Assembly: GCA_045650355.1 (NCBI GenBank)
Contig: JAZRRC010000023.1
Span: 1-39,525, forward strand
Direction: 5' to 3'
Source of the DNA: Candidatus Avispirillum sp.
GTDB taxonomy: Bacteria; Bacillota; Clostridia; Oscillospirales; CAG-272
Length of the DNA: 39,525 bases
Shown: in pieces, positions 1 to 39,525 of the stretch
How positions within the stretch are numbered: the first letter of the stretch is position 1
Layout: each line of letters opens with the position of its first letter
Translations under genes and position numbers: made by a program
The notes under the pieces: generated by a model
What the model saw: only the letters and a program-made list of their open reading frames with translations
The model's database searches: none
What the model was told of the DNA's origin: nothing

Positions 1-59
1 GGGGGGGGGGTGGAGCGGGGGGGGGGGGGAAGGGAGAGGGCGGGTGGGGACAAGGGGGG
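1..59. other. poly-G / G-rich low-complexity run at the contig edge (probable sequencing or assembly artefact)
   Basis: The window opens with runs of 10-13 G broken by single bases. The flanking csaB-like frame dissolves into it. This is typical of two-colour-chemistry poly-G read tails. Confidence 0.7.
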
Positions 60-60
60 C

Positions 61-546
61 GGCTTTATCCTTGAGAAGCCTTTTTGCAAGGGTCAGGGAA
101 TCCTTGTCTCTCAGGGATATCCTGTCTGCCAGCAGCAGGGAAGAGCGGCATGCTTTTTCGTTTTTTATGGGTCCGAGACCGTTTGCATATATGAAAATTT
201 TGCATCCGAAAAGCTTTGCCATACGTAAAACAGCGCAGTAATATGCTAGGCTCCGACTGCTTGTGCTGTCCTGCAAAAGGCTTCCGCCTCCGCTTATAAA
301 AAGATCGGCTCCCGAAAATGCGCTAATAAGGGACAGCGGATTCGTGCGGCTTTTGCCTGTAAGCCTGATGCCTGAAACTGAGGGGAGGGATAAGGAGTCG
401 CGGCAAAGAACGCAGACCTCGGCTCCCGGTAGCCTTTCGGCAATGCCTGAAAGGATGGAAAACAGCACCGCCTCATCGCCTATGCTTTTGTAGCCGTAAT
501 ATCCGCCGATAACGATTTTGTGTTGCTTTTTTCGTTGTTTTTTCAT
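61..546 (-). CDS. csaB: polysaccharide pyruvyl transferase, CsaB-like (N-terminal part only; 3' end lost in the poly-G contig edge)
   Basis: My own reverse-complement translation from the ATG at 546-544 gives MKKQRKKQHKIVIGGYYGYKSIGDEAVLFSILSGIAERLPG...GADLFISGGGSLLQDSTSSRSLAYYCAVLRMAKLFGCKIFIYANGLGPIKNE... This shows the GYYG..GDEA and SGGGSLLQD.TS.RSL.YY motifs of CsaB-type enzymes. The frame stays open to the window edge, so it is missing from the ORF track. Confidence 0.75.
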
Positions 547-668
547 GTATAGCTCCTTTCATCCTTATTATTCCCTGAAAGAAGATTTTGTAATCAGGTG
601 AAAAGGAGTTGTCAAAACCATATCGGGATGGTAAAATCAATATAGCACTTTTGAAGGGAAAGACTGAG

Positions 669-1439
669 ATGGATGAAAAAATAACCGCAAAGGGGATATC
701 AAAAAATCTTTGCGCTCCTGTTGATATAGAAGTATATGATGAGCTGGACTCCACTAATACGGTTGCAAGGGAGAGACTCCTTTCGGGCTGTGCTCCGTGG
801 CATACTGTTATCGCCTGCCGTCAGACAGGGGGCGAGGGGCGTCTTGGACGAAGCTTTTTTTCTCCCTGCGATACGGGCATATACATGAGCTGTGTTCTTT
901 ATCCTGATTCAAAAGCAATCGGGCTTATAACGGGAATGGCGGCAGTCTGTGTCTGCGAAGCGCTTGAGGAGCTGGGGCTTTCTCCCTCCATCAAGTGGGT
1001 CAACGATATTTTTGTAAATGGCAAAAAGGTATGCGGAATCCTTGCAAAATCAGTATGTATCGGAGAAAGGATAGGAGTTATCCTCGGCATCGGAATCAAC
1101 GTTTATGAGCCGACGGAGGGCTTTCCCGAGGAGCTTTGCGGCATTGCGGGATTTTTGCTCAGTGAAAGAAAAGAGGGTCTTCGGGAGAAAATTTGCGCAA
1201 GGATTCTTGAGAGGCTCATGGAAAGATACGAGAGTGTGGGCGAGGACGATGCACCCTTGCAGTACCGCCTGCGCTGTATGACCGTAGGAAAAAAGGTCAC
1301 GGTAATCCCTACGGGGGTGCAGGACAAGGCGTGGGAGGCATATGCTCTTTGCGTTACGGATGAGTATCATCTCATAGTAAGAAAAGAAGACGGCGCAGAA
1401 GAAGAGCTTTCAAGCGGCGAGGTTAGTGTAAGACTGTAA
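669..1439 (+). CDS. birA: biotin--[acetyl-CoA-carboxylase] ligase, class I (no N-terminal HTH)
   Basis: GGEGRLGRSFFSP matches the biotinyl-AMP loop (GRGRxGRxW type). KWVNDIFVNGKKVCGIL matches the KWPND motif. A C-terminal SH3-like tail ends in SSGEVSVRL. The ORF-track start at 609 is TTG; the in-frame ATG at 669 (MDEKIT...) is preferred but not proven. Confidence 0.9.
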   Translation: MDEKITAKGISKNLCAPVDIEVYDELDSTNTVARERLLSGCAPWHTVIACRQTGGEGRLGRSFFSPCDTGIYMSCVLYPDSKAIGLITGMAAVCVCEALEELGLSPSIKWVNDIFVNGKKVCGILAKSVCIGERIGVILGIGINVYEPTEGFPEELCGIAGFLLSERKEGLREKICARILERLMERYESVGEDDAPLQYRLRCMTVGKKVTVIPTGVQDKAWEAYALCVTDEYHLIVRKEDGAEEELSSGEVSVRL

Positions 1440-1448
1440 TAAAAAAAG

Positions 1449-1477
1449 AAAAAACACCCTTTTGGGTGTTTTTTCTT
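1449..1477. terminator. bidirectional rho-independent terminator between convergent birA and the defence operon
   Basis: AAAAACACCC-TTTT-GGGTGTTTTT hairpin with an A-run upstream and a T-run downstream, so it reads as a terminator on both strands. Confidence 0.8.
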
Positions 1478-1478
1478 T

Positions 1479-1844
1479 TTAGTATTCCTTGAAGGTCCCG
1501 AATACAAATTTTGCGGTTTTCACGGTGGAGCCGTCGGGGGCTGTGTGCTCCTCGCTTATTCTTTTGGCACAGGCGGCAACAACGGGAATTCCCGCCTCCT
1601 TCAGCCTTGTGATAAGACGGAAGGAAAAGATGAATTCGCCCTGCACCATGGCAACGGGAGCATCGTATGACGTGATGATATCAAAATATTTCTTGACGAC
1701 CTCGTCAATTTTTTCGTTGCTCCAGAGCGGATCCACGTCGGGAAAGGGAATATCTGTTATGCTTCCGTATTCCATTGCCTTTTCAAGCTGAGCCTTGCTC
1801 CAGCTCTCCGATTTGTGGTTAGAAACGTTAATAAAGCTTCCCAT
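1479..1844 (-). CDS. small alpha/beta protein, last gene of the operon; possibly the Csx20-like type III accessory family (tentative, from memory)
   Basis: 121 aa. Its start codon abuts the stop of the upstream gene (1845/1844). N-terminal INVSNHKSESWSKAQ and central VAMVQGEFIFSF...AGIPVV suggest alternating beta-alpha elements of a Rossmann-like fold. No catalytic motif recognised. Confidence 0.7.
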   Translation of the reverse strand: MGSFINVSNHKSESWSKAQLEKAMEYGSITDIPFPDVDPLWSNEKIDEVVKKYFDIITSYDAPVAMVQGEFIFSFRLITRLKEAGIPVVAACAKRISEEHTAPDGSTVKTAKFVFGTFKEY

Positions 1845-3065
1845 TTAGCTCTCCTTAGACCTCATGTATTCTTCATAAAGCTTTATGCGCTCGTCTTTTT
1901 CAAGGGATACGCACTTCAGAATAAGCTCTCTTTGCTCTTCTGTTCTTTTGATAAATATAAGCTTTCCCGCATCGTAATGGTTGAGGCAGAGCACGTCATC
2001 GTTGGCGATTCGGTTGCAGGTGCCCTTTGAGGCGGACTCATTATCAAATACTCCGAGCATCATTCCTATCTGCTTATCGGAAACTACCCATGAATAGTTA
2101 CCGTCGCGCTCTCTCTTTGAAAATCCGTCATTTTTGTTAACAGCGTTTCCGCTTTTTATAACAATGCTTTCGTTGAAATGGGGCAGGTTTATTGAGTTTT
2201 TTGTCTCTTCTCTGAGACAAAGGCTTAAAATAAGATTTCGGGGAGCATCGTAATGGGAGGAATTGAACATTTCGGTGAGCCTTTTGATGGGCGCGCCGTT
2301 GTCTATTCTGTATGCCTCGAAGATATACTCATCCCCTGCACGGAATACTGCGATATAGTAGGGGAAATAAATGGTGCTGATTTCATTTTCCGCACGTATA
2401 GACATTTTTTTATAGCCCTGAGGGAGACCCAGCTCAAGGCGGTCCTTGTTGATATACTCGGAGTTGTTTATCATATTTTCAAGGTCTGATGCTGTGCGAA
2501 AGGCTGCTTTTCCCTCGGGAAGCCATACGGCATACTCGCTTTTGTTTATATTTTCGCTTCTGATGCAGTAAAGGTCAAGCTCATAGAAATCCACAGGCAT
2601 AAGTCTGACGGAGAAAACGTCAAAGAGCTTTTTCTCCATCTGAGTTCTTTCAAGCACCTTCTTGTTCAGCTTGATGGATTCAACTGCGGGCAGCTTGGGA
2701 ATAATGCCGTCAGGTGTCTCGATAAAATGGCCTGAATCACGAAGGTCAATAAAAAAGCTCTCTGCGATTTCATATGCATCTGCATCGATTCCGAGAAGGG
2801 AGAAAAGCTCGTCCTTATTCTTTATATAGATCTTATGGGCGGCTCTTTCCATATCATCCGTATATCCGCATATAAGCTTATCCATATATTTTTCGATAAT
2901 ATGGTATGTATCCTCACAGGCGGATGCCTCTATGTTCACGTCTATCTCGTAAACGGGATGAATAACCTTGAAAAGGCGAAAAAGTGTGGCGTTGTCGCTT
3001 CTTTTTTGACGGTATAGCCTGTTTGCCATTGTGGACTGATTGATTTTATGCGTCTTTTTATTCAT
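1845..3065 (-). CDS. hypothetical protein (406 aa), operon member with no recognisable motifs
   Basis: Long ORF co-directional with its neighbours, 32 nt downstream of the helicase gene and directly abutting the 121-aa gene. Composition is protein-like. I cannot assign a family by eye. Confidence 0.75.
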   Translation of the reverse strand: MNKKTHKINQSTMANRLYRQKRSDNATLFRLFKVIHPVYEIDVNIEASACEDTYHIIEKYMDKLICGYTDDMERAAHKIYIKNKDELFSLLGIDADAYEIAESFFIDLRDSGHFIETPDGIIPKLPAVESIKLNKKVLERTQMEKKLFDVFSVRLMPVDFYELDLYCIRSENINKSEYAVWLPEGKAAFRTASDLENMINNSEYINKDRLELGLPQGYKKMSIRAENEISTIYFPYYIAVFRAGDEYIFEAYRIDNGAPIKRLTEMFNSSHYDAPRNLILSLCLREETKNSINLPHFNESIVIKSGNAVNKNDGFSKRERDGNYSWVVSDKQIGMMLGVFDNESASKGTCNRIANDDVLCLNHYDAGKLIFIKRTEEQRELILKCVSLEKDERIKLYEEYMRSKES

Positions 3066-3097
3066 AACGACAAGGTCCTTTCTTCTTTATACGGTGC

Positions 3098-6000
3098 TCA
3101 GACGGAAATATATCCGCCGTTGCTCTTGCAGTAGTTGATGAGATCTCTGTAGAAGGCATCGGTGCTTTTGCGGTTGTGAACGGCACGTCGTCCGGATGAG
3201 GTGAGGGTCTCGGAATCGCCTACCATGACAAGGAGAGATTTTGCTCTTGTCATCATAACGTTTATGCGGCGGATTTCGTCCAGAAATCCTATTTTGTGGC
3301 GCGGATTACTTCTGACAAAGGAGTAGAAGATGATCTGATTGTCTCTTCCCTGGAAGGAGTCGAGGGTGTTTACCGTGAGGTGGGGAAGGATATCGTCAGG
3401 CTGCTTATCCTTGTAATATTTGTGAAGGCTCTTTTTGATGTAGTGCTCGATTACAGGCACCTGGTTTTTATATGCAGTAATTATACCGATATCGTAATCA
3501 CCCTTTTCGTTCTTAAGGGATTTTACAGAGCCTGTAAAGTTGCCGCTTTCAATGTCGAAAACAACACGTGCGATGTGATCTGCAAGTATTTTTGCTTCCA
3601 GCAGATTTGTCAGATTCTTTGTATCCTCACTGTCGCTTGCGGGCATGTACATATCGTCATCCTCGTCCTCTGTCTGAGCCACGCCGTCGGGATCGTATTC
3701 GTACTTGTCGGGTGAATTTGCGGTATCGATAAAATACATGGGCTTTGTAAATCCGCCGATGTGGAGAGTGCGCTCTTCTGCAGACACACCGCTTTTGTAC
3801 TTATTGTCATAGAAGTATCGGGATATAAATTCTGCAATAATGGGATGCATTCTGTACTGAGTATCAAGCATGACCTTGTTTTGGTCAAATGCGGGGTCAA
3901 GGAAGAGCTTTTCGAAAAGGCTGACAGAGTAAGTCTGCATAAGCTCGTTTACGCTTGTCACGGTATTGCTTTCCTCGAAATCAAAAAGATCATTGCTTTT
4001 AACGTAGGAGCAGAACTCATCTTTGCCTGTGGGAGCAAGCTGAATATGGTCGCCTATGAGAATGATCTTTTTTGCCTTAACAAGGGGAACGAGAAGGTCG
4101 TAGGCTGTTATCTGACCTGCCTCGTCGATGATCGCAACGTCATATTCCGCATCGGAGAATGCAGGGTCCATATCTGTTCCGATGCAGGTGGCACCGATGA
4201 TCTTAACGCACTGAACCAGAGGGTCCTCAAGGATTCTCTGGTCATCCGCAAGCTCCTCGTGCCATTCATCGAGAATGCTCTTGCAGAGGATCTTTGATCT
4301 TTCGGCATTTTTCTTCTTTTCCCGGAGCACGTCAACAAATCGCTGATAGTCGCCGGGGGAGTCGGGATCAACGGAGGGGGATTTTGAAATTTCTATAAAG
4401 ATTTCATAGGCGGAGTTTTTGCAAGGTGTGCCGAGAGCGCTCTTTGCTTTTGCATCGAGGGACTCTTTTTTGGTATCGGAATCCGAGGAGGATGAAAGGG
4501 CGATGCCGTAAAGCTCGCCGAGAGCACCCTTGCATCTTCCGGGGGCTGAGGTAAGGCAGAAATTAAGGGCAGTGATGCGCTCGAAAAATTCGCCCATACG
4601 GGATACAACGGCATCTGCATACATCTCGGATACCTCGATATATTCATGCTTCAGAATATCCTCAAGCCTTAAAATTATATCGTCCGTAAGTGCGGATGCT
4701 CCTGCAAGGCTTTCCTTTAAGGCCTTTGATCTTTTAGGACCGAGAAGGAGGGAGAAGAATTTACCTCCGAGTGTATATAAAAGCTTCTGACGTGCCTCTG
4801 AATATACGTCGCCCTGCTTTTCAAAGAAGGTGACAAGCTCTCCTATGGGTGCTGTTTCTTCCCCTGCTGCGGTGCACAAATCGATGATAGCATCCTCTGC
4901 TGCAAGTCGGTCGTCTCTTGCCTTTTCGCTTCGCTTTTTGATATCGTTCTCAATGGAAAGCGCAAGGGGGCGGCGGGTCTGCCCTCTGACCTCTTCAAGA
5001 ACCTTTTCGATACGTCCGAGGCGGAGGCACAGCATTTTTCTCGTCTTAGCCTCATCGTGGTAAAGGTCCATGCACTTTTCAATAACGTTGTCAACGGGAA
5101 GATTGCTCTTTGAGGAGATAAGAACCTTCTTGCCGTCTGCAATGAATTTCTTAACTATTTCTGTGATAATGGTGGTTTTTCCCGTGCCGGGAGGGCCCTG
5201 CACAAGAAGGAAGTCCTCTGTATTGAGGGCCTTTTCAATGGCGTCGATCTGAGACTCGTTCACCTGAACAGCATCCTCTTCGTTTTCGTCGTAGGGGGTA
5301 TATTTGGTTCTTATAACGAGGGGGCGAAGCTTCTTTCCGACTATAATATCGAGAAGGCTTTTGTTCGTGCAGGTGTTGTTTTTAAGGGAGGACAGGGCTT
5401 TTGCTTTGAGTCTGTACTCAACGTTTATGCTTTCCGTTATCTCGCCGCTTTGAGCAAGTCTTGTATAGATTTCGTTCATAGCATTGAAACGGATGTAGAG
5501 CCAGGGCTCACGGAAGTCCGTAACGATTCCGTTTACAGGTCTTGCACCGTCGTTTACGCTTACGCTGACCTGAGAGTTTTTCTTGGGATTACCTGTGACA
5601 GAGGTGGTTCTGAATCTGTAGATTACTCCGTCATCTGCTGCGTTTCGTGCTGAATCGATGGAATCGTATTCTGCAGAGAAAAGCATTCTTTCGGAGAATG
5701 CCTTCTCGCATTCGATGATCTCGCTGTAGGTTTCGATGAAATCAACGTAGCTGTTGATTTCGTCGTTTTCCTCGGGCTCTTTTTCTTCAACGATTTCTGC
5801 CTTGCGGGGCTGTCCGTCGAAGACGCTGTCGATAAATTCGAAGAAGGCAGAGGCGCCGCTCCTGTATACGTTGGGCTGAGTGTATCCCTTGAGGCAGGCG
5901 TATTGAGAGGGAAGTCCGCACACCTTCACAGCCTTGATGGCAGCAGTCAGCGTTCTGCTCTGGTACATAGTGTGGCAGCCCGTGATTTTCATGCTGATAA

Positions 6001-6247
6001 TGGGAGGCGAAGGGTTGTCCGGGTCTGAGAGATCGTAAAACGGCCATGCGTTGAACTCATGAGATGATGTGAACAGCTTATAATAAGCCTTGAGCTCGCC
6101 GTCTTTGTCGGTTTTAAATTCCTTGATGAAGCTAAAGCCGTCGCGGGCATTGTATTCTCTTTTGAAGGCATGGAAATCATCTGCGTTGTAGAAGAGGAGT
6201 ATGAAGGGACTGGAGGCGCTGATAGTATAGGTATAGGTTTTGCTCAT
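3098..6247 (-). CDS. SF1B helicase, Upf1/DNA2-like (AAA_11/AAA_12 type) with a roughly 340-aa unassigned N-terminal region
   Basis: Motif I LVQGPPGTGKTTII; Ia VLISSKSNLPVDNV; II VAIIDEAGQI; III ILIGDHIQLAPT; IV LDTQYRMHPIIAEF; V VNTLDSFQGRDNQIIFYSFVRSN; VI RRINVMMTRAKSLLVMVGD. About 350 aa, largely helical-looking, lie between motifs I and II. Confidence 0.93.
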   Translation of the reverse strand: MSKTYTYTISASSPFILLFYNADDFHAFKREYNARDGFSFIKEFKTDKDGELKAYYKLFTSSHEFNAWPFYDLSDPDNPSPPIISMKITGCHTMYQSRTLTAAIKAVKVCGLPSQYACLKGYTQPNVYRSGASAFFEFIDSVFDGQPRKAEIVEEKEPEENDEINSYVDFIETYSEIIECEKAFSERMLFSAEYDSIDSARNAADDGVIYRFRTTSVTGNPKKNSQVSVSVNDGARPVNGIVTDFREPWLYIRFNAMNEIYTRLAQSGEITESINVEYRLKAKALSSLKNNTCTNKSLLDIIVGKKLRPLVIRTKYTPYDENEEDAVQVNESQIDAIEKALNTEDFLLVQGPPGTGKTTIITEIVKKFIADGKKVLISSKSNLPVDNVIEKCMDLYHDEAKTRKMLCLRLGRIEKVLEEVRGQTRRPLALSIENDIKKRSEKARDDRLAAEDAIIDLCTAAGEETAPIGELVTFFEKQGDVYSEARQKLLYTLGGKFFSLLLGPKRSKALKESLAGASALTDDIILRLEDILKHEYIEVSEMYADAVVSRMGEFFERITALNFCLTSAPGRCKGALGELYGIALSSSSDSDTKKESLDAKAKSALGTPCKNSAYEIFIEISKSPSVDPDSPGDYQRFVDVLREKKKNAERSKILCKSILDEWHEELADDQRILEDPLVQCVKIIGATCIGTDMDPAFSDAEYDVAIIDEAGQITAYDLLVPLVKAKKIILIGDHIQLAPTGKDEFCSYVKSNDLFDFEESNTVTSVNELMQTYSVSLFEKLFLDPAFDQNKVMLDTQYRMHPIIAEFISRYFYDNKYKSGVSAEERTLHIGGFTKPMYFIDTANSPDKYEYDPDGVAQTEDEDDDMYMPASDSEDTKNLTNLLEAKILADHIARVVFDIESGNFTGSVKSLKNEKGDYDIGIITAYKNQVPVIEHYIKKSLHKYYKDKQPDDILPHLTVNTLDSFQGRDNQIIFYSFVRSNPRHKIGFLDEIRRINVMMTRAKSLLVMVGDSETLTSSGRRAVHNRKSTDAFYRDLINYCKSNGGYISV

Positions 6248-6278
6248 TTTATGGCCATTCCTTTCTTTTCAAACGGGC

Positions 6279-7043
6279 TTATACGTTACAGCTTATTAAA
6301 AAGGGGGCAAAGCAGGGCGCCTTGTCTTCAAAAATCAATTGAGGGAAGCTTGAAAATACGCTTCCGGGAAGGAAAAACTGAGTCTGTGCCGAAGCACTGA
6401 ATCCCAGTCTGAAAAATGAGAGAGGAAGCTTTGCGCTTTCTCCGTCTGTTTTCATCGGTGAAAGAAGCAGACAGGATGAGCTTTTCCCCGGGTTCAATTC
6501 CTTTACTGATTCAACCGTAAAGGAGTGACCGAGGATTTCTATCTCATCGCCTGCGAAGAGGGGAAGAGCGCCGACCTTGGCAACGTAAAACTCAAGGAGT
6601 GCGCCCTTTTTTATCTTTGTTTTGACGGGCACGACTGAGGAAGGCTCGATGCTCCTTGAAAAGGGAGAGGAAAATCCGTTCAAGGTAGAGTAGATGTGAG
6701 AATCCTTTACCTTCACCGCTCCGTCGCACAAAAGCTGAGTCAGGCTTTCGGGAGAGGAGAGGCTGTCGAGAAGGTCCTTTTCGATATATTCAGCCTTCTT
6801 GCAAACCTTGAATATTCTGTATTCCTCCTTGGAGGAAAGTCTTACGGTATCAAAGCTGAAGGGCTTGTATACGAATCCCTTGGCAAAGCAGTCGCTGAGG
6901 AGGAGCTTCTCTGTCTTGAAATCTGCAAGAGAAGAAAGAGCTGCAAAGATATCGGCAGAGGAGGGGATGCTGTCGAAAATATATTCAGCTGCAGCCCGTA
7001 TGGAAACGGAATATGACGTCATAGCTGCTTCAGATGCTTTCAA
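6279..7043 (-). CDS. hypothetical protein (254 aa), translationally coupled to the mCpol-like gene
   Basis: The TTG start at 7043 sits 9 nt after GGAGG and overlaps the upstream stop by 14 nt. An alternative ATG lies at 7022. No motifs recognised. Confidence 0.65.
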   Translation of the reverse strand: MKASEAAMTSYSVSIRAAAEYIFDSIPSSADIFAALSSLADFKTEKLLLSDCFAKGFVYKPFSFDTVRLSSKEEYRIFKVCKKAEYIEKDLLDSLSSPESLTQLLCDGAVKVKDSHIYSTLNGFSSPFSRSIEPSSVVPVKTKIKKGALLEFYVAKVGALPLFAGDEIEILGHSFTVESVKELNPGKSSSCLLLSPMKTDGESAKLPLSFFRLGFSASAQTQFFLPGSVFSSFPQLIFEDKAPCFAPFLISCNV

Positions 7044-8217
7044 TCAGGCTCTCCTCCTTTCTTTTTCTGATAATCTTGCTTTTGGAAAGGCGCAGTATTC
7101 TGCTTTTAAGCTCTCCTACGTTTGAGAGGATAACAAGACGCTGGTTTTTGTCAAGACCGTCAAGGATATTATCCATATCGTCCTTTGTATATTCGGCAAG
7201 GGCACAAAGCTGCTCCCAGGAGATTATCCTTTCGCCTATGGCAACGGCATTTTTCGTGCGTGTTGACTTTACGCATTCAAGCTGCTTTTCCGCAAGGTCG
7301 GAATAGTAGAAAAGAGGCACGCTGCCGAGGTCGTTTCTGATAACTGCAAGACCTGCGGAAATACCGAAAATAGAGCGGTACAGAGACAGCTCCTCCGTAC
7401 GTGAGATGCCGTCCTTTATCTTTTTGTAAAGAGAGCTGACGGTCAGAGGGTAATTGCAGCTTTTCAAAAGAACGAAAATATCGTCACCGCCTACGAATAT
7501 GGGGAAGATTCCGTCTGTTGATTCAACGGCTCCCTCGATAACACGGGCAAGGGCTGCGCTTGTTTGCTTTTTCTTGTCAAGCTGACCGATTCCCGCAAAG
7601 AAATCGCCCAGATTGTCAAGGTCAAGCTTGAGGGATGCGAAAAAGGATTTGTCGCTGTCGCTGCCGTGGGAGCTTCTTTTTTCGAATGCGGAGAAGGAAA
7701 AGTCCTCATCTCTGTATTCGGAAAAGGGAAAGCCTATAAGATTTTTGCAAAGGTATTTGTTTTTGTTAATAAGGATTCGCATATAGCTTGATGCATCCTC
7801 GTCCTTTGAGAGGGGATATTTATCGGTAACGCAGACCTCCGCCACGGCATAATAGACCTGAAGGCGTCCGTCAGTTTCCGTATAAATTATTCTTTGCAGC
7901 CTGTCGGCCTCCGCAAAAAGCTCCTTTTCCTTGACCTTCTTCGATACTGCCAGCATAAGCTTGCCGCTGGAGAGCGTCAGTACACGGGGGCAGCTCTTTT
8001 TTGGAAGCAGGGCAGTGAGCTTTTTCAGAATAAGCTCTGTTGCGAAAATAACGTACTGAGAGCGTGTCTGTATCTGCTCGGGCGTAGATTTCGTATCTAC
8101 AGAGCCGAAGATAAAGGACTGAATGCCAGAGAATTCAAAGCTTATAACGCGAAGCTTTTCCCGCGCCTTGAAATCTGCGGGAATCTCGCTGAAGGAAATA
8201 TAATGCTTCTGTTTCAT
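7030..8217 (-). CDS. minimal Cas10-like polymerase/cyclase (mCpol-like): two palm modules, no HD, Zn-finger or C-terminal helical domain
   Basis: Palm1-like: EFSGIQSFIF...TRSQYVIFATELI...LTLSSGKLMLAV (compare Csm1 DxSGIQxFIY...LRGRSFYL...GGGHFYLL). Palm2-like: LKLDLDNLGDFF (D199-x-D201), then 44 aa later IFVGGDDIFVLL (GGDD at residues 243-246, nt 7480-7491, checked by back-translation). Only 395 aa. Confidence 0.85.
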   Translation of the reverse strand: MKQKHYISFSEIPADFKAREKLRVISFEFSGIQSFIFGSVDTKSTPEQIQTRSQYVIFATELILKKLTALLPKKSCPRVLTLSSGKLMLAVSKKVKEKELFAEADRLQRIIYTETDGRLQVYYAVAEVCVTDKYPLSKDEDASSYMRILINKNKYLCKNLIGFPFSEYRDEDFSFSAFEKRSSHGSDSDKSFFASLKLDLDNLGDFFAGIGQLDKKKQTSAALARVIEGAVESTDGIFPIFVGGDDIFVLLKSCNYPLTVSSLYKKIKDGISRTEELSLYRSIFGISAGLAVIRNDLGSVPLFYYSDLAEKQLECVKSTRTKNAVAIGERIISWEQLCALAEYTKDDMDNILDGLDKNQRLVILSNVGELKSRILRLSKSKIIRKRKEESLIESI

Positions 8218-8232
8218 TTTTATACTTTTTAA

Positions 8233-9825
8233 TTATTCCTTTGCCACTGTCAGCAGCACCTCGGAGAAGCGGTTGAGCATATAGCAAAGATGCTTGTAAT
8301 TCCAGTCGGCAGAGCTGTCTCCGCCGCTTGCGTGGTTTGTTGAGTTACGCTGCTTTTTCAAAAGCTGATATACCAGTAATATTTCACGAAGTATTGACTT
8401 ATCCTTGATACAGGAGGATACTCTGCCGGAGTCCTTCTCGTAATGCCAAAGAAGCTTTGCCGCTGCCTTTGTGACGTCGGTTATCTGCTTTTTGTAGCCG
8501 GGGATGGACTTCATATCAAACATATTGAAAGAGAAGCGCTCGGAATCGGGGATGAACAGCTGCTCGTAGCTCGGTGTGTGTGACATGAGCTTGCTTTTGA
8601 AATCGCTTATAACAGTGCCGTACGAGGGATTCTCGCCGCTGAAGGGGAGGTAGTTGACAAACCAGTGATAGCCTGTCTTGAGCCTTCCCGACTGAACGTC
8701 TCTTTTGAAATTCATAAGATCTCGGGGGACGGGATGGGCGACTTTCAGAGTATCAACGAATTCGTTGAATTCAGAAAGCTCCTCCTCGGTAGGAGCATAG
8801 ATGCCGGAGCTCACAAAATACTCGGGCATTTCCTCGCTGCAGAAGGTGAGAGCCTGCTGAATAAATTCCTTCTGAACGCACCAGCGGATGATCTCGGGAA
8901 GAGTTCCTCCCAAAAGATCTCTCATTCCGTCGAGAATGTCGCTGATAACGAAGCTGAAAAGCTGGCTGTATGTATCGTTATGGGTAATGTCATCGCTTTT
9001 TTTAACGTAGTCGTAAAGCTTTGCCAGAAGAGCTGATTTGTTGCTCATGATATAGCTTGTGCGACAAAGCTGGAGGTTGTTTGAGAAGGTTTCAAGGGAG
9101 CCGAGAAGAGACTGTATTTCCTCTCCCGCAGGAGCAAAATACCGCTTCAGTCCGCCGATTCTTCCGTAGTTGATATACTCGTTGATTCCCGAGATAAGAT
9201 CGTAGGACTCGAAAAGGGAGGCCATGTTCTGGATGGGAACAACTCCGTTGACCTTGGTATCAAAGTTCATTGTCATAATAAGAGGAACCTTGACGCCTCT
9301 GATCTTCATAAGGTTTGCAATGGAGAGGATCATGAAGGCGATATAGCGCTGACCGCCGTTGAAATCGATGAAAAGCTGAACGTCATTGCCGTCGGAAGTG
9401 ATCTCGTTTGCCGCATCGATAACAGATTCCGAAACCTGAAAATCGTTGGTAAGGTCGGGGATGGGCACCTCTATATATTCAATGGGAGTGATGGAATAGC
9501 ACCGGTCTGCAGAGCGGGCATATTTGTCGATAAGGCGACGGAAAAGCTCAAGGTGTGAAAGAGCAGTGCCGCTCTCAACCTCTGCCTCTGCAGGTATGGG
9601 GGCATCCTCGCGGATGTTGGTTTTAACGAAATTTGAGCAAATAAGAACTATCTTATCAAGTCTTTCGCCCTTTGCACGGAGCATGTCGATGATGTATTTT
9701 GCAGGTGCTTCATTGGTCATGGAGCCTTCAAAAAAGACAGTGCTTCCATCTATCTCAGCGCAGTATTTATTCAGTTGTGCATAGGGGCTGAGGGGGCTCA
9801 GACAAAGAAGAAGAATGTTTTTCAT
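8233..9825 (-). CDS. CARF-HEPN protein, Csx1/TM1812 (DxTHG-family)-like predicted cOA-activated RNase
   Basis: N-terminal MKNILLLCLSPLSP...KIVLICS is a Rossmann-like CARF start as in TM1812/Csx1. DFNGGQRYIAF sits where the DxTHGxR motif lies. The C-terminal RNSTNH (R493-H498, nt 8332-8349, checked) is an Rx4-6H HEPN motif. An AGGAG RBS lies 6 nt before the ATG. Confidence 0.8.
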   Translation of the reverse strand: MKNILLLCLSPLSPYAQLNKYCAEIDGSTVFFEGSMTNEAPAKYIIDMLRAKGERLDKIVLICSNFVKTNIREDAPIPAEAEVESGTALSHLELFRRLIDKYARSADRCYSITPIEYIEVPIPDLTNDFQVSESVIDAANEITSDGNDVQLFIDFNGGQRYIAFMILSIANLMKIRGVKVPLIMTMNFDTKVNGVVPIQNMASLFESYDLISGINEYINYGRIGGLKRYFAPAGEEIQSLLGSLETFSNNLQLCRTSYIMSNKSALLAKLYDYVKKSDDITHNDTYSQLFSFVISDILDGMRDLLGGTLPEIIRWCVQKEFIQQALTFCSEEMPEYFVSSGIYAPTEEELSEFNEFVDTLKVAHPVPRDLMNFKRDVQSGRLKTGYHWFVNYLPFSGENPSYGTVISDFKSKLMSHTPSYEQLFIPDSERFSFNMFDMKSIPGYKKQITDVTKAAAKLLWHYEKDSGRVSSCIKDKSILREILLVYQLLKKQRNSTNHASGGDSSADWNYKHLCYMLNRFSEVLLTVAKE

Positions 9826-9855
9826 AGGACGCTCCTTTTGTAAAGGTAATATTTT

Positions 9856-9883
9856 ATTATAACAGCAAATTCCCGTTTGTCAA
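9856..9883 (-). promoter_or_regulatory. sigma-A type promoter of the six-gene operon
   Basis: The minus strand reads TTGACA-N16-TATAAT with TG at the extended -10 position (TGTTATAAT). It lies about 30 nt upstream of the CARF-HEPN start codon. Confidence 0.7.
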
Positions 9884-10127
9884 TACATATTTTGAAATTA
9901 ATTGAAATAATTTGGAGAAAATTATAATTTCACCGTCTCTGCCGAGGCGGGAAAAGCATTGGCTCATAAAAAAATAGATGGTAAAGCCGACAAACTTTTT
10001 TAAATTATTTTATACAACATAAACATATCGATAATAGGCATATCGAGTGAAAAAAGATGGAAAATGTCATCTGAAAACACATAACTTTGTATATAGTATA
10101 AAATTATGGAAAGTTTCGAAAAAAATG

Positions 10128-10156
10128 TTGCGATATGAAACAATATATGATATAAT
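10128..10156 (+). promoter_or_regulatory. sigma-A type promoter driving the leader/sRNA upstream of rex
   Basis: TTGCGA-N17-TATAAT with extended -10 (TGATATAAT). The predicted TSS is around 10161-10164. Confidence 0.65.
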
Positions 10157-10160
10157 GGTG

Positions 10161-10431
10161 AAAACTCATAATGTAAGGTCGGAGCCTTGCGGGCAAAGGG
10201 CCCGTGGCGTATGCCCTCAGCCCCGTTTTCGGCTTTCGTCCAGTGAGAAAAAATGTGTCGGCGACACAAATTTTACAAAACGTTTTTGGTATATCGAAAT
10301 GGGTACAGAATATCAGGGCGTTGGCAGCAGAGAGTCTCTTTGCAGCGCAATGCTTAATGCGAAAAATGCTGAAACTGAATACAGCAAAAACTCCCCGTAT
10401 ATAGTTGTGCGACAAGTATATACGGGATTTT
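10161..10431 (+). ncRNA. unassigned roughly 270-nt transcript (structured leader or sRNA) bounded by the promoter and a terminator-like hairpin
   Basis: No credible ORF or RBS. Several local hairpins are present, e.g. TGTGTC-GGC-GACACA and GCAGAGA-GTC-TCTTTGC. It ends in the 10394-10431 hairpin. I could not match it to any riboswitch or RNA family by eye. Confidence 0.3.
10394..10431 (+). terminator. intrinsic terminator/attenuator-like hairpin upstream of rex
   Basis: CCCGTATATA / TATATACGGG is a perfect 10-bp stem, extended by TTG/CAA, with loop TGCGA, followed by ATTTTG. Confidence 0.5.
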
Positions 10432-10468
10432 GCGGCGCATAATCGCTACTACCATTATCGATACGGAT

Positions 10469-10513
10469 GTGACCGATATTTCGCCTTGGGGCAAATATCC
10501 GAATAAGGGTCAC
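10469..10513 (+). promoter_or_regulatory. second extended hairpin just upstream of the rex RBS
   Basis: GTGACC-GATATTT(c)GCC-TTGG-GGCAAATATC-(8 nt)-GGTCAC gives two stacked helices with no U-run after them. The rex RBS GGGAGAGG follows at 10527-10534. Confidence 0.35.
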
Positions 10514-10538
10514 GGCTAATCTACACTCGGGAGAGGCT

Positions 10539-11183
10539 ATGGAAAAAAGCAAGATCACGAAGGCGGTCCTCGGCAGGCTGCCTCGATACCTGACCTTTCT
10601 CAAGGGCTTGTCCGAGGGAGAGGAACAGTACATCTCCGCAACGAGGATAGCGAAGGAGCTTTCCTTGGGAGAGGTTCAGGTCAGAAAGGACCTGGCCGTT
10701 GTTTGCGGAAAGGGAAAGCCGAAGCTCGGTTACCGTATTCACGAGCTTGTAAAGAGCATAGAGGCGTGCCTCGGCAGCACAAGATCCACTGTTGCGGTGC
10801 TTGTGGGAGCGGGAAAGCTCGGCAGGGCGCTTCTTGAATACGACGGATTTGAAAAATTCGGTGTGCATATTGCGGCGGCATTTGACTGCAACGAGATCCC
10901 CCTGAGGCTCAGCAGCGGTCTTGAGGTGCTGCCAATGGCACAGTTCGGAGAGTTCTGCAAAAGCAATGACGTTAAGATCGGCATCATAACGGTTGGCGAG
11001 GGCTCAGCCCAGACTGTCTGCGATGAGATGATAGCAAACGGCATTTGCGCTGTCTGGAACTTTGCTCCCTGCAAGCTGGACGTTCCGGCGGGAGTTGTAT
11101 TCCTGCAGGAAAACCTTGCGCTTTCACTTGCATACCTGAACAATAAGCTTTTGGAACAGAATCGAAAGGAGAATGACATATGA
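10539..11183 (+). CDS. rex: redox-sensing transcriptional repressor Rex
   Basis: N-terminal winged helix (LGRLPRYLTFLKGL...ISATRIAKEL) plus a Rossmann NADH site VLVGAGKLGRALL. Family length is typical (214 aa). Confidence 0.93.
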   Translation: MEKSKITKAVLGRLPRYLTFLKGLSEGEEQYISATRIAKELSLGEVQVRKDLAVVCGKGKPKLGYRIHELVKSIEACLGSTRSTVAVLVGAGKLGRALLEYDGFEKFGVHIAAAFDCNEIPLRLSSGLEVLPMAQFGEFCKSNDVKIGIITVGEGSAQTVCDEMIANGICAVWNFAPCKLDVPAGVVFLQENLALSLAYLNNKLLEQNRKENDI

Positions 11184-11959
11184 AATTTGAAAATGTTCTT
11201 GCAGAGAGACCTCAGAAGGTGATCTACCGTGACGGTGATCGCTGCGTAAAGGTGTTTATCCCCACCTACAGCAAGGCTGCTATTTTTAACGAGGCTTCCA
11301 ATCACGTGAGAATCGAGGATACAGGACTTAATATCCCCAAGGTCCTCGGTGTTGAAAATATTGACGGCGGCTGGGCAATCGCAACTCAGTTCATCGAGGG
11401 TAAAACTCTTGAGCAGCTTATCGAGGCGTACCCCGATAAGAAAGAAACTTATTTCCGCATCCTCGCAGATCTTCAGAGCGATATCCACAAGAAGGACTGT
11501 CCCTATCTCTACAGACTTAAGGACGAGCTCAACCAGAAGATCGCACAGAGCGAGCTCAGCGCAACGATCAGATTTGATCTCCATTCCAAGCTTGAGGAGA
11601 TGGCAAAGGGTATGTCCATCTGCCACGGCGACTTCTGCGCATCCAACATTATCCTTTCTGAGGACGGAGTTTATTACGTTTGCGACTGGACTCTCGCATC
11701 CTTCGGTAACCCCCTTGCAGACGTTGCTCAGACCTACATCATGTTCTGGGTGATCAATAAGAGCTATGCGGATGCAGAGCTTTATCTTGATCTTTACTGC
11801 AGCGAGTCCGGTGTTGACAAGGAGAAGGTATACGAGTGGCTTCCCATCATTGCGGCTGCAATGTCTGTTCGTCGCCCCGAGGAAGAGAAAAAGATTCTTC
11901 TCGAATGTGTCAATTCTCTTGATTTCAAGAACCACATGAAGAAGTATTATAACGACTGA
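11180..11959 (+). CDS. APH/choline-kinase-fold phosphotransferase (protein-kinase-like)
   Basis: Catalytic-loop HGDFCASNIIL (HxDxxxxN) and CDWTLASFGNPLADVAQ (DW/DFG-equivalent plus the APH-type tail). Its ATG overlaps the rex stop (ATGA, 4-nt overlap). Confidence 0.8.
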   Translation: MKFENVLAERPQKVIYRDGDRCVKVFIPTYSKAAIFNEASNHVRIEDTGLNIPKVLGVENIDGGWAIATQFIEGKTLEQLIEAYPDKKETYFRILADLQSDIHKKDCPYLYRLKDELNQKIAQSELSATIRFDLHSKLEEMAKGMSICHGDFCASNIILSEDGVYYVCDWTLASFGNPLADVAQTYIMFWVINKSYADAELYLDLYCSESGVDKEKVYEWLPIIAAAMSVRRPEEEKKILLECVNSLDFKNHMKKYYND

Positions 11960-12008
11960 AATTAAAAAATAAAAAATAAATATAAACACAAAAAAGGAGA
12001 TTCATAGT

Positions 12009-12248
12009 ATGAAGATCACAGTTTGCATCGGCAGCTCTTGCCATCTGAAAGGTTCCCGTCAGGTAGTTGAAAGACTCCAGACACTCGTTGATGAAAAGGG
12101 TCTCGCAGACAAGGTTGAGCTTTGCGCAACATTCTGTCTCGGTAAGTGCCAGCAGGGCGTATGTGTAATGGCAGATGAGGAGTTCTTCTCCGTATCCCCC
12201 GATACAGTAGACGAGTTCTTTGCTGCTAACGTTCTTGCTAAGATCTGA
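12009..12248 (+). CDS. small thioredoxin-like [2Fe-2S] protein (NuoE/HndA-like Cys pattern)
   Basis: VCIGSSCHLKGS...FCLGKC gives C-x4-C ... C-x3-C. An AAGGAG RBS is present. Confidence 0.8.
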   Translation: MKITVCIGSSCHLKGSRQVVERLQTLVDEKGLADKVELCATFCLGKCQQGVCVMADEEFFSVSPDTVDEFFAANVLAKI

Positions 12249-12252
12249 TAGC

Positions 12253-12510
12253 ATGATAATTCAGGTTTGTGTCGGCAGCTCCTGCCATCTTAAGGGCTCT
12301 CCCGAAATCATAGAGCTCTTCCGTAACGCCATCGAGGAGCATTCCCTCGGAGACAGCGTCACTCTTGCAGGAAGCTTTTGCATTGGTAAATGCAACCGTC
12401 TCGGCATCACCGTTCAGGTGGATGACGAGGTGCATCCCGGCATAACAAGGGAGAATTTCAAAGAATTCTTCAAAGAAAACGTACTGAAAGCTTTGAAGGA
12501 GGTCAACTAA
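12253..12510 (+). CDS. small thioredoxin-like [2Fe-2S] protein, tandem paralog
   Basis: MIIQVCVGSSCHLKGS...FCIGKC shows the same Cys spacing as the upstream gene. ATG at 12253 is preferred over the track start at 12220. Confidence 0.8.
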   Translation: MIIQVCVGSSCHLKGSPEIIELFRNAIEEHSLGDSVTLAGSFCIGKCNRLGITVQVDDEVHPGITRENFKEFFKENVLKALKEVN

Positions 12511-12513
12511 GAT

Positions 12514-14190
12514 ATGGCGGCTAGCCTGACATTTAAAAAATCCAACTGTAAAAACTGTTATAAGTGTATTCGCTATTGTCCTGTAAAGTCTATTCGCTTT
12601 TCGGGCAATCAGGCTCACATCATCGGCAACGAGTGTATCCTTTGCGGACAGTGCTTTGTAGTATGTCCCCAGAATGCAAAGGAGATCGCAAGCGAGCTTG
12701 AGAAGGTAAAGGTAATGATCCAGAGCGGCGACCCTGTGGTTGTCAGCCTTGCTCCTTCCTTCGTTGCAAATTATGATTACGTGGGCATCGAATCCATGAG
12801 AGATGCGCTGAAGAAGCTTGGCTTCTACGACGTTGAGGAAACGGCTATCGGCGCAACTATCGTAAAGAATGAGTATGAGCGTATTCTGAGAGAAGAGGAG
12901 AGAGATATCGTTATCACCTCCTGCTGTCACTCAATAAACCTTCTCATCCAGAAGTATTATCCCACACTTCTGCCTTATCTGGCAGACGTTATCTCCCCCA
13001 TGCAGGCACACTGTAAGGATATCAAGTCCCGTATCCCCGGCGCAAAGACAGTCTTCATCGGACCCTGCGTTGCGAAAAAGGACGAGGCTGAATATTATTC
13101 CGGTGTTGTCGATGCTGTTCTTACCTTCGAGGAGCTGACAAGCTGGCTCAGAGAAGAGAAGATCACACTTGAGGAGAAGAAGGACGAGACTCCCGAGTCA
13201 AAGGCCCGCTTCTTCCCCGTTTCCGGCGGCGTTATCAAGACTATGGATACGTCCATTCCCGGATATAAATTCCTTGCCTTTGACGGAGTGGAAAACTGCG
13301 TTTCCGCTCTTGCAAATATCGTTTCCGGAAAGATCCACCATTGCTTCATTGAGATGAACGCCTGCACGGGCGGATGCATCGGCGGACCTGTTATGGAAAA
13401 GTACAGAGATACACCTATCGAAAACTTCATAGCCGTTACCGACTATGCGGGTGATAAGGACTTTCCGGTTGATCAGCCCGATTCCATCACCCTCAAAAAG
13501 CATTTCGATATCATCGAAAAGAAGCTTCAGATGCCTGATGAAAACGAGGTTCGCGCAGTTCTTCGTCAGATGGGCAAGTTCAAGCCCGCTCACGAGCTTA
13601 ACTGCGGCACCTGCGGCTATAACTCCTGCCGCGAGAAGGCAATCGCCATCTGCCAGGGTAAGGCTGAGGCATCCATGTGTCTCCCCTTCCTTAAGGATAA
13701 GGCGGAAAGCTTCTCCGACACTATCGTTAAGAATACTCCCAACGGACTTATCGTTCTTAACGAAAACCTTGAGGTTCAGCAGATCAATGATGCGGCCCGC
13801 AATATCATGAATATCCGCTCCGCTTCAGACGTTCTCGGCGATCAGGTCGTTCGTATCCTTGATCCCACGCCCTTCATGACAGTGCTCAGAACAGGCAGAG
13901 ACGTTCACGATCAGCACGTATATCTCGCAGAGTATAAGCGCTACGTTGAGCAGAGCGTGGTATATGACCGCGACTGCCACCTTCTCGTTTGCATCATGCG
14001 TGATATCACAGAGGAGGAAAGCTCCCGCGAGAGAAAAGAAGCCATCAGCCGTCAGACCATCGAGATCGCTGACAGAGTAATCGAAAAGCAGATGAGAATC
14101 GTTCAGGATATTGCATCTCTTCTCGGCGAAACTGCAGCGGAAACGAAAATCGCCCTTGCTAAGCTAAAGGAGTCTGTGTCAGATGAATGA
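12514..14190 (+). CDS. hydS: sensory (group C) [FeFe]-hydrogenase-like protein with a C-terminal PAS domain
   Basis: Two N-terminal CxxCxxCxxxCP motifs. H-cluster motifs TSCCH, GPCVAKKDE and EMNACTGGCIGGP. An extra 4-Cys motif CGTCGYNSCREKAIAIC. A PAS-like segment (IVKNTPNGLIVLNENLEVQQINDAARNIMNI...). Confidence 0.88.
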   Translation: MAASLTFKKSNCKNCYKCIRYCPVKSIRFSGNQAHIIGNECILCGQCFVVCPQNAKEIASELEKVKVMIQSGDPVVVSLAPSFVANYDYVGIESMRDALKKLGFYDVEETAIGATIVKNEYERILREEERDIVITSCCHSINLLIQKYYPTLLPYLADVISPMQAHCKDIKSRIPGAKTVFIGPCVAKKDEAEYYSGVVDAVLTFEELTSWLREEKITLEEKKDETPESKARFFPVSGGVIKTMDTSIPGYKFLAFDGVENCVSALANIVSGKIHHCFIEMNACTGGCIGGPVMEKYRDTPIENFIAVTDYAGDKDFPVDQPDSITLKKHFDIIEKKLQMPDENEVRAVLRQMGKFKPAHELNCGTCGYNSCREKAIAICQGKAEASMCLPFLKDKAESFSDTIVKNTPNGLIVLNENLEVQQINDAARNIMNIRSASDVLGDQVVRILDPTPFMTVLRTGRDVHDQHVYLAEYKRYVEQSVVYDRDCHLLVCIMRDITEEESSRERKEAISRQTIEIADRVIEKQMRIVQDIASLLGETAAETKIALAKLKESVSDE

Positions 14191-15358
14191 TTTGTGTGCT
14201 GATATCGGCTATAAAAGCATAAACCATTACGGTGAGCAGCTTTGCGGCGACCACGTGGATATCATCGAGCAGTCCAATGAGAACGCAACAGTTATAGTTC
14301 TTGCGGACGGTCTCGGAAGCGGAGTTAAGGCAAGCATCCTTTCAACGCTCACCTCAAAGATCATCTCCACCATGATGGCAGCGGGACTTCCCATCGAGGA
14401 GTGCGTGGCAACCATTGCCCAGACTCTCCCCGTCTGCTCCATCAGAGGAGTTGCCTATTCAACCTTTACCATAATTCAGATCAAGAATAACCAGATTGCG
14501 GAGATCATCCAGTATGATAATCCTCAGGTTATTCTCATCCGTGATGAAAAGAATTATGAGTATCCCGTGGTTGAAATGAATATAGGCGGAAAAAAGATAC
14601 TTAAATCCGTTATCCCTCTGCAGGAAAACGACGTTTTCGTTGCAATGAGCGACGGATGCCCCCATGCGGGAATCGGTACCACCTACAATTTCGGCTGGAA
14701 GAGAAGCGAGATCATCGATTTCATCGAAATGCTTGTTCCTGCAGGATATACTGCAAAAACTCTTTCCACCATGCTTATTGATGAGTGTACCCGCCTGTAT
14801 GATGAAAAGCCCGGAGACGATGCTACGGCTTGTATCGTTCGTATTCGTAAGCGCGAGCCTATGAATATCCTCTTCGGTCCTCCCTCAAACAGAGATGATT
14901 GCGACAGAATGATGTCACTGTTCTTCTCCAAGGAGGGAAAGCATATTATCTGCGGAGGAACGACATCCTCCATCGCATCAAAGTTCTTGCGCAAGCCCCT
15001 GAAGGTAAGCCTTAACTTTGAAAAATCAGATATTCCTCCCACAGCTCAGCTCGAGGGCGTAGATCTCGTAACTGAGGGAGTTATCACAATAAACCGAGTG
15101 CTCGAATACGCAAGAGACCATCTTGCAGAGAACACTATGTATGAAGACTGGAGCCAGCACAGAGACGGTGCGTCCCTTATCAGCCGCATGCTCTTTGAGG
15201 AGGCAACAGACATTAATTTTTACGTAGGACGGGCAGTTAACCCCGCCCATCAGAATCCCGATCTTCCCATTAATTTCAATATAAAAATGAACCTGGTTGA
15301 GGAGCTTTCGAAGTGCCTCACCAAGATGGGCAAGAGAATCAAGGTTAGTTATTTTTAA
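14183..15358 (+). CDS. SpoIIE/PP2C-family serine phosphatase with an extra C-terminal domain
   Basis: CGDHVDII...VIVLADGLGSGVKASILS...VAMSDGCPHAG is a SpoIIE-type motif set. It overlaps the hydS stop by 8 nt. Confidence 0.85.
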   Translation: MNDLCADIGYKSINHYGEQLCGDHVDIIEQSNENATVIVLADGLGSGVKASILSTLTSKIISTMMAAGLPIEECVATIAQTLPVCSIRGVAYSTFTIIQIKNNQIAEIIQYDNPQVILIRDEKNYEYPVVEMNIGGKKILKSVIPLQENDVFVAMSDGCPHAGIGTTYNFGWKRSEIIDFIEMLVPAGYTAKTLSTMLIDECTRLYDEKPGDDATACIVRIRKREPMNILFGPPSNRDDCDRMMSLFFSKEGKHIICGGTTSSIASKFLRKPLKVSLNFEKSDIPPTAQLEGVDLVTEGVITINRVLEYARDHLAENTMYEDWSQHRDGASLISRMLFEEATDINFYVGRAVNPAHQNPDLPINFNIKMNLVEELSKCLTKMGKRIKVSYF

Positions 15359-15370
15359 GGAGAATGCTGC

Positions 15371-16795
15371 ATGAGAAAATTTGATACTAAAGTACAGCAT
15401 CTGAAATACAAGGTACTCCGTGAGGTTGCAAGACAGGCTTGGGCGGGAACACTTCTTGAGAACGTTCTCGATATCCCCAAGATCATCATCCCCAACACAA
15501 CTCCCACAATGCGCTGCTGCGTATACAAGGAGAGAGCGATCCTTTCCGAAAGAGTAAAGGTTGCTATGGGCGGTAACTGCGGAGAAGACAACAACGTCAT
15601 CCAGGTAATCGATATTGCCTGCGACGAGTGTCCTGCTGCAGGTTATGAGGTAACAGATTCCTGCCGCGGCTGCCTTGCTCACAGATGCGAGGACGTATGT
15701 AAGAGAGGCGCTATTTCTTTCGACCACAACCACGTGGCGCACATTGATAAGTCAAAGTGCGTAGAGTGCGGTCAGTGCGCAAAGGTATGCCCCTACTTCG
15801 CAATCGTAAACCGTAGCCGTCCCTGCCAGAATGCCTGCAAGGTTAAGGCTATTACAATTAAAGAAAACAATGCCGCAGCCATCGACTCAGGTAAGTGTAT
15901 CCAGTGCGGTGCCTGCGTATACCAGTGCCCCTTCGGCGCTATTGCTGATAAGTCCTATATCCTCAACGTTATCGATATGATCCAGAAGAGCGATAATAAT
16001 AAGAACTTCAAGGTTTATGCTATTGTTGCTCCCTCTATCTCCAGCCAGTTTACGTACGCAAAGCTCGGTCAGGTCATCACAGGCCTTAAGGAGCTCGGCT
16101 TCCACACAGTAATCGAGGCTGCTCTCGGTGCGGATATGGTTGCACTTTCCGAATCCCGCGAGCTCGTAGAAAAGGGTATGCTCACAAGCTCCTGCTGCCC
16201 TGCGTTCGTAGCTTATATCAAGTCTGCGTTCCCCAAGCTCCTTCCTCTCGTATCTCATAATCCTTCTCCCATGACTGCCCTTGCTAAGTATATCAAGGAA
16301 ACAGATGAGAATGCAAAGGTTGTATTTATCGGACCCTGCACAGCAAAGAAGGCAGAGGCTCAGCTTGAAGAGGTTAAGCCCTTCGTTGATGCTGTTATGA
16401 CATTCGAGGAGCTTCAGGCTCTCTTCGATAGCCGCGACTTCGATATCACAAGCCTTTCCGAGGACGTTCTTGATAACGCCTCCTACTTCGGCAGAATCTT
16501 TGCCCGCAGCGGCGGTCTTTCCGATGCAGTTGCTCAGGCAATGAAGGAGCAGAACATCGAATTCGATCTCAAGGCTGTTCCTTGCGACGGAATCGAGGCT
16601 TGCCGTGTTGCTCTTCTTAAGGCAAGCAAGAACCTTCTCGACGGTAACTTCATCGAGGGTATGGCTTGTATCGGCGGATGTATCGGCGGTGCCGGCTGTC
16701 TTACTCACGGTGAGAAGAACAAGGCAGAAGTAGATAAGTATGGCAAAGAGGCCATGGAAAAAACGATTACCAGCGCAGTTTCTGTGCTTAAGTAA
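15371..16795 (+). CDS. [FeFe] hydrogenase, group B-like catalytic subunit
   Basis: Several ferredoxin-type Cys motifs (CVECGQCAKVCP, CIQCGACVYQCP). H-cluster motifs TSSCCPAFV, GPCTAKKAE and EGMACIGGCIGGAG. Confidence 0.9.
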   Translation: MRKFDTKVQHLKYKVLREVARQAWAGTLLENVLDIPKIIIPNTTPTMRCCVYKERAILSERVKVAMGGNCGEDNNVIQVIDIACDECPAAGYEVTDSCRGCLAHRCEDVCKRGAISFDHNHVAHIDKSKCVECGQCAKVCPYFAIVNRSRPCQNACKVKAITIKENNAAAIDSGKCIQCGACVYQCPFGAIADKSYILNVIDMIQKSDNNKNFKVYAIVAPSISSQFTYAKLGQVITGLKELGFHTVIEAALGADMVALSESRELVEKGMLTSSCCPAFVAYIKSAFPKLLPLVSHNPSPMTALAKYIKETDENAKVVFIGPCTAKKAEAQLEEVKPFVDAVMTFEELQALFDSRDFDITSLSEDVLDNASYFGRIFARSGGLSDAVAQAMKEQNIEFDLKAVPCDGIEACRVALLKASKNLLDGNFIEGMACIGGCIGGAGCLTHGEKNKAEVDKYGKEAMEKTITSAVSVLK

Positions 16796-16843
16796 TATAT
16801 CATTTCCTTCAATAAATGTATAATATAAAAGGGAGTTTATAAA

Positions 16844-17788
16844 ATGTCAAAAGTTACAATTATCGGCGCAGGAAGCGTTGGCTCTACAATTGCTTATACC
16901 CTTGCAACAGGCGGTTACGTGTCCGAGATCGTTATGATCGATATTAACGAGGAAAAGGCTCTCGGCGAGGCGCTTGATATCCGTCAGGGTATGCCCTTCT
17001 GCCCCCCTGTTTCCGTTTACGCAGGCACATACCGTGATGCTGCAGGAAGCGATATCGTAGTTCTCACATCCGGCCTTGCAAGAAAGCCCGGCCAGTCCAG
17101 ACTTGACCTTGCTCAGGCAAACGTAAACATCACAAAGTCTATCATTGCTCAGGTTACAAAGTATGCTCCTGATGCAACCTACGTTATCGTATCCAACCCC
17201 GTTGACGTAATCACATACGTATGGAACAAGATCTCCGGTCTCCCCGAGAACAAGATCATCGGCTCCGGTACAATTCTTGATACAGCACGTCTCCGTGCAA
17301 GAATCTCCGAGTACTATTCCATCAGCCAGCACAACGTTCACGCATACGTGTTCGGTGAGCACGGCGACTCCTCCTTCGTTCCCTGGTCTATTGCTAACAT
17401 CTCCAACATCCCCGTTGCAGAGTATCCCAAGGTAGCAACTCTCCAGGATGCTATCTATCCCGACCTTAACTATAAGGAAGTAGAGGAGTATATGAGAAAG
17501 TCCGGCGGACGTGTTATCCAGAGAAAGGGAGCTACATTCTATGCAGTTTCTCTCTCCGTATGCCACATCTGCAAGTGCCTTCTCAACGGTACAGATACAA
17601 CAATGACAGTTTCCACAATGATGCACGGCGAGTACGGCACCGATGACGTATGCCTCTCTACACTTAACGTAGTTGGTAAGGAAGGCATCCGCGGCAAGCT
17701 TCTCGTTAACCTTACAGACGAGGAGCAGGCACTTCTCAGAAACAGTGCAAACTGCCTCAAGGAAATCATTACTCAGATTGAGATCTAA
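16844..17788 (+). CDS. LDH-family 2-hydroxyacid dehydrogenase with an Arg at the Gln102-equivalent position (predicted malate dehydrogenase; could be lactate dehydrogenase)
   Basis: KVTIIGAGSVGST (NAD site). GEHGDSSFVPWS (LDH-type catalytic His loop). Substrate loop LTSGLARKPGQSRLDL, where canonical LDH has ...Q-K-P-G... (Arg codon AGA at 17081-17083). Confidence 0.85.
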   Translation: MSKVTIIGAGSVGSTIAYTLATGGYVSEIVMIDINEEKALGEALDIRQGMPFCPPVSVYAGTYRDAAGSDIVVLTSGLARKPGQSRLDLAQANVNITKSIIAQVTKYAPDATYVIVSNPVDVITYVWNKISGLPENKIIGSGTILDTARLRARISEYYSISQHNVHAYVFGEHGDSSFVPWSIANISNIPVAEYPKVATLQDAIYPDLNYKEVEEYMRKSGGRVIQRKGATFYAVSLSVCHICKCLLNGTDTTMTVSTMMHGEYGTDDVCLSTLNVVGKEGIRGKLLVNLTDEEQALLRNSANCLKEIITQIEI

Positions 17789-17803
17789 TTGGAGGATAAA
17801 TTA

Positions 17804-19180
17804 ATGAACTATCGTATTGAACACGACTCTATGGGCGAGGTTCAGGTACCCGCTGATAAGTACTGGGCAGCCCAGACAGAGCGTAGCCGCACAAACTTCC
17901 GTATCGGCGTAGATATCGAAACAATGCCCCGTGAGATCACTAAGGCTTTCGGTGTTCTCAAGAAGGCAGCAGCTATGGCAAACAATGCTCTCAAGCCCGA
18001 GAAGATGACAGACGAAAAGCTTGAGGTTATCTCCAAGGCTTGTGACGAGGTTATGTCCGGTGCTCTCAACGATCACTTCCCCCTCGTTGTATGGCAGACA
18101 GGTAGCGGTACTCAGTCTAACATGAACGCAAACGAGGTTATTGCAAACCGTGCAAACGAGCTTGCAGGCAAGAAGCTTTGCCATCCCAACGATGATATCA
18201 ACATGAGCCAGTCCTCCAACGATACATTCCCTACAGCAATGCACATCGCTGCTGTAGCTGCTATCGAGGATAAGCTTATTCCCGCAGTTGAGCTCCTCAT
18301 CGGCACATTCAAGCGCCTTGAAGAAGAGAACGAGGGCATCACAAAGAGCGGCCGTACACACCTTCAGGACGCAACTCCCGTTAAGTTCAGCCAGGAGATC
18401 AGCGGCTGGCGCTCCTCTCTCGAGATGGATATCTTCCTTCTCCGTAAGGCTCTCCCCGCACTCAGAACTCTCGCTCTCGGCGGTACTGCAGTTGGTACAG
18501 GTCTTAATGCTCCCGCAGGCTTTGACGTAAAGGTTGCTGAGGCTGTTTCCGAAATCACAGGTAAGGACTTCACAACAGCTGATAACAAGTTCCATGCTCT
18601 CACATCCAAGGACGAGCTCGTATTCGCTCACGGCGCTATCAAGGCTCTCGCTTGCGATATGATGAAGATAGCAAACGACGTTCGTTGGCTCGCATCCGGC
18701 CCCAGACTCGGTCTTGGCGAGATCTTCATTCCCGAGAACGAGCCCGGCTCTTCCATCATGCCCGGTAAGGTTAACCCCACTCAGTGCGAGGCTGTTACAA
18801 TGGTAGCAGTTCAGGTAATGGGTAACGACGTTGCAGTTTCCATGGCAGCATCTCAGGGTAACTTCGAGCTTAACGTATTCATGCCCGTTTGCATTTACAA
18901 CTTCCTCCAGTCTGCAAGACTTCTTGCAGAGGCTATCGTTTCCTTTAACGATAACTGCGCTGTTGGTATTGTTGCAAACAAGCAGAAGATGCATGATAAC
19001 CTTCATAATTCTCTTATGCTCGTAACAGCTCTCAACCCCTATATCGGCTATGAAAATGCGGCTAAGACTGCAAAGAAAGCATATCACGATAACATTTCTC
19101 TCAAGGAGGCTTGCGTTGAGCTCGGCTTCCTCACAGCAGAGAGATTTGATGAGGTCTTCAAGCCTGAGAACATGGCGTAA
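17804..19180 (+). CDS. fumC: class II fumarate hydratase
   Basis: [15 protein letters not shown] signature, with N-terminal [23 protein letters not shown]-type sequence. ATG at 17804 follows a GGAGG RBS; the track start at 17789 is TTG. Confidence 0.95.
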   Translation: [458 protein letters not shown]

Positions 19181-19199
19181 AGAAAGGACTGACCGAAAA

Positions 19200-19985
19200 A
19201 TGAAAATAGCATACTATCCCGGATGTACGCTGAAAAATAAAGCAAAGGATCTCGATCGCTATGCGATCGAGTCCTTGGCAGCCCTCGGCTGGGAGCTCGA
19301 AGAAATCGAGAATTGGCAGTGCTGCGGCGGTATGTATACCTCCGCTGCCGATGAGATCGCAACCAAGCTTCCCGCAGTTCGTGCTCTTGCAAACGGACGC
19401 GACAACGGCGGCAAGGTACTCACCGTATGCTCAGCGTGCTATAACGTACTTAAGCAGACAAACCATGAGTTTGTAAAGAACCCCGATTTCGACCGCCGCG
19501 TTAATAACTACCTCGCTCCCGATTTTGAATATCACGGCGAGGCAGAGGTTGTTCACTTCCTCGAGTTCCTTCGCGACACTATCGGATTTGATAACCTTGC
19601 AAAGAAGGTTGTAAAGCCTCTCGCAGGCAAGAAAATCGCAGCATACTACGGCTGCCTTCTCCTCCGCCCCTCCGAGGTTTTGCAGTTTGATTCTCCCGAG
19701 AATCCCAAGATCATTGAGGACTTTATCCGCGCTCTCGGTGCAGAGCCCGTTATCTACCCCATGAGAAACGAGTGCTGCGGCGGATATATCACCCTTGAAG
19801 ATAAGAATGCGGCTAAGAAGAGAAGCAACGCTGTTGTAGATAGCGCTGTTGAGATGGGCGCTGATTATATGATCACAGCTTGCCCCCTCTGCCAGTACAA
19901 TCTTGCAAAGAATGCGGCTGCAGATCTTCCCGTTCGCTATTTCACTGAGGTTCTGGCAGAAGCCCTCGGCCTCATAGAAGAATAA
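19200..19985 (+). CDS. hdrB: heterodisulfide reductase subunit B-like protein (two CCG domains)
   Basis: MKIAYYPGCT..., WQCCGG...CSACYN and AAYYGCLL...ECCGG...CPLCQYN form a duplicated CCG motif set. The internal ATG at 19200 is used; the upstream part of track ORF 19050 overlaps fumC. Confidence 0.88.
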   Translation: MKIAYYPGCTLKNKAKDLDRYAIESLAALGWELEEIENWQCCGGMYTSAADEIATKLPAVRALANGRDNGGKVLTVCSACYNVLKQTNHEFVKNPDFDRRVNNYLAPDFEYHGEAEVVHFLEFLRDTIGFDNLAKKVVKPLAGKKIAAYYGCLLLRPSEVLQFDSPENPKIIEDFIRALGAEPVIYPMRNECCGGYITLEDKNAAKKRSNAVVDSAVEMGADYMITACPLCQYNLAKNAAADLPVRYFTEVLAEALGLIEE

Positions 19986-19998
19986 AGGAGTGTCTGAA

Positions 19999-20382
19999 AT
20001 GGAAAATAAGAAGAAAGAACAGATCCTCCGCATGAGCGGCGCTGCAGTTCAGAAGTGCATGCGCTGCGGTAAGTGCTCAGCGACCTGTCCCTCCTACGAT
20101 GAGATGGAATTTCATCCTCATCAGTTTGTATATATGGTAGAAAAGGGTGACATTGATGCGCTCATGGCATCCGAATCCGTATATAAGTGCCTCACATGCT
20201 TTGCTTGCGTTGAGAGATGCCCCCGCGGTGTTGAGCCTGCAAAGGTTATCGAGGCTGTTCGCCTTGAGGCAATAAGACAGCAGGGCGCAAACCACCTGAA
20301 GCCCAACCAGATCCCCGCTCTCCTTGACGAGGACCTTCCCGGTCAGGCTCTCATGGCGGCATTCAGAAAATACGCGAAGTAA
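19999..20382 (+). CDS. hdrC: heterodisulfide reductase subunit C-like 2x[4Fe-4S] protein
   Basis: CMRCGKCSATCP and CLTCFACVERCP. An AAAGGAG RBS lies 8 nt upstream of the ATG at 19999. Confidence 0.85.
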   Translation: MENKKKEQILRMSGAAVQKCMRCGKCSATCPSYDEMEFHPHQFVYMVEKGDIDALMASESVYKCLTCFACVERCPRGVEPAKVIEAVRLEAIRQQGANHLKPNQIPALLDEDLPGQALMAAFRKYAK

Positions 20383-20397
20383 GGAGGAATAACCGAA

Positions 20398-22389
20398 ATG
20401 CAGAGAATTGGTGTATTTGTATGTCATTGCGGTACCAACATTGCAGGAACCGTAGACGTTAAGAGAGTTGCAGAAACTCTCGCTAAAGAGCCCGGCGTCG
20501 TTTATTCCATTGATTATACCTACATGTGCTCCGAGTCAGGACAGAACCTTATCAAGGACGCTATCAGAGACTATAAGCTCACAGGCGTTGTTGTTTGCTC
20601 CTGCTCCCCCAGAATGCACGAAAACACATTCCGTAAGGCTGCAACAGCAGCAGGTCTTAACCCCTACATGGTTGAGATCGCAAACATCCGTGAGCAGTGC
20701 TCCTGGATCCATAAGGATATTGTTGAAGCAACAGAGAAGGCAGTAATCCTCGGCCGTGCTGCGATCGCTAAGGTTCACCTTAACGCTCCTCTTAAGGCAG
20801 GCGAGTCTCCCGTAATCAAGAGAGCTCTCGTTATCGGCGGCGGTATCGCAGGTATCCAGACTGCTCTTGATATTGCAGATGCAGGCTTTGAGGTTGATAT
20901 CGTTGAGAAGCAGCCCACAATCGGCGGTAAGATGACACACCTCGATAAGACCTTCCCCACACTCGACTGTGCGGCTTGTATCCTCACACCTAAGATGGTT
21001 GAATGTGCTCAGAACGAGAACATCAACATCTATTCCTACAGCGAAGTAGATACAGTATCCGGCTTCGTTGGTAACTTCTCCGTTAAGATCAAGAAGAAGG
21101 CACGCTATGTTGACGAAACAAAGTGTACAGGCTGCGGAATCTGTACTGAAAAGTGCCCCCAGGAGAAGGTTCCCAATGTGCTCAATATGGGAATGGATAA
21201 CCGCCGTGCGGTTTATATCCCCTTCGCTCAGGCAGTACCTAAGGTTGCAACAATCGATGCTAACTACTGTACAATGATGAAGACCGGCAAGTGCGGTGTT
21301 TGCTCCAAGGTTTGTACAGCAGGCGCTATCGACTACACTCAGAAGGATGAGATCGTAGAGCGTCAGTACGGTGCTATCGTAGTAGCAACAGGCTTCAATC
21401 CTATTAATGTAGAAAAGTATGATGAGTATGCATACTCCCAGTCCAAGGACGTTATCACATCTCTCGAGTTCGAGCGTCTTACCAATGCGGCAGGCCCCAC
21501 ATCCGGTAAGCTCCTTCGTCCCTCCGACGGAAAGCATCCTCACACAATCGTGTTCGTTCAGTGCGTAGGCTCCAGATGCACAGCAGAGAAGGGCAAGAGC
21601 TACTGCTCCAAGATCTGCTGCATGTACACTGCAAAGCACGCAATGCTCACACGTGAAAAGTATCCCGATACAGACGTATACGTATTCTATATCGACGTAA
21701 GAACACCCGGTAAGAACTTTGATGAGTTCTATCGCCGTGCTGCCGAGGAATACGGCGTACATTATATCAAGGGCATGGTTGGTAAGGTTGCTCCCCGTGC
21801 AGACGGCACACTCGACGTTCAGGCGTCCGACCTTATCATGAACGAGCAGCTCCATATCAATGCAGACCTCGTAGTTCTTGCAGCTGCTATCGAGCCCGAT
21901 AAGTCCGCTCGTCCCCTTGCTACAAAGCTTACAGCAAGCATGGATACAAACGACTTCTTCACAGAAGCTCATCCTAAGCTTCGTCCCGTAGAATCCCCCA
22001 CAGCAGGTATCTTCCTCTCCGGCGCATGCCAGGGCCCCAAGGATATCCCCGAGACCGTATCTCAGGCAGGTGCGGCAGCGGCTAAGGTAATCGGCCTCCT
22101 TGCAAAGGATAAGCTCGTTACTAACCCCTGCGTGGCTAAATCCGATGAGAACCTTTGTAACGGATGCTCCCAGTGTGCAAACGTATGTCCCTACGGCGCT
22201 ATTACATATGCTGATAAGGAATTCAGAATGCCCGACCGTACAACAAAGATACGTCGTGTTGCTTCTGTTAACCCTGCAGTATGTCAGGGCTGCGGTGCTT
22301 GTACCGTAACATGTCCTTCCGGTGCTATGGACCTTCAGGGCTTCTCCAACAGACAAATTATGGCGGAGGTTGACGCAATATGCAAGTAA
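20398..22389 (+). CDS. hdrA: heterodisulfide reductase subunit A-like FAD/Fe-S protein
   Basis: IGVFVCHCGTNIAG start. FAD fold ALVIGGGIAGIQTALDIADAG. Four ferredoxin-type motifs (CTGCGICTEKCP, CGVCSKVC, CNGCSQCANVCP, CQGCGACTVTCP). 663 aa. Confidence 0.92.
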   Translation: MQRIGVFVCHCGTNIAGTVDVKRVAETLAKEPGVVYSIDYTYMCSESGQNLIKDAIRDYKLTGVVVCSCSPRMHENTFRKAATAAGLNPYMVEIANIREQCSWIHKDIVEATEKAVILGRAAIAKVHLNAPLKAGESPVIKRALVIGGGIAGIQTALDIADAGFEVDIVEKQPTIGGKMTHLDKTFPTLDCAACILTPKMVECAQNENINIYSYSEVDTVSGFVGNFSVKIKKKARYVDETKCTGCGICTEKCPQEKVPNVLNMGMDNRRAVYIPFAQAVPKVATIDANYCTMMKTGKCGVCSKVCTAGAIDYTQKDEIVERQYGAIVVATGFNPINVEKYDEYAYSQSKDVITSLEFERLTNAAGPTSGKLLRPSDGKHPHTIVFVQCVGSRCTAEKGKSYCSKICCMYTAKHAMLTREKYPDTDVYVFYIDVRTPGKNFDEFYRRAAEEYGVHYIKGMVGKVAPRADGTLDVQASDLIMNEQLHINADLVVLAAAIEPDKSARPLATKLTASMDTNDFFTEAHPKLRPVESPTAGIFLSGACQGPKDIPETVSQAGAAAAKVIGLLAKDKLVTNPCVAKSDENLCNGCSQCANVCPYGAITYADKEFRMPDRTTKIRRVASVNPAVCQGCGACTVTCPSGAMDLQGFSNRQIMAEVDAICK

Positions 22390-22817
22390 ACGAAAATTTC
22401 AAGCCCACCATTGTAGCCTTCTGCTGCAACTGGTGCTCATATGCGGGAGCAGACCTCTCCGGTACTAACCGTCTTCAGTACCCTGCAGACGTTAAGATCA
22501 TCCGTGTACCTTGCTCCTGCCGTGTTAACCCCATGTTCATCCTTCGTGCTTTCCAGCGCGGAGCTGACGGAGTTATCCTTTGCGGTTGCCACCCCGGCGA
22601 CTGCCACTACACAAGCGGCAACTACTTTGCCCGCCGCCGTATGACTCTCCTCTTCTCCATGCTTGACTACCTCGGTATCGAGCGTGACAGAACCCGTGTT
22701 GAATGGGTATCTGCAGCAGAGGGCGCAAAGTTTGCGGCTACTATGAACGAATTCACTCAGCACATCATTAAGCTGGGACCTAATCGTAGACTGGAGGATC
22801 TGAGATGCAGGAAGTAA
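22380..22817 (+). CDS. mvhD: MvhD/FlxD-like (methyl-viologen-reducing hydrogenase delta subunit family) protein
   Basis: VAFCCNWCSYAGADLSG...IRVPCSCRV...ILCGCHPGDCHY. It overlaps the hdrA stop by 10 nt. Confidence 0.9.
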   Translation: MQVNENFKPTIVAFCCNWCSYAGADLSGTNRLQYPADVKIIRVPCSCRVNPMFILRAFQRGADGVILCGCHPGDCHYTSGNYFARRRMTLLFSMLDYLGIERDRTRVEWVSAAEGAKFAATMNEFTQHIIKLGPNRRLEDLRCRK

Positions 22818-23782
22818 TGAAAAAGAGAGCAATAGAGCTTCTTTCTGATGGGACTGTATCCAAGGTTATCGGCTGGATCCCCGGCGAGTTTTCCTATGAT
22901 ATGACTCCCGCTGTTTTCACAACAGCAAAAGAAATTGAAGATAGCTTCGTTTATAACGAATTTTGCGGCGCAAACGTTTCAAAGTACGTTATGAAGGAGC
23001 AGAAGAAGGATAGCGAGGCAAAGATCCTCGTATTCCTTAAGCCCTGCGATACATATTCCTTTAACCGCCTTGTTGCGGAGTATAAGGTAAACCGTGCAGG
23101 CGTTTACGTTATCGGCGTAGGCTGCGACGGCATGGCAGACGTTGAGAAGATCAAGGCAAAGGGTATCGACGGTATCATCGGTATCAGCGCAGACGGCGAT
23201 TCCTATAAGGTTGAAACCGTTTACGGCACAGAGACAGTTGCAAAGGCTGAGGCTATGGCTGAGAGATGCGTAAACTGCAAGTCAAAGAAGCTTGTTGTTT
23301 ATGATGAGATCATAGGCGAGGACGGCGAGGTAGCTGATTCCGGCCGCTTTGCAGACGTTGAAAAGCTTGAGGCAATGACAGCTGAGGAGCGTTATAATTT
23401 CTGGAGAGGCGAGCTTTCCAGATGTATCCGTTGTAACGCATGCCGCAACGTTTGCCCCGCTTGTACTTGCGAAACCTGTATCTTTGATAACCCTGCTTCC
23501 GGTGTTTCCCAGAAGGCAGCGGCTGATACGTTCGAGGAAAATATGTTCCACGTAATCCGCGCATTCCACGTAGCGGCAAGATGTACTGACTGCGGTGAGT
23601 GCTCCAGAGTATGTCCCGAGCATATTCCCCTCCACCTCCTCAACAGAAAGTTCATTAAGGACATCAACGAGCTTTACGGCGACTATCAGGCAGGCGAGGA
23701 CTCCGAGTCCAAGACTCCCCTTACCTCCTATACCTTTGATGACTGCGAGCCCTCTGTTGTTCATGAAAGGGGTAACGAATAA
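22805..23782 (+). CDS. 4Fe-4S dicluster protein (FlxC-like)
   Basis: CIRCNACRNVCPACTC and CTDCGECSRVCPEHIP. It overlaps both neighbours. An alternative ATG lies at 22817. Confidence 0.8.
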   Translation: MQEVMKKRAIELLSDGTVSKVIGWIPGEFSYDMTPAVFTTAKEIEDSFVYNEFCGANVSKYVMKEQKKDSEAKILVFLKPCDTYSFNRLVAEYKVNRAGVYVIGVGCDGMADVEKIKAKGIDGIIGISADGDSYKVETVYGTETVAKAEAMAERCVNCKSKKLVVYDEIIGEDGEVADSGRFADVEKLEAMTAEERYNFWRGELSRCIRCNACRNVCPACTCETCIFDNPASGVSQKAAADTFEENMFHVIRAFHVAARCTDCGECSRVCPEHIPLHLLNRKFIKDINELYGDYQAGEDSESKTPLTSYTFDDCEPSVVHERGNE

Positions 23783-24810
23783 TGCTTTATCTTTCCTATG
23801 ATAAGCTTGACCTTTTCTTTGAAAAGGCATCTGAAAAGCTTAACGTATACGTGCCTGTAGATACAGGCAAGGGCGCTTCCTATAAGAAGTGGGAGAAGGG
23901 ATGCGAAGTTTCCAAGGCTCTCCATACAGTAAGAAGCGCAAAGGATTTCTTCTTCCCCCAGACAGAAAACCTTGTTGAATTTAAGGTAGACGGCAAGAAG
24001 ATCGAGATCATCGATCCCCGCCGTGAAACTGAGGATTACGCAGTATTCGGCGTTCGCGCTTGCGACGTTAAGAGCTTTGGTATCCTTGATAAGGTATTCC
24101 TCTCTGAGCCTGTAGACAGCTACTATAAGAACAGAAGAGATCACGGTGTTATCATCGGTCTTTCCTGCTCCCGCCCCTCCGAGACATGCTTCTGTACCAC
24201 TTTCGGTATCGATGCTGCAACTCCTATGGCAGACGTTGACCTCACAGAGGCTGATGGCGGCTACTTCTTCAAGGCAAACACAGAGAAGGGAAGCGCATTC
24301 ATCGCATCCCTCGGTGATATCTTTGAAGAGGGCGATGAGGCTAAGGCTGAGGACGCAAAGGCAAAAACTCGTGAGATCATGAAGAAGCTTCCTCTCGCTT
24401 CCCTCACAACTGAGGGCTTTGGCGCAGATAAGCTTGAAGAAATGTTCGGCGATGCAAGATGGGCAGAGCTCTCCGAGGCTTGTCTCGGCTGCGGCACATG
24501 CACATTCGTTTGCCCCACATGCCAGTGCTACGATATCCGCGACTACGATACAGGTCACGGCGTTCAGCGTTACCGCTGCTGGGACTCCTGTATGTATTCC
24601 GACTTTACAAAAATGGCTCACGGCAACCCCCGTCTCACACAGAAAGAGAGATTCCGCCAGAGATTTATGCATAAGCTGGTTTATTTCCCCTCCAACAATG
24701 ACGGCGAGTACGGCTGTGTAGGCTGCGGCAGATGTGTTGCATCCTGCCCCATCAATATGAACATCGTTAAAGTAATGAAGAAATTTGCAACGGAGGCTGA
24801 CAATGACTAA
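23782..24810 (+). CDS. 4Fe-4S protein, AsrA / sulfhydrogenase-beta / FlxB-like
   Basis: FGVRACDVKS..., CLGCGTCTFVCPTCQCYD and CVGCGRCVASCP. 1-nt overlap with the upstream gene. Confidence 0.82.
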   Translation: MLYLSYDKLDLFFEKASEKLNVYVPVDTGKGASYKKWEKGCEVSKALHTVRSAKDFFFPQTENLVEFKVDGKKIEIIDPRRETEDYAVFGVRACDVKSFGILDKVFLSEPVDSYYKNRRDHGVIIGLSCSRPSETCFCTTFGIDAATPMADVDLTEADGGYFFKANTEKGSAFIASLGDIFEEGDEAKAEDAKAKTREIMKKLPLASLTTEGFGADKLEEMFGDARWAELSEACLGCGTCTFVCPTCQCYDIRDYDTGHGVQRYRCWDSCMYSDFTKMAHGNPRLTQKERFRQRFMHKLVYFPSNNDGEYGCVGCGRCVASCPINMNIVKVMKKFATEADND

Positions 24811-25630
24811 CGAAACTCTTATTCCCTATCTCGGAGAGGTTACCGATATCCGTATCGATACTCCCGATGTCAAGACCTTCCGAGTACTGACACCCGACGG
24901 CGTAAAGCCCTTCGAGCATATGCCCGGTCAGTGCGCAATGCTCTCCATTCCCGGCGTAGGCGAGGCTATGTTCTCTATCACATCCTCTCCCACAAATAAG
25001 GATTATATGGAGTTCTCCATCAAGAAGTGCGGATGCCTCACAGAGTGGCTCCACGCTATGGATGTAGGACAGCAGATCACAATCCGCGGACCTTACGGTA
25101 AGCCCTTCCCCGTAGAGGAAGACCTCAAGGGTAAGGACCTCCTCTTCATCGCAGGCGGTATCGGTCTTGCTCCTCTTCGTTCCGTAATCAACTACGTTCG
25201 TGATAACCGTGCAAACTACGGCAGCGTTCAGATCATTTACGGTGCACGTTCCATGGATGACCTCGTTGACTACAAGGAGATCATCGATGAGTGGATGCAG
25301 GACAGCGGTATCGAGGTTAACCTCACAATCGACCGCGAGCAGGAGGGCTGGGACGGCCACGTTGGCTTCATTCCCGCTTTCGTTAAGGAGCTCAACCCCG
25401 ATCTCAAGAAGACCGTTCTCATGTGCGGTCCTCCCATCATGATCAAGTTCACACTTGCAGAGCTTATGGGTCTCGGATTTGAGAAGACTCAGGTTTATAC
25501 AACAATGGAGCTCAGAATGAAGTGCGGCGTAGGTAAGTGCGGTCGTTGCAACATCGGCGATAAGTACGTTTGCAAGGACGGCCCCGTATTCCGTTTTGAC
25601 GAGCTTGATGAACTTCCGGATGAATATTGA
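24803..25630 (+). CDS. FAD/NAD(P)H oxidoreductase with a C-terminal [2Fe-2S] site (AsrB / sulfhydrogenase-gamma / FlxA / PyrK-like)
   Basis: MFSITSSP (FAD RxYS-type). LLFIAGGIGLAPLRS (NAD(P) site). CGVGKCGRCNIGDKYVCKDGPVF. ATG at 24803 follows GGAGG; the track start at 24785 is TTG. Confidence 0.88.
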   Translation: MTNETLIPYLGEVTDIRIDTPDVKTFRVLTPDGVKPFEHMPGQCAMLSIPGVGEAMFSITSSPTNKDYMEFSIKKCGCLTEWLHAMDVGQQITIRGPYGKPFPVEEDLKGKDLLFIAGGIGLAPLRSVINYVRDNRANYGSVQIIYGARSMDDLVDYKEIIDEWMQDSGIEVNLTIDREQEGWDGHVGFIPAFVKELNPDLKKTVLMCGPPIMIKFTLAELMGLGFEKTQVYTTMELRMKCGVGKCGRCNIGDKYVCKDGPVFRFDELDELPDEY

Positions 25631-25644
25631 TCCGACATAAAGAA

Positions 25645-26334
25645 ATGGAGAAAACAACAATGGAAAATATGGTTAATATATTCCTTTACGGCAAGAAGTA
25701 TTCTGTTCCTGCAAACCTCACAATCATGAGCGCTATGGAATATGCAGGATACCAGCTTGTTCGTGGCTGCGGCTGCCGTAACGGATTCTGCGGCGCTTGC
25801 GCTACCATTTACAGAATCAAGGGTGACAACGAGCTTCATGCTTGCCTTGCTTGTCAGACAACTGTTGAGGATAACATGTATATCGCAACACTCCCCTTCT
25901 TCCCCCTTGCAAAGCAGGTATACGATATCGAAAAGGTAGCAACAACTGAGGCTGTTATGATGCAGCTCTACCCTGAGATCTACGCTTGCGTAGGCTGTAA
26001 CGCTTGTACAAAGGCTTGTACACAGGGCCTTAACGTAATGCAGTACATCGCATACGCTCAGAGAGGCGACTTTGAGGCTTGCGCTGAGGAGTCCTTCGAC
26101 TGCGTAATGTGCGGCGTTTGCTCTTCCCGTTGCCCTGCAGGCATTTCTCATCCCCAGGTTGCAATGCTTGCTCGCCGTATCAACGGTAAGTACCTTGCTC
26201 CCGCTTGCGGCCACCTTGAGGACCGTGTAAAGGAGATCAAGGACGGCACATTCACAGAGCTTATCGAGGCTCTCATGCAGAAGCCTATTGAGGAGCTCAA
26301 AGAGCTTTATAACACACGTGAGATCGAGAAGTAA
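25645..26334 (+). CDS. frdB: succinate dehydrogenase/fumarate reductase iron-sulfur subunit-like protein
   Basis: N-terminal 2Fe-2S-like CGCRNGFCGACA...C. CVGCNACTKAC and CVMCGVCSSRCP. The start is uncertain (ATG at 25645, 25660 or 25669). Confidence 0.75.
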   Translation: MEKTTMENMVNIFLYGKKYSVPANLTIMSAMEYAGYQLVRGCGCRNGFCGACATIYRIKGDNELHACLACQTTVEDNMYIATLPFFPLAKQVYDIEKVATTEAVMMQLYPEIYACVGCNACTKACTQGLNVMQYIAYAQRGDFEACAEESFDCVMCGVCSSRCPAGISHPQVAMLARRINGKYLAPACGHLEDRVKEIKDGTFTELIEALMQKPIEELKELYNTREIEK

Positions 26335-26348
26335 GGAGGAAAGAGAAA

Positions 26349-27953
26349 ATGTATTCTGAAAAGTATCAGGAGTCTCTGGCTGCAGTTGCAGCGGCAAGAG
26401 AAGCGAATATCGCTATGGAGCCCGCTCGTATGACTGCAGAGCAGAAGGAGACTCTTCTCAAGACATACCATCCCGACTATAAGGAGGATCAGTTCTCCAC
26501 TCTCGCAATCGGTCCCAACAAGGGCGATAAGGTTCCCCACGAGCTTTGCGAGATGCTTCAGGCTCACTCCAGAATCACAGCTGACAGTGTAGACCTTACA
26601 AACCCTGACTACGAGTGCGACGTGCTTATCATCGGTGCTGGCGGCGCAGGTACTGCTGCTGCTATCGAGGCACACGAGGCAGGCGCTGACGTTATGATCG
26701 TAACTAAGCTTCGTATGGGCGATGCTAACACAATGATGGCAGAGGGCGGCATCCAGGCTGCTGATAAGCCCAACGACTCTCCCGCAATCCACTTCGTTGA
26801 CGCATTCGGCGGCGGTCACTTCGCTGCAAAGCGCGACCTCCTTGCTAAGCTCGTTTGCGATGCTCCCGAGGCTATCAAGTGGCTCTCCGATCTCGGCGTT
26901 GAGTTCGATAAGGAAGAGGACGGCACAATGGTAACAACCCACGGTGGCGGTACTTCCAGAAAGAGAATGCACGCAGCTAAGGACTATTCCGGTGCTGAGA
27001 TCATGAGAACTCTCCGTGATGAGGTTCTCAACCGTGGCATCAACGTTGTAGATTTCACATCTGCTATCGAGCTTATCCTTGATGAGAACGGTAAGGCAGC
27101 AGGTGCAGTTCTTATGAACATGGAAACAAAGGATCTCCTCGTTGCTAAGGCTAAGACTGTTGTTATCGCAACAGGCGGTGCAGGCCGTATGCATTACCAG
27201 GGCTTCCCCACATCCAACCACTACGGTGCAACAGCTGACGGTCTTGTTCTCGGTTACAGAGCAGGAGCTAAGCTTCTCTACGCTGAAACACTTCAGTATC
27301 ATCCCACAGGTGCTGCATTCCCCGAGCAGATCTTCGGTGCTCTTGTAACTGAGAAGGTTCGTTCTCTCGGTGCAAAGCTCGTTAACTGCAACGGTGAAGT
27401 ATTCATGCATCCCCTTGAGACACGTGACGTAACTGCAGCTTCCATCATCCGTGAGTGCTCCGACCGTGCAAACGGTATCGACACAGGTAACGGCCTTGCA
27501 GTATGGCTCGATACACCTATGATCGAGGCTATCGGCGGCGAGGGTACAATCGAAGCTAGAATCCCCGCAATGATGAGAATGTTCGGCGAGTACGGCATCG
27601 ATATCCGTAAGGAGCCTATCCTTATCTACCCCACACTCCACTACCAGAACGGCGGTCTCGACATCACAGTTGACGGTATGACAACAAACGTTGAGAACCT
27701 CTTCGTTGCAGGTGAGGCAGTTGGCGGTATCCACGGTAAGAACAGACTTATGGGTAACTCCCTCCTCGATATTATCGTATTTGGTAGAAACGCAGGTCAG
27801 AACGCAGCTAAGGCTGCAAAGACTGCTACAGTTGGCGCACTCTCTCTCGATCACGTAACAAAGTTCGAGGCTGAGATCGCAGAGGCCGGCATCGAGACAG
27901 ATGCAGTTTCTCCCAAGCTCCTTCCTAACTATACAAAGCAGAAGAACATCTGA
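26349..27953 (+). CDS. frdA: fumarate reductase/succinate dehydrogenase-family flavoprotein, soluble type (no covalent-FAD His)
   Basis: DVLIIGAGGAGTAAAIEA (FAD). NTMMAEGGIQAA (compare SHT..AQGGI). LQYHPTG. HGKNRLMGNSLLDIIVFGRNAG. It lies next to the FrdB-like gene. Confidence 0.85.
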   Translation: MYSEKYQESLAAVAAAREANIAMEPARMTAEQKETLLKTYHPDYKEDQFSTLAIGPNKGDKVPHELCEMLQAHSRITADSVDLTNPDYECDVLIIGAGGAGTAAAIEAHEAGADVMIVTKLRMGDANTMMAEGGIQAADKPNDSPAIHFVDAFGGGHFAAKRDLLAKLVCDAPEAIKWLSDLGVEFDKEEDGTMVTTHGGGTSRKRMHAAKDYSGAEIMRTLRDEVLNRGINVVDFTSAIELILDENGKAAGAVLMNMETKDLLVAKAKTVVIATGGAGRMHYQGFPTSNHYGATADGLVLGYRAGAKLLYAETLQYHPTGAAFPEQIFGALVTEKVRSLGAKLVNCNGEVFMHPLETRDVTAASIIRECSDRANGIDTGNGLAVWLDTPMIEAIGGEGTIEARIPAMMRMFGEYGIDIRKEPILIYPTLHYQNGGLDITVDGMTTNVENLFVAGEAVGGIHGKNRLMGNSLLDIIVFGRNAGQNAAKAAKTATVGALSLDHVTKFEAEIAEAGIETDAVSPKLLPNYTKQKNI

Positions 27954-27968
27954 TAGGAGGCGCAAACA

Positions 27969-29216
27969 ATGAATCTTTTCGGCGGTGTTATTCCTATTAC
28001 TGGAGTTTCATTCTTCCTTTTCTGCGTGTTCGCGATCCTCGCTGTAGGCTATGCCCTTGGTAGAATCACTATCAAGGGCGTGTCCCTCGGCGACGCGGGC
28101 GTATTTATCATCGCGCTTCTCTTTGGCGCACTTTTCTGCAGTGACCTTATGCCCGAGCCTGTTGTGTTCGAGGAGTCCTGGCTTTCCATCATCGAGAGCT
28201 TCGGCCTTATTCTCTTCGTAACAAGCGTTGGCTTCATTGCAGGTCCCAAGTTCTTCGCAAACATGAAGAAGAACTTCAAGAGCTACGTTCTTCTCGGCGT
28301 TATCATCATCCTCGCAGGCGGTCTTTCCGCTTTCGGATGCATTATGCTCGGCAAGCACGTATTCGGCTACGGTGCTTCCACCATTACCGATATCGATGGC
28401 TTCGTTGCTATGATCGTAGGTCTTCTTTCCGGCTCCCTTACTTCTACTCCCGCATTCTCTGCTGCTAAGGCAACAGTTGCGGCTGAGTATCAGAGCCTTG
28501 TTTCCGTAGGTCACGGTATTGCTTATATCTTCGGTGTTGTAGGCGTTGTGCTCTTCGTTCAGCTCATTCCTAAGCTCACAAAGGCTAACATGGATGATGA
28601 GAGAGCAAAGATCTCCGTTCCTGCAAAGGAAGAGGGCAAGGTAAAGAAGGTAGTTAAGCTTCTCCACCTCGACCATATGGGCGTTTGCGCATTCTCCATT
28701 GCAGCTATTCTCGGTACAGTTGTTGGTAAGATCAAGATCCCCATGAGCGGCGACGGTCTCGAGGGCACTTGCTTCTCTCTCACAACAACAGGCGGATGCC
28801 TCCTCGTTTCCCTTATCATCGGCCACTTCGGCAGAGTTGGTAAGGTAAGCCTTATGCCTGCAGAGACCACCCTCAAGCTCTTCCGTGAGCTTGGTCTCGT
28901 TCTCTTCCTTGTAGGCGCAGGTATCCCCGGCGGTGCAGACTTCGTTGCAAACTTCAACGGTATGTACTTCGTATACGGTATCATCATGACAATCGTTCCT
29001 ATGATCCTCGGATTCCTCTTCGCGAAGTACGTTCTTAAGCTTCCCCTTCTCAACAACCTCGGTTCTCTCACAGGCGGTATGACATCCACACCCGCTCTCG
29101 GAACCCTTATCGGAACAGCAGGAACAGAGGACGTTGCAGCAGCATATGCGGCAACATATCCTATTGCACTTATCGCAGTAGTTCTCGTATCCCAGTTCCT
29201 CATTATTATATTCTGA
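27969..29216 (+). CDS. AAE-family (AspT/YidE/YbjL/SucE-like) transporter, putative dicarboxylate (succinate) exporter
   Basis: Polytopic membrane protein with two homologous halves, each starting with an LG..I.G.SLG-like segment (LGRITIKGVSLGDAG; HFGRVGKVSL). The central RCK_C-type region looks absent (415 aa). Confidence 0.7.
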   Translation: MNLFGGVIPITGVSFFLFCVFAILAVGYALGRITIKGVSLGDAGVFIIALLFGALFCSDLMPEPVVFEESWLSIIESFGLILFVTSVGFIAGPKFFANMKKNFKSYVLLGVIIILAGGLSAFGCIMLGKHVFGYGASTITDIDGFVAMIVGLLSGSLTSTPAFSAAKATVAAEYQSLVSVGHGIAYIFGVVGVVLFVQLIPKLTKANMDDERAKISVPAKEEGKVKKVVKLLHLDHMGVCAFSIAAILGTVVGKIKIPMSGDGLEGTCFSLTTTGGCLLVSLIIGHFGRVGKVSLMPAETTLKLFRELGLVLFLVGAGIPGGADFVANFNGMYFVYGIIMTIVPMILGFLFAKYVLKLPLLNNLGSLTGGMTSTPALGTLIGTAGTEDVAAAYAATYPIALIAVVLVSQFLIIIF

Positions 29217-29229
29217 TAATAGCACCTAT

Positions 29230-29266
29230 AAAGGTCGCAGGCTCTCAAGGCTTGCGACCTTTTTAT
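29230..29266 (+). terminator. rho-independent terminator ending the redox supercluster
   Basis: AAAGGTCGCA...TGCGACCTTT stem followed by TTTTAT. Confidence 0.75.
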
Positions 29267-29296
29267 ATGCATGGCACGGTTTTAGTGTATAATGCA

Positions 29297-29325
29297 TTGA
29301 CGGAATATATATAATATGGTAAAAT
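29297..29325 (+). promoter_or_regulatory. candidate sigma-A promoter of the three-gene module
   Basis: TTGACG-N17-TAAAAT, about 40 nt upstream of the ATG at 29363 (RBS AAAGAGGAA). Confidence 0.5.
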
Positions 29326-29362
29326 TGTGTCATAATTACAAAAACAAAGAGGAACTTTTAAG

Positions 29363-30217
29363 ATGAACAAATATTATGAACAGATCATGGAGCTGAAGGG
29401 AGCAGAGGAGCTGTGCGCCCTTGTAAAGCGCTGGGATATCCTCTCTGAAAACATCACTAAGCGCTCGCCCGATGCTCCTATAGTTTTGCCCGATATCTTT
29501 TTGTATACCCGACCCGGATACGGAAATACAAGACTTCTCAATCTGCTTTCCGAATACCTGAGCTCAAAAAACAATCTTATGAGCTTTTACGGTGACGTGA
29601 AGTTCTTTGAATTCAAGCTTGATTACTGCAGACCCGACAGTGAATTTAACGAGCTGTACAGACTTATGGAGTCTGTTCAGGTTGCCGCAGGATTTCGCAG
29701 CGAGTTCAAGGGTGTTATCCGCATAAACGTGGATGAATGGATCGGTCATCACAATGAAAAGCATTTCCTTGATTTTCTGCAGTTTCTTCAGATCAATACT
29801 GCCTACTGGCTCATCGTTCTCAGCCTTTCAAATTACAGAGAAAACGGCGAGGCGGGCGAGCTTGAGGCGGTTGTCCGTATGTATCTGAGAATTGAGAAGG
29901 TCAAAATAAATCTCCCCGAAAACAAGGAGCTTGTTGAGTATGCCTCTGAGTATCTCAGAAAATACGGCTTCGAGCTTGACAGCTCTGCCAAGGAATTACT
30001 TTGCGCCTCCCTGGACGTTTTGAGAAACAATAAGTATTTTTATGGCTTGCATACAATAAAGGATATGTGCAACGACATAGTATACGTCCTCTTCTCAAAG
30101 GAAACAGTGGCAGACAAGACTATAACTGCAGATATGCTGGAAGATTTCTCTGCAGAGAGTGAATATATCAAGAGAACTGTCTTCAAGATCAAAAAGACAG
30201 GCACCATAGGATTCTGA
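29363..30217 (+). CDS. degenerate AAA+ (SpoVK/CbbX-like) protein with Lys-to-Asn in Walker A
   Basis: LYTRPGYGNTRLLNLL where GxPGTGKT is expected (Asn codon at 29525-29527). Walker-B-like VIRINVDEW. 284 aa. Confidence 0.6.
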   Translation: MNKYYEQIMELKGAEELCALVKRWDILSENITKRSPDAPIVLPDIFLYTRPGYGNTRLLNLLSEYLSSKNNLMSFYGDVKFFEFKLDYCRPDSEFNELYRLMESVQVAAGFRSEFKGVIRINVDEWIGHHNEKHFLDFLQFLQINTAYWLIVLSLSNYRENGEAGELEAVVRMYLRIEKVKINLPENKELVEYASEYLRKYGFELDSSAKELLCASLDVLRNNKYFYGLHTIKDMCNDIVYVLFSKETVADKTITADMLEDFSAESEYIKRTVFKIKKTGTIGF

Positions 30218-30229
30218 GAGGTGACGGGA

Positions 30230-31693
30230 ATGGAATATAAATTAGGTAAATATCAGAACATAAACCAGGAAACACGCTGGGCTACAATGGATGAAATAAA
30301 GCGCTCCTCCACCTACGTTGACCTCAGCGCCGACGTTTATCCCGGAGCAGGCCTTCCCGTTATTTCAGACGGACACGAGGCATACGTGGATTCCTCCGAT
30401 ACTCACAGCCTTATTTTCGGTGCAACAGGCTCAAAAAAGACAAGACTTTTCTGTATGCCCATGCTCAACTATTTCATAAAGGCAGGAGAATCCTTTATCG
30501 TAACCGACCCCAAGGGCGAGCTTTATGCAAGAACTGCGGGAATGGCAAATGCCAATGATTATAACGTTGTAGTTCTTAATTTCCGTGATATCGGAAGGGG
30601 AAATATGTGGAATCCTCTCTCCTTGCCTTATGAGCTGTATCAGGAGGGAAGGACTGATGAAGCTGTTGCAATGCTCAATGATTTTGTAGCAACGATCTCA
30701 GCTCCTCAGTTTGAGCATACAGTAGATACCTTCTGGCCCGAAATGGCATCCTCCCTTGCTATTGCAAATCTTTTGTTAATGATGGAAACAGCAACAAAGG
30801 AAGAGGCAAACGTTGGTACTCTTGCAATGCTTTGCACCTCATATTCTGCGGAAAAGCTTGAAAAGCTTTGTGCAAATATGAGAAGCGATACTATTGCCGG
30901 TCTCAATTATAAAAACGTATTTTCCAGTGCCGAAAAGACAAAGCAGAGCATTATGGTTTCTCTTTTCGGTATGGTTCGTATATTCAATAACCAGAAAAAT
31001 CTGACAAAGATGCTTTCGGGAAATAATATCGATATATCCTCCTTCGGCAGAAAGAAGACAGCGGTATATCTTATCATTCCCGATGAAAAGAGCACATATC
31101 ACTTCCTTATCACAACTTTTATAAAGCAGGCATACGAGATCCTTATTTCCGAGGCACAGAAGGAAGCAAACCGTCAGCTCCCCGTAAGAGTAAATTTTGT
31201 TCTTGATGAGTTTTGTAATATCCCCCGCATTCCCGATATGCCCTCCATGATCTCAGCTGCACGAAGCAGAAATATGCGCTATTACCTTGTAGCGCAGAGC
31301 TTGCATCAGCTGAAGGGCAGATACGGTGAGGATGCAGATACAATCAAGGGTAACTGCGATAACTGGGTATTCCTCACATCAAAGGAGCTTGACCTTCTTG
31401 AGGAGATAAGCAGCCTTTGCGGCTCATATTATACTCCCTACGGAAACCTTCGCAGACTTATTTCCGTTTCAGAGCTTCAGCGCCTTGATAAATCAAAGGG
31501 TGAGGCACTTATTATGCACTGCCGTCAGTATCCGATCATTTCCGAGATCGCAGATATAGACGATTATGAAATGTTCAAGGGATACAGTGCCCCCGATCTT
31601 GTTGAATATGAAATGCCCGAGGCTAAAATGTTTGATCTTGATCAGTTCTATAAGGACGTGATCAACGAAATTCGCCCCTTGCCCTTCTCATAA
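30230..31693 (+). CDS. VirD4/TraG/TraD-family (type IV coupling protein-like) ATPase lacking N-terminal TM helices
   Basis: TRWATMDEI...SLIFGATGSKKTRLF...TDPKGELY...VNFVLDEFCNIPRIPDMPSMISAARSRNMRYYLVAQSLHQLKGRYGED matches the T4CP core. No hydrophobic N-terminus. ATG at 30230 follows GAGAGGTGA. Confidence 0.8.
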   Translation: MEYKLGKYQNINQETRWATMDEIKRSSTYVDLSADVYPGAGLPVISDGHEAYVDSSDTHSLIFGATGSKKTRLFCMPMLNYFIKAGESFIVTDPKGELYARTAGMANANDYNVVVLNFRDIGRGNMWNPLSLPYELYQEGRTDEAVAMLNDFVATISAPQFEHTVDTFWPEMASSLAIANLLLMMETATKEEANVGTLAMLCTSYSAEKLEKLCANMRSDTIAGLNYKNVFSSAEKTKQSIMVSLFGMVRIFNNQKNLTKMLSGNNIDISSFGRKKTAVYLIIPDEKSTYHFLITTFIKQAYEILISEAQKEANRQLPVRVNFVLDEFCNIPRIPDMPSMISAARSRNMRYYLVAQSLHQLKGRYGEDADTIKGNCDNWVFLTSKELDLLEEISSLCGSYYTPYGNLRRLISVSELQRLDKSKGEALIMHCRQYPIISEIADIDDYEMFKGYSAPDLVEYEMPEAKMFDLDQFYKDVINEIRPLPFS

Positions 31694-31712
31694 TTTTTCG
31701 GAGCAGCTTATT

Positions 31713-32603
31713 ATGATTGATAAAAACGGTCAGAAAATAATCGGGGATAAGGATAAATACGACTCTGAATTTGCACTTAAGGAAATAAAATTCTTTTTTA
31801 AGGGCTTTCTCAGTCAGCCCGATGACAAAAAGGCATACTCTATCTCGAAAATGATCCACCAATACGTTAAGAATACAAAGCAGTATGAGCCTGTAGCTGA
31901 GTATATGAAGGAGCTGGAGGACTATGCCCACGTTACAAGGAATGATGATTTTGTCTGGCATCTTGTTTATATCAGAAGATTGCAGGCAGATGTATTGAAG
32001 GCAGGCGGCAAGGCTGATTATAATGAGATCTTTGAGGCCAAATATGCTGCAGCCAAGCACTTTGAAAATATATGCAAGATATATCCCAGCAAGTTCAACA
32101 ACCGTGCCAGGGCAAGTGAATACATGAGTGCTGCTATCGTTCTGCATAATGCAGGGTGCTTTTCGAAGATATCTGAAAAGCTGAAGGAAATATGCGTCTA
32201 CGTTGAAGAGCTGTTCAAGGACCTGGTGCCCGAGGGTAAGGACGTTTACTATGATACAGGCAGACTGCTTTATTACTTTAAATTTTATTATGCAGCAAAC
32301 AGCATCCAGGGAAAAGACAGCGAGTGCATCGAAAACCTGAACAAGGCCATATATTATTCGCTGGAAGGCTTTGCGCTTGATAAAACCAATGATTTCTACG
32401 TCAGACAGATCGCAATGTTTTTTGAATTGGGAATAAAGTATAAAGGGTTTGTATGTGATGATAATATCAAAAAGCTGGAAGACCTTTGCAGGGAGGTTTC
32501 AGTGATTGCCAAAGAAAGCGGAAGTCCCTTTACCGATGCCTTAAGCAGACTTGAAGCGGTCAGAAAAAAGGCTGTCGAGATTATGGAAAAATCCAAAAAA
32601 TAA
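31713..32603 (+). CDS. hypothetical all-helical (TPR-like?) protein
   Basis: 296 aa ORF 19 nt downstream of the T4CP-like gene. Composition is helical-repeat-like. No motifs recognised. Confidence 0.65.
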   Translation: MIDKNGQKIIGDKDKYDSEFALKEIKFFFKGFLSQPDDKKAYSISKMIHQYVKNTKQYEPVAEYMKELEDYAHVTRNDDFVWHLVYIRRLQADVLKAGGKADYNEIFEAKYAAAKHFENICKIYPSKFNNRARASEYMSAAIVLHNAGCFSKISEKLKEICVYVEELFKDLVPEGKDVYYDTGRLLYYFKFYYAANSIQGKDSECIENLNKAIYYSLEGFALDKTNDFYVRQIAMFFELGIKYKGFVCDDNIKKLEDLCREVSVIAKESGSPFTDALSRLEAVRKKAVEIMEKSKK

Positions 32604-32630
32604 TTAAATATGCCTCTGCTGCAGCAGAGA

Positions 32631-32663
32631 AAAAAGGAGGAAGTATTGCTTCCTCCTTTTTTT
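32631..32663. terminator. rho-independent terminator (A-run/T-run flanked), preceded by a second short palindrome at 32614-32629
   Basis: AGGAGGAAG-TATTG-CTTCCTCCT is a 9-bp stem followed by TTTTTT. CTCTGCTGCAGCAGAG lies upstream. Confidence 0.85.
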
Positions 32664-32747
32664 GTGCCTAAAATGAATCGAAAAGTCTTGAATGATACAT
32701 AATTTTGTTATATAAATAAAAATATTATAAAAAACCAATTTTAGGTA

Positions 32748-32776
32748 TTGACATATATTAGTATGTATACTATAAT
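32748..32776 (+). promoter_or_regulatory. consensus sigma-A promoter with an embedded palindromic operator candidate (32759-32772)
   Basis: TTGACA-N17-TATAAT. The spacer/-10 region contains TAGTAT-GT-ATACTA (6+2+6 inverted repeat). Confidence 0.75.
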
Positions 32777-32827
32777 TGAAACAGATAAAGCAGTGCGAAA
32801 ACAAACGGAAAACGGAGGAGACAGAAA

Positions 32828-33523
32828 ATGGCTCGAATCAATAAAAGCGCATTGACAAAAACAGAAATCGTTCAGGAAGCTTGCAAGCAGTTTCTTGAAA
32901 AGGGATATTCCAATACAACGATATCGGCAATTTCGAAGGAGCTTGGAATGAGCCCCGGAAATCTGACCTTCCATTATCCGACGAAGGACCATTTGCTTGC
33001 AGAGCTGGTTGAAATGCTTTGCATCCATCAGTGGAATCTGCTGGAAAAGGAAGTGGACGACGGCTACAGCTCGGTAATGGCAATCTGCCTTGAGCTTGCG
33101 TATATGACAAGCACCTGCGAGGATGATGAGATCATCAAGGATTTCTTCCTCTCAGCCTATCGCAGTCCCATCTGTCTTGAAATCATCAGAAAAAATGACT
33201 GTCAGCGAGCTAAGGAGATATTTAAGGCCCACCGTCCCGAATGGACAGACGAGCAGTTTGCAGAGGCTGAGATACTTGTGTCAGGCGTAGAGTATGCTAC
33301 GCTGATGACAGCGGGAGAGCCCGTGTCTCTCGAAACCAGAATCAGCGGTGCAATGCAGAACATACTCGGTATATACGGTATTCCGCCTGAGATACGCAGC
33401 ATGAAGCTGAAAAAGGTATTTGAAACAGACTACAGAGCAGACGGAAAGAAGATCCTCTTGGATTTTAAGGAATACGTAAGAAAAGCAAACGAACAGGCTT
33501 TTCGTGAATTATTGAAAAGATAA
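32828..33523 (+). CDS. TetR/AcrR-family transcriptional regulator
   Basis: N-terminal HTH: TKTEIVQEACKQFLEKGYSNTTISAISKELGMSPGNLTFHYPTKDHLL. Confidence 0.92.
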   Translation: MARINKSALTKTEIVQEACKQFLEKGYSNTTISAISKELGMSPGNLTFHYPTKDHLLAELVEMLCIHQWNLLEKEVDDGYSSVMAICLELAYMTSTCEDDEIIKDFFLSAYRSPICLEIIRKNDCQRAKEIFKAHRPEWTDEQFAEAEILVSGVEYATLMTAGEPVSLETRISGAMQNILGIYGIPPEIRSMKLKKVFETDYRADGKKILLDFKEYVRKANEQAFRELLKR

Positions 33524-33569
33524 GCTTCGGCGATCGGATAAAAGCCGAAAAGAAAGGTAAGGAAAGAAA

Positions 33570-36500
33570 ATGAAAAAGCTTTCGAAGAAATTTGTCAGCA
33601 TTTTACTTTGTCTGACGTTAATATTGGCAAGTTTCCCGATGGCTGTAATGGCATCAGATGCTGCAAGGAGCAATGATCCAGGTACAGCAGCAGACCCCGG
33701 TACGGCATATACATGGGAAACCATGATGGGTACCGATGCAGACGGAAACCGCTATGCAGGCCGTGTATGGGCAGATAAGTCTGTCTATAAGGAGGGCGAT
33801 ATTGCTGTTCTCAATACAAGCGGTAAGACAGGCTCATCCTTTGAGGTTTCCCTTGCGGATGACGAGGTGTTCCAGACAGTATTCTCAGTCCTCGGCTCAT
33901 CCATGTCCTCAACAGATACAAAAGTTTCCCAGGGCCCCATGGACGTTGTTCTCGTTCTGGATAACTCAACGTCTATGCAGGACGTTTCCAACAAAACGAC
34001 ACGCCTTGAGAAGGTCATCACATCAGCAAACAGCCTTCTTGAAAATCTTCTTTCTGCATATGATATCAGAATCGGTATCACATCCTATAACTACGATGCA
34101 GATACAGTTCTCCCCTTCGGAAGATATACAAACGGCGTAACTCTTAAGGTAGATGACTATAAGAGCGACAGAGGCGGCAAAATTTCCGCATTTGACGATT
34201 CCGGCAAGCTTCTCGGCGAGGATGACGGATACGAAAGCGGCACAAACACACAGTCAGGCTACGATCTTGCAATGAAGATGCTTGAGGGCGCATCCGATAC
34301 AGAGGGACGCACTCCCGTTGCCATCGTGCTGACAGACGGTGCTGCAAACACAGCAGTTGATAAGAGCTTTTATAACATTTCCAAGGGAACTATCAGACAG
34401 CGCTTCTACGATAACGGTGTTCCCGTGGGCGTTGCTCTCAGCACACTTCTCAATGCAGCTTATATGAAGGCAAGCGTTGAGGATAACTATAACGGACTTG
34501 CTCCCGTGATCTACGGCATCGGTGTTGACCTTGAAAACGGTGACGGCTCTGATGCGATCATCAATCCCGGTGCAGCTGACGGCTTCAGTAGCTCTAACGA
34601 TAATAAGAATATCAGAGATGCATATAAGCTTTATAAGGATGAATGGTGCAAGGGCAAGACGATAACCGTAAAGCATTCAGGATATAGCTTCACCTTTGAT
34701 CATAATTATCCCCAGGGCTCTGACGTAACCGATCAGGACATTATGGATAATATCAACTACGTTGATCATTACTTTAACGTAGCAAGCGAAAAGCTTCAGG
34801 ATACCTTCAAGCAGATCTACGAGGAGCTTTCAAGCGGAGCATTCAACCCCATCACATCCACAATCCAGTCTGACGGCGCAACAGGCGTTAAGGATACTCC
34901 TCTTATCTACGTTGACTTTATCGGTCAGCATATGGAGGTTAAGAATATCCAGGCTGTAACACTTTTCGGCTCCTCCTATGGCGTTACAAGGGGCACGTCC
35001 TACACAGATACAATTGATGGCGAAACAGTAACCGTAACTCCCTTCACAGTAAATGCAGGAAACGGAACAAACCCCACAACAAACGAAGGCTGGAGCACAT
35101 CCGATAATATCTCCATCCTTATTATCGAGGATGAGAAGGGTGAGCAGAAGCTTGAGGTAAGAATCGATCAGGAGATCCTCCCCATCATTCTCGAGCAGCT
35201 CACCACAAAGACAGTAGGCAATAATACAGTTGCAACTATCGATGAGTTTGTATACGATCCTCTCCGTGTTTTCTATACGGTAGGTATCGACAGCGATATC
35301 CTTCTCCCCGGCGGAAAGATCGACGTATCCAAGGTGCAGGGCTATGAGCATATCAACGATGCTTCAGGCACAGTATCCTTCTACAGCAACCGCTTCGGTG
35401 TTATGAACGGTGAAATGGACGGCGTCATCGACCTCGGTGATGCGCACGTAGGCTTCCAGCCCTCTGCGCAGAATCGCTACTATTATTATCAGACAAATCA
35501 CGGTATCTTCACAGACGTAAAGTCAAAGATCAACTCCGATATCGAATGGGACCGCTCCGAGTACGGTGTTCTCTGGCAGGAGGGTCAGTACGAGCTTACT
35601 TGGATGAGCTATGACGAATATAAGACAGCAAAGGATAGCGATGAGGTATATACATACGTAACCTATTATCATCCTACAGCATCTGCAACAGATGCAGCCA
35701 ATGCGGCAGAGGAGGTAACGTACCTTACCTATACAAGCTGGGAATATCTTAAGGATTCCGTAGCATTCTACGATGCAGCTTCCGAAAAGTACGTAAACTA
35801 TGACAGCGAGACCGATAAGTTCACTCTTGACAGCATAGGCTACGTTGTATCTGCAGAAAAGATCGCGGAATACGTTGAGAAAAATCCCTCAGCTGATCTT
35901 TATGCAGTTCTTGGCGTAGCAGCAAGAAGAACAAGCCGTCTCCATAATATGTCCTTCGTTAAGGAAGAGAACACAACAGAGACTGCAGCACAGCGCGTTG
36001 CAGGCGAGTATACCTCCGAAACGTTAAAGAAGACACATAATAACAACAGTGTTCTTTTGTGGCTCGGTAACAACGGCAGACATACCGTTGAGATCGAAAC
36101 AGGTATCGCTCTTACAAAGAACGTTACCGAAGCCTTCGGCAGTGCTGATGCTACATACGCACTTACTGTAGCTGTTCCCGCAGGCGTTAAGGCTGACCCC
36201 GTGGTTTACGATGCAGACGGACACGACGTAACAGCAAAGATTGCAGAGTATAAGAATAACGTTCTCACAGTAAACGTAAAGGCAGGGGAGACTGTATACG
36301 TAAGCGGTATTCCCCACGGTACGGAATGCGTTATCGGTGAAGTGATCGCAGGCGATTATTATATCGAATCCATGACAGATACCGTAACCGTTCCCATGGT
36401 AAGCGAGGTGCTTTCAGGTGCCGATCAGTTTGCCCGTGCATACGTAACAAACGCTCCCTACAAGTACGGAGATCTTACAATTATCAAGGATATCCTTCAT

Positions 36501-39500
36501 AATTACAACGATATCCCCGAAAGCATGGCAGCAAAGGAGTTTGCATTCAAGGTTCAGCTTCCCGAAAGTCTTGCAGGTAAGACCTTTGCAGTAGATAATA
36601 TCAATGCAACTCTCATGGAGAGCGACAGCATCACAGCAGATGCAGATGCAAGCTTTGTTGTAAAGCTCAAGGGTAATGAGTCTGTAACTATTATGGACCT
36701 TCCCACAGATGCAGCTTATACAGTAACAGAAATCTCCCACGTTCCCGGCTACGAGAACACAACAGGAGAGATCTCAGGTGTTATCATCCCCAACGCAGAC
36801 AACACAGCACACTTCACAAATACTTATAAGACAACTCCCATAAAGCCCGAGGTAATCATTTCCGGTAACAAGATCCTTGTTGACGTGGAAAGCACATATA
36901 CGGAAAATGAGGACTTCACCTTTGTTCTCAGCGAGTTCGTTGGCATTTCCGAGGAACATCCCGACGGATATAACGTTCTCGGCACAGATACTGCAAAGGC
37001 AGGAGAGGGATATTCCTTCAACCTTGCAGAGCTTCTCACAGAGGCACACGGCATCGGCACATACTACTACCGTGTAACAGAGAGAGCAGGCTCAACTGAG
37101 GGAATGACCTATGATTCTCAGAGAGGTCTCTTCGCAGTAATCATCACAGATAACGATGCAGACGGAGCTCTTGAATATACGGTAGAGAGCCTTGCAAACG
37201 CTGCAGTTGACGGCAATTTTGTAACAAAGGATTTCACAAATATCTATAACGTTTCCCGCACGTATGCAGACGTTAACATCGTTAAAGAGCTTAAGAACAC
37301 AACGGGCGTTAATATCCCCAAGGATATCTTCCATTTTGTTCTTGTTAACGCAAAGGACGCATCTGAAAGTTATAATGCAACAACAGACGCATCCGGCAAG
37401 GCAACGATCCGTGTAGCAGACCTTGCAGAGGGCACGTACACATATAAGCTTTCAGAGGTTGACGGCGGTATGGCAGGAATGGCATACGATGCTACCGAGT
37501 ATACGGTAGTGATCACAGTTGAAAACAGAGAGGGCGTTCTCGTTGCAACAGCTGAGATCGAGGGCGCAGCGCTTGAAAACGGTGATAATAGCGTAGAGGC
37601 AACCTTCGTTAACGAATATAAGCTTGAGCCCGCAAAGAACACCATCAGCGGTGTTAAGGACCTCAGAGGCAGAGCTCCCGAGAACGGAGAGTTCGCATTC
37701 GAGCTTTATGAAACAGATTCCTCCTTCACAATCAACGGCAGCGCAAAGGAAACTGTAACAAACACAGGCGTGACCTTCTCCTTCTCTGAGATCACATACG
37801 ATAAGGTAGGCACATACTACTATTCCGTAAAGGAAAAGGCAGGCAACGTTGCAGGCGTAACATACGATACAACTCACTATCACGTAACCGTAAAGGTTGA
37901 GGTAGACAGAGACGATGCTACAAAGCTTGCAGTTTCAAGAGTTCTTGTAAACAAGGTCGGCCATAACGATGACAGCACCAGAAATATCGTGTTTGTCAAT
38001 ACATACACAGCAGCACCCACATCCTACACAATCAGCGGCACAAAGCACCTTAATGGCCGTGCGATCACAGCAGGCGAGTTTGAGTTCTCCCTTTATGAGG
38101 GCGATAACCTCATCGAAAAGGTAAGCGTTAAGGCAGACGGAACCTTTGCATTCTCTCCCATCGTATATAAGAGCGCAGGCGAATATATCTATACGGTTAA
38201 GGAGGAAGCAGGCGACCTTCCCGGTATCACATATACAGGCGCTGAAAATCCCGTAACAGTAAAGGTAACCGTAACAGATAATAACAGCATTCTCACAGCT
38301 GAGGCTGACGTTGCAAACAGCGAGATCGTATTTGAAAACGATTATAATGCAGCAGCGGCAACAGTAACCTTTGAGGGAACAAAGACTCTTGAGGGCGCAA
38401 CCCTCAAAGATGGCGACTTCACCTTCAATCTCTATGAAACAGACCGCAGATTCACAATAGACGGTGACCCTGCAGAATCTGTAACAAATGCAGACGGAAG
38501 ATTTGCATTTGAAAAGATAGAGTTCACTAAGGCAGGCGACTACTTCTACGTAATCGCAGAGGACACAAGCGATCCTATCGAGGGTATCGTATATGACCGC
38601 ACCGAATACAGATATCACGTTCAGGTCAAGGATACAGGCGCAGGCCAGCTTCTCGCAACAGTTGTAAGCCTTACTGAGGCTACAGCAATAGTTCAGGTTG
38701 CCGATGCAGTTGAAAGCGTAAGCTTCAAGAATGCAGCAAGCGATTCTGCAACAGAAAAGGAAGTATACGTTGGCGGCGAATACGTAACCGAGATCGACGG
38801 CATGAGAGTTGAAGAGGGCACAGTGCTCACGTACTTCATCACTTACATGAACTTCAACGGTGTTGACGTTATCGTTGATATCATAGATACTATCCCCGCA
38901 CACACAACGTACGTAGAGGGCTCCGCATCCCATAACGCAACCTACGTTGGCTCACAGCTCCATTGGATGCTCAACGTTGAGAACGGCGAAACAGTTACAG
39001 TATCCTTTGACGTAACTGTAGACGAGAGCGATTCCGTTATCTCCAATACTGCAGTTGTACGCGACGGATATAACTCCTATACAACAAACGAGGTTGTGAA
39101 CCATACAGTTAAGGATCCTCTTAAGAAGGACGTATTCAAGGCTGATGATATAGCAGTAAGCATCGACGGCGAGAAGGTATCTGCAGGCGACAGACTTTAC
39201 TATACCATCACGTATAAGAACTCCTCCTACGAAAAGGTTTCCCTTACCATCACCGATGAGATCCCCGAGTACACAACGTACGTTGAGGGCTCAGCGGATA
39301 ATGACGGTGTATATGCAGACGGTGTGATCACATGGAATATCCGTGAGGTTCCCGCATGGGCAAGCGTAACAGTTTCCTTCGAGGTAGAGGTTGATGAGGC
39401 TGACAGCTCTGTTTCTGTCACAAACGAGGCTGTAGCAGTCAGCGGCAACAATTCCTATACTTCAAACGAGGTTAGCAATGAGGTAGAGGTAACTCCCGAT

Positions 39501-39525
39501 CCTGATCCTGATCCCGATCCCGATC
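33570..39525 (+). CDS. giant secreted surface adhesin / pilus-tip-like protein (partial, more than 1985 aa): signal peptide, vWFA, Cna-B/SpaA-type and pilin-isopeptide-type modules, PD linker
   Basis: My own translation from the ATG at 33570 gives MKKLSKKFVSILLCLTLILASFPMAVMASDA... (signal peptide), RVWADKSVYK, and a MIDAS-type VVLVLDNSTSMQD...VLTDGAANT (vWFA). Downstream are repeated ...GEFEFSLYE...Y.YTVKE..G...G(I/V)TYD modules. The frame is open to the last base (checked at 33720 and 39480-39525). It is absent from the ORF track because no stop is in the window. Confidence 0.9.
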   Translation, partial: MKKLSKKFVSILLCLTLILASFPMAVMASDAARSNDPGTAADPGTAYTWETMMGTDADGNRYAGRVWADKSVYKEGDIAVLNTSGKTGSSFEVSLADDEVFQTVFSVLGSSMSSTDTKVSQGPMDVVLVLDNSTSMQDVSNKTTRLEKVITSANSLLENLLSAYDIRIGITSYNYDADTVLPFGRYTNGVTLKVDDYKSDRGGKISAFDDSGKLLGEDDGYESGTNTQSGYDLAMKMLEGASDTEGRTPVAIVLTDGAANTAVDKSFYNISKGTIRQRFYDNGVPVGVALSTLLNAAYMKASVEDNYNGLAPVIYGIGVDLENGDGSDAIINPGAADGFSSSNDNKNIRDAYKLYKDEWCKGKTITVKHSGYSFTFDHNYPQGSDVTDQDIMDNINYVDHYFNVASEKLQDTFKQIYEELSSGAFNPITSTIQSDGATGVKDTPLIYVDFIGQHMEVKNIQAVTLFGSSYGVTRGTSYTDTIDGETVTVTPFTVNAGNGTNPTTNEGWSTSDNISILIIEDEKGEQKLEVRIDQEILPIILEQLTTKTVGNNTVATIDEFVYDPLRVFYTVGIDSDILLPGGKIDVSKVQGYEHINDASGTVSFYSNRFGVMNGEMDGVIDLGDAHVGFQPSAQNRYYYYQTNHGIFTDVKSKINSDIEWDRSEYGVLWQEGQYELTWMSYDEYKTAKDSDEVYTYVTYYHPTASATDAANAAEEVTYLTYTSWEYLKDSVAFYDAASEKYVNYDSETDKFTLDSIGYVVSAEKIAEYVEKNPSADLYAVLGVAARRTSRLHNMSFVKEENTTETAAQRVAGEYTSETLKKTHNNNSVLLWLGNNGRHTVEIETGIALTKNVTEAFGSADATYALTVAVPAGVKADPVVYDADGHDVTAKIAEYKNNVLTVNVKAGETVYVSGIPHGTECVIGEVIAGDYYIESMTDTVTVPMVSEVLSGADQFARAYVTNAPYKYGDLTIIKDILHNYNDIPESMAAKEFAFKVQLPESLAGKTFAVDNINATLMESDSITADADASFVVKLKGNESVTIMDLPTDAAYTVTEISHVPGYENTTGEISGVIIPNADNTAHFTNTYKTTPIKPEVIISGNKILVDVESTYTENEDFTFVLSEFVGISEEHPDGYNVLGTDTAKAGEGYSFNLAELLTEAHGIGTYYYRVTERAGSTEGMTYDSQRGLFAVIITDNDADGALEYTVESLANAAVDGNFVTKDFTNIYNVSRTYADVNIVKELKNTTGVNIPKDIFHFVLVNAKDASESYNATTDASGKATIRVADLAEGTYTYKLSEVDGGMAGMAYDATEYTVVITVENREGVLVATAEIEGAALENGDNSVEATFVNEYKLEPAKNTISGVKDLRGRAPENGEFAFELYETDSSFTINGSAKETVTNTGVTFSFSEITYDKVGTYYYSVKEKAGNVAGVTYDTTHYHVTVKVEVDRDDATKLAVSRVLVNKVGHNDDSTRNIVFVNTYTAAPTSYTISGTKHLNGRAITAGEFEFSLYEGDNLIEKVSVKADGTFAFSPIVYKSAGEYIYTVKEEAGDLPGITYTGAENPVTVKVTVTDNNSILTAEADVANSEIVFENDYNAAAATVTFEGTKTLEGATLKDGDFTFNLYETDRRFTIDGDPAESVTNADGRFAFEKIEFTKAGDYFYVIAEDTSDPIEGIVYDRTEYRYHVQVKDTGAGQLLATVVSLTEATAIVQVADAVESVSFKNAASDSATEKEVYVGGEYVTEIDGMRVEEGTVLTYFITYMNFNGVDVIVDIIDTIPAHTTYVEGSASHNATYVGSQLHWMLNVENGETVTVSFDVTVDESDSVISNTAVVRDGYNSYTTNEVVNHTVKDPLKKDVFKADDIAVSIDGEKVSAGDRLYYTITYKNSSYEKVSLTITDEIPEYTTYVEGSADNDGVYADGVITWNIREVPAWASVTVSFEVEVDEADSSVSVTNEAVAVSGNNSYTSNEVSNEVEVTPDPDPDPDPD
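36843..38740 (+). repeat. five tandem protein-level repeats (roughly 110-130 aa each) of Spy0128/FctA-type pilin isopeptide-linkage domains inside the adhesin
   Basis: Repeat starts: ISGNKILV..DFTFVLSE; NIVKELK..IFHFVLVN; ISGVKDLRGRAPENGEFAFELYETD; ISGTKHLNGRAITAGEFEFSLYEGD; FEGTKTLEGATLKDGDFTFNLYETD. Each is followed by a Y.Y.V.E..G...G(I/M/V).YD core. Confidence 0.7.
38752..39445 (+). repeat. two DUF11/SpaA-like beta-sandwich repeats inside the adhesin
   Basis: V..G..L.Y.ITY.N.......V.I.D.IP..TTYVEGSA......Y.......W........VTVSF.V.VDE.DS...N.A.V occurs twice. Confidence 0.6.
39495..39525 (+). repeat. Pro-Asp dipeptide (CCN-GAT) microsatellite-like linker at the contig end
   Basis: cccgatcctgatcctgatcccgatcccgat encodes PDPDPDPDPD in the adhesin frame. 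The window ends inside it. Confidence 0.85.

Follow-up and report, generated by a model that had tools for sequence, protein, structure and literature searches.

[quoted passage not shown] Panoptes combines a non-CRISPR Cas10-related cyclase (the mCpol OptS) with a signal-binding effector (OptE; a CARF-TM protein in type II) (PMC12657218, PMC13577387). The mCpol is a single-palm, homo-oligomeric protomer in which GGDEF is largely missing, and its two-gene operon with a membrane effector works as a constitutive guard (PMC12657218). Mokosh (MkoA/MkoB, MkoC) features an Upf1-like SF1B helicase of COG1112, the ATP site of which is required, and its authors proposed that phage RNA is sensed (bioRxiv 10.1101/2022.05.11.491447). 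HRAMP/ARAMP and I-E-STAND derive from class 1 effector modules through reduction, including the loss of arrays and adaptation genes, and a role in non-adaptive defense is assumed for them (PMC8730458, PMC12669027). They retain Cas5 and Cas7, combined with either nucleases or a STAND NTPase, but possess neither Cas10 nor cOA signaling.

We analyzed a 39.5-kb stretch of DNA from a gut Clostridia bacterium (the window) that contains a rare six-gene locus (p1–p6) with features of all these systems. With type III-A, it shares a two-palm Cas10/Csm1 cyclase carrying GGDD, a Csm4/Cas5 partner gene immediately downstream of Cas10, and a CARF-HEPN effector plus Csx20 ring nuclease, which follow the same downstream cOA logic. 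It resembles Panoptes in its cyclase and signal-binding effector, Mokosh in its helicase, and HRAMP/ARAMP and I-E-STAND in its reduced form. On balance, we favor the reading that the locus encodes a CRISPR-array-independent anti-phage signaling system that probably arose by reduction of a compact CRISPR-Cas system of type III-A. The searchable literature, in which subscription journals are thinly covered, holds no description of such a system, so that its novelty is provisional; restated without mCpol, the view of the initial annotation that a cyclase, a CARF-HEPN protein, a large SF1 helicase, and orphans had not been characterized in combination can be kept.

The six ORFs lie between positions 1479 and 9825 and all run in one direction on the minus strand (Table 1), with gaps of 15, −14, 31, 32, and 0 nt between successive genes from p1 to p6. 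Coordinates and lengths of these tightly spaced or overlapping genes are exactly as initially annotated, and so is the single consensus promoter, which is located ∼30 nt 5′ of the CARF-HEPN start codon and is the sole 12/12 match in the scanned region (1300–10600). The operon shares its terminator with the convergent biotin-ligase-family gene, and the palindromic hairpin makes this terminator readable on both strands. The locus sits between housekeeping genes, as noted before (birA, rex), with no recognizable defense island there. No cas genes were matched in a Pfam scan of the flanking genes, and no CRISPR-like array was detected in the whole window, in line with the reported lack of repeats. 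Profile matches and the negative array scan thus bear out an array-less operon with a Cas10-type cyclase, a CARF-HEPN protein, and an SF1B helicase.

Table 1. Features of the locus and its direct neighbors (positions in the window)
Feature	Position	Strand	Remarks
Biotin-ligase-family gene	609..1439		neighbor
Bidirectional intrinsic terminator	1443..1480	.	17-bp stem, 4-nt loop, flanking A-runs and T-runs
p6, Csx20 ring nuclease, 121 aa	1479..1844	−	PADLOC Csx20, 1.4e-29
p5, system-specific protein, 406 aa	1845..3065	−	no known fold
p4, Upf1-like SF1B helicase, 1049 aa	3098..6247	−	Pfam AAA_11, 2.5e-43; AAA_12, 1.6e-47
p3, diverged, shortened Csm4 (Cas5 family), 254 aa	6279..7043	−	TTG start
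p2, reduced Cas10/Csm1, 395 aa	7030..8217	−	palm 1 and palm 2 only
p1, Csx1-type CARF-HEPN effector RNase, 530 aa	8233..9825	−	HEPN motif R493-N-S-T-N-H498
Operon promoter, TTGACA-16-TATAAT	9856..9883	−	12/12 consensus, TG-extended −10
Rex gene	10539..11183		neighbor

The cyclase p2 lacks an HD domain and a Cys4 zinc finger, and its C-terminal tail is short. Its cyclase motifs EFSGIQSFIF, K197xD199xD201NLG, and G243GDD246 are intact in the translation and invariant in 13 family members. p2 matches Pfam Cas10-Cmr2_palm2 (PF22335, 2.8e-11) and, across two stretches, TIGR02578 Csm1 (3.5e-21), and the family profile covers both palms of the Csm1 structures 6ifu/6nud (3e-13). These matches confirm the two Cas10 palm modules and the intact GGDD claimed initially, but not the label mCpol-like. 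We rejected p2 as an mCpol, because mCpol/OptS is a single-palm homo-oligomer, mostly without GGDEF (PMC12657218), whereas p2 carries two palms in one chain and has a Csm4 partner. Its closest CRISPR-linked relative that we found is the 435-aa HD-less Cas10 of a compact, complete type III-A system from Izemoplasmatales (L020).

The gene for p3 overlaps the Cas10 gene by 14 nt. Direct matches of p3 to Csm4 are weak (PADLOC, 3.7e-4; TIGR01903, 2.8e-3), and four Csm4 models are matched by 6 of the 17 family members (best 5.5e-7). The genuine Csm4 of L020, the closest homolog of p3, matches p3 orthologs at ∼1e-17, and its alignment to the p3 family with hhalign extends over 224 columns (97% probability, E 9.7e-11), compared with ≤0.4% for five other Cas proteins that served as negative controls. 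The AF2 model of p3 is poor (pLDDT 43). Judged by these profile comparisons, p3 is a diverged Csm4/Cas5 and not an orphan. The initial statement that Cas7, Cas5, Cas6, and Cas11 are missing thus fails for Cas5 but stands for Csm2, Csm3, Csm5, and Cas6, no trace of which was found in the core loci described below.

The effector p1 matches the PADLOC models CARF2--CARF_HEPN (4.2e-52) and Csx1/Csm6 (1.3e-27), but no PDB entry at the sequence level. Residues R493, N494, and H498 of the HEPN motif, which can be read directly in the translation, are invariant in nine p1 orthologs with identities down to 22%, and the assignment as a Csx1-like CARF-HEPN effector is upheld. p6, which had been taken for an orphan small α/β protein, belongs to Csx20, a published ring nuclease family for which cleavage of cA4 was demonstrated experimentally (bioRxiv 10.1101/2024.09.24.614671). 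Its match to NCBIfam CAS_Csx20 (7e-10, 39.4 bits) is under the curated 70-bit cut-off; p6 orthologs carry Pfam PF27247. p6 is predicted to break down cA4 and thereby reset the signal.

This equipment bears on the idea of a Panoptes-like guard, in which cOA would be made constitutively and loss of the signal to a phage sponge or ring nuclease would trigger immunity. Panoptes types I and II demonstrate that Cas10-related non-CRISPR cyclases can signal constitutively (PMC12657218, PMC13577387). However, p2 is not an mCpol, characterized type III Csx1/Csm6-type CARF-HEPN RNases are turned on, not off, by cOA (PMC8730458), and a host cA4 ring nuclease would keep destroying the “keep-off” signal. 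Moreover, a guard has no need for a 1049-aa helicase, Csm4, or p5, and we consider this explanation very unlikely.

The genes for Cas10, the Csm4-like protein, the Upf1-like SF1B helicase, and p5 follow each other in this order in 19 of 20 Clostridia loci, which are all those long enough; the contig of the 20th (L009) ends at the Cas10 gene, and gene order is not visible there. The hosts comprise Lachnospiraceae, Oscillospiraceae, Acutalibacteraceae, Clostridiaceae, Faecousia, and the cultured Muriventricola aceti H5_61. The Cas10 gene runs into the Csm4-like gene in 13 of 15 loci and the helicase gene into that of p5 in 11 of 15. All four core proteins co-diverge (pairwise r = 0.81–0.92, uncorrected for shared phylogeny), with the highest value for helicase and p5. 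Although relatives share only 22–62% identity, there is no variation in the catalytic motifs of cyclase, helicase, and HEPN, which speaks for purifying selection on three enzymatic activities. The core block is found in differing chromosomal neighborhoods, indicating a mobile cassette. CARF/cOA partners accompany most core loci (none were found in L006, L009, and L012) and vary in type, including Csx1-type CARF-HEPN, Csm6, stand-alone CARF, a CARF-HEPN-Csx20 fusion, and free Csx20. Such shuffling of cOA-pathway parts around a core is expected for an active cOA synthase.

Conservation of this kind speaks against a decaying, non-functional type III CRISPR-Cas remnant beside an unrelated helicase gene. 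The absence of Cas7, Cas11, Cas6, Cas1/2, and an array, as well as the truncation of Cas10 and Csm4 relative to their canonical forms, would fit a remnant. Decay is difficult to reconcile, however, with a retained four-gene order, intact ORFs, invariant catalytic motifs, overlapping genes, co-diverging proteins, and an operon bounded by a perfect promoter and a terminator. With hardly any probability left to it, we regard the remnant as effectively refuted by the comparative data.

The system might still be RNA-guided, with Cas10-Csm4 borrowing crRNAs in trans from a CRISPR array located elsewhere in the genome or using another small RNA, and the helicase replacing the Cas7 filament as a guide-presenting or target-scanning platform. 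Type III loci without an array of their own are common (III-B, C, E, F, and G), and they are thought to recruit crRNAs in trans (PMC12669027). Csm4 is specifically kept here, and in type III systems the 5′ handle of the crRNA is held by the Cas10-Csm4 sub-complex; furthermore, the array scan covered ±10 kb per locus. Within this distance, however, none of the 20 core loci has a CRISPR array, whereas the same scan recovered arrays beside the canonical Cas10 genes of L020, L029, L030, L031, and L036. Cas7, Cas11, and Cas6, to our knowledge responsible for guide binding and processing in all type III complexes described so far, are absent from all 20 core loci. In the six-gene module of L001, no non-coding gap exceeds ∼50 nt, which leaves no room for a cis-encoded guide RNA, and a candidate small RNA located upstream in the window has no conserved counterpart in any related locus. 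We therefore judge RNA guidance to be quite unlikely. The block is thus conserved across genomes, with neither an array nor Cas7 nearby (±10 kb).

In p4, Walker A (G351PPGTGKT358), motif II (D708EAGQ), and all remaining helicase motifs are intact and invariant in 14 orthologs. p4 matches PADLOC MkoA (8e-111) and the TIGR00376 IGHMBP2 family (2.3e-72), and its PDB relatives are IGHMBP2 (4e-33), Upf1 (7e-32), Sen1, DNA2, ZNFX1, and Aquarius, in agreement with the Upf1/DNA2-like SF1B helicase annotated initially. The N-terminal region (∼residues 1–325) is family-specific, has no assigned fold, and does not match Cas proteins.

Among the three proteins initially called orphans, p5 is the one that keeps this status. 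It has zero matches in Pfam, PADLOC, and NCBIfam, its profile finds nothing among PDB sequences at E up to 10, and it is scarce (43 representatives among 1.84 billion proteins). Foldseek searches with the AF2 model (pLDDT 76.5, pTM 0.69) gave best E values of 0.31 (PDB) and 0.14 (BFVD), and the only recurring matches are local winged-helix domains of ∼70 residues, pointing to a probable winged-helix module at ∼residues 80–125.

p5 orthologs frequently carry Sel1/TPR repeats fused to their C terminus; in L037, p5 is followed by an LRR-like repeat protein of 722 aa, and giant Sel1 proteins accompany L005 and L012. Protein-ligand sensors of the STAND/Avs type typically have variable repeat modules of this sort. 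p5 and its repeat module could thus sense a phage protein in the manner of a TPR/LRR receptor, with the helicase as a co-effector or a processivity or ATP-gating factor. However, p5 is repeat-free in the window, L001, L002, and L007, where the full system is kept, and the tight co-divergence and gene overlap of helicase and p5 suggest that the two work as a unit and not as a sensor with a separate effector. This division of labor seems unlikely to us.

For the favored array-independent system, we infer a role of helicase and p5 in sensing from genomic linkage; the earlier suggestion of a sensor formed by these two proteins is reasonable, and Mokosh provides a precedent for Upf1-like helicases in defense. 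Homology and overlapping genes suggest that p2 and p3 form a cyclase heterodimer. The Cas7/Cas11/crRNA backbone, which normally informs Cas10 of target-RNA binding, would be replaced by p4, as a 5′-3′ SF1B helicase, and the co-evolving p5. In the least certain step, helicase-p5 would bind an infection-associated ligand and switch on the cyclase. The likeliest ligand is helicase-bound foreign single-stranded RNA or a replication/transcription intermediate, and activation may additionally involve a phage protein that the repeat module recognizes. Cas10 would then produce cyclic oligoadenylate, probably cA4, as suggested by the Csx1-type CARF and the cA4-specific Csx20. The signal would activate the p1 RNase, leading to non-specific RNA degradation and growth arrest or abortive infection, until p6 degrades it and the cell is reset. 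Apparently, CRISPR signaling has been turned into innate immune sensing that works without a guide.

In contrast to Panoptes, the Cas10 of the window is a two-palm pseudo-dimer with GGDD and a Csm4 partner, and the system adds a helicase, p5, a soluble HEPN RNase, and a ring nuclease. Compared with Mokosh, the predicted output is a cyclic-nucleotide signal and not direct nuclease action; neither a PLD nuclease nor a Ser/Thr kinase was matched in any of the six proteins (Pfam, PADLOC). Unlike HRAMP/ARAMP and I-E-STAND, the system lacks Cas7 but has Cas10 and a complete cOA pathway in addition to Cas5. Relative to type III-A, it is devoid of Csm2/Cas11, Csm3/Csm5 (Cas7), Cas6, Cas1/2, and a CRISPR array, both Cas10 (395 aa) and Csm4 (about 250 aa) are shortened, and the Upf1-like helicase and the novel p5 stand where the backbone genes would be. 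From these sequence relationships, a more fitting description of the locus is that of a reduced derivative of type III-A that consists of a Cas10-Csm4 core, an effector, and a ring nuclease, and in which the backbone appears to have been swapped for a helicase and p5.

The six open reading frames proposed in the initial annotation were recovered exactly by translation, all on the minus strand and separated, from p1 to p6, by 15, -14, 31, 32, and 0 nt (p1-p6 denote the six products in operon order). The single consensus promoter suggested for them was borne out as well; the sigma-70-type element in front of p1 is the only full match in the scanned region. The hairpin that closes the operon is also the terminator of a convergent gene of the biotin-ligase family.

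Coordinates of the operon elements in the window and of recurrent genes in related loci (L numbers; each locus comprises ±10 kb of sequence)
Feature	Sequence	Coordinates	Strand	Basis or position
p1 ORF, 530 aa	window	8233-9825	minus	translated ORF
p2 ORF, 395 aa	window	7030-8217	minus	translated ORF
p3 ORF, 254 aa, TTG start	window	6279-7043	minus	translated ORF
p4 ORF, 1049 aa	window	3098-6247	minus	translated ORF
p5 ORF, 406 aa	window	1845-3065	minus	translated ORF
p6 ORF, 121 aa	window	1479-1844	minus	translated ORF
Sigma-70-type promoter, TTGACA, 16-nt spacer, TG-preceded TATAAT, 12/12 match	window	9883-9856	minus	
Palindromic hairpin, 17 bp, A-runs/T-runs on flanks	window	1443-1480		end of operon
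CARF + ~350-420-aa pair	L013	8307-9985		
CARF + ~350-420-aa pair	L014	8263-9992		
CARF + ~350-420-aa pair	L015	8257-9983		
CARF + ~350-420-aa pair	L016	8200-9972		
CARF + ~350-420-aa pair	L021	4443-6325		
722-aa protein, nine 23-codon LRR-like repeats	L037	11250-13418		
Giant Sel1 protein, 1185 aa	L005	6425-9982		
Giant Sel1 protein, 1452 aa, 22 Sel1 repeats scored	L012	5624-9982		
Sel1 protein, 656 aa	L003	16516-18486		

The product p2 had been labeled mCpol-like, which proved wrong, as the protein aligns as a two-palm Cas10 with a GGDD motif. It matches the Pfam model Cas10-Cmr2_palm2 (PF22335, 2.8e-11) and, in two stretches spanning both palms, the Csm1 model TIGR02578 (3.5e-21), with a score of 75.6 bits that lies below the curated cut-off of 170 bits. 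The p2 family profile also aligns to both palm domains of the Csm1 structures 6ifu and 6nud (3e-13). Neither an HD domain nor a Cys-rich zinc finger is present in p2, and its C-terminal helical domain is mostly missing; the motifs (E/D)FSGIQSFIF, KxDxDNLG, and GGDDIF are unchanged across 13 members of its family. By these profiles, p2 is a reduced Cas10 that retains the cyclase/polymerase palms of the type III large subunit.

The operon was also thought to lack Cas5, a view that p3 contradicts. Direct matches of p3 are weak and fall exclusively on Csm4 models, and 6 of the 17 members of its family independently match four different Csm4 models (best 5.5e-7). The Csm4 of L020, a complete type III-A locus of an Izemoplasmatales MAG, recovered p3 orthologs from the local ORF set at ~1e-17. 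The p3 family profile aligned with this Csm4 across 224 columns, almost the full protein length (hhalign 97%, E 9.7e-11), and the controls for the p3 family (Csm2, Csm3, Csm5, Cas6, and Cas10) reached ≤0.4%. Against PDB sequences the profile gave no meaningful match at E up to 10, and a 38-residue match of the family to bS18m was discarded as a chance match. The AF2 model of p3, built from a 4-sequence alignment, has a pLDDT of 43; its top Foldseek ranks are mostly RAMP proteins (Cas5d, Cas6, Csm3, and Csm4), none of them significant (best E 0.36). Because this model is poor, we make no structural claim for p3 and base the family assignment on the sequence profiles, which identify p3 as the Cas5-family (Csm4) partner of Cas10, as expected of a type III system, and not as an orphan.

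The first gene product, p1, matches the PADLOC model CARF2--CARF_HEPN (4.2e-52) and gave no match among PDB sequences. Its HEPN residues Arg-493, Asn-494, and His-498 are unchanged in 9 orthologs with identities down to 22%. With an N-terminal CARF and a C-terminal HEPN domain (R-x4-6-H), p1 is, by profile and motif, a Csx1-type CARF-HEPN protein; together with the palm match of p2, this agrees with the domain assignments of the initial annotation. The last product, p6, matches the PADLOC Csx20 model over its full length (1.4e-29) and the NCBIfam Csx20 model with 39.4 bits, under the 70-bit cut-off, and Pfam PF27247 is present in its orthologs. We assign p6 to the Csx20 sequence family and predict it to be a ring nuclease. 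Cleavage of cA4 has been demonstrated experimentally for Csx20 representatives, which occur exclusively in association with cA4-dependent effectors (bioRxiv 10.1101/2024.09.24.614671). Of the three proteins first described as orphans (p3, p5, and p6), p5 alone retains that status, having no profile match.

The large protein p4 matches AAA_11/AAA_12 of Pfam and the MkoA model of PADLOC (8e-111). Its relatives in the PDB include IGHMBP2 (4e-33) and Upf1 (7e-32), as well as Sen1, DNA2, ZNFX1, and Aquarius, and all of its catalytic motifs are unchanged in 14 orthologs. p4 is therefore classified by homology as an Upf1-like SF1B helicase. Its N-terminal ~325 residues are family-specific and showed no hhalign match to any of the Cas proteins of L020 (≤1.2% with Csm2, Csm3, Csm5, and Cas6).

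The helicase is followed by p5, the only true unknown among the six proteins. No match was found in Pfam, PADLOC, or NCBIfam, and the p5 family profile gave no meaningful match to PDB sequences at E up to 10. The AF2 model of p5 is usable (pLDDT 76.5, pTM 0.69) and has no global Foldseek match in the PDB or BFVD; the recurring matches are local (~70 residues), to winged-helix domains. When 1.84 billion representative proteins were scanned exhaustively with HMMER, only 43 relatives emerged, including 28 with E values of 1e-30 or lower, and many carry Sel1/TPR repeats at the C terminus. In hhalign comparisons with Csm2, Csm3, Csm4, and Csm5, p5 scored ≤1.2%. A weak, non-significant match to Cas6 (17.5% over 46 columns) pairs p5 residues 26-71, an N-terminal β-hairpin and helix, with the C-terminal half of the L020 Cas6; we take it only as a lead to a possible RRM/RAMP remnant.

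Relatives of p2 are rare, forming only 13 clusters among 5.8 billion proteins. From these clusters, an alignment-based genome scan, and an independent p5-anchored scan, we gathered 20 loci; a scan of genome contigs with the single p2 sequence had returned nothing, and the alignment-based scan did recover loci. The 19 loci that extend far enough all share one core order, Cas10-like, Csm4-like, helicase, and p5 (in the twentieth, L009, the contig stops at the Cas10 gene). As called, the core ORFs encode 389-440 aa (Cas10-like), 223-292 aa (Csm4-like), 937-1146 aa (helicase), and 382-693 aa (p5). The Cas10 gene overlaps the Csm4-like gene in 13 of 15 loci, and the helicase gene overlaps that of p5 in 11 of 15. 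Pairwise divergence is strongly correlated among the four proteins (r 0.81-0.92, highest for helicase and p5), a descriptive value that is not corrected for phylogeny. As judged from these loci, conservation of the block is well above chance expectation. That the operon is a dead remnant, with its cyclase, HEPN, and helicase motifs unchanged among orthologs, seems to us scarcely credible. Carriers belong to the Lachnospiraceae, Oscillospiraceae, Acutalibacteraceae, Clostridiaceae, Faecousia, and unclassified Clostridiales, and include one cultured isolate, Muriventricola aceti H5_61 (locus L016; NZ_JAOQKF010000003.1, ~163.6-184.6 kb). The chromosomal neighborhoods differ between loci, which fits a mobile cassette.

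The effector layer varies more than the core. Some loci encode a Csx1-type CARF-HEPN beside the core or within a few kb of it, others a Csm6 transcribed divergently, a ~350-aa protein together with a stand-alone CARF, a CARF-HEPN-Csx20 fusion, or a free Csx20; L006, L009, and L012 yielded no CARF partner. Co-divergence of the Csx1-type effector with the core is looser (r 0.64-0.78). In five loci, a conserved pair lies between the CARF-HEPN and Cas10 genes, comprising a stand-alone CARF (~205-235 aa; PADLOC CARF2--CARF, up to 1e-73) and a ~350-420-aa protein without matches. This pair, which is absent from the window, might represent another effector under cOA control or else a regulator resembling Crn (cOA, cyclic oligoadenylate). 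Large repeat proteins of the Sel1 and LRR-like types recur beside the core. In the subclade of L007, L008, and L010, a 548-aa metallo-β-lactamase-fold protein with an LTD domain and a weak Anti-Pycsar Apyc1-like match is encoded two genes downstream of the core (17200-18846), and in L005 genes for Ser/Thr kinases, PP2C, and VWA proteins surround the core.

As the initial annotation had stated, the 39.5-kb window contains no CRISPR array and no array-like tandem or interspaced repeat. No array was found within ±10 kb of the 20 related loci either, and the same scan was positive in L020 and beside the canonical ~800-aa Cas10 genes of L029, L030, L031, and L036. Repeat matches in L037 proved to be in-frame 23-codon LRR-like protein repeats and not an array. 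The reported absence of Cas7, Cas6, and Cas11 was upheld: Pfam, PADLOC, and NCBIfam returned no Cas7 (Csm3/Csm5, Cmr4/6) or Cas11 among the six operon proteins, and phmmer searches with Csm2, Csm3, Csm5, and Cas6 of L020 (E up to 1) found no match in any core locus. The loci examined thus possess neither the Cas7/Cas11 backbone nor the CRISPR array of a type III system. A crRNA could be supplied in trans from elsewhere in the genome, which would keep the module RNA-guided; with no array within ±10 kb in any of the 20 loci, we regard this as improbable. In L001, the whole module has no non-coding gap longer than ~50 nt, which excludes a cis-encoded guide RNA at this locus.

Between the operon promoter and rex (10539) lies a gap of 655 bp. 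It contains, at 10128-10280 on the plus strand, a second promoter (TTGCGA, 17-nt spacer, TG-TATAAT) followed by a ~100-nt GC-rich structured stretch that ends in a hairpin and T-run. With a fold z-score of only -2.1, no Rfam match, and nothing similar in related loci, this element was rejected as a hidden guide RNA or system component; it may represent a small RNA or a leader/attenuator that belongs to rex.

The large ORFs of the window outside the operon have housekeeping or redox functions (BPL_LplA_LipB-family, Rex, and [FeFe]-hydrogenase-like proteins, a SpoIIE-family phosphatase, malate/lactate dehydrogenase, fumarase, and heterodisulfide-reductase-like proteins), and Pfam returned no cas match among the flanking ORFs. 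In its best segment, the fumarase is 88-89% identical to fumarases of gut/rumen Oscillospiraceae and Ruminococcus MAGs, which marks the host as an anaerobic gut member of the Clostridia. The GC content of the operon is ~46% versus ~50% in the 13-29-kb neighborhood. At 29-33 kb of the window GC falls to 39-44%, and this stretch encodes a coupling protein of the TraG/VirD4 type (30221-31693) as well as a TetR regulator (32828-33523). Neither Pfam nor PHROG matched the ORFs around these two genes, among them those at 33.7-38.9 kb, and the region 35-39 kb has a strongly positive AT skew; the segment 29000-39000 may be the remnant of a conjugative element. A PHROG scan of the unannotated ORFs and Rfam and tRNA scans of the window were all empty. 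The poly-G run at the contig start (1-49) and (TCCCGA)x5 at its end (39494-39525) are probably sequencing or assembly artifacts.

Judged by sequence, the operon unites an intact cyclase and its Cas5 partner with an intact ATP-dependent Upf1-like helicase, an intact CARF-HEPN protein, and a ring nuclease, all conserved together. In canonical type III systems, Cas10-Csm4 sits at the 5' handle of the crRNA and reads target binding. Here, Cas10-Csm4 would serve as the signal generator. Because a Csx1-type CARF occurs together with Csx20, the signal is probably cA4, which would turn on the HEPN RNase and lead to growth arrest, and Csx20 would reset the system. The trigger is the least certain step. 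The hypothesis that needs the fewest assumptions has the helicase-p5 unit stand in for crRNA-guided target reading by binding foreign single-stranded RNA or replication/transcription intermediates; sensing of phage RNA has been proposed for the homologous Mokosh helicase (bioRxiv 10.1101/2022.05.11.491447). The variable Sel1/TPR/LRR modules on or beside p5 may contribute protein recognition. If p5 and these repeats were instead the sole sensor, the helicase would act as a co-effector, a reading that we consider unlikely. The most far-reaching reading, to which we give roughly even odds, is that a Cas10-Csm4 module was exapted as a guide-free innate sensor in which cOA synthesis is triggered allosterically by helicase and p5 in place of the crRNA-Cas7 filament.

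To our knowledge, every type III Cas10 studied is activated by pairing of target RNA with a crRNA on the Cas7 filament. If true, exaptation of the module would reveal a previously unrecognized route of Cas10 activation and would add a new class to the array-less derivatives of type III systems. Replacement of the guide apparatus by a helicase, with Cas10-Csm4, effector, and ring nuclease kept, would demonstrate that another type of sensor is able to work the Cas10 switch and would offer a tractable model of allosteric Cas10-Csm4 control. A Cas10-Csm4 pair without a crRNA filament would surprise specialists and make Cas10 switching testable in a new setting; with a cultured carrier available, the hypothesis is directly testable. 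The system would join two defense themes, cOA signaling and the kind of sensing by an Upf1-like helicase that was proposed for Mokosh, and bears on the evolutionary interconversion of CRISPR effector modules and innate abortive-infection modules. A helicase-gated cOA generator might also be developed into a guide-free reporter of nucleic acids or infection.

The nearest CRISPR-linked relatives of the Cas10 and Csm4 of the window are found in two Izemoplasmatales MAGs (L019 and L020). L020 (135-6682) is a very compact type III-A locus with a 435-aa HD-less Cas10, Csm2, Csm3, Csm4, Csm5, Cas6, Cas1, and an array; among CRISPR-linked proteins, the Cas10 and Csm4 of this locus are the most closely related to p2 and p3. 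L019 (566-6767), with a 424-aa Cas10, resembles it by gene-size pattern alone. The simplest reading of these relationships is reductive evolution from an L020-like III-A system, in which the array would have been lost along with the genes for backbone, processing, and adaptation, and the helicase-p5 pair would have been gained.

Compared with known systems, p2 and p3 are clearly of type III lineage, but the operon departs from the definition of type III CRISPR-Cas in having no Cas7/Cas11 backbone and no array. The mCpol protein OptS is a single-palm, homo-oligomeric protomer in which the GGDEF motif is largely absent, and a Panoptes operon consists of two genes, one of them for a membrane effector (OptE 2TM; CARF-TM in type II), and produces a constitutive signal (PMC12657218). 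In contrast, p2 has two palms that both align to Csm1 and an unchanged GGDD, and the operon has six genes and, by profile, a CARF-HEPN effector. These features rule out membership in mCpol/Panoptes, and we consider a Panoptes-like constitutive guard very unlikely. Mokosh combines an Upf1-like COG1112 helicase with a PLD nuclease (MkoB, or fused in MkoC) and, in type I, a Ser/Thr kinase in MkoA (bioRxiv 10.1101/2022.05.11.491447). The helicase is shared with p4, but neither a PLD nor a Pkinase domain was found in the six proteins with Pfam or PADLOC, which excludes Mokosh. HRAMP and ARAMP contain diverged Cas5 and Cas7 with HNH or PD-(D/E)xK nucleases and no Cas10 (PMC8730458); they and the Streptomyces I-E-STAND system keep Cas5 and Cas7 and are devoid of Cas10 and cOA signaling (PMC8730458, PMC12669027). 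The presence of Cas10, with no match to Cas7, HNH, or PD-(D/E)xK among the six proteins, rules out HRAMP/ARAMP, and the operon would fill the missing class among array-less CRISPR derivatives. The searchable literature, which covered few subscription-only papers and included the 2025 CRISPR-Cas classification, the FLSHclust survey, the ring-nuclease census, and the Panoptes papers, yielded no prior description of a Cas10-Csm4-helicase arrangement. Comparative genomics supports the central idea of the initial annotation, an undescribed CRISPR-less cOA defense system with a helicase, and we classify it as a putative type III-derived cOA signaling system with a new, guide-free sensing module.

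Follow-up and report, generated by a model that had tools for sequence, protein, structure and literature searches.

Coupling of fumarate reduction to an Flx-Hdr module has been proposed for Pseudoclostridium thermosuccinogenes, whose 'succinate operon' (CDQ83_RS03365-03315) encodes a fumarate hydratase, a seven-gene Flx-Hdr set, a two-gene fumarate reductase and a putative succinate transporter (PMC7282089, citing the preprint of Koendjbiharie & van Kranenburg 2019 for the proposal). The genes of that operon are transcribed together, and CO2 limitation induces them about 4-fold; succinate formation is abolished at high H2 (PMC7282089), which would be expected if reduced ferredoxin has to be disposed of during fumarate reduction. 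Tubeworm symbionts and Thioflavicoccus mobilis have rTCA clusters (korABCD / tfrAB / flxABCD-hdrABC) in which the genes of a soluble, Tfr-like fumarate reductase stand among those of Flx-Hdr, and it has been proposed that a complex supplies this reductase with electrons (Rubin-Blum et al. 2019, PMC6315080). The idea is thus already in print and not new (P. thermosuccinogenes, 2019/2020; tubeworm-symbiont rTCA clusters, 2019). The Hdr/Flx-linked fumarate reductase design is very common. In line with the sequence-only reading of the DNA studied here, no biochemically characterised (purified or assayed) enzyme of the same composition was found in the literature searched. HdrA is the bifurcating subunit in methanogen Hdr; for FlxABCD-HdrABC itself the only evidence for bifurcation that we know of is genetic.

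The window analysed here, a stretch of 39,525 nucleotides, carries nine genes on its plus strand at 19200-27953: hdrB, hdrC, hdrA, mvhD/flxD, flxC, flxB, flxA, a frdB-like and a frdA-like gene. All nine are present and belong to the families named in the sequence-only reading; between neighbours there is either an overlap of 1-13 nt or a gap of at most 29 nt. None of the nine proteins contains a TM-like segment and all are predicted to be soluble, which agrees with the earlier claim that a membrane anchor is missing, and the cofactor ligands are intact throughout. The block also exceeds its earlier outline and extends to twelve genes (16844-29216), with mdh and fumC directly upstream and an AspT/SucE-family transporter gene directly downstream, all on the plus strand.

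The first of the flanking genes (16844..17788) encodes an LDH-like malate dehydrogenase (Ldh_1_N/Ldh_1_C) that would convert oxaloacetate to malate. NCBIfam labels the product L-LDH, a name that we set aside because the 102-equivalent specificity position within the motif GLARKPGQSRLDL is occupied by Arg, a residue which we take to specify oxaloacetate/malate (Wilks 1988). The second (17789..19180) encodes the class II fumarate hydratase FumC (malate to fumarate; TIGR00979 fumC_II, 706 bits, cut-off 664.75), and an identity as aspartase was rejected, the aspartase models scoring under their own cut-offs. Both genes lie upstream of the hdr genes in 46/53 informative loci. The transporter (27969..29216) has about 10 TM segments and matches PF06826 Asp-Al_Ex (191 bits, two repeats) and TIGR01625 (135 bits, exceeding the cut-off); it follows frdA immediately in 48 of 71 informative loci and is probably a succinate exporter or C4-dicarboxylate exchanger. 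On computed gene content, the best reading of the twelve genes is a 'succinate operon' leading from oxaloacetate to exported succinate. In this window, as in at least 11 other loci, the operon adjoins a rex / sensory-hydrogenase / group-B hydrogenase cluster, whose hydrogenase is a monomeric group-B [FeFe] enzyme.

A CCG-domain HdrB, an HdrC and a bifurcating-type HdrA had been proposed for the first three genes of the block, and the domain analysis bears this out. HdrB (19200-19985) matches PF02754 twice and aligns with 8RVV_B and 5ODC_B at 130 bits; its two CCG motifs correspond to two non-cubane [4Fe-4S] sites, and its 10 Cys are all kept in 57/57 orthologues, at an overall identity of only ~60%. 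Its best NCBIfam matches, SdhE of MFR and HdrB, are both under cut-off (SdhE 160 bits, cut-off 500). HdrC (19990-20382; Fer4_8/Fer4_17; CoB_CoM_SS_C, 68 bits) contains two CxxCxxCxxxC motifs for 2x[4Fe-4S], with the 8 Cys invariant in 58/58. HdrA (20398-22389), a FAD and multi-[4Fe-4S] flavoprotein, aligns over its full length with 5ODC_A (residues 3-660, 693 bits) including all ferredoxin domains, and reaches 792 bits with the HdrA2 model.

The next four products likewise correspond to the MvhD, two 4Fe-4S proteins and AsrB/FlxA-like subunit named before. MvhD/FlxD (22380-22817; PF02662 FlpD, 185 bits), the [2Fe-2S] electron-entry subunit, starts 10 nt inside the end of hdrA. The FlxC-like Fe-S protein (22805-23782) has Fer4_8/Fer4_9 at residues 203-274 and Cys clusters conserved in 65/65, while its N-terminal ~200 amino acids have no Pfam match. 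FlxB (23782-24810; PF17179 Fer4_22, 108 bits) is an AsrA / sulfhydrogenase beta-like Fe-S protein (ShyB 201 bits, AsrA 133 bits). FlxA (24803-25630), which has GGAGG ahead of its start ATG at 24803, combines FAD_binding_6, NAD_binding_1 and DHODB_Fe-S_bind as an NAD(P)H-oxidising FAD/[2Fe-2S] subunit and also matches AsrB and HydG (197 bits each).

For the last two genes the earlier assignments hold with refinements. The mechanical ORF of the FrdB-like protein runs from 25627, but the true start is probably the ATG at 25660, after GGAG (25660-26334; Fer2_4/Fer2/Fer4). The SdhB-like character is supported by an SdhB-type [2Fe-2S] motif, C-x4-C-x2-C-x14-C; it is followed by two full [4Fe-4S] motifs, and no [3Fe-4S] motif is present in the FrdB sequence, a pattern which we take to be that of TfrB and type-E SdhB. 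The Cys ligands are conserved in 75-76/76. FrdB matches the SdhB N-terminus and TfrB positions 17-100, and the NCBIfam TfrB model is covered in pieces by FrdB (17-100), HdrC (121-220) and HdrB (255-487), so that the three may be read as a split TfrB. The FrdA/TfrA-like flavoprotein (26349-27953; FAD_binding_2, 226 bits), the predicted catalytic subunit, has TfrA as its best NCBIfam match (337 bits, under the TfrA cut-off), in line with the kinship with TfrAB suggested before. Its C4-dicarboxylate-binding and catalytic residues H318, T334, E335, R338, R359, H431 and R466 are invariant in 81/81, as is N127 in place of the covalent-FAD His. We take the Asn as a sign that FAD is bound non-covalently, as it is in soluble enzymes that work only as reductases. 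The C-terminal domain of SdhA/FrdA is missing from the protein, whose N-terminus is extended by a conserved stretch of 88 residues; the earlier assignment included neither feature. The closest fold to its AF2 model (pLDDT 89) is E. coli FrdA (1KF6_A, TM 0.72), with NadB at rank 32.

Conservation of the block among relatives had been suggested as a check. Judged by gene order it is no chance juxtaposition, because the identical nine-gene order is found in 56/57 informative species genomes, i.e. related genome loci with enough upstream sequence. Ruminococcus flavefaciens, a classical succinate producer, is among these genomes. The hdr genes adjoin frdBA in 32 of 35 informative metagenome loci, and frdBA remains beside hdr genes, in shuffled orders, even in much more remote environmental relatives: korDABG-hdrA-mvhD-hdrC-hdrB-frdB-frdA (L084, L089-L093), kor-hdrA-mvhD-flxCBA-frdBA (L118, L124, L126, L127), or the four-gene module hdrC-hdrB-frdB-frdA alone (L138 and others). 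Across roughly 45-90% identity, frdB abuts hdrB, flxA, mvhD or korG in numerous arrangements that are independent of one another, a pattern typical of subunits of one complex. The reductase core itself has no strict need for Hdr, because FrdBA also occurs without Hdr/Flx, as in Congzhengia L037 (a close relative with 83-84% identity and a CitMHS transporter upstream) and in loci L087 and L116; in marine Gammaproteobacteria (L081/L082) its partner is a NADH module of simple, NuoF-like type.

Based on the flanking mdh, fumC and transporter genes, the invariant active site and the conserved hdr-frdBA linkage, which support the Hdr/Flx-dependent fumarate reductase put forward in the sequence-only reading, we consider it reasonably likely that the operon encodes a soluble, quinone-independent fumarate reductase wired to an NADH-oxidising Hdr/Flx module (2 NADH + fumarate + Fd(ox) -> 2 NAD+ + succinate + Fd(red)). 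Oxaloacetate would be converted to malate by the LDH-like Mdh, to fumarate by FumC and then to succinate, which would leave through the AspT/SucE-type transporter. In the presumed complex NAD(P)H, either NADH or NADPH, would be oxidised at FlxA and electrons would move by way of FlxB, FlxC and MvhD/FlxD to the HdrA FAD, where the pair is probably bifurcated. The high-potential electron would travel through HdrC and the two non-cubane clusters of HdrB to FrdB (2x[4Fe-4S], [2Fe-2S]), and from there to the non-covalent FAD of FrdA and to fumarate. The low-potential electron would reach ferredoxin via the HdrA ferredoxin domains, and Fd(red) may be re-oxidised, e.g. by the adjacent hydrogenase or by an Rnf/Ech enzyme encoded elsewhere, which would recover part of the energy otherwise conserved by membrane fumarate respiration. 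With textbook potentials of ~-320 mV for NADH, ~+30 mV for fumarate and ~-450 mV for ferredoxin, such a reaction is thermodynamically allowed. The enzyme would then amount to a methanogen thiol:fumarate reductase merged with a heterodisulfide reductase, bypassing the free thiol/disulfide shuttle, because FrdA corresponds to TfrA with a truncated C-terminus, and HdrC, HdrB and FrdB together to TfrB in split form.

The CCG cysteines, kept despite the fast evolution of HdrB, and the natural fusion of FrdB with FrdA speak for this fumarate reductase. Against it we count that no Rex operator was located near the operon and that both intact CCG sites would fit a real thiol/disulfide intermediate too; the reading is drawn from the genes of the window, and a membrane QFR elsewhere in the genome would be a further caveat. 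A thiol-mediated two-step scheme like that of methanogens is nevertheless unlikely in our view. Flx-HdrABC would reduce an unnamed low-molecular-weight or protein disulfide with NADH, co-reducing ferredoxin, and the diffusible thiols would be re-oxidised with fumarate by a Tfr-like unit, made up either of HdrCB-FrdBA or of FrdBA and another HdrB encoded elsewhere. Both CCG motifs are strictly conserved as in catalytic HdrB and TfrB, the stand-alone hdrC-hdrB-frdB-frdA modules (L138-L143, no hdrA within 10 kb) resemble a split TfrAB, and the P. thermosuccinogenes Flx-Hdr is described as passing electrons to 'ferredoxin (and thiols)' (PMC7282089). However, the single HdrB/HdrC set would need to be both disulfide reductase and thiol oxidase, FrdB itself lacks a CCG domain, and the operon contains no gene for a DsrC-type thiol carrier. 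Moreover, we know of no CoM/CoB synthesis in these bacteria, and CCG proteins can also be subunits that simply transfer electrons or form a quinone site, e.g. SdhE, the best NCBIfam match of HdrB.

We think it rather improbable that the enzyme is a non-bifurcating soluble NAD(P)H:fumarate reductase, in which Hdr/Flx serve as no more than a wire or scaffold without any reduction of ferredoxin, or in which fumarate receives electrons confurcated from Fd(red) and NADH. Thermodynamics would allow NADH by itself to reduce fumarate, and the core occurs with the NuoF-like module or alone (L037, L087), but a complete bifurcation-type HdrA with MvhD, retained in 56/57 genomes, would be costly for a mere wire. 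In environmental loci, genes for Kor, a ferredoxin-dependent OFOR, recur among those of hdr-frdBA (cf. PMC6315080) and therefore indicate ferredoxin coupling; the operon also adjoins a ferredoxin-type hydrogenase. We give still less weight to separate, merely co-regulated enzymes, with another acceptor for Flx-Hdr and FrdBA fed by ferredoxin or another donor: FrdBA lacks adjoining hdr/flx genes in the close relative L037, but the varied abutments of frdB argue against this, as does the TfrB fusion, which joins CCG and SdhB-like domains in one polypeptide. Finally, although NadB models score close to SdhA/FrdA models (267 vs 279 bits), no curated family cut-off is reached and the catalytic residues are common to both proteins, it is very improbable that the flavoprotein is an L-aspartate oxidase or reduces an unsaturated acid other than fumarate, given the TfrA top match, the fold ranking, the dedicated Fe-S partner (naturally fused as FrdB-FrdA in P0121; NadB has none to our knowledge), the flanking fumC, mdh and SucE-family transporter genes and the lack of nadA or nadC nearby.

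Compared with known systems, the favoured fumarate reductase shares the flavoprotein fold and active-site residues of E. coli FrdABCD (1KF6) but lacks the FrdC/D anchors, the covalent-FAD His and the C-terminal domain, and its FrdB has 2x[4Fe-4S] rather than [4Fe-4S] and [3Fe-4S]. As in type-E (non-classical) succinate:quinone oxidoreductases and MFR (SdhABE), an HdrB-like two-CCG subunit goes with an SdhB-like subunit in which [4Fe-4S] replaces [3Fe-4S]; the low SdhE score, the truncated flavoprotein and the lack of membrane or quinone association set it apart. From methanogen TfrAB and MvhAGD-HdrABC (5ODC), to which FrdA, the TfrB tiling and the full-length alignments of HdrA, HdrB and HdrC relate it, it differs in splitting TfrB over three genes, in a FrdA that is ~120 residues shorter at the C-terminus and extended at the N-terminus, and in having NAD(P)H entry via Flx instead of a hydrogenase (MvhA/G) and presumably no CoM/CoB. 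The methylene-THF reductase MetFV-HdrCBA-MvhD of Moorella/Sporomusa is a precedent for an HdrABC-MvhD module on a reductase with a non-disulfide substrate, its terminal reductase and donor being unlike those here.

All seven subunit types of Desulfovibrio vulgaris FlxABCD-HdrABC (Ramos et al. 2015) are present with the expected cofactor motifs, in inverted order (hdrBCA-flxDCBA); the acceptor proposed there is a DsrC disulfide linked to ethanol metabolism, whereas here a fumarate reductase is attached and DsrC is absent. Environmental relatives of the window's FrdA (L118, L124, L126, L127) have the same kind of layout as the clusters of PMC6315080, which serve autotrophic rTCA carbon fixation and include 2-oxoglutarate:ferredoxin oxidoreductase, while the window has no kor genes and belongs to a fermentative succinate pathway. 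A close counterpart is the P. thermosuccinogenes operon, compared here by its published description. The present operon differs in its host, uncultured gut/rumen Oscillospiraceae-type Clostridia of ~50% GC, and in including mdh, and shares with it the reported composition and gene counts (one fumarate hydratase, seven Flx-Hdr, two fumarate reductase and one transporter gene) and the proposed function, NADH-dependent fumarate reduction coupled to ferredoxin reduction.

Searches against Pfam, NCBIfam and PDB sequences identify nine consecutive plus-strand genes at 19200-27953, which bears out the gene content that the sequence-only reading had claimed for this block. HdrB, read from the ATG at 19200, contains two CCG domains (130 bits to the HdrB chains 8RVV_B and 5ODC_B), HdrC carries two CxxCxxCxxxC motifs, and HdrA aligns over residues 3-660 of 663 with the M. 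wolfeii HdrA of 5ODC (693 bits). These are followed by MvhD/FlxD (FlpD, 185 bits), the Fe-S protein FlxC with two [4Fe-4S] clusters, the AsrA/ShyB-like FlxB (Fer4_22) and, from the ATG at 24803, the AsrB/HydG-like FlxA, which combines FAD_binding_6, NAD_binding_1 and a DHODB-type [2Fe-2S] domain. The block ends with an FrdB-like Fe-S protein of 224-235 amino acids, probably starting at the ATG at 25660, and an FrdA-like flavoprotein of 534 amino acids (FAD_binding_2). These three starts were refined by reading the gene junctions, where adjacent genes overlap by 1-13 nt or are separated by at most 29 nt. Long minus-strand ORFs over the operon (e.g. 20536-22356) were treated as shadow ORFs of the plus-strand genes, to which the strong family matches belong. 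The absence of a membrane anchor, also noted earlier, holds as well: the operon has no anchor gene, and all nine proteins of the block lack TM-like segments in a simple hydropathy scan.

The composition is that of the FlxABCD-HdrABC type. FlxA retains the domains that bind NAD(P)H, FAD and [2Fe-2S], with the cysteine ligands kept in 71/71 sequences, and the Fe-S proteins FlxB and FlxC, the MvhD-like FlxD, an HdrA with FAD and [4Fe-4S] sites, HdrC and a two-CCG HdrB are all present. All ten cysteines of HdrB and all eight of HdrC are kept in every orthologue, even though HdrB shares only about 60% identity, compared to about 81% for HdrA. Related species genomes (loci L001-L080) show the same uneven divergence from the window, with HdrA, MvhD, FumC, FrdB and FrdA about 80-90% identical and HdrB, FlxC and FlxB only about 60%; the cysteine ligands of these three fast-diverging proteins are still invariant.

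The flavoprotein belongs to the SdhA/FrdA/TfrA/NadB superfamily. Of the curated NCBIfam models it scores best with TfrA (337 bits), followed by SdhA/FrdA (279) and NadB (267), all below their cut-offs. The TfrA equivalog NF004900, of about 546 residues with a C-terminal domain, has a cut-off of 718 bits and is matched only over positions 6-425 of 546, and the C-terminal domain of SdhA (PF02910) finds no match in FrdA. Compared with solved SdhA/FrdA structures the active-site set is complete, comprising H318, T334-E335-x-x-R338, the proton donor R359, H431 and R466. In contrast, the histidine that carries covalent 8-alpha-FAD is replaced, as Asn127 aligns with SdhA His45 and the corresponding histidine of Sdh1. 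The catalytic and substrate residues and Asn127 are invariant in 81/81 sequences, and the same residues are kept in family members down to 38% identity. FrdA further has a conserved N-terminal extension of 88 residues, which is confidently modelled (AF2 model, pLDDT 89, pTM 0.90). The closest fold to this model is E. coli FrdA (1KF6_A, TM 0.72), while NadB appears at rank 32. An identity as NadB, L-aspartate oxidase, was rejected on the score with TIGR00551 (267 bits against a cut-off of 452.75); moreover, FrdA has an Fe-S partner and mdh/fumC neighbours, unlike the stand-alone nadA/nadC setting of NadB.

In FrdB, an SdhB-type [2Fe-2S] motif precedes two complete [4Fe-4S] motifs with all ligands conserved; the second of these is a full CxxCxxCxxxCP rather than a [3Fe-4S] motif. 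In one metagenomic relative (P0121) the Fe-S protein and the flavoprotein form a single chain of 727 amino acids, which is direct evidence that FrdB and FrdA are subunits of one enzyme. The fusion gene lies at 5250-7433 of its locus (L083), and hdr/flx genes are absent from the 5 kb upstream.

The operon is larger than the sequence-only reading stated, with two genes directly upstream and one directly downstream of the block. The first gene (16844-17788) encodes an LDH-family dehydrogenase that carries an arginine at the substrate-specificity position (GLARKPGQSRLDL). Following the classical Gln102Arg rule, which distinguishes LDH-like malate dehydrogenases, the label L-lactate dehydrogenase was rejected in favour of malate dehydrogenase. 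The gene, probably a malate dehydrogenase, passes the NCBIfam cut-offs for L-lactate dehydrogenase and would be mis-named by automated annotation. The second gene (17789-19180) is a class II fumarase above the equivalog cut-off of fumC_II; aspartase was rejected, as the aspA models score below theirs. Downstream, 27969-29216 encodes a transporter of the AspT/YidE/YbjL family with about ten TM segments, a family that includes the Corynebacterium succinate exporter SucE. With mdh and fumC upstream and a SucE-family transporter downstream, the predicted operon would therefore encode the path from oxaloacetate via malate and fumarate to succinate, and its export.

A redox cluster at 10539-16795 precedes the operon. 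It comprises Rex, an APH-type kinase, two small tandem thioredoxin-like [2Fe-2S] ferredoxins (12009-12248 and 12253-12510), a sensory HydS-type [FeFe] hydrogenase with a PAS domain, a PP2C/SpoIIE phosphatase and a monomeric group-B [FeFe] hydrogenase (TIGR04105 above cut-off). At least 11 related loci (e.g. L032, L035, L044, L048) also have parts of it flanking the succinate operon, on either side. A search with two consensus forms and up to three mismatches gave no Rex operators near the operon, with counts at chance level, and scans for sigma-70 promoters and intrinsic terminators gave the same counts as shuffled controls. An extended -10 sequence (TGTATAAT) upstream of mdh was spotted by eye. 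Rfam has no match across the whole window.

Elsewhere in the window, a run of six minus-strand genes at 1479-9825 resembles a defence island. Two of them encode a 1049-aa SF1 helicase (3098-6247, AAA_11/AAA_12) and a 395-aa protein containing a second-palm domain of Cas10/Cmr2 (7030-8217), and the other four ORFs have no Pfam match. Directly after the transporter the GC content falls from about 50% to 41-43% (29363-33000), in a stretch that holds a 284-aa ORF of unknown function and a TraG/VirD4-type T4SS coupling protein (30221-31693). The GC drop together with the coupling protein suggests the edge of a conjugative element.

Matches to more than 8000 protein clusters make the FrdA family a very common one; the top 120, at least 85% identical, are named only 'FAD-binding protein'. 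We scanned one genome per species and took the best 80 loci, all at least 74% identical. These come from gut and rumen Clostridia, namely Oscillospiraceae, Acutalibacteraceae, Ruminococcus including R. flavefaciens, Yeguia hominis, Congzhengia and Faecousia. By tblastn synteny in these best 80 loci, the order hdrB-hdrC-hdrA-mvhD-flxC-flxB-flxA-frdB-frdA on one strand is found in 56 of the 57 loci with enough upstream sequence, mdh and fumC are also found in 46/53, and the transporter lies directly downstream in 48/71. The sole exception among the 57 is a Congzhengia sp. MAG (L037, 83-84% identity), where a CitMHS-family transporter precedes frdBA (8079-11605) and hdr/flx genes were not found within 10 kb; either they lie elsewhere in this genome or another donor is used.

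The link between Hdr and frdBA persists in more distant loci at about 45-55% identity to the window, in other arrangements. In 32 of 35 informative metagenome loci hdr or mvhD lies beside frdBA, and the gene directly upstream of frdB is hdrB (17), flxA (6), flxC-like (3), korG (2) or mvhD (1). One environmental locus (L144) has a gene order identical to that of the window. In environmental contigs, genes for a kor-type four-subunit 2-oxoacid:ferredoxin oxidoreductase are found repeatedly among the hdr and frdBA genes (L084, L089-L093, L118, L124, L126-L128, L149, L153), as in L084 with the order korDABG-hdrA-mvhD-hdrC-hdrB-frdB-frdA and no flx.

Other loci carry hdrC-hdrB-frdB-frdA alone (L138 at 7871-11665, L139-L143, L147, L150, L163), with no hdrA seen within the available flank of up to 10 kb. 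By their gene content these stand-alone modules resemble a bacterial TfrAB in split form or a fumarate reductase similar to type E. Upstream of L138 there are only unrelated genes (Ser/Thr kinase, IF-2B family), giving no clue to the donor. In marine Gammaproteobacteria (L081/L082, 7366-10891) FrdB-FrdA is followed by a NuoF-like subunit (Complex1_51K and NADH_4Fe-4S) that replaces Hdr/Flx. The FrdA of these loci is 46% identical and has the same N-terminal extension, and the pair is a candidate for a simple soluble NADH:fumarate reductase. FrdBA or the flavoprotein alone occurs in some other distant members. Together with the NuoF-like partner, the gene arrangements of these members show a modular FrdBA core with an exchangeable donor module. 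A further member (L086, 6001-8357, 43% identity) has the flavoprotein gene ahead of that for the Fe-S subunit, an inverted order, and lacks a nearby redox partner; its protein cluster includes a sequence annotated as Prochlorococcus sp. MIT 1201, which is unexpected for an oxygenic phototroph.

How the block might work is suggested by the NCBIfam TfrB model, which is covered piecewise by FrdB (17-100), HdrC (121-220) and HdrB (255-487). Thus, at the level of sequence, HdrC, HdrB and FrdB would together represent a split TfrB, and FrdA a truncated TfrA. In methanogen Tfr, CoM-SH and CoB-SH are oxidised at CCG clusters and the electrons pass on to fumarate, while methanogen HdrABC reduces the heterodisulfide at the same kind of CCG cluster and bifurcates electrons to ferredoxin. 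Here there is a single HdrCB set, placed between a complete HdrA-MvhD module and FrdBA, and the simplest reading is a merged complex. FlxA would oxidise NAD(P)H, and FlxB, FlxC and MvhD would carry the electrons to the FAD of HdrA. From there a high-potential branch would run through HdrC, HdrB, FrdB and the FAD of FrdA to fumarate, and a low-potential branch to ferredoxin, so that 2 NADH, fumarate and oxidised ferredoxin would yield succinate and reduced ferredoxin. Textbook potentials permit NADH-driven fumarate reduction coupled to ferredoxin reduction. As far as sequence analysis reaches, the earlier proposal of an Hdr/Flx-dependent fumarate reductase is supported, with the complex, the donor and the bifurcation as proposed features. 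We hold with moderate confidence the full reading that this is a genuine bifurcating fumarate reductase, that it is the main route of succinate formation and of energy recovery by ferredoxin/H2 in a great many quinone-free gut and rumen Clostridia including R. flavefaciens, and that the HdrB clusters act as a pure relay into the split Tfr rather than as a disulfide-reducing site.

The most serious rival is a two-step scheme with a diffusible thiol, given that both CCG sites of HdrB are intact and that stand-alone HdrCB-FrdBA modules exist; we consider it unlikely. No bacterium of this group is known to produce CoM or CoB, which in the form of CoM-SH and CoB-SH are the donors of TfrAB. The ten HdrB cysteines kept invariant in so divergent a protein fit the merged complex. 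A non-bifurcating NADH:fumarate reductase is quite unlikely in our estimate; ferredoxin-linked partners recur in the form of the kor genes and of the group-B hydrogenase cluster here and in the other loci, which again fits the merged, bifurcating complex. It appears improbable that the Hdr/Flx and Frd proteins are two separate enzymes, merely co-regulated. A flavoprotein that does not act on fumarate is highly improbable.

Succinate is a major cross-feeding metabolite of gut and rumen, a propionate precursor and a host signal. The textbook route of fumarate reduction depends on a quinol:fumarate reductase in the membrane, and quinones are not known from many of the Clostridia that form succinate. 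A soluble enzyme coupled to Hdr/Flx would account for the succinate that these organisms form. It would recover part of the drop of about 350 mV between NADH and fumarate as reduced ferredoxin, which could yield H2 or, via Rnf/Ech, an ion gradient. Fumarate would join the few terminal acceptors of flavin-based bifurcation, and succinate output would be tied to the partial pressure of H2, a link of relevance to methane mitigation in the rumen and to bio-succinate production. If true, this would be a class of bifurcating enzyme without biochemically demonstrated precedent. As the operon is spread over at least 80 species-level genomes and the family over thousands of protein clusters, the question is easy to test in cultured hosts. 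The analysis confirms the observation of the block and extends it by mdh, fumC, the transporter and a wide conserved distribution. Its added value lies in this very wide distribution, in reading the core as a split Tfr and in the evidence for exchangeable donor modules, which together make a clean biochemical test worthwhile.

A search of the literature, mostly outside subscription journals, yielded no report of such an enzyme being purified or assayed, nor any paper tying it to R. flavefaciens or to its breadth in gut Clostridia, and PMC6776011, PMC5861303 and a 2024 HdrA preprint contain nothing specific on a bifurcating fumarate reductase. The idea itself has been published before. A 'succinate operon' of P. 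thermosuccinogenes has been described with a fumarate hydratase, seven Flx-Hdr genes, two fumarate reductase genes and a putative succinate transporter (PMC7282089, 2020). It is about 4-fold induced under CO2 limitation, and high H2 abolishes succinate formation in this organism (PMC7282089). Its composition is matched by the window genes 17789-29216, as compared by published locus-tag layout. The arguments of a 2019 preprint (10.20944/preprints201912.0288.v1) are taken here as relayed by PMC7282089. Tubeworm symbionts and Thioflavicoccus mobilis have rTCA clusters in which korABCD and tfrAB are interleaved with flxABCD-hdrABC, and one complex feeding both enzymes has been proposed (PMC6315080, 2019); the environmental kor-hdr-frdBA loci echo these clusters. 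The window system, from an uncultured Clostridia bacterium of gut or rumen, belongs to a kind of enzyme that had already been proposed and is not categorically new. Compared to TfrAB, the single TfrB-type chain of an SdhB-like Fe-S domain and two CCG domains is absent and split over frdB, hdrC and hdrB. Compared to classical FrdABCD/SdhABCD, the system lacks the membrane anchor, the covalent-FAD histidine, PF02910 and the [3Fe-4S] motif, while FrdA shares with these enzymes the His, Thr-Glu-x-x-Arg, proton-donor Arg, His and Arg of the active site.
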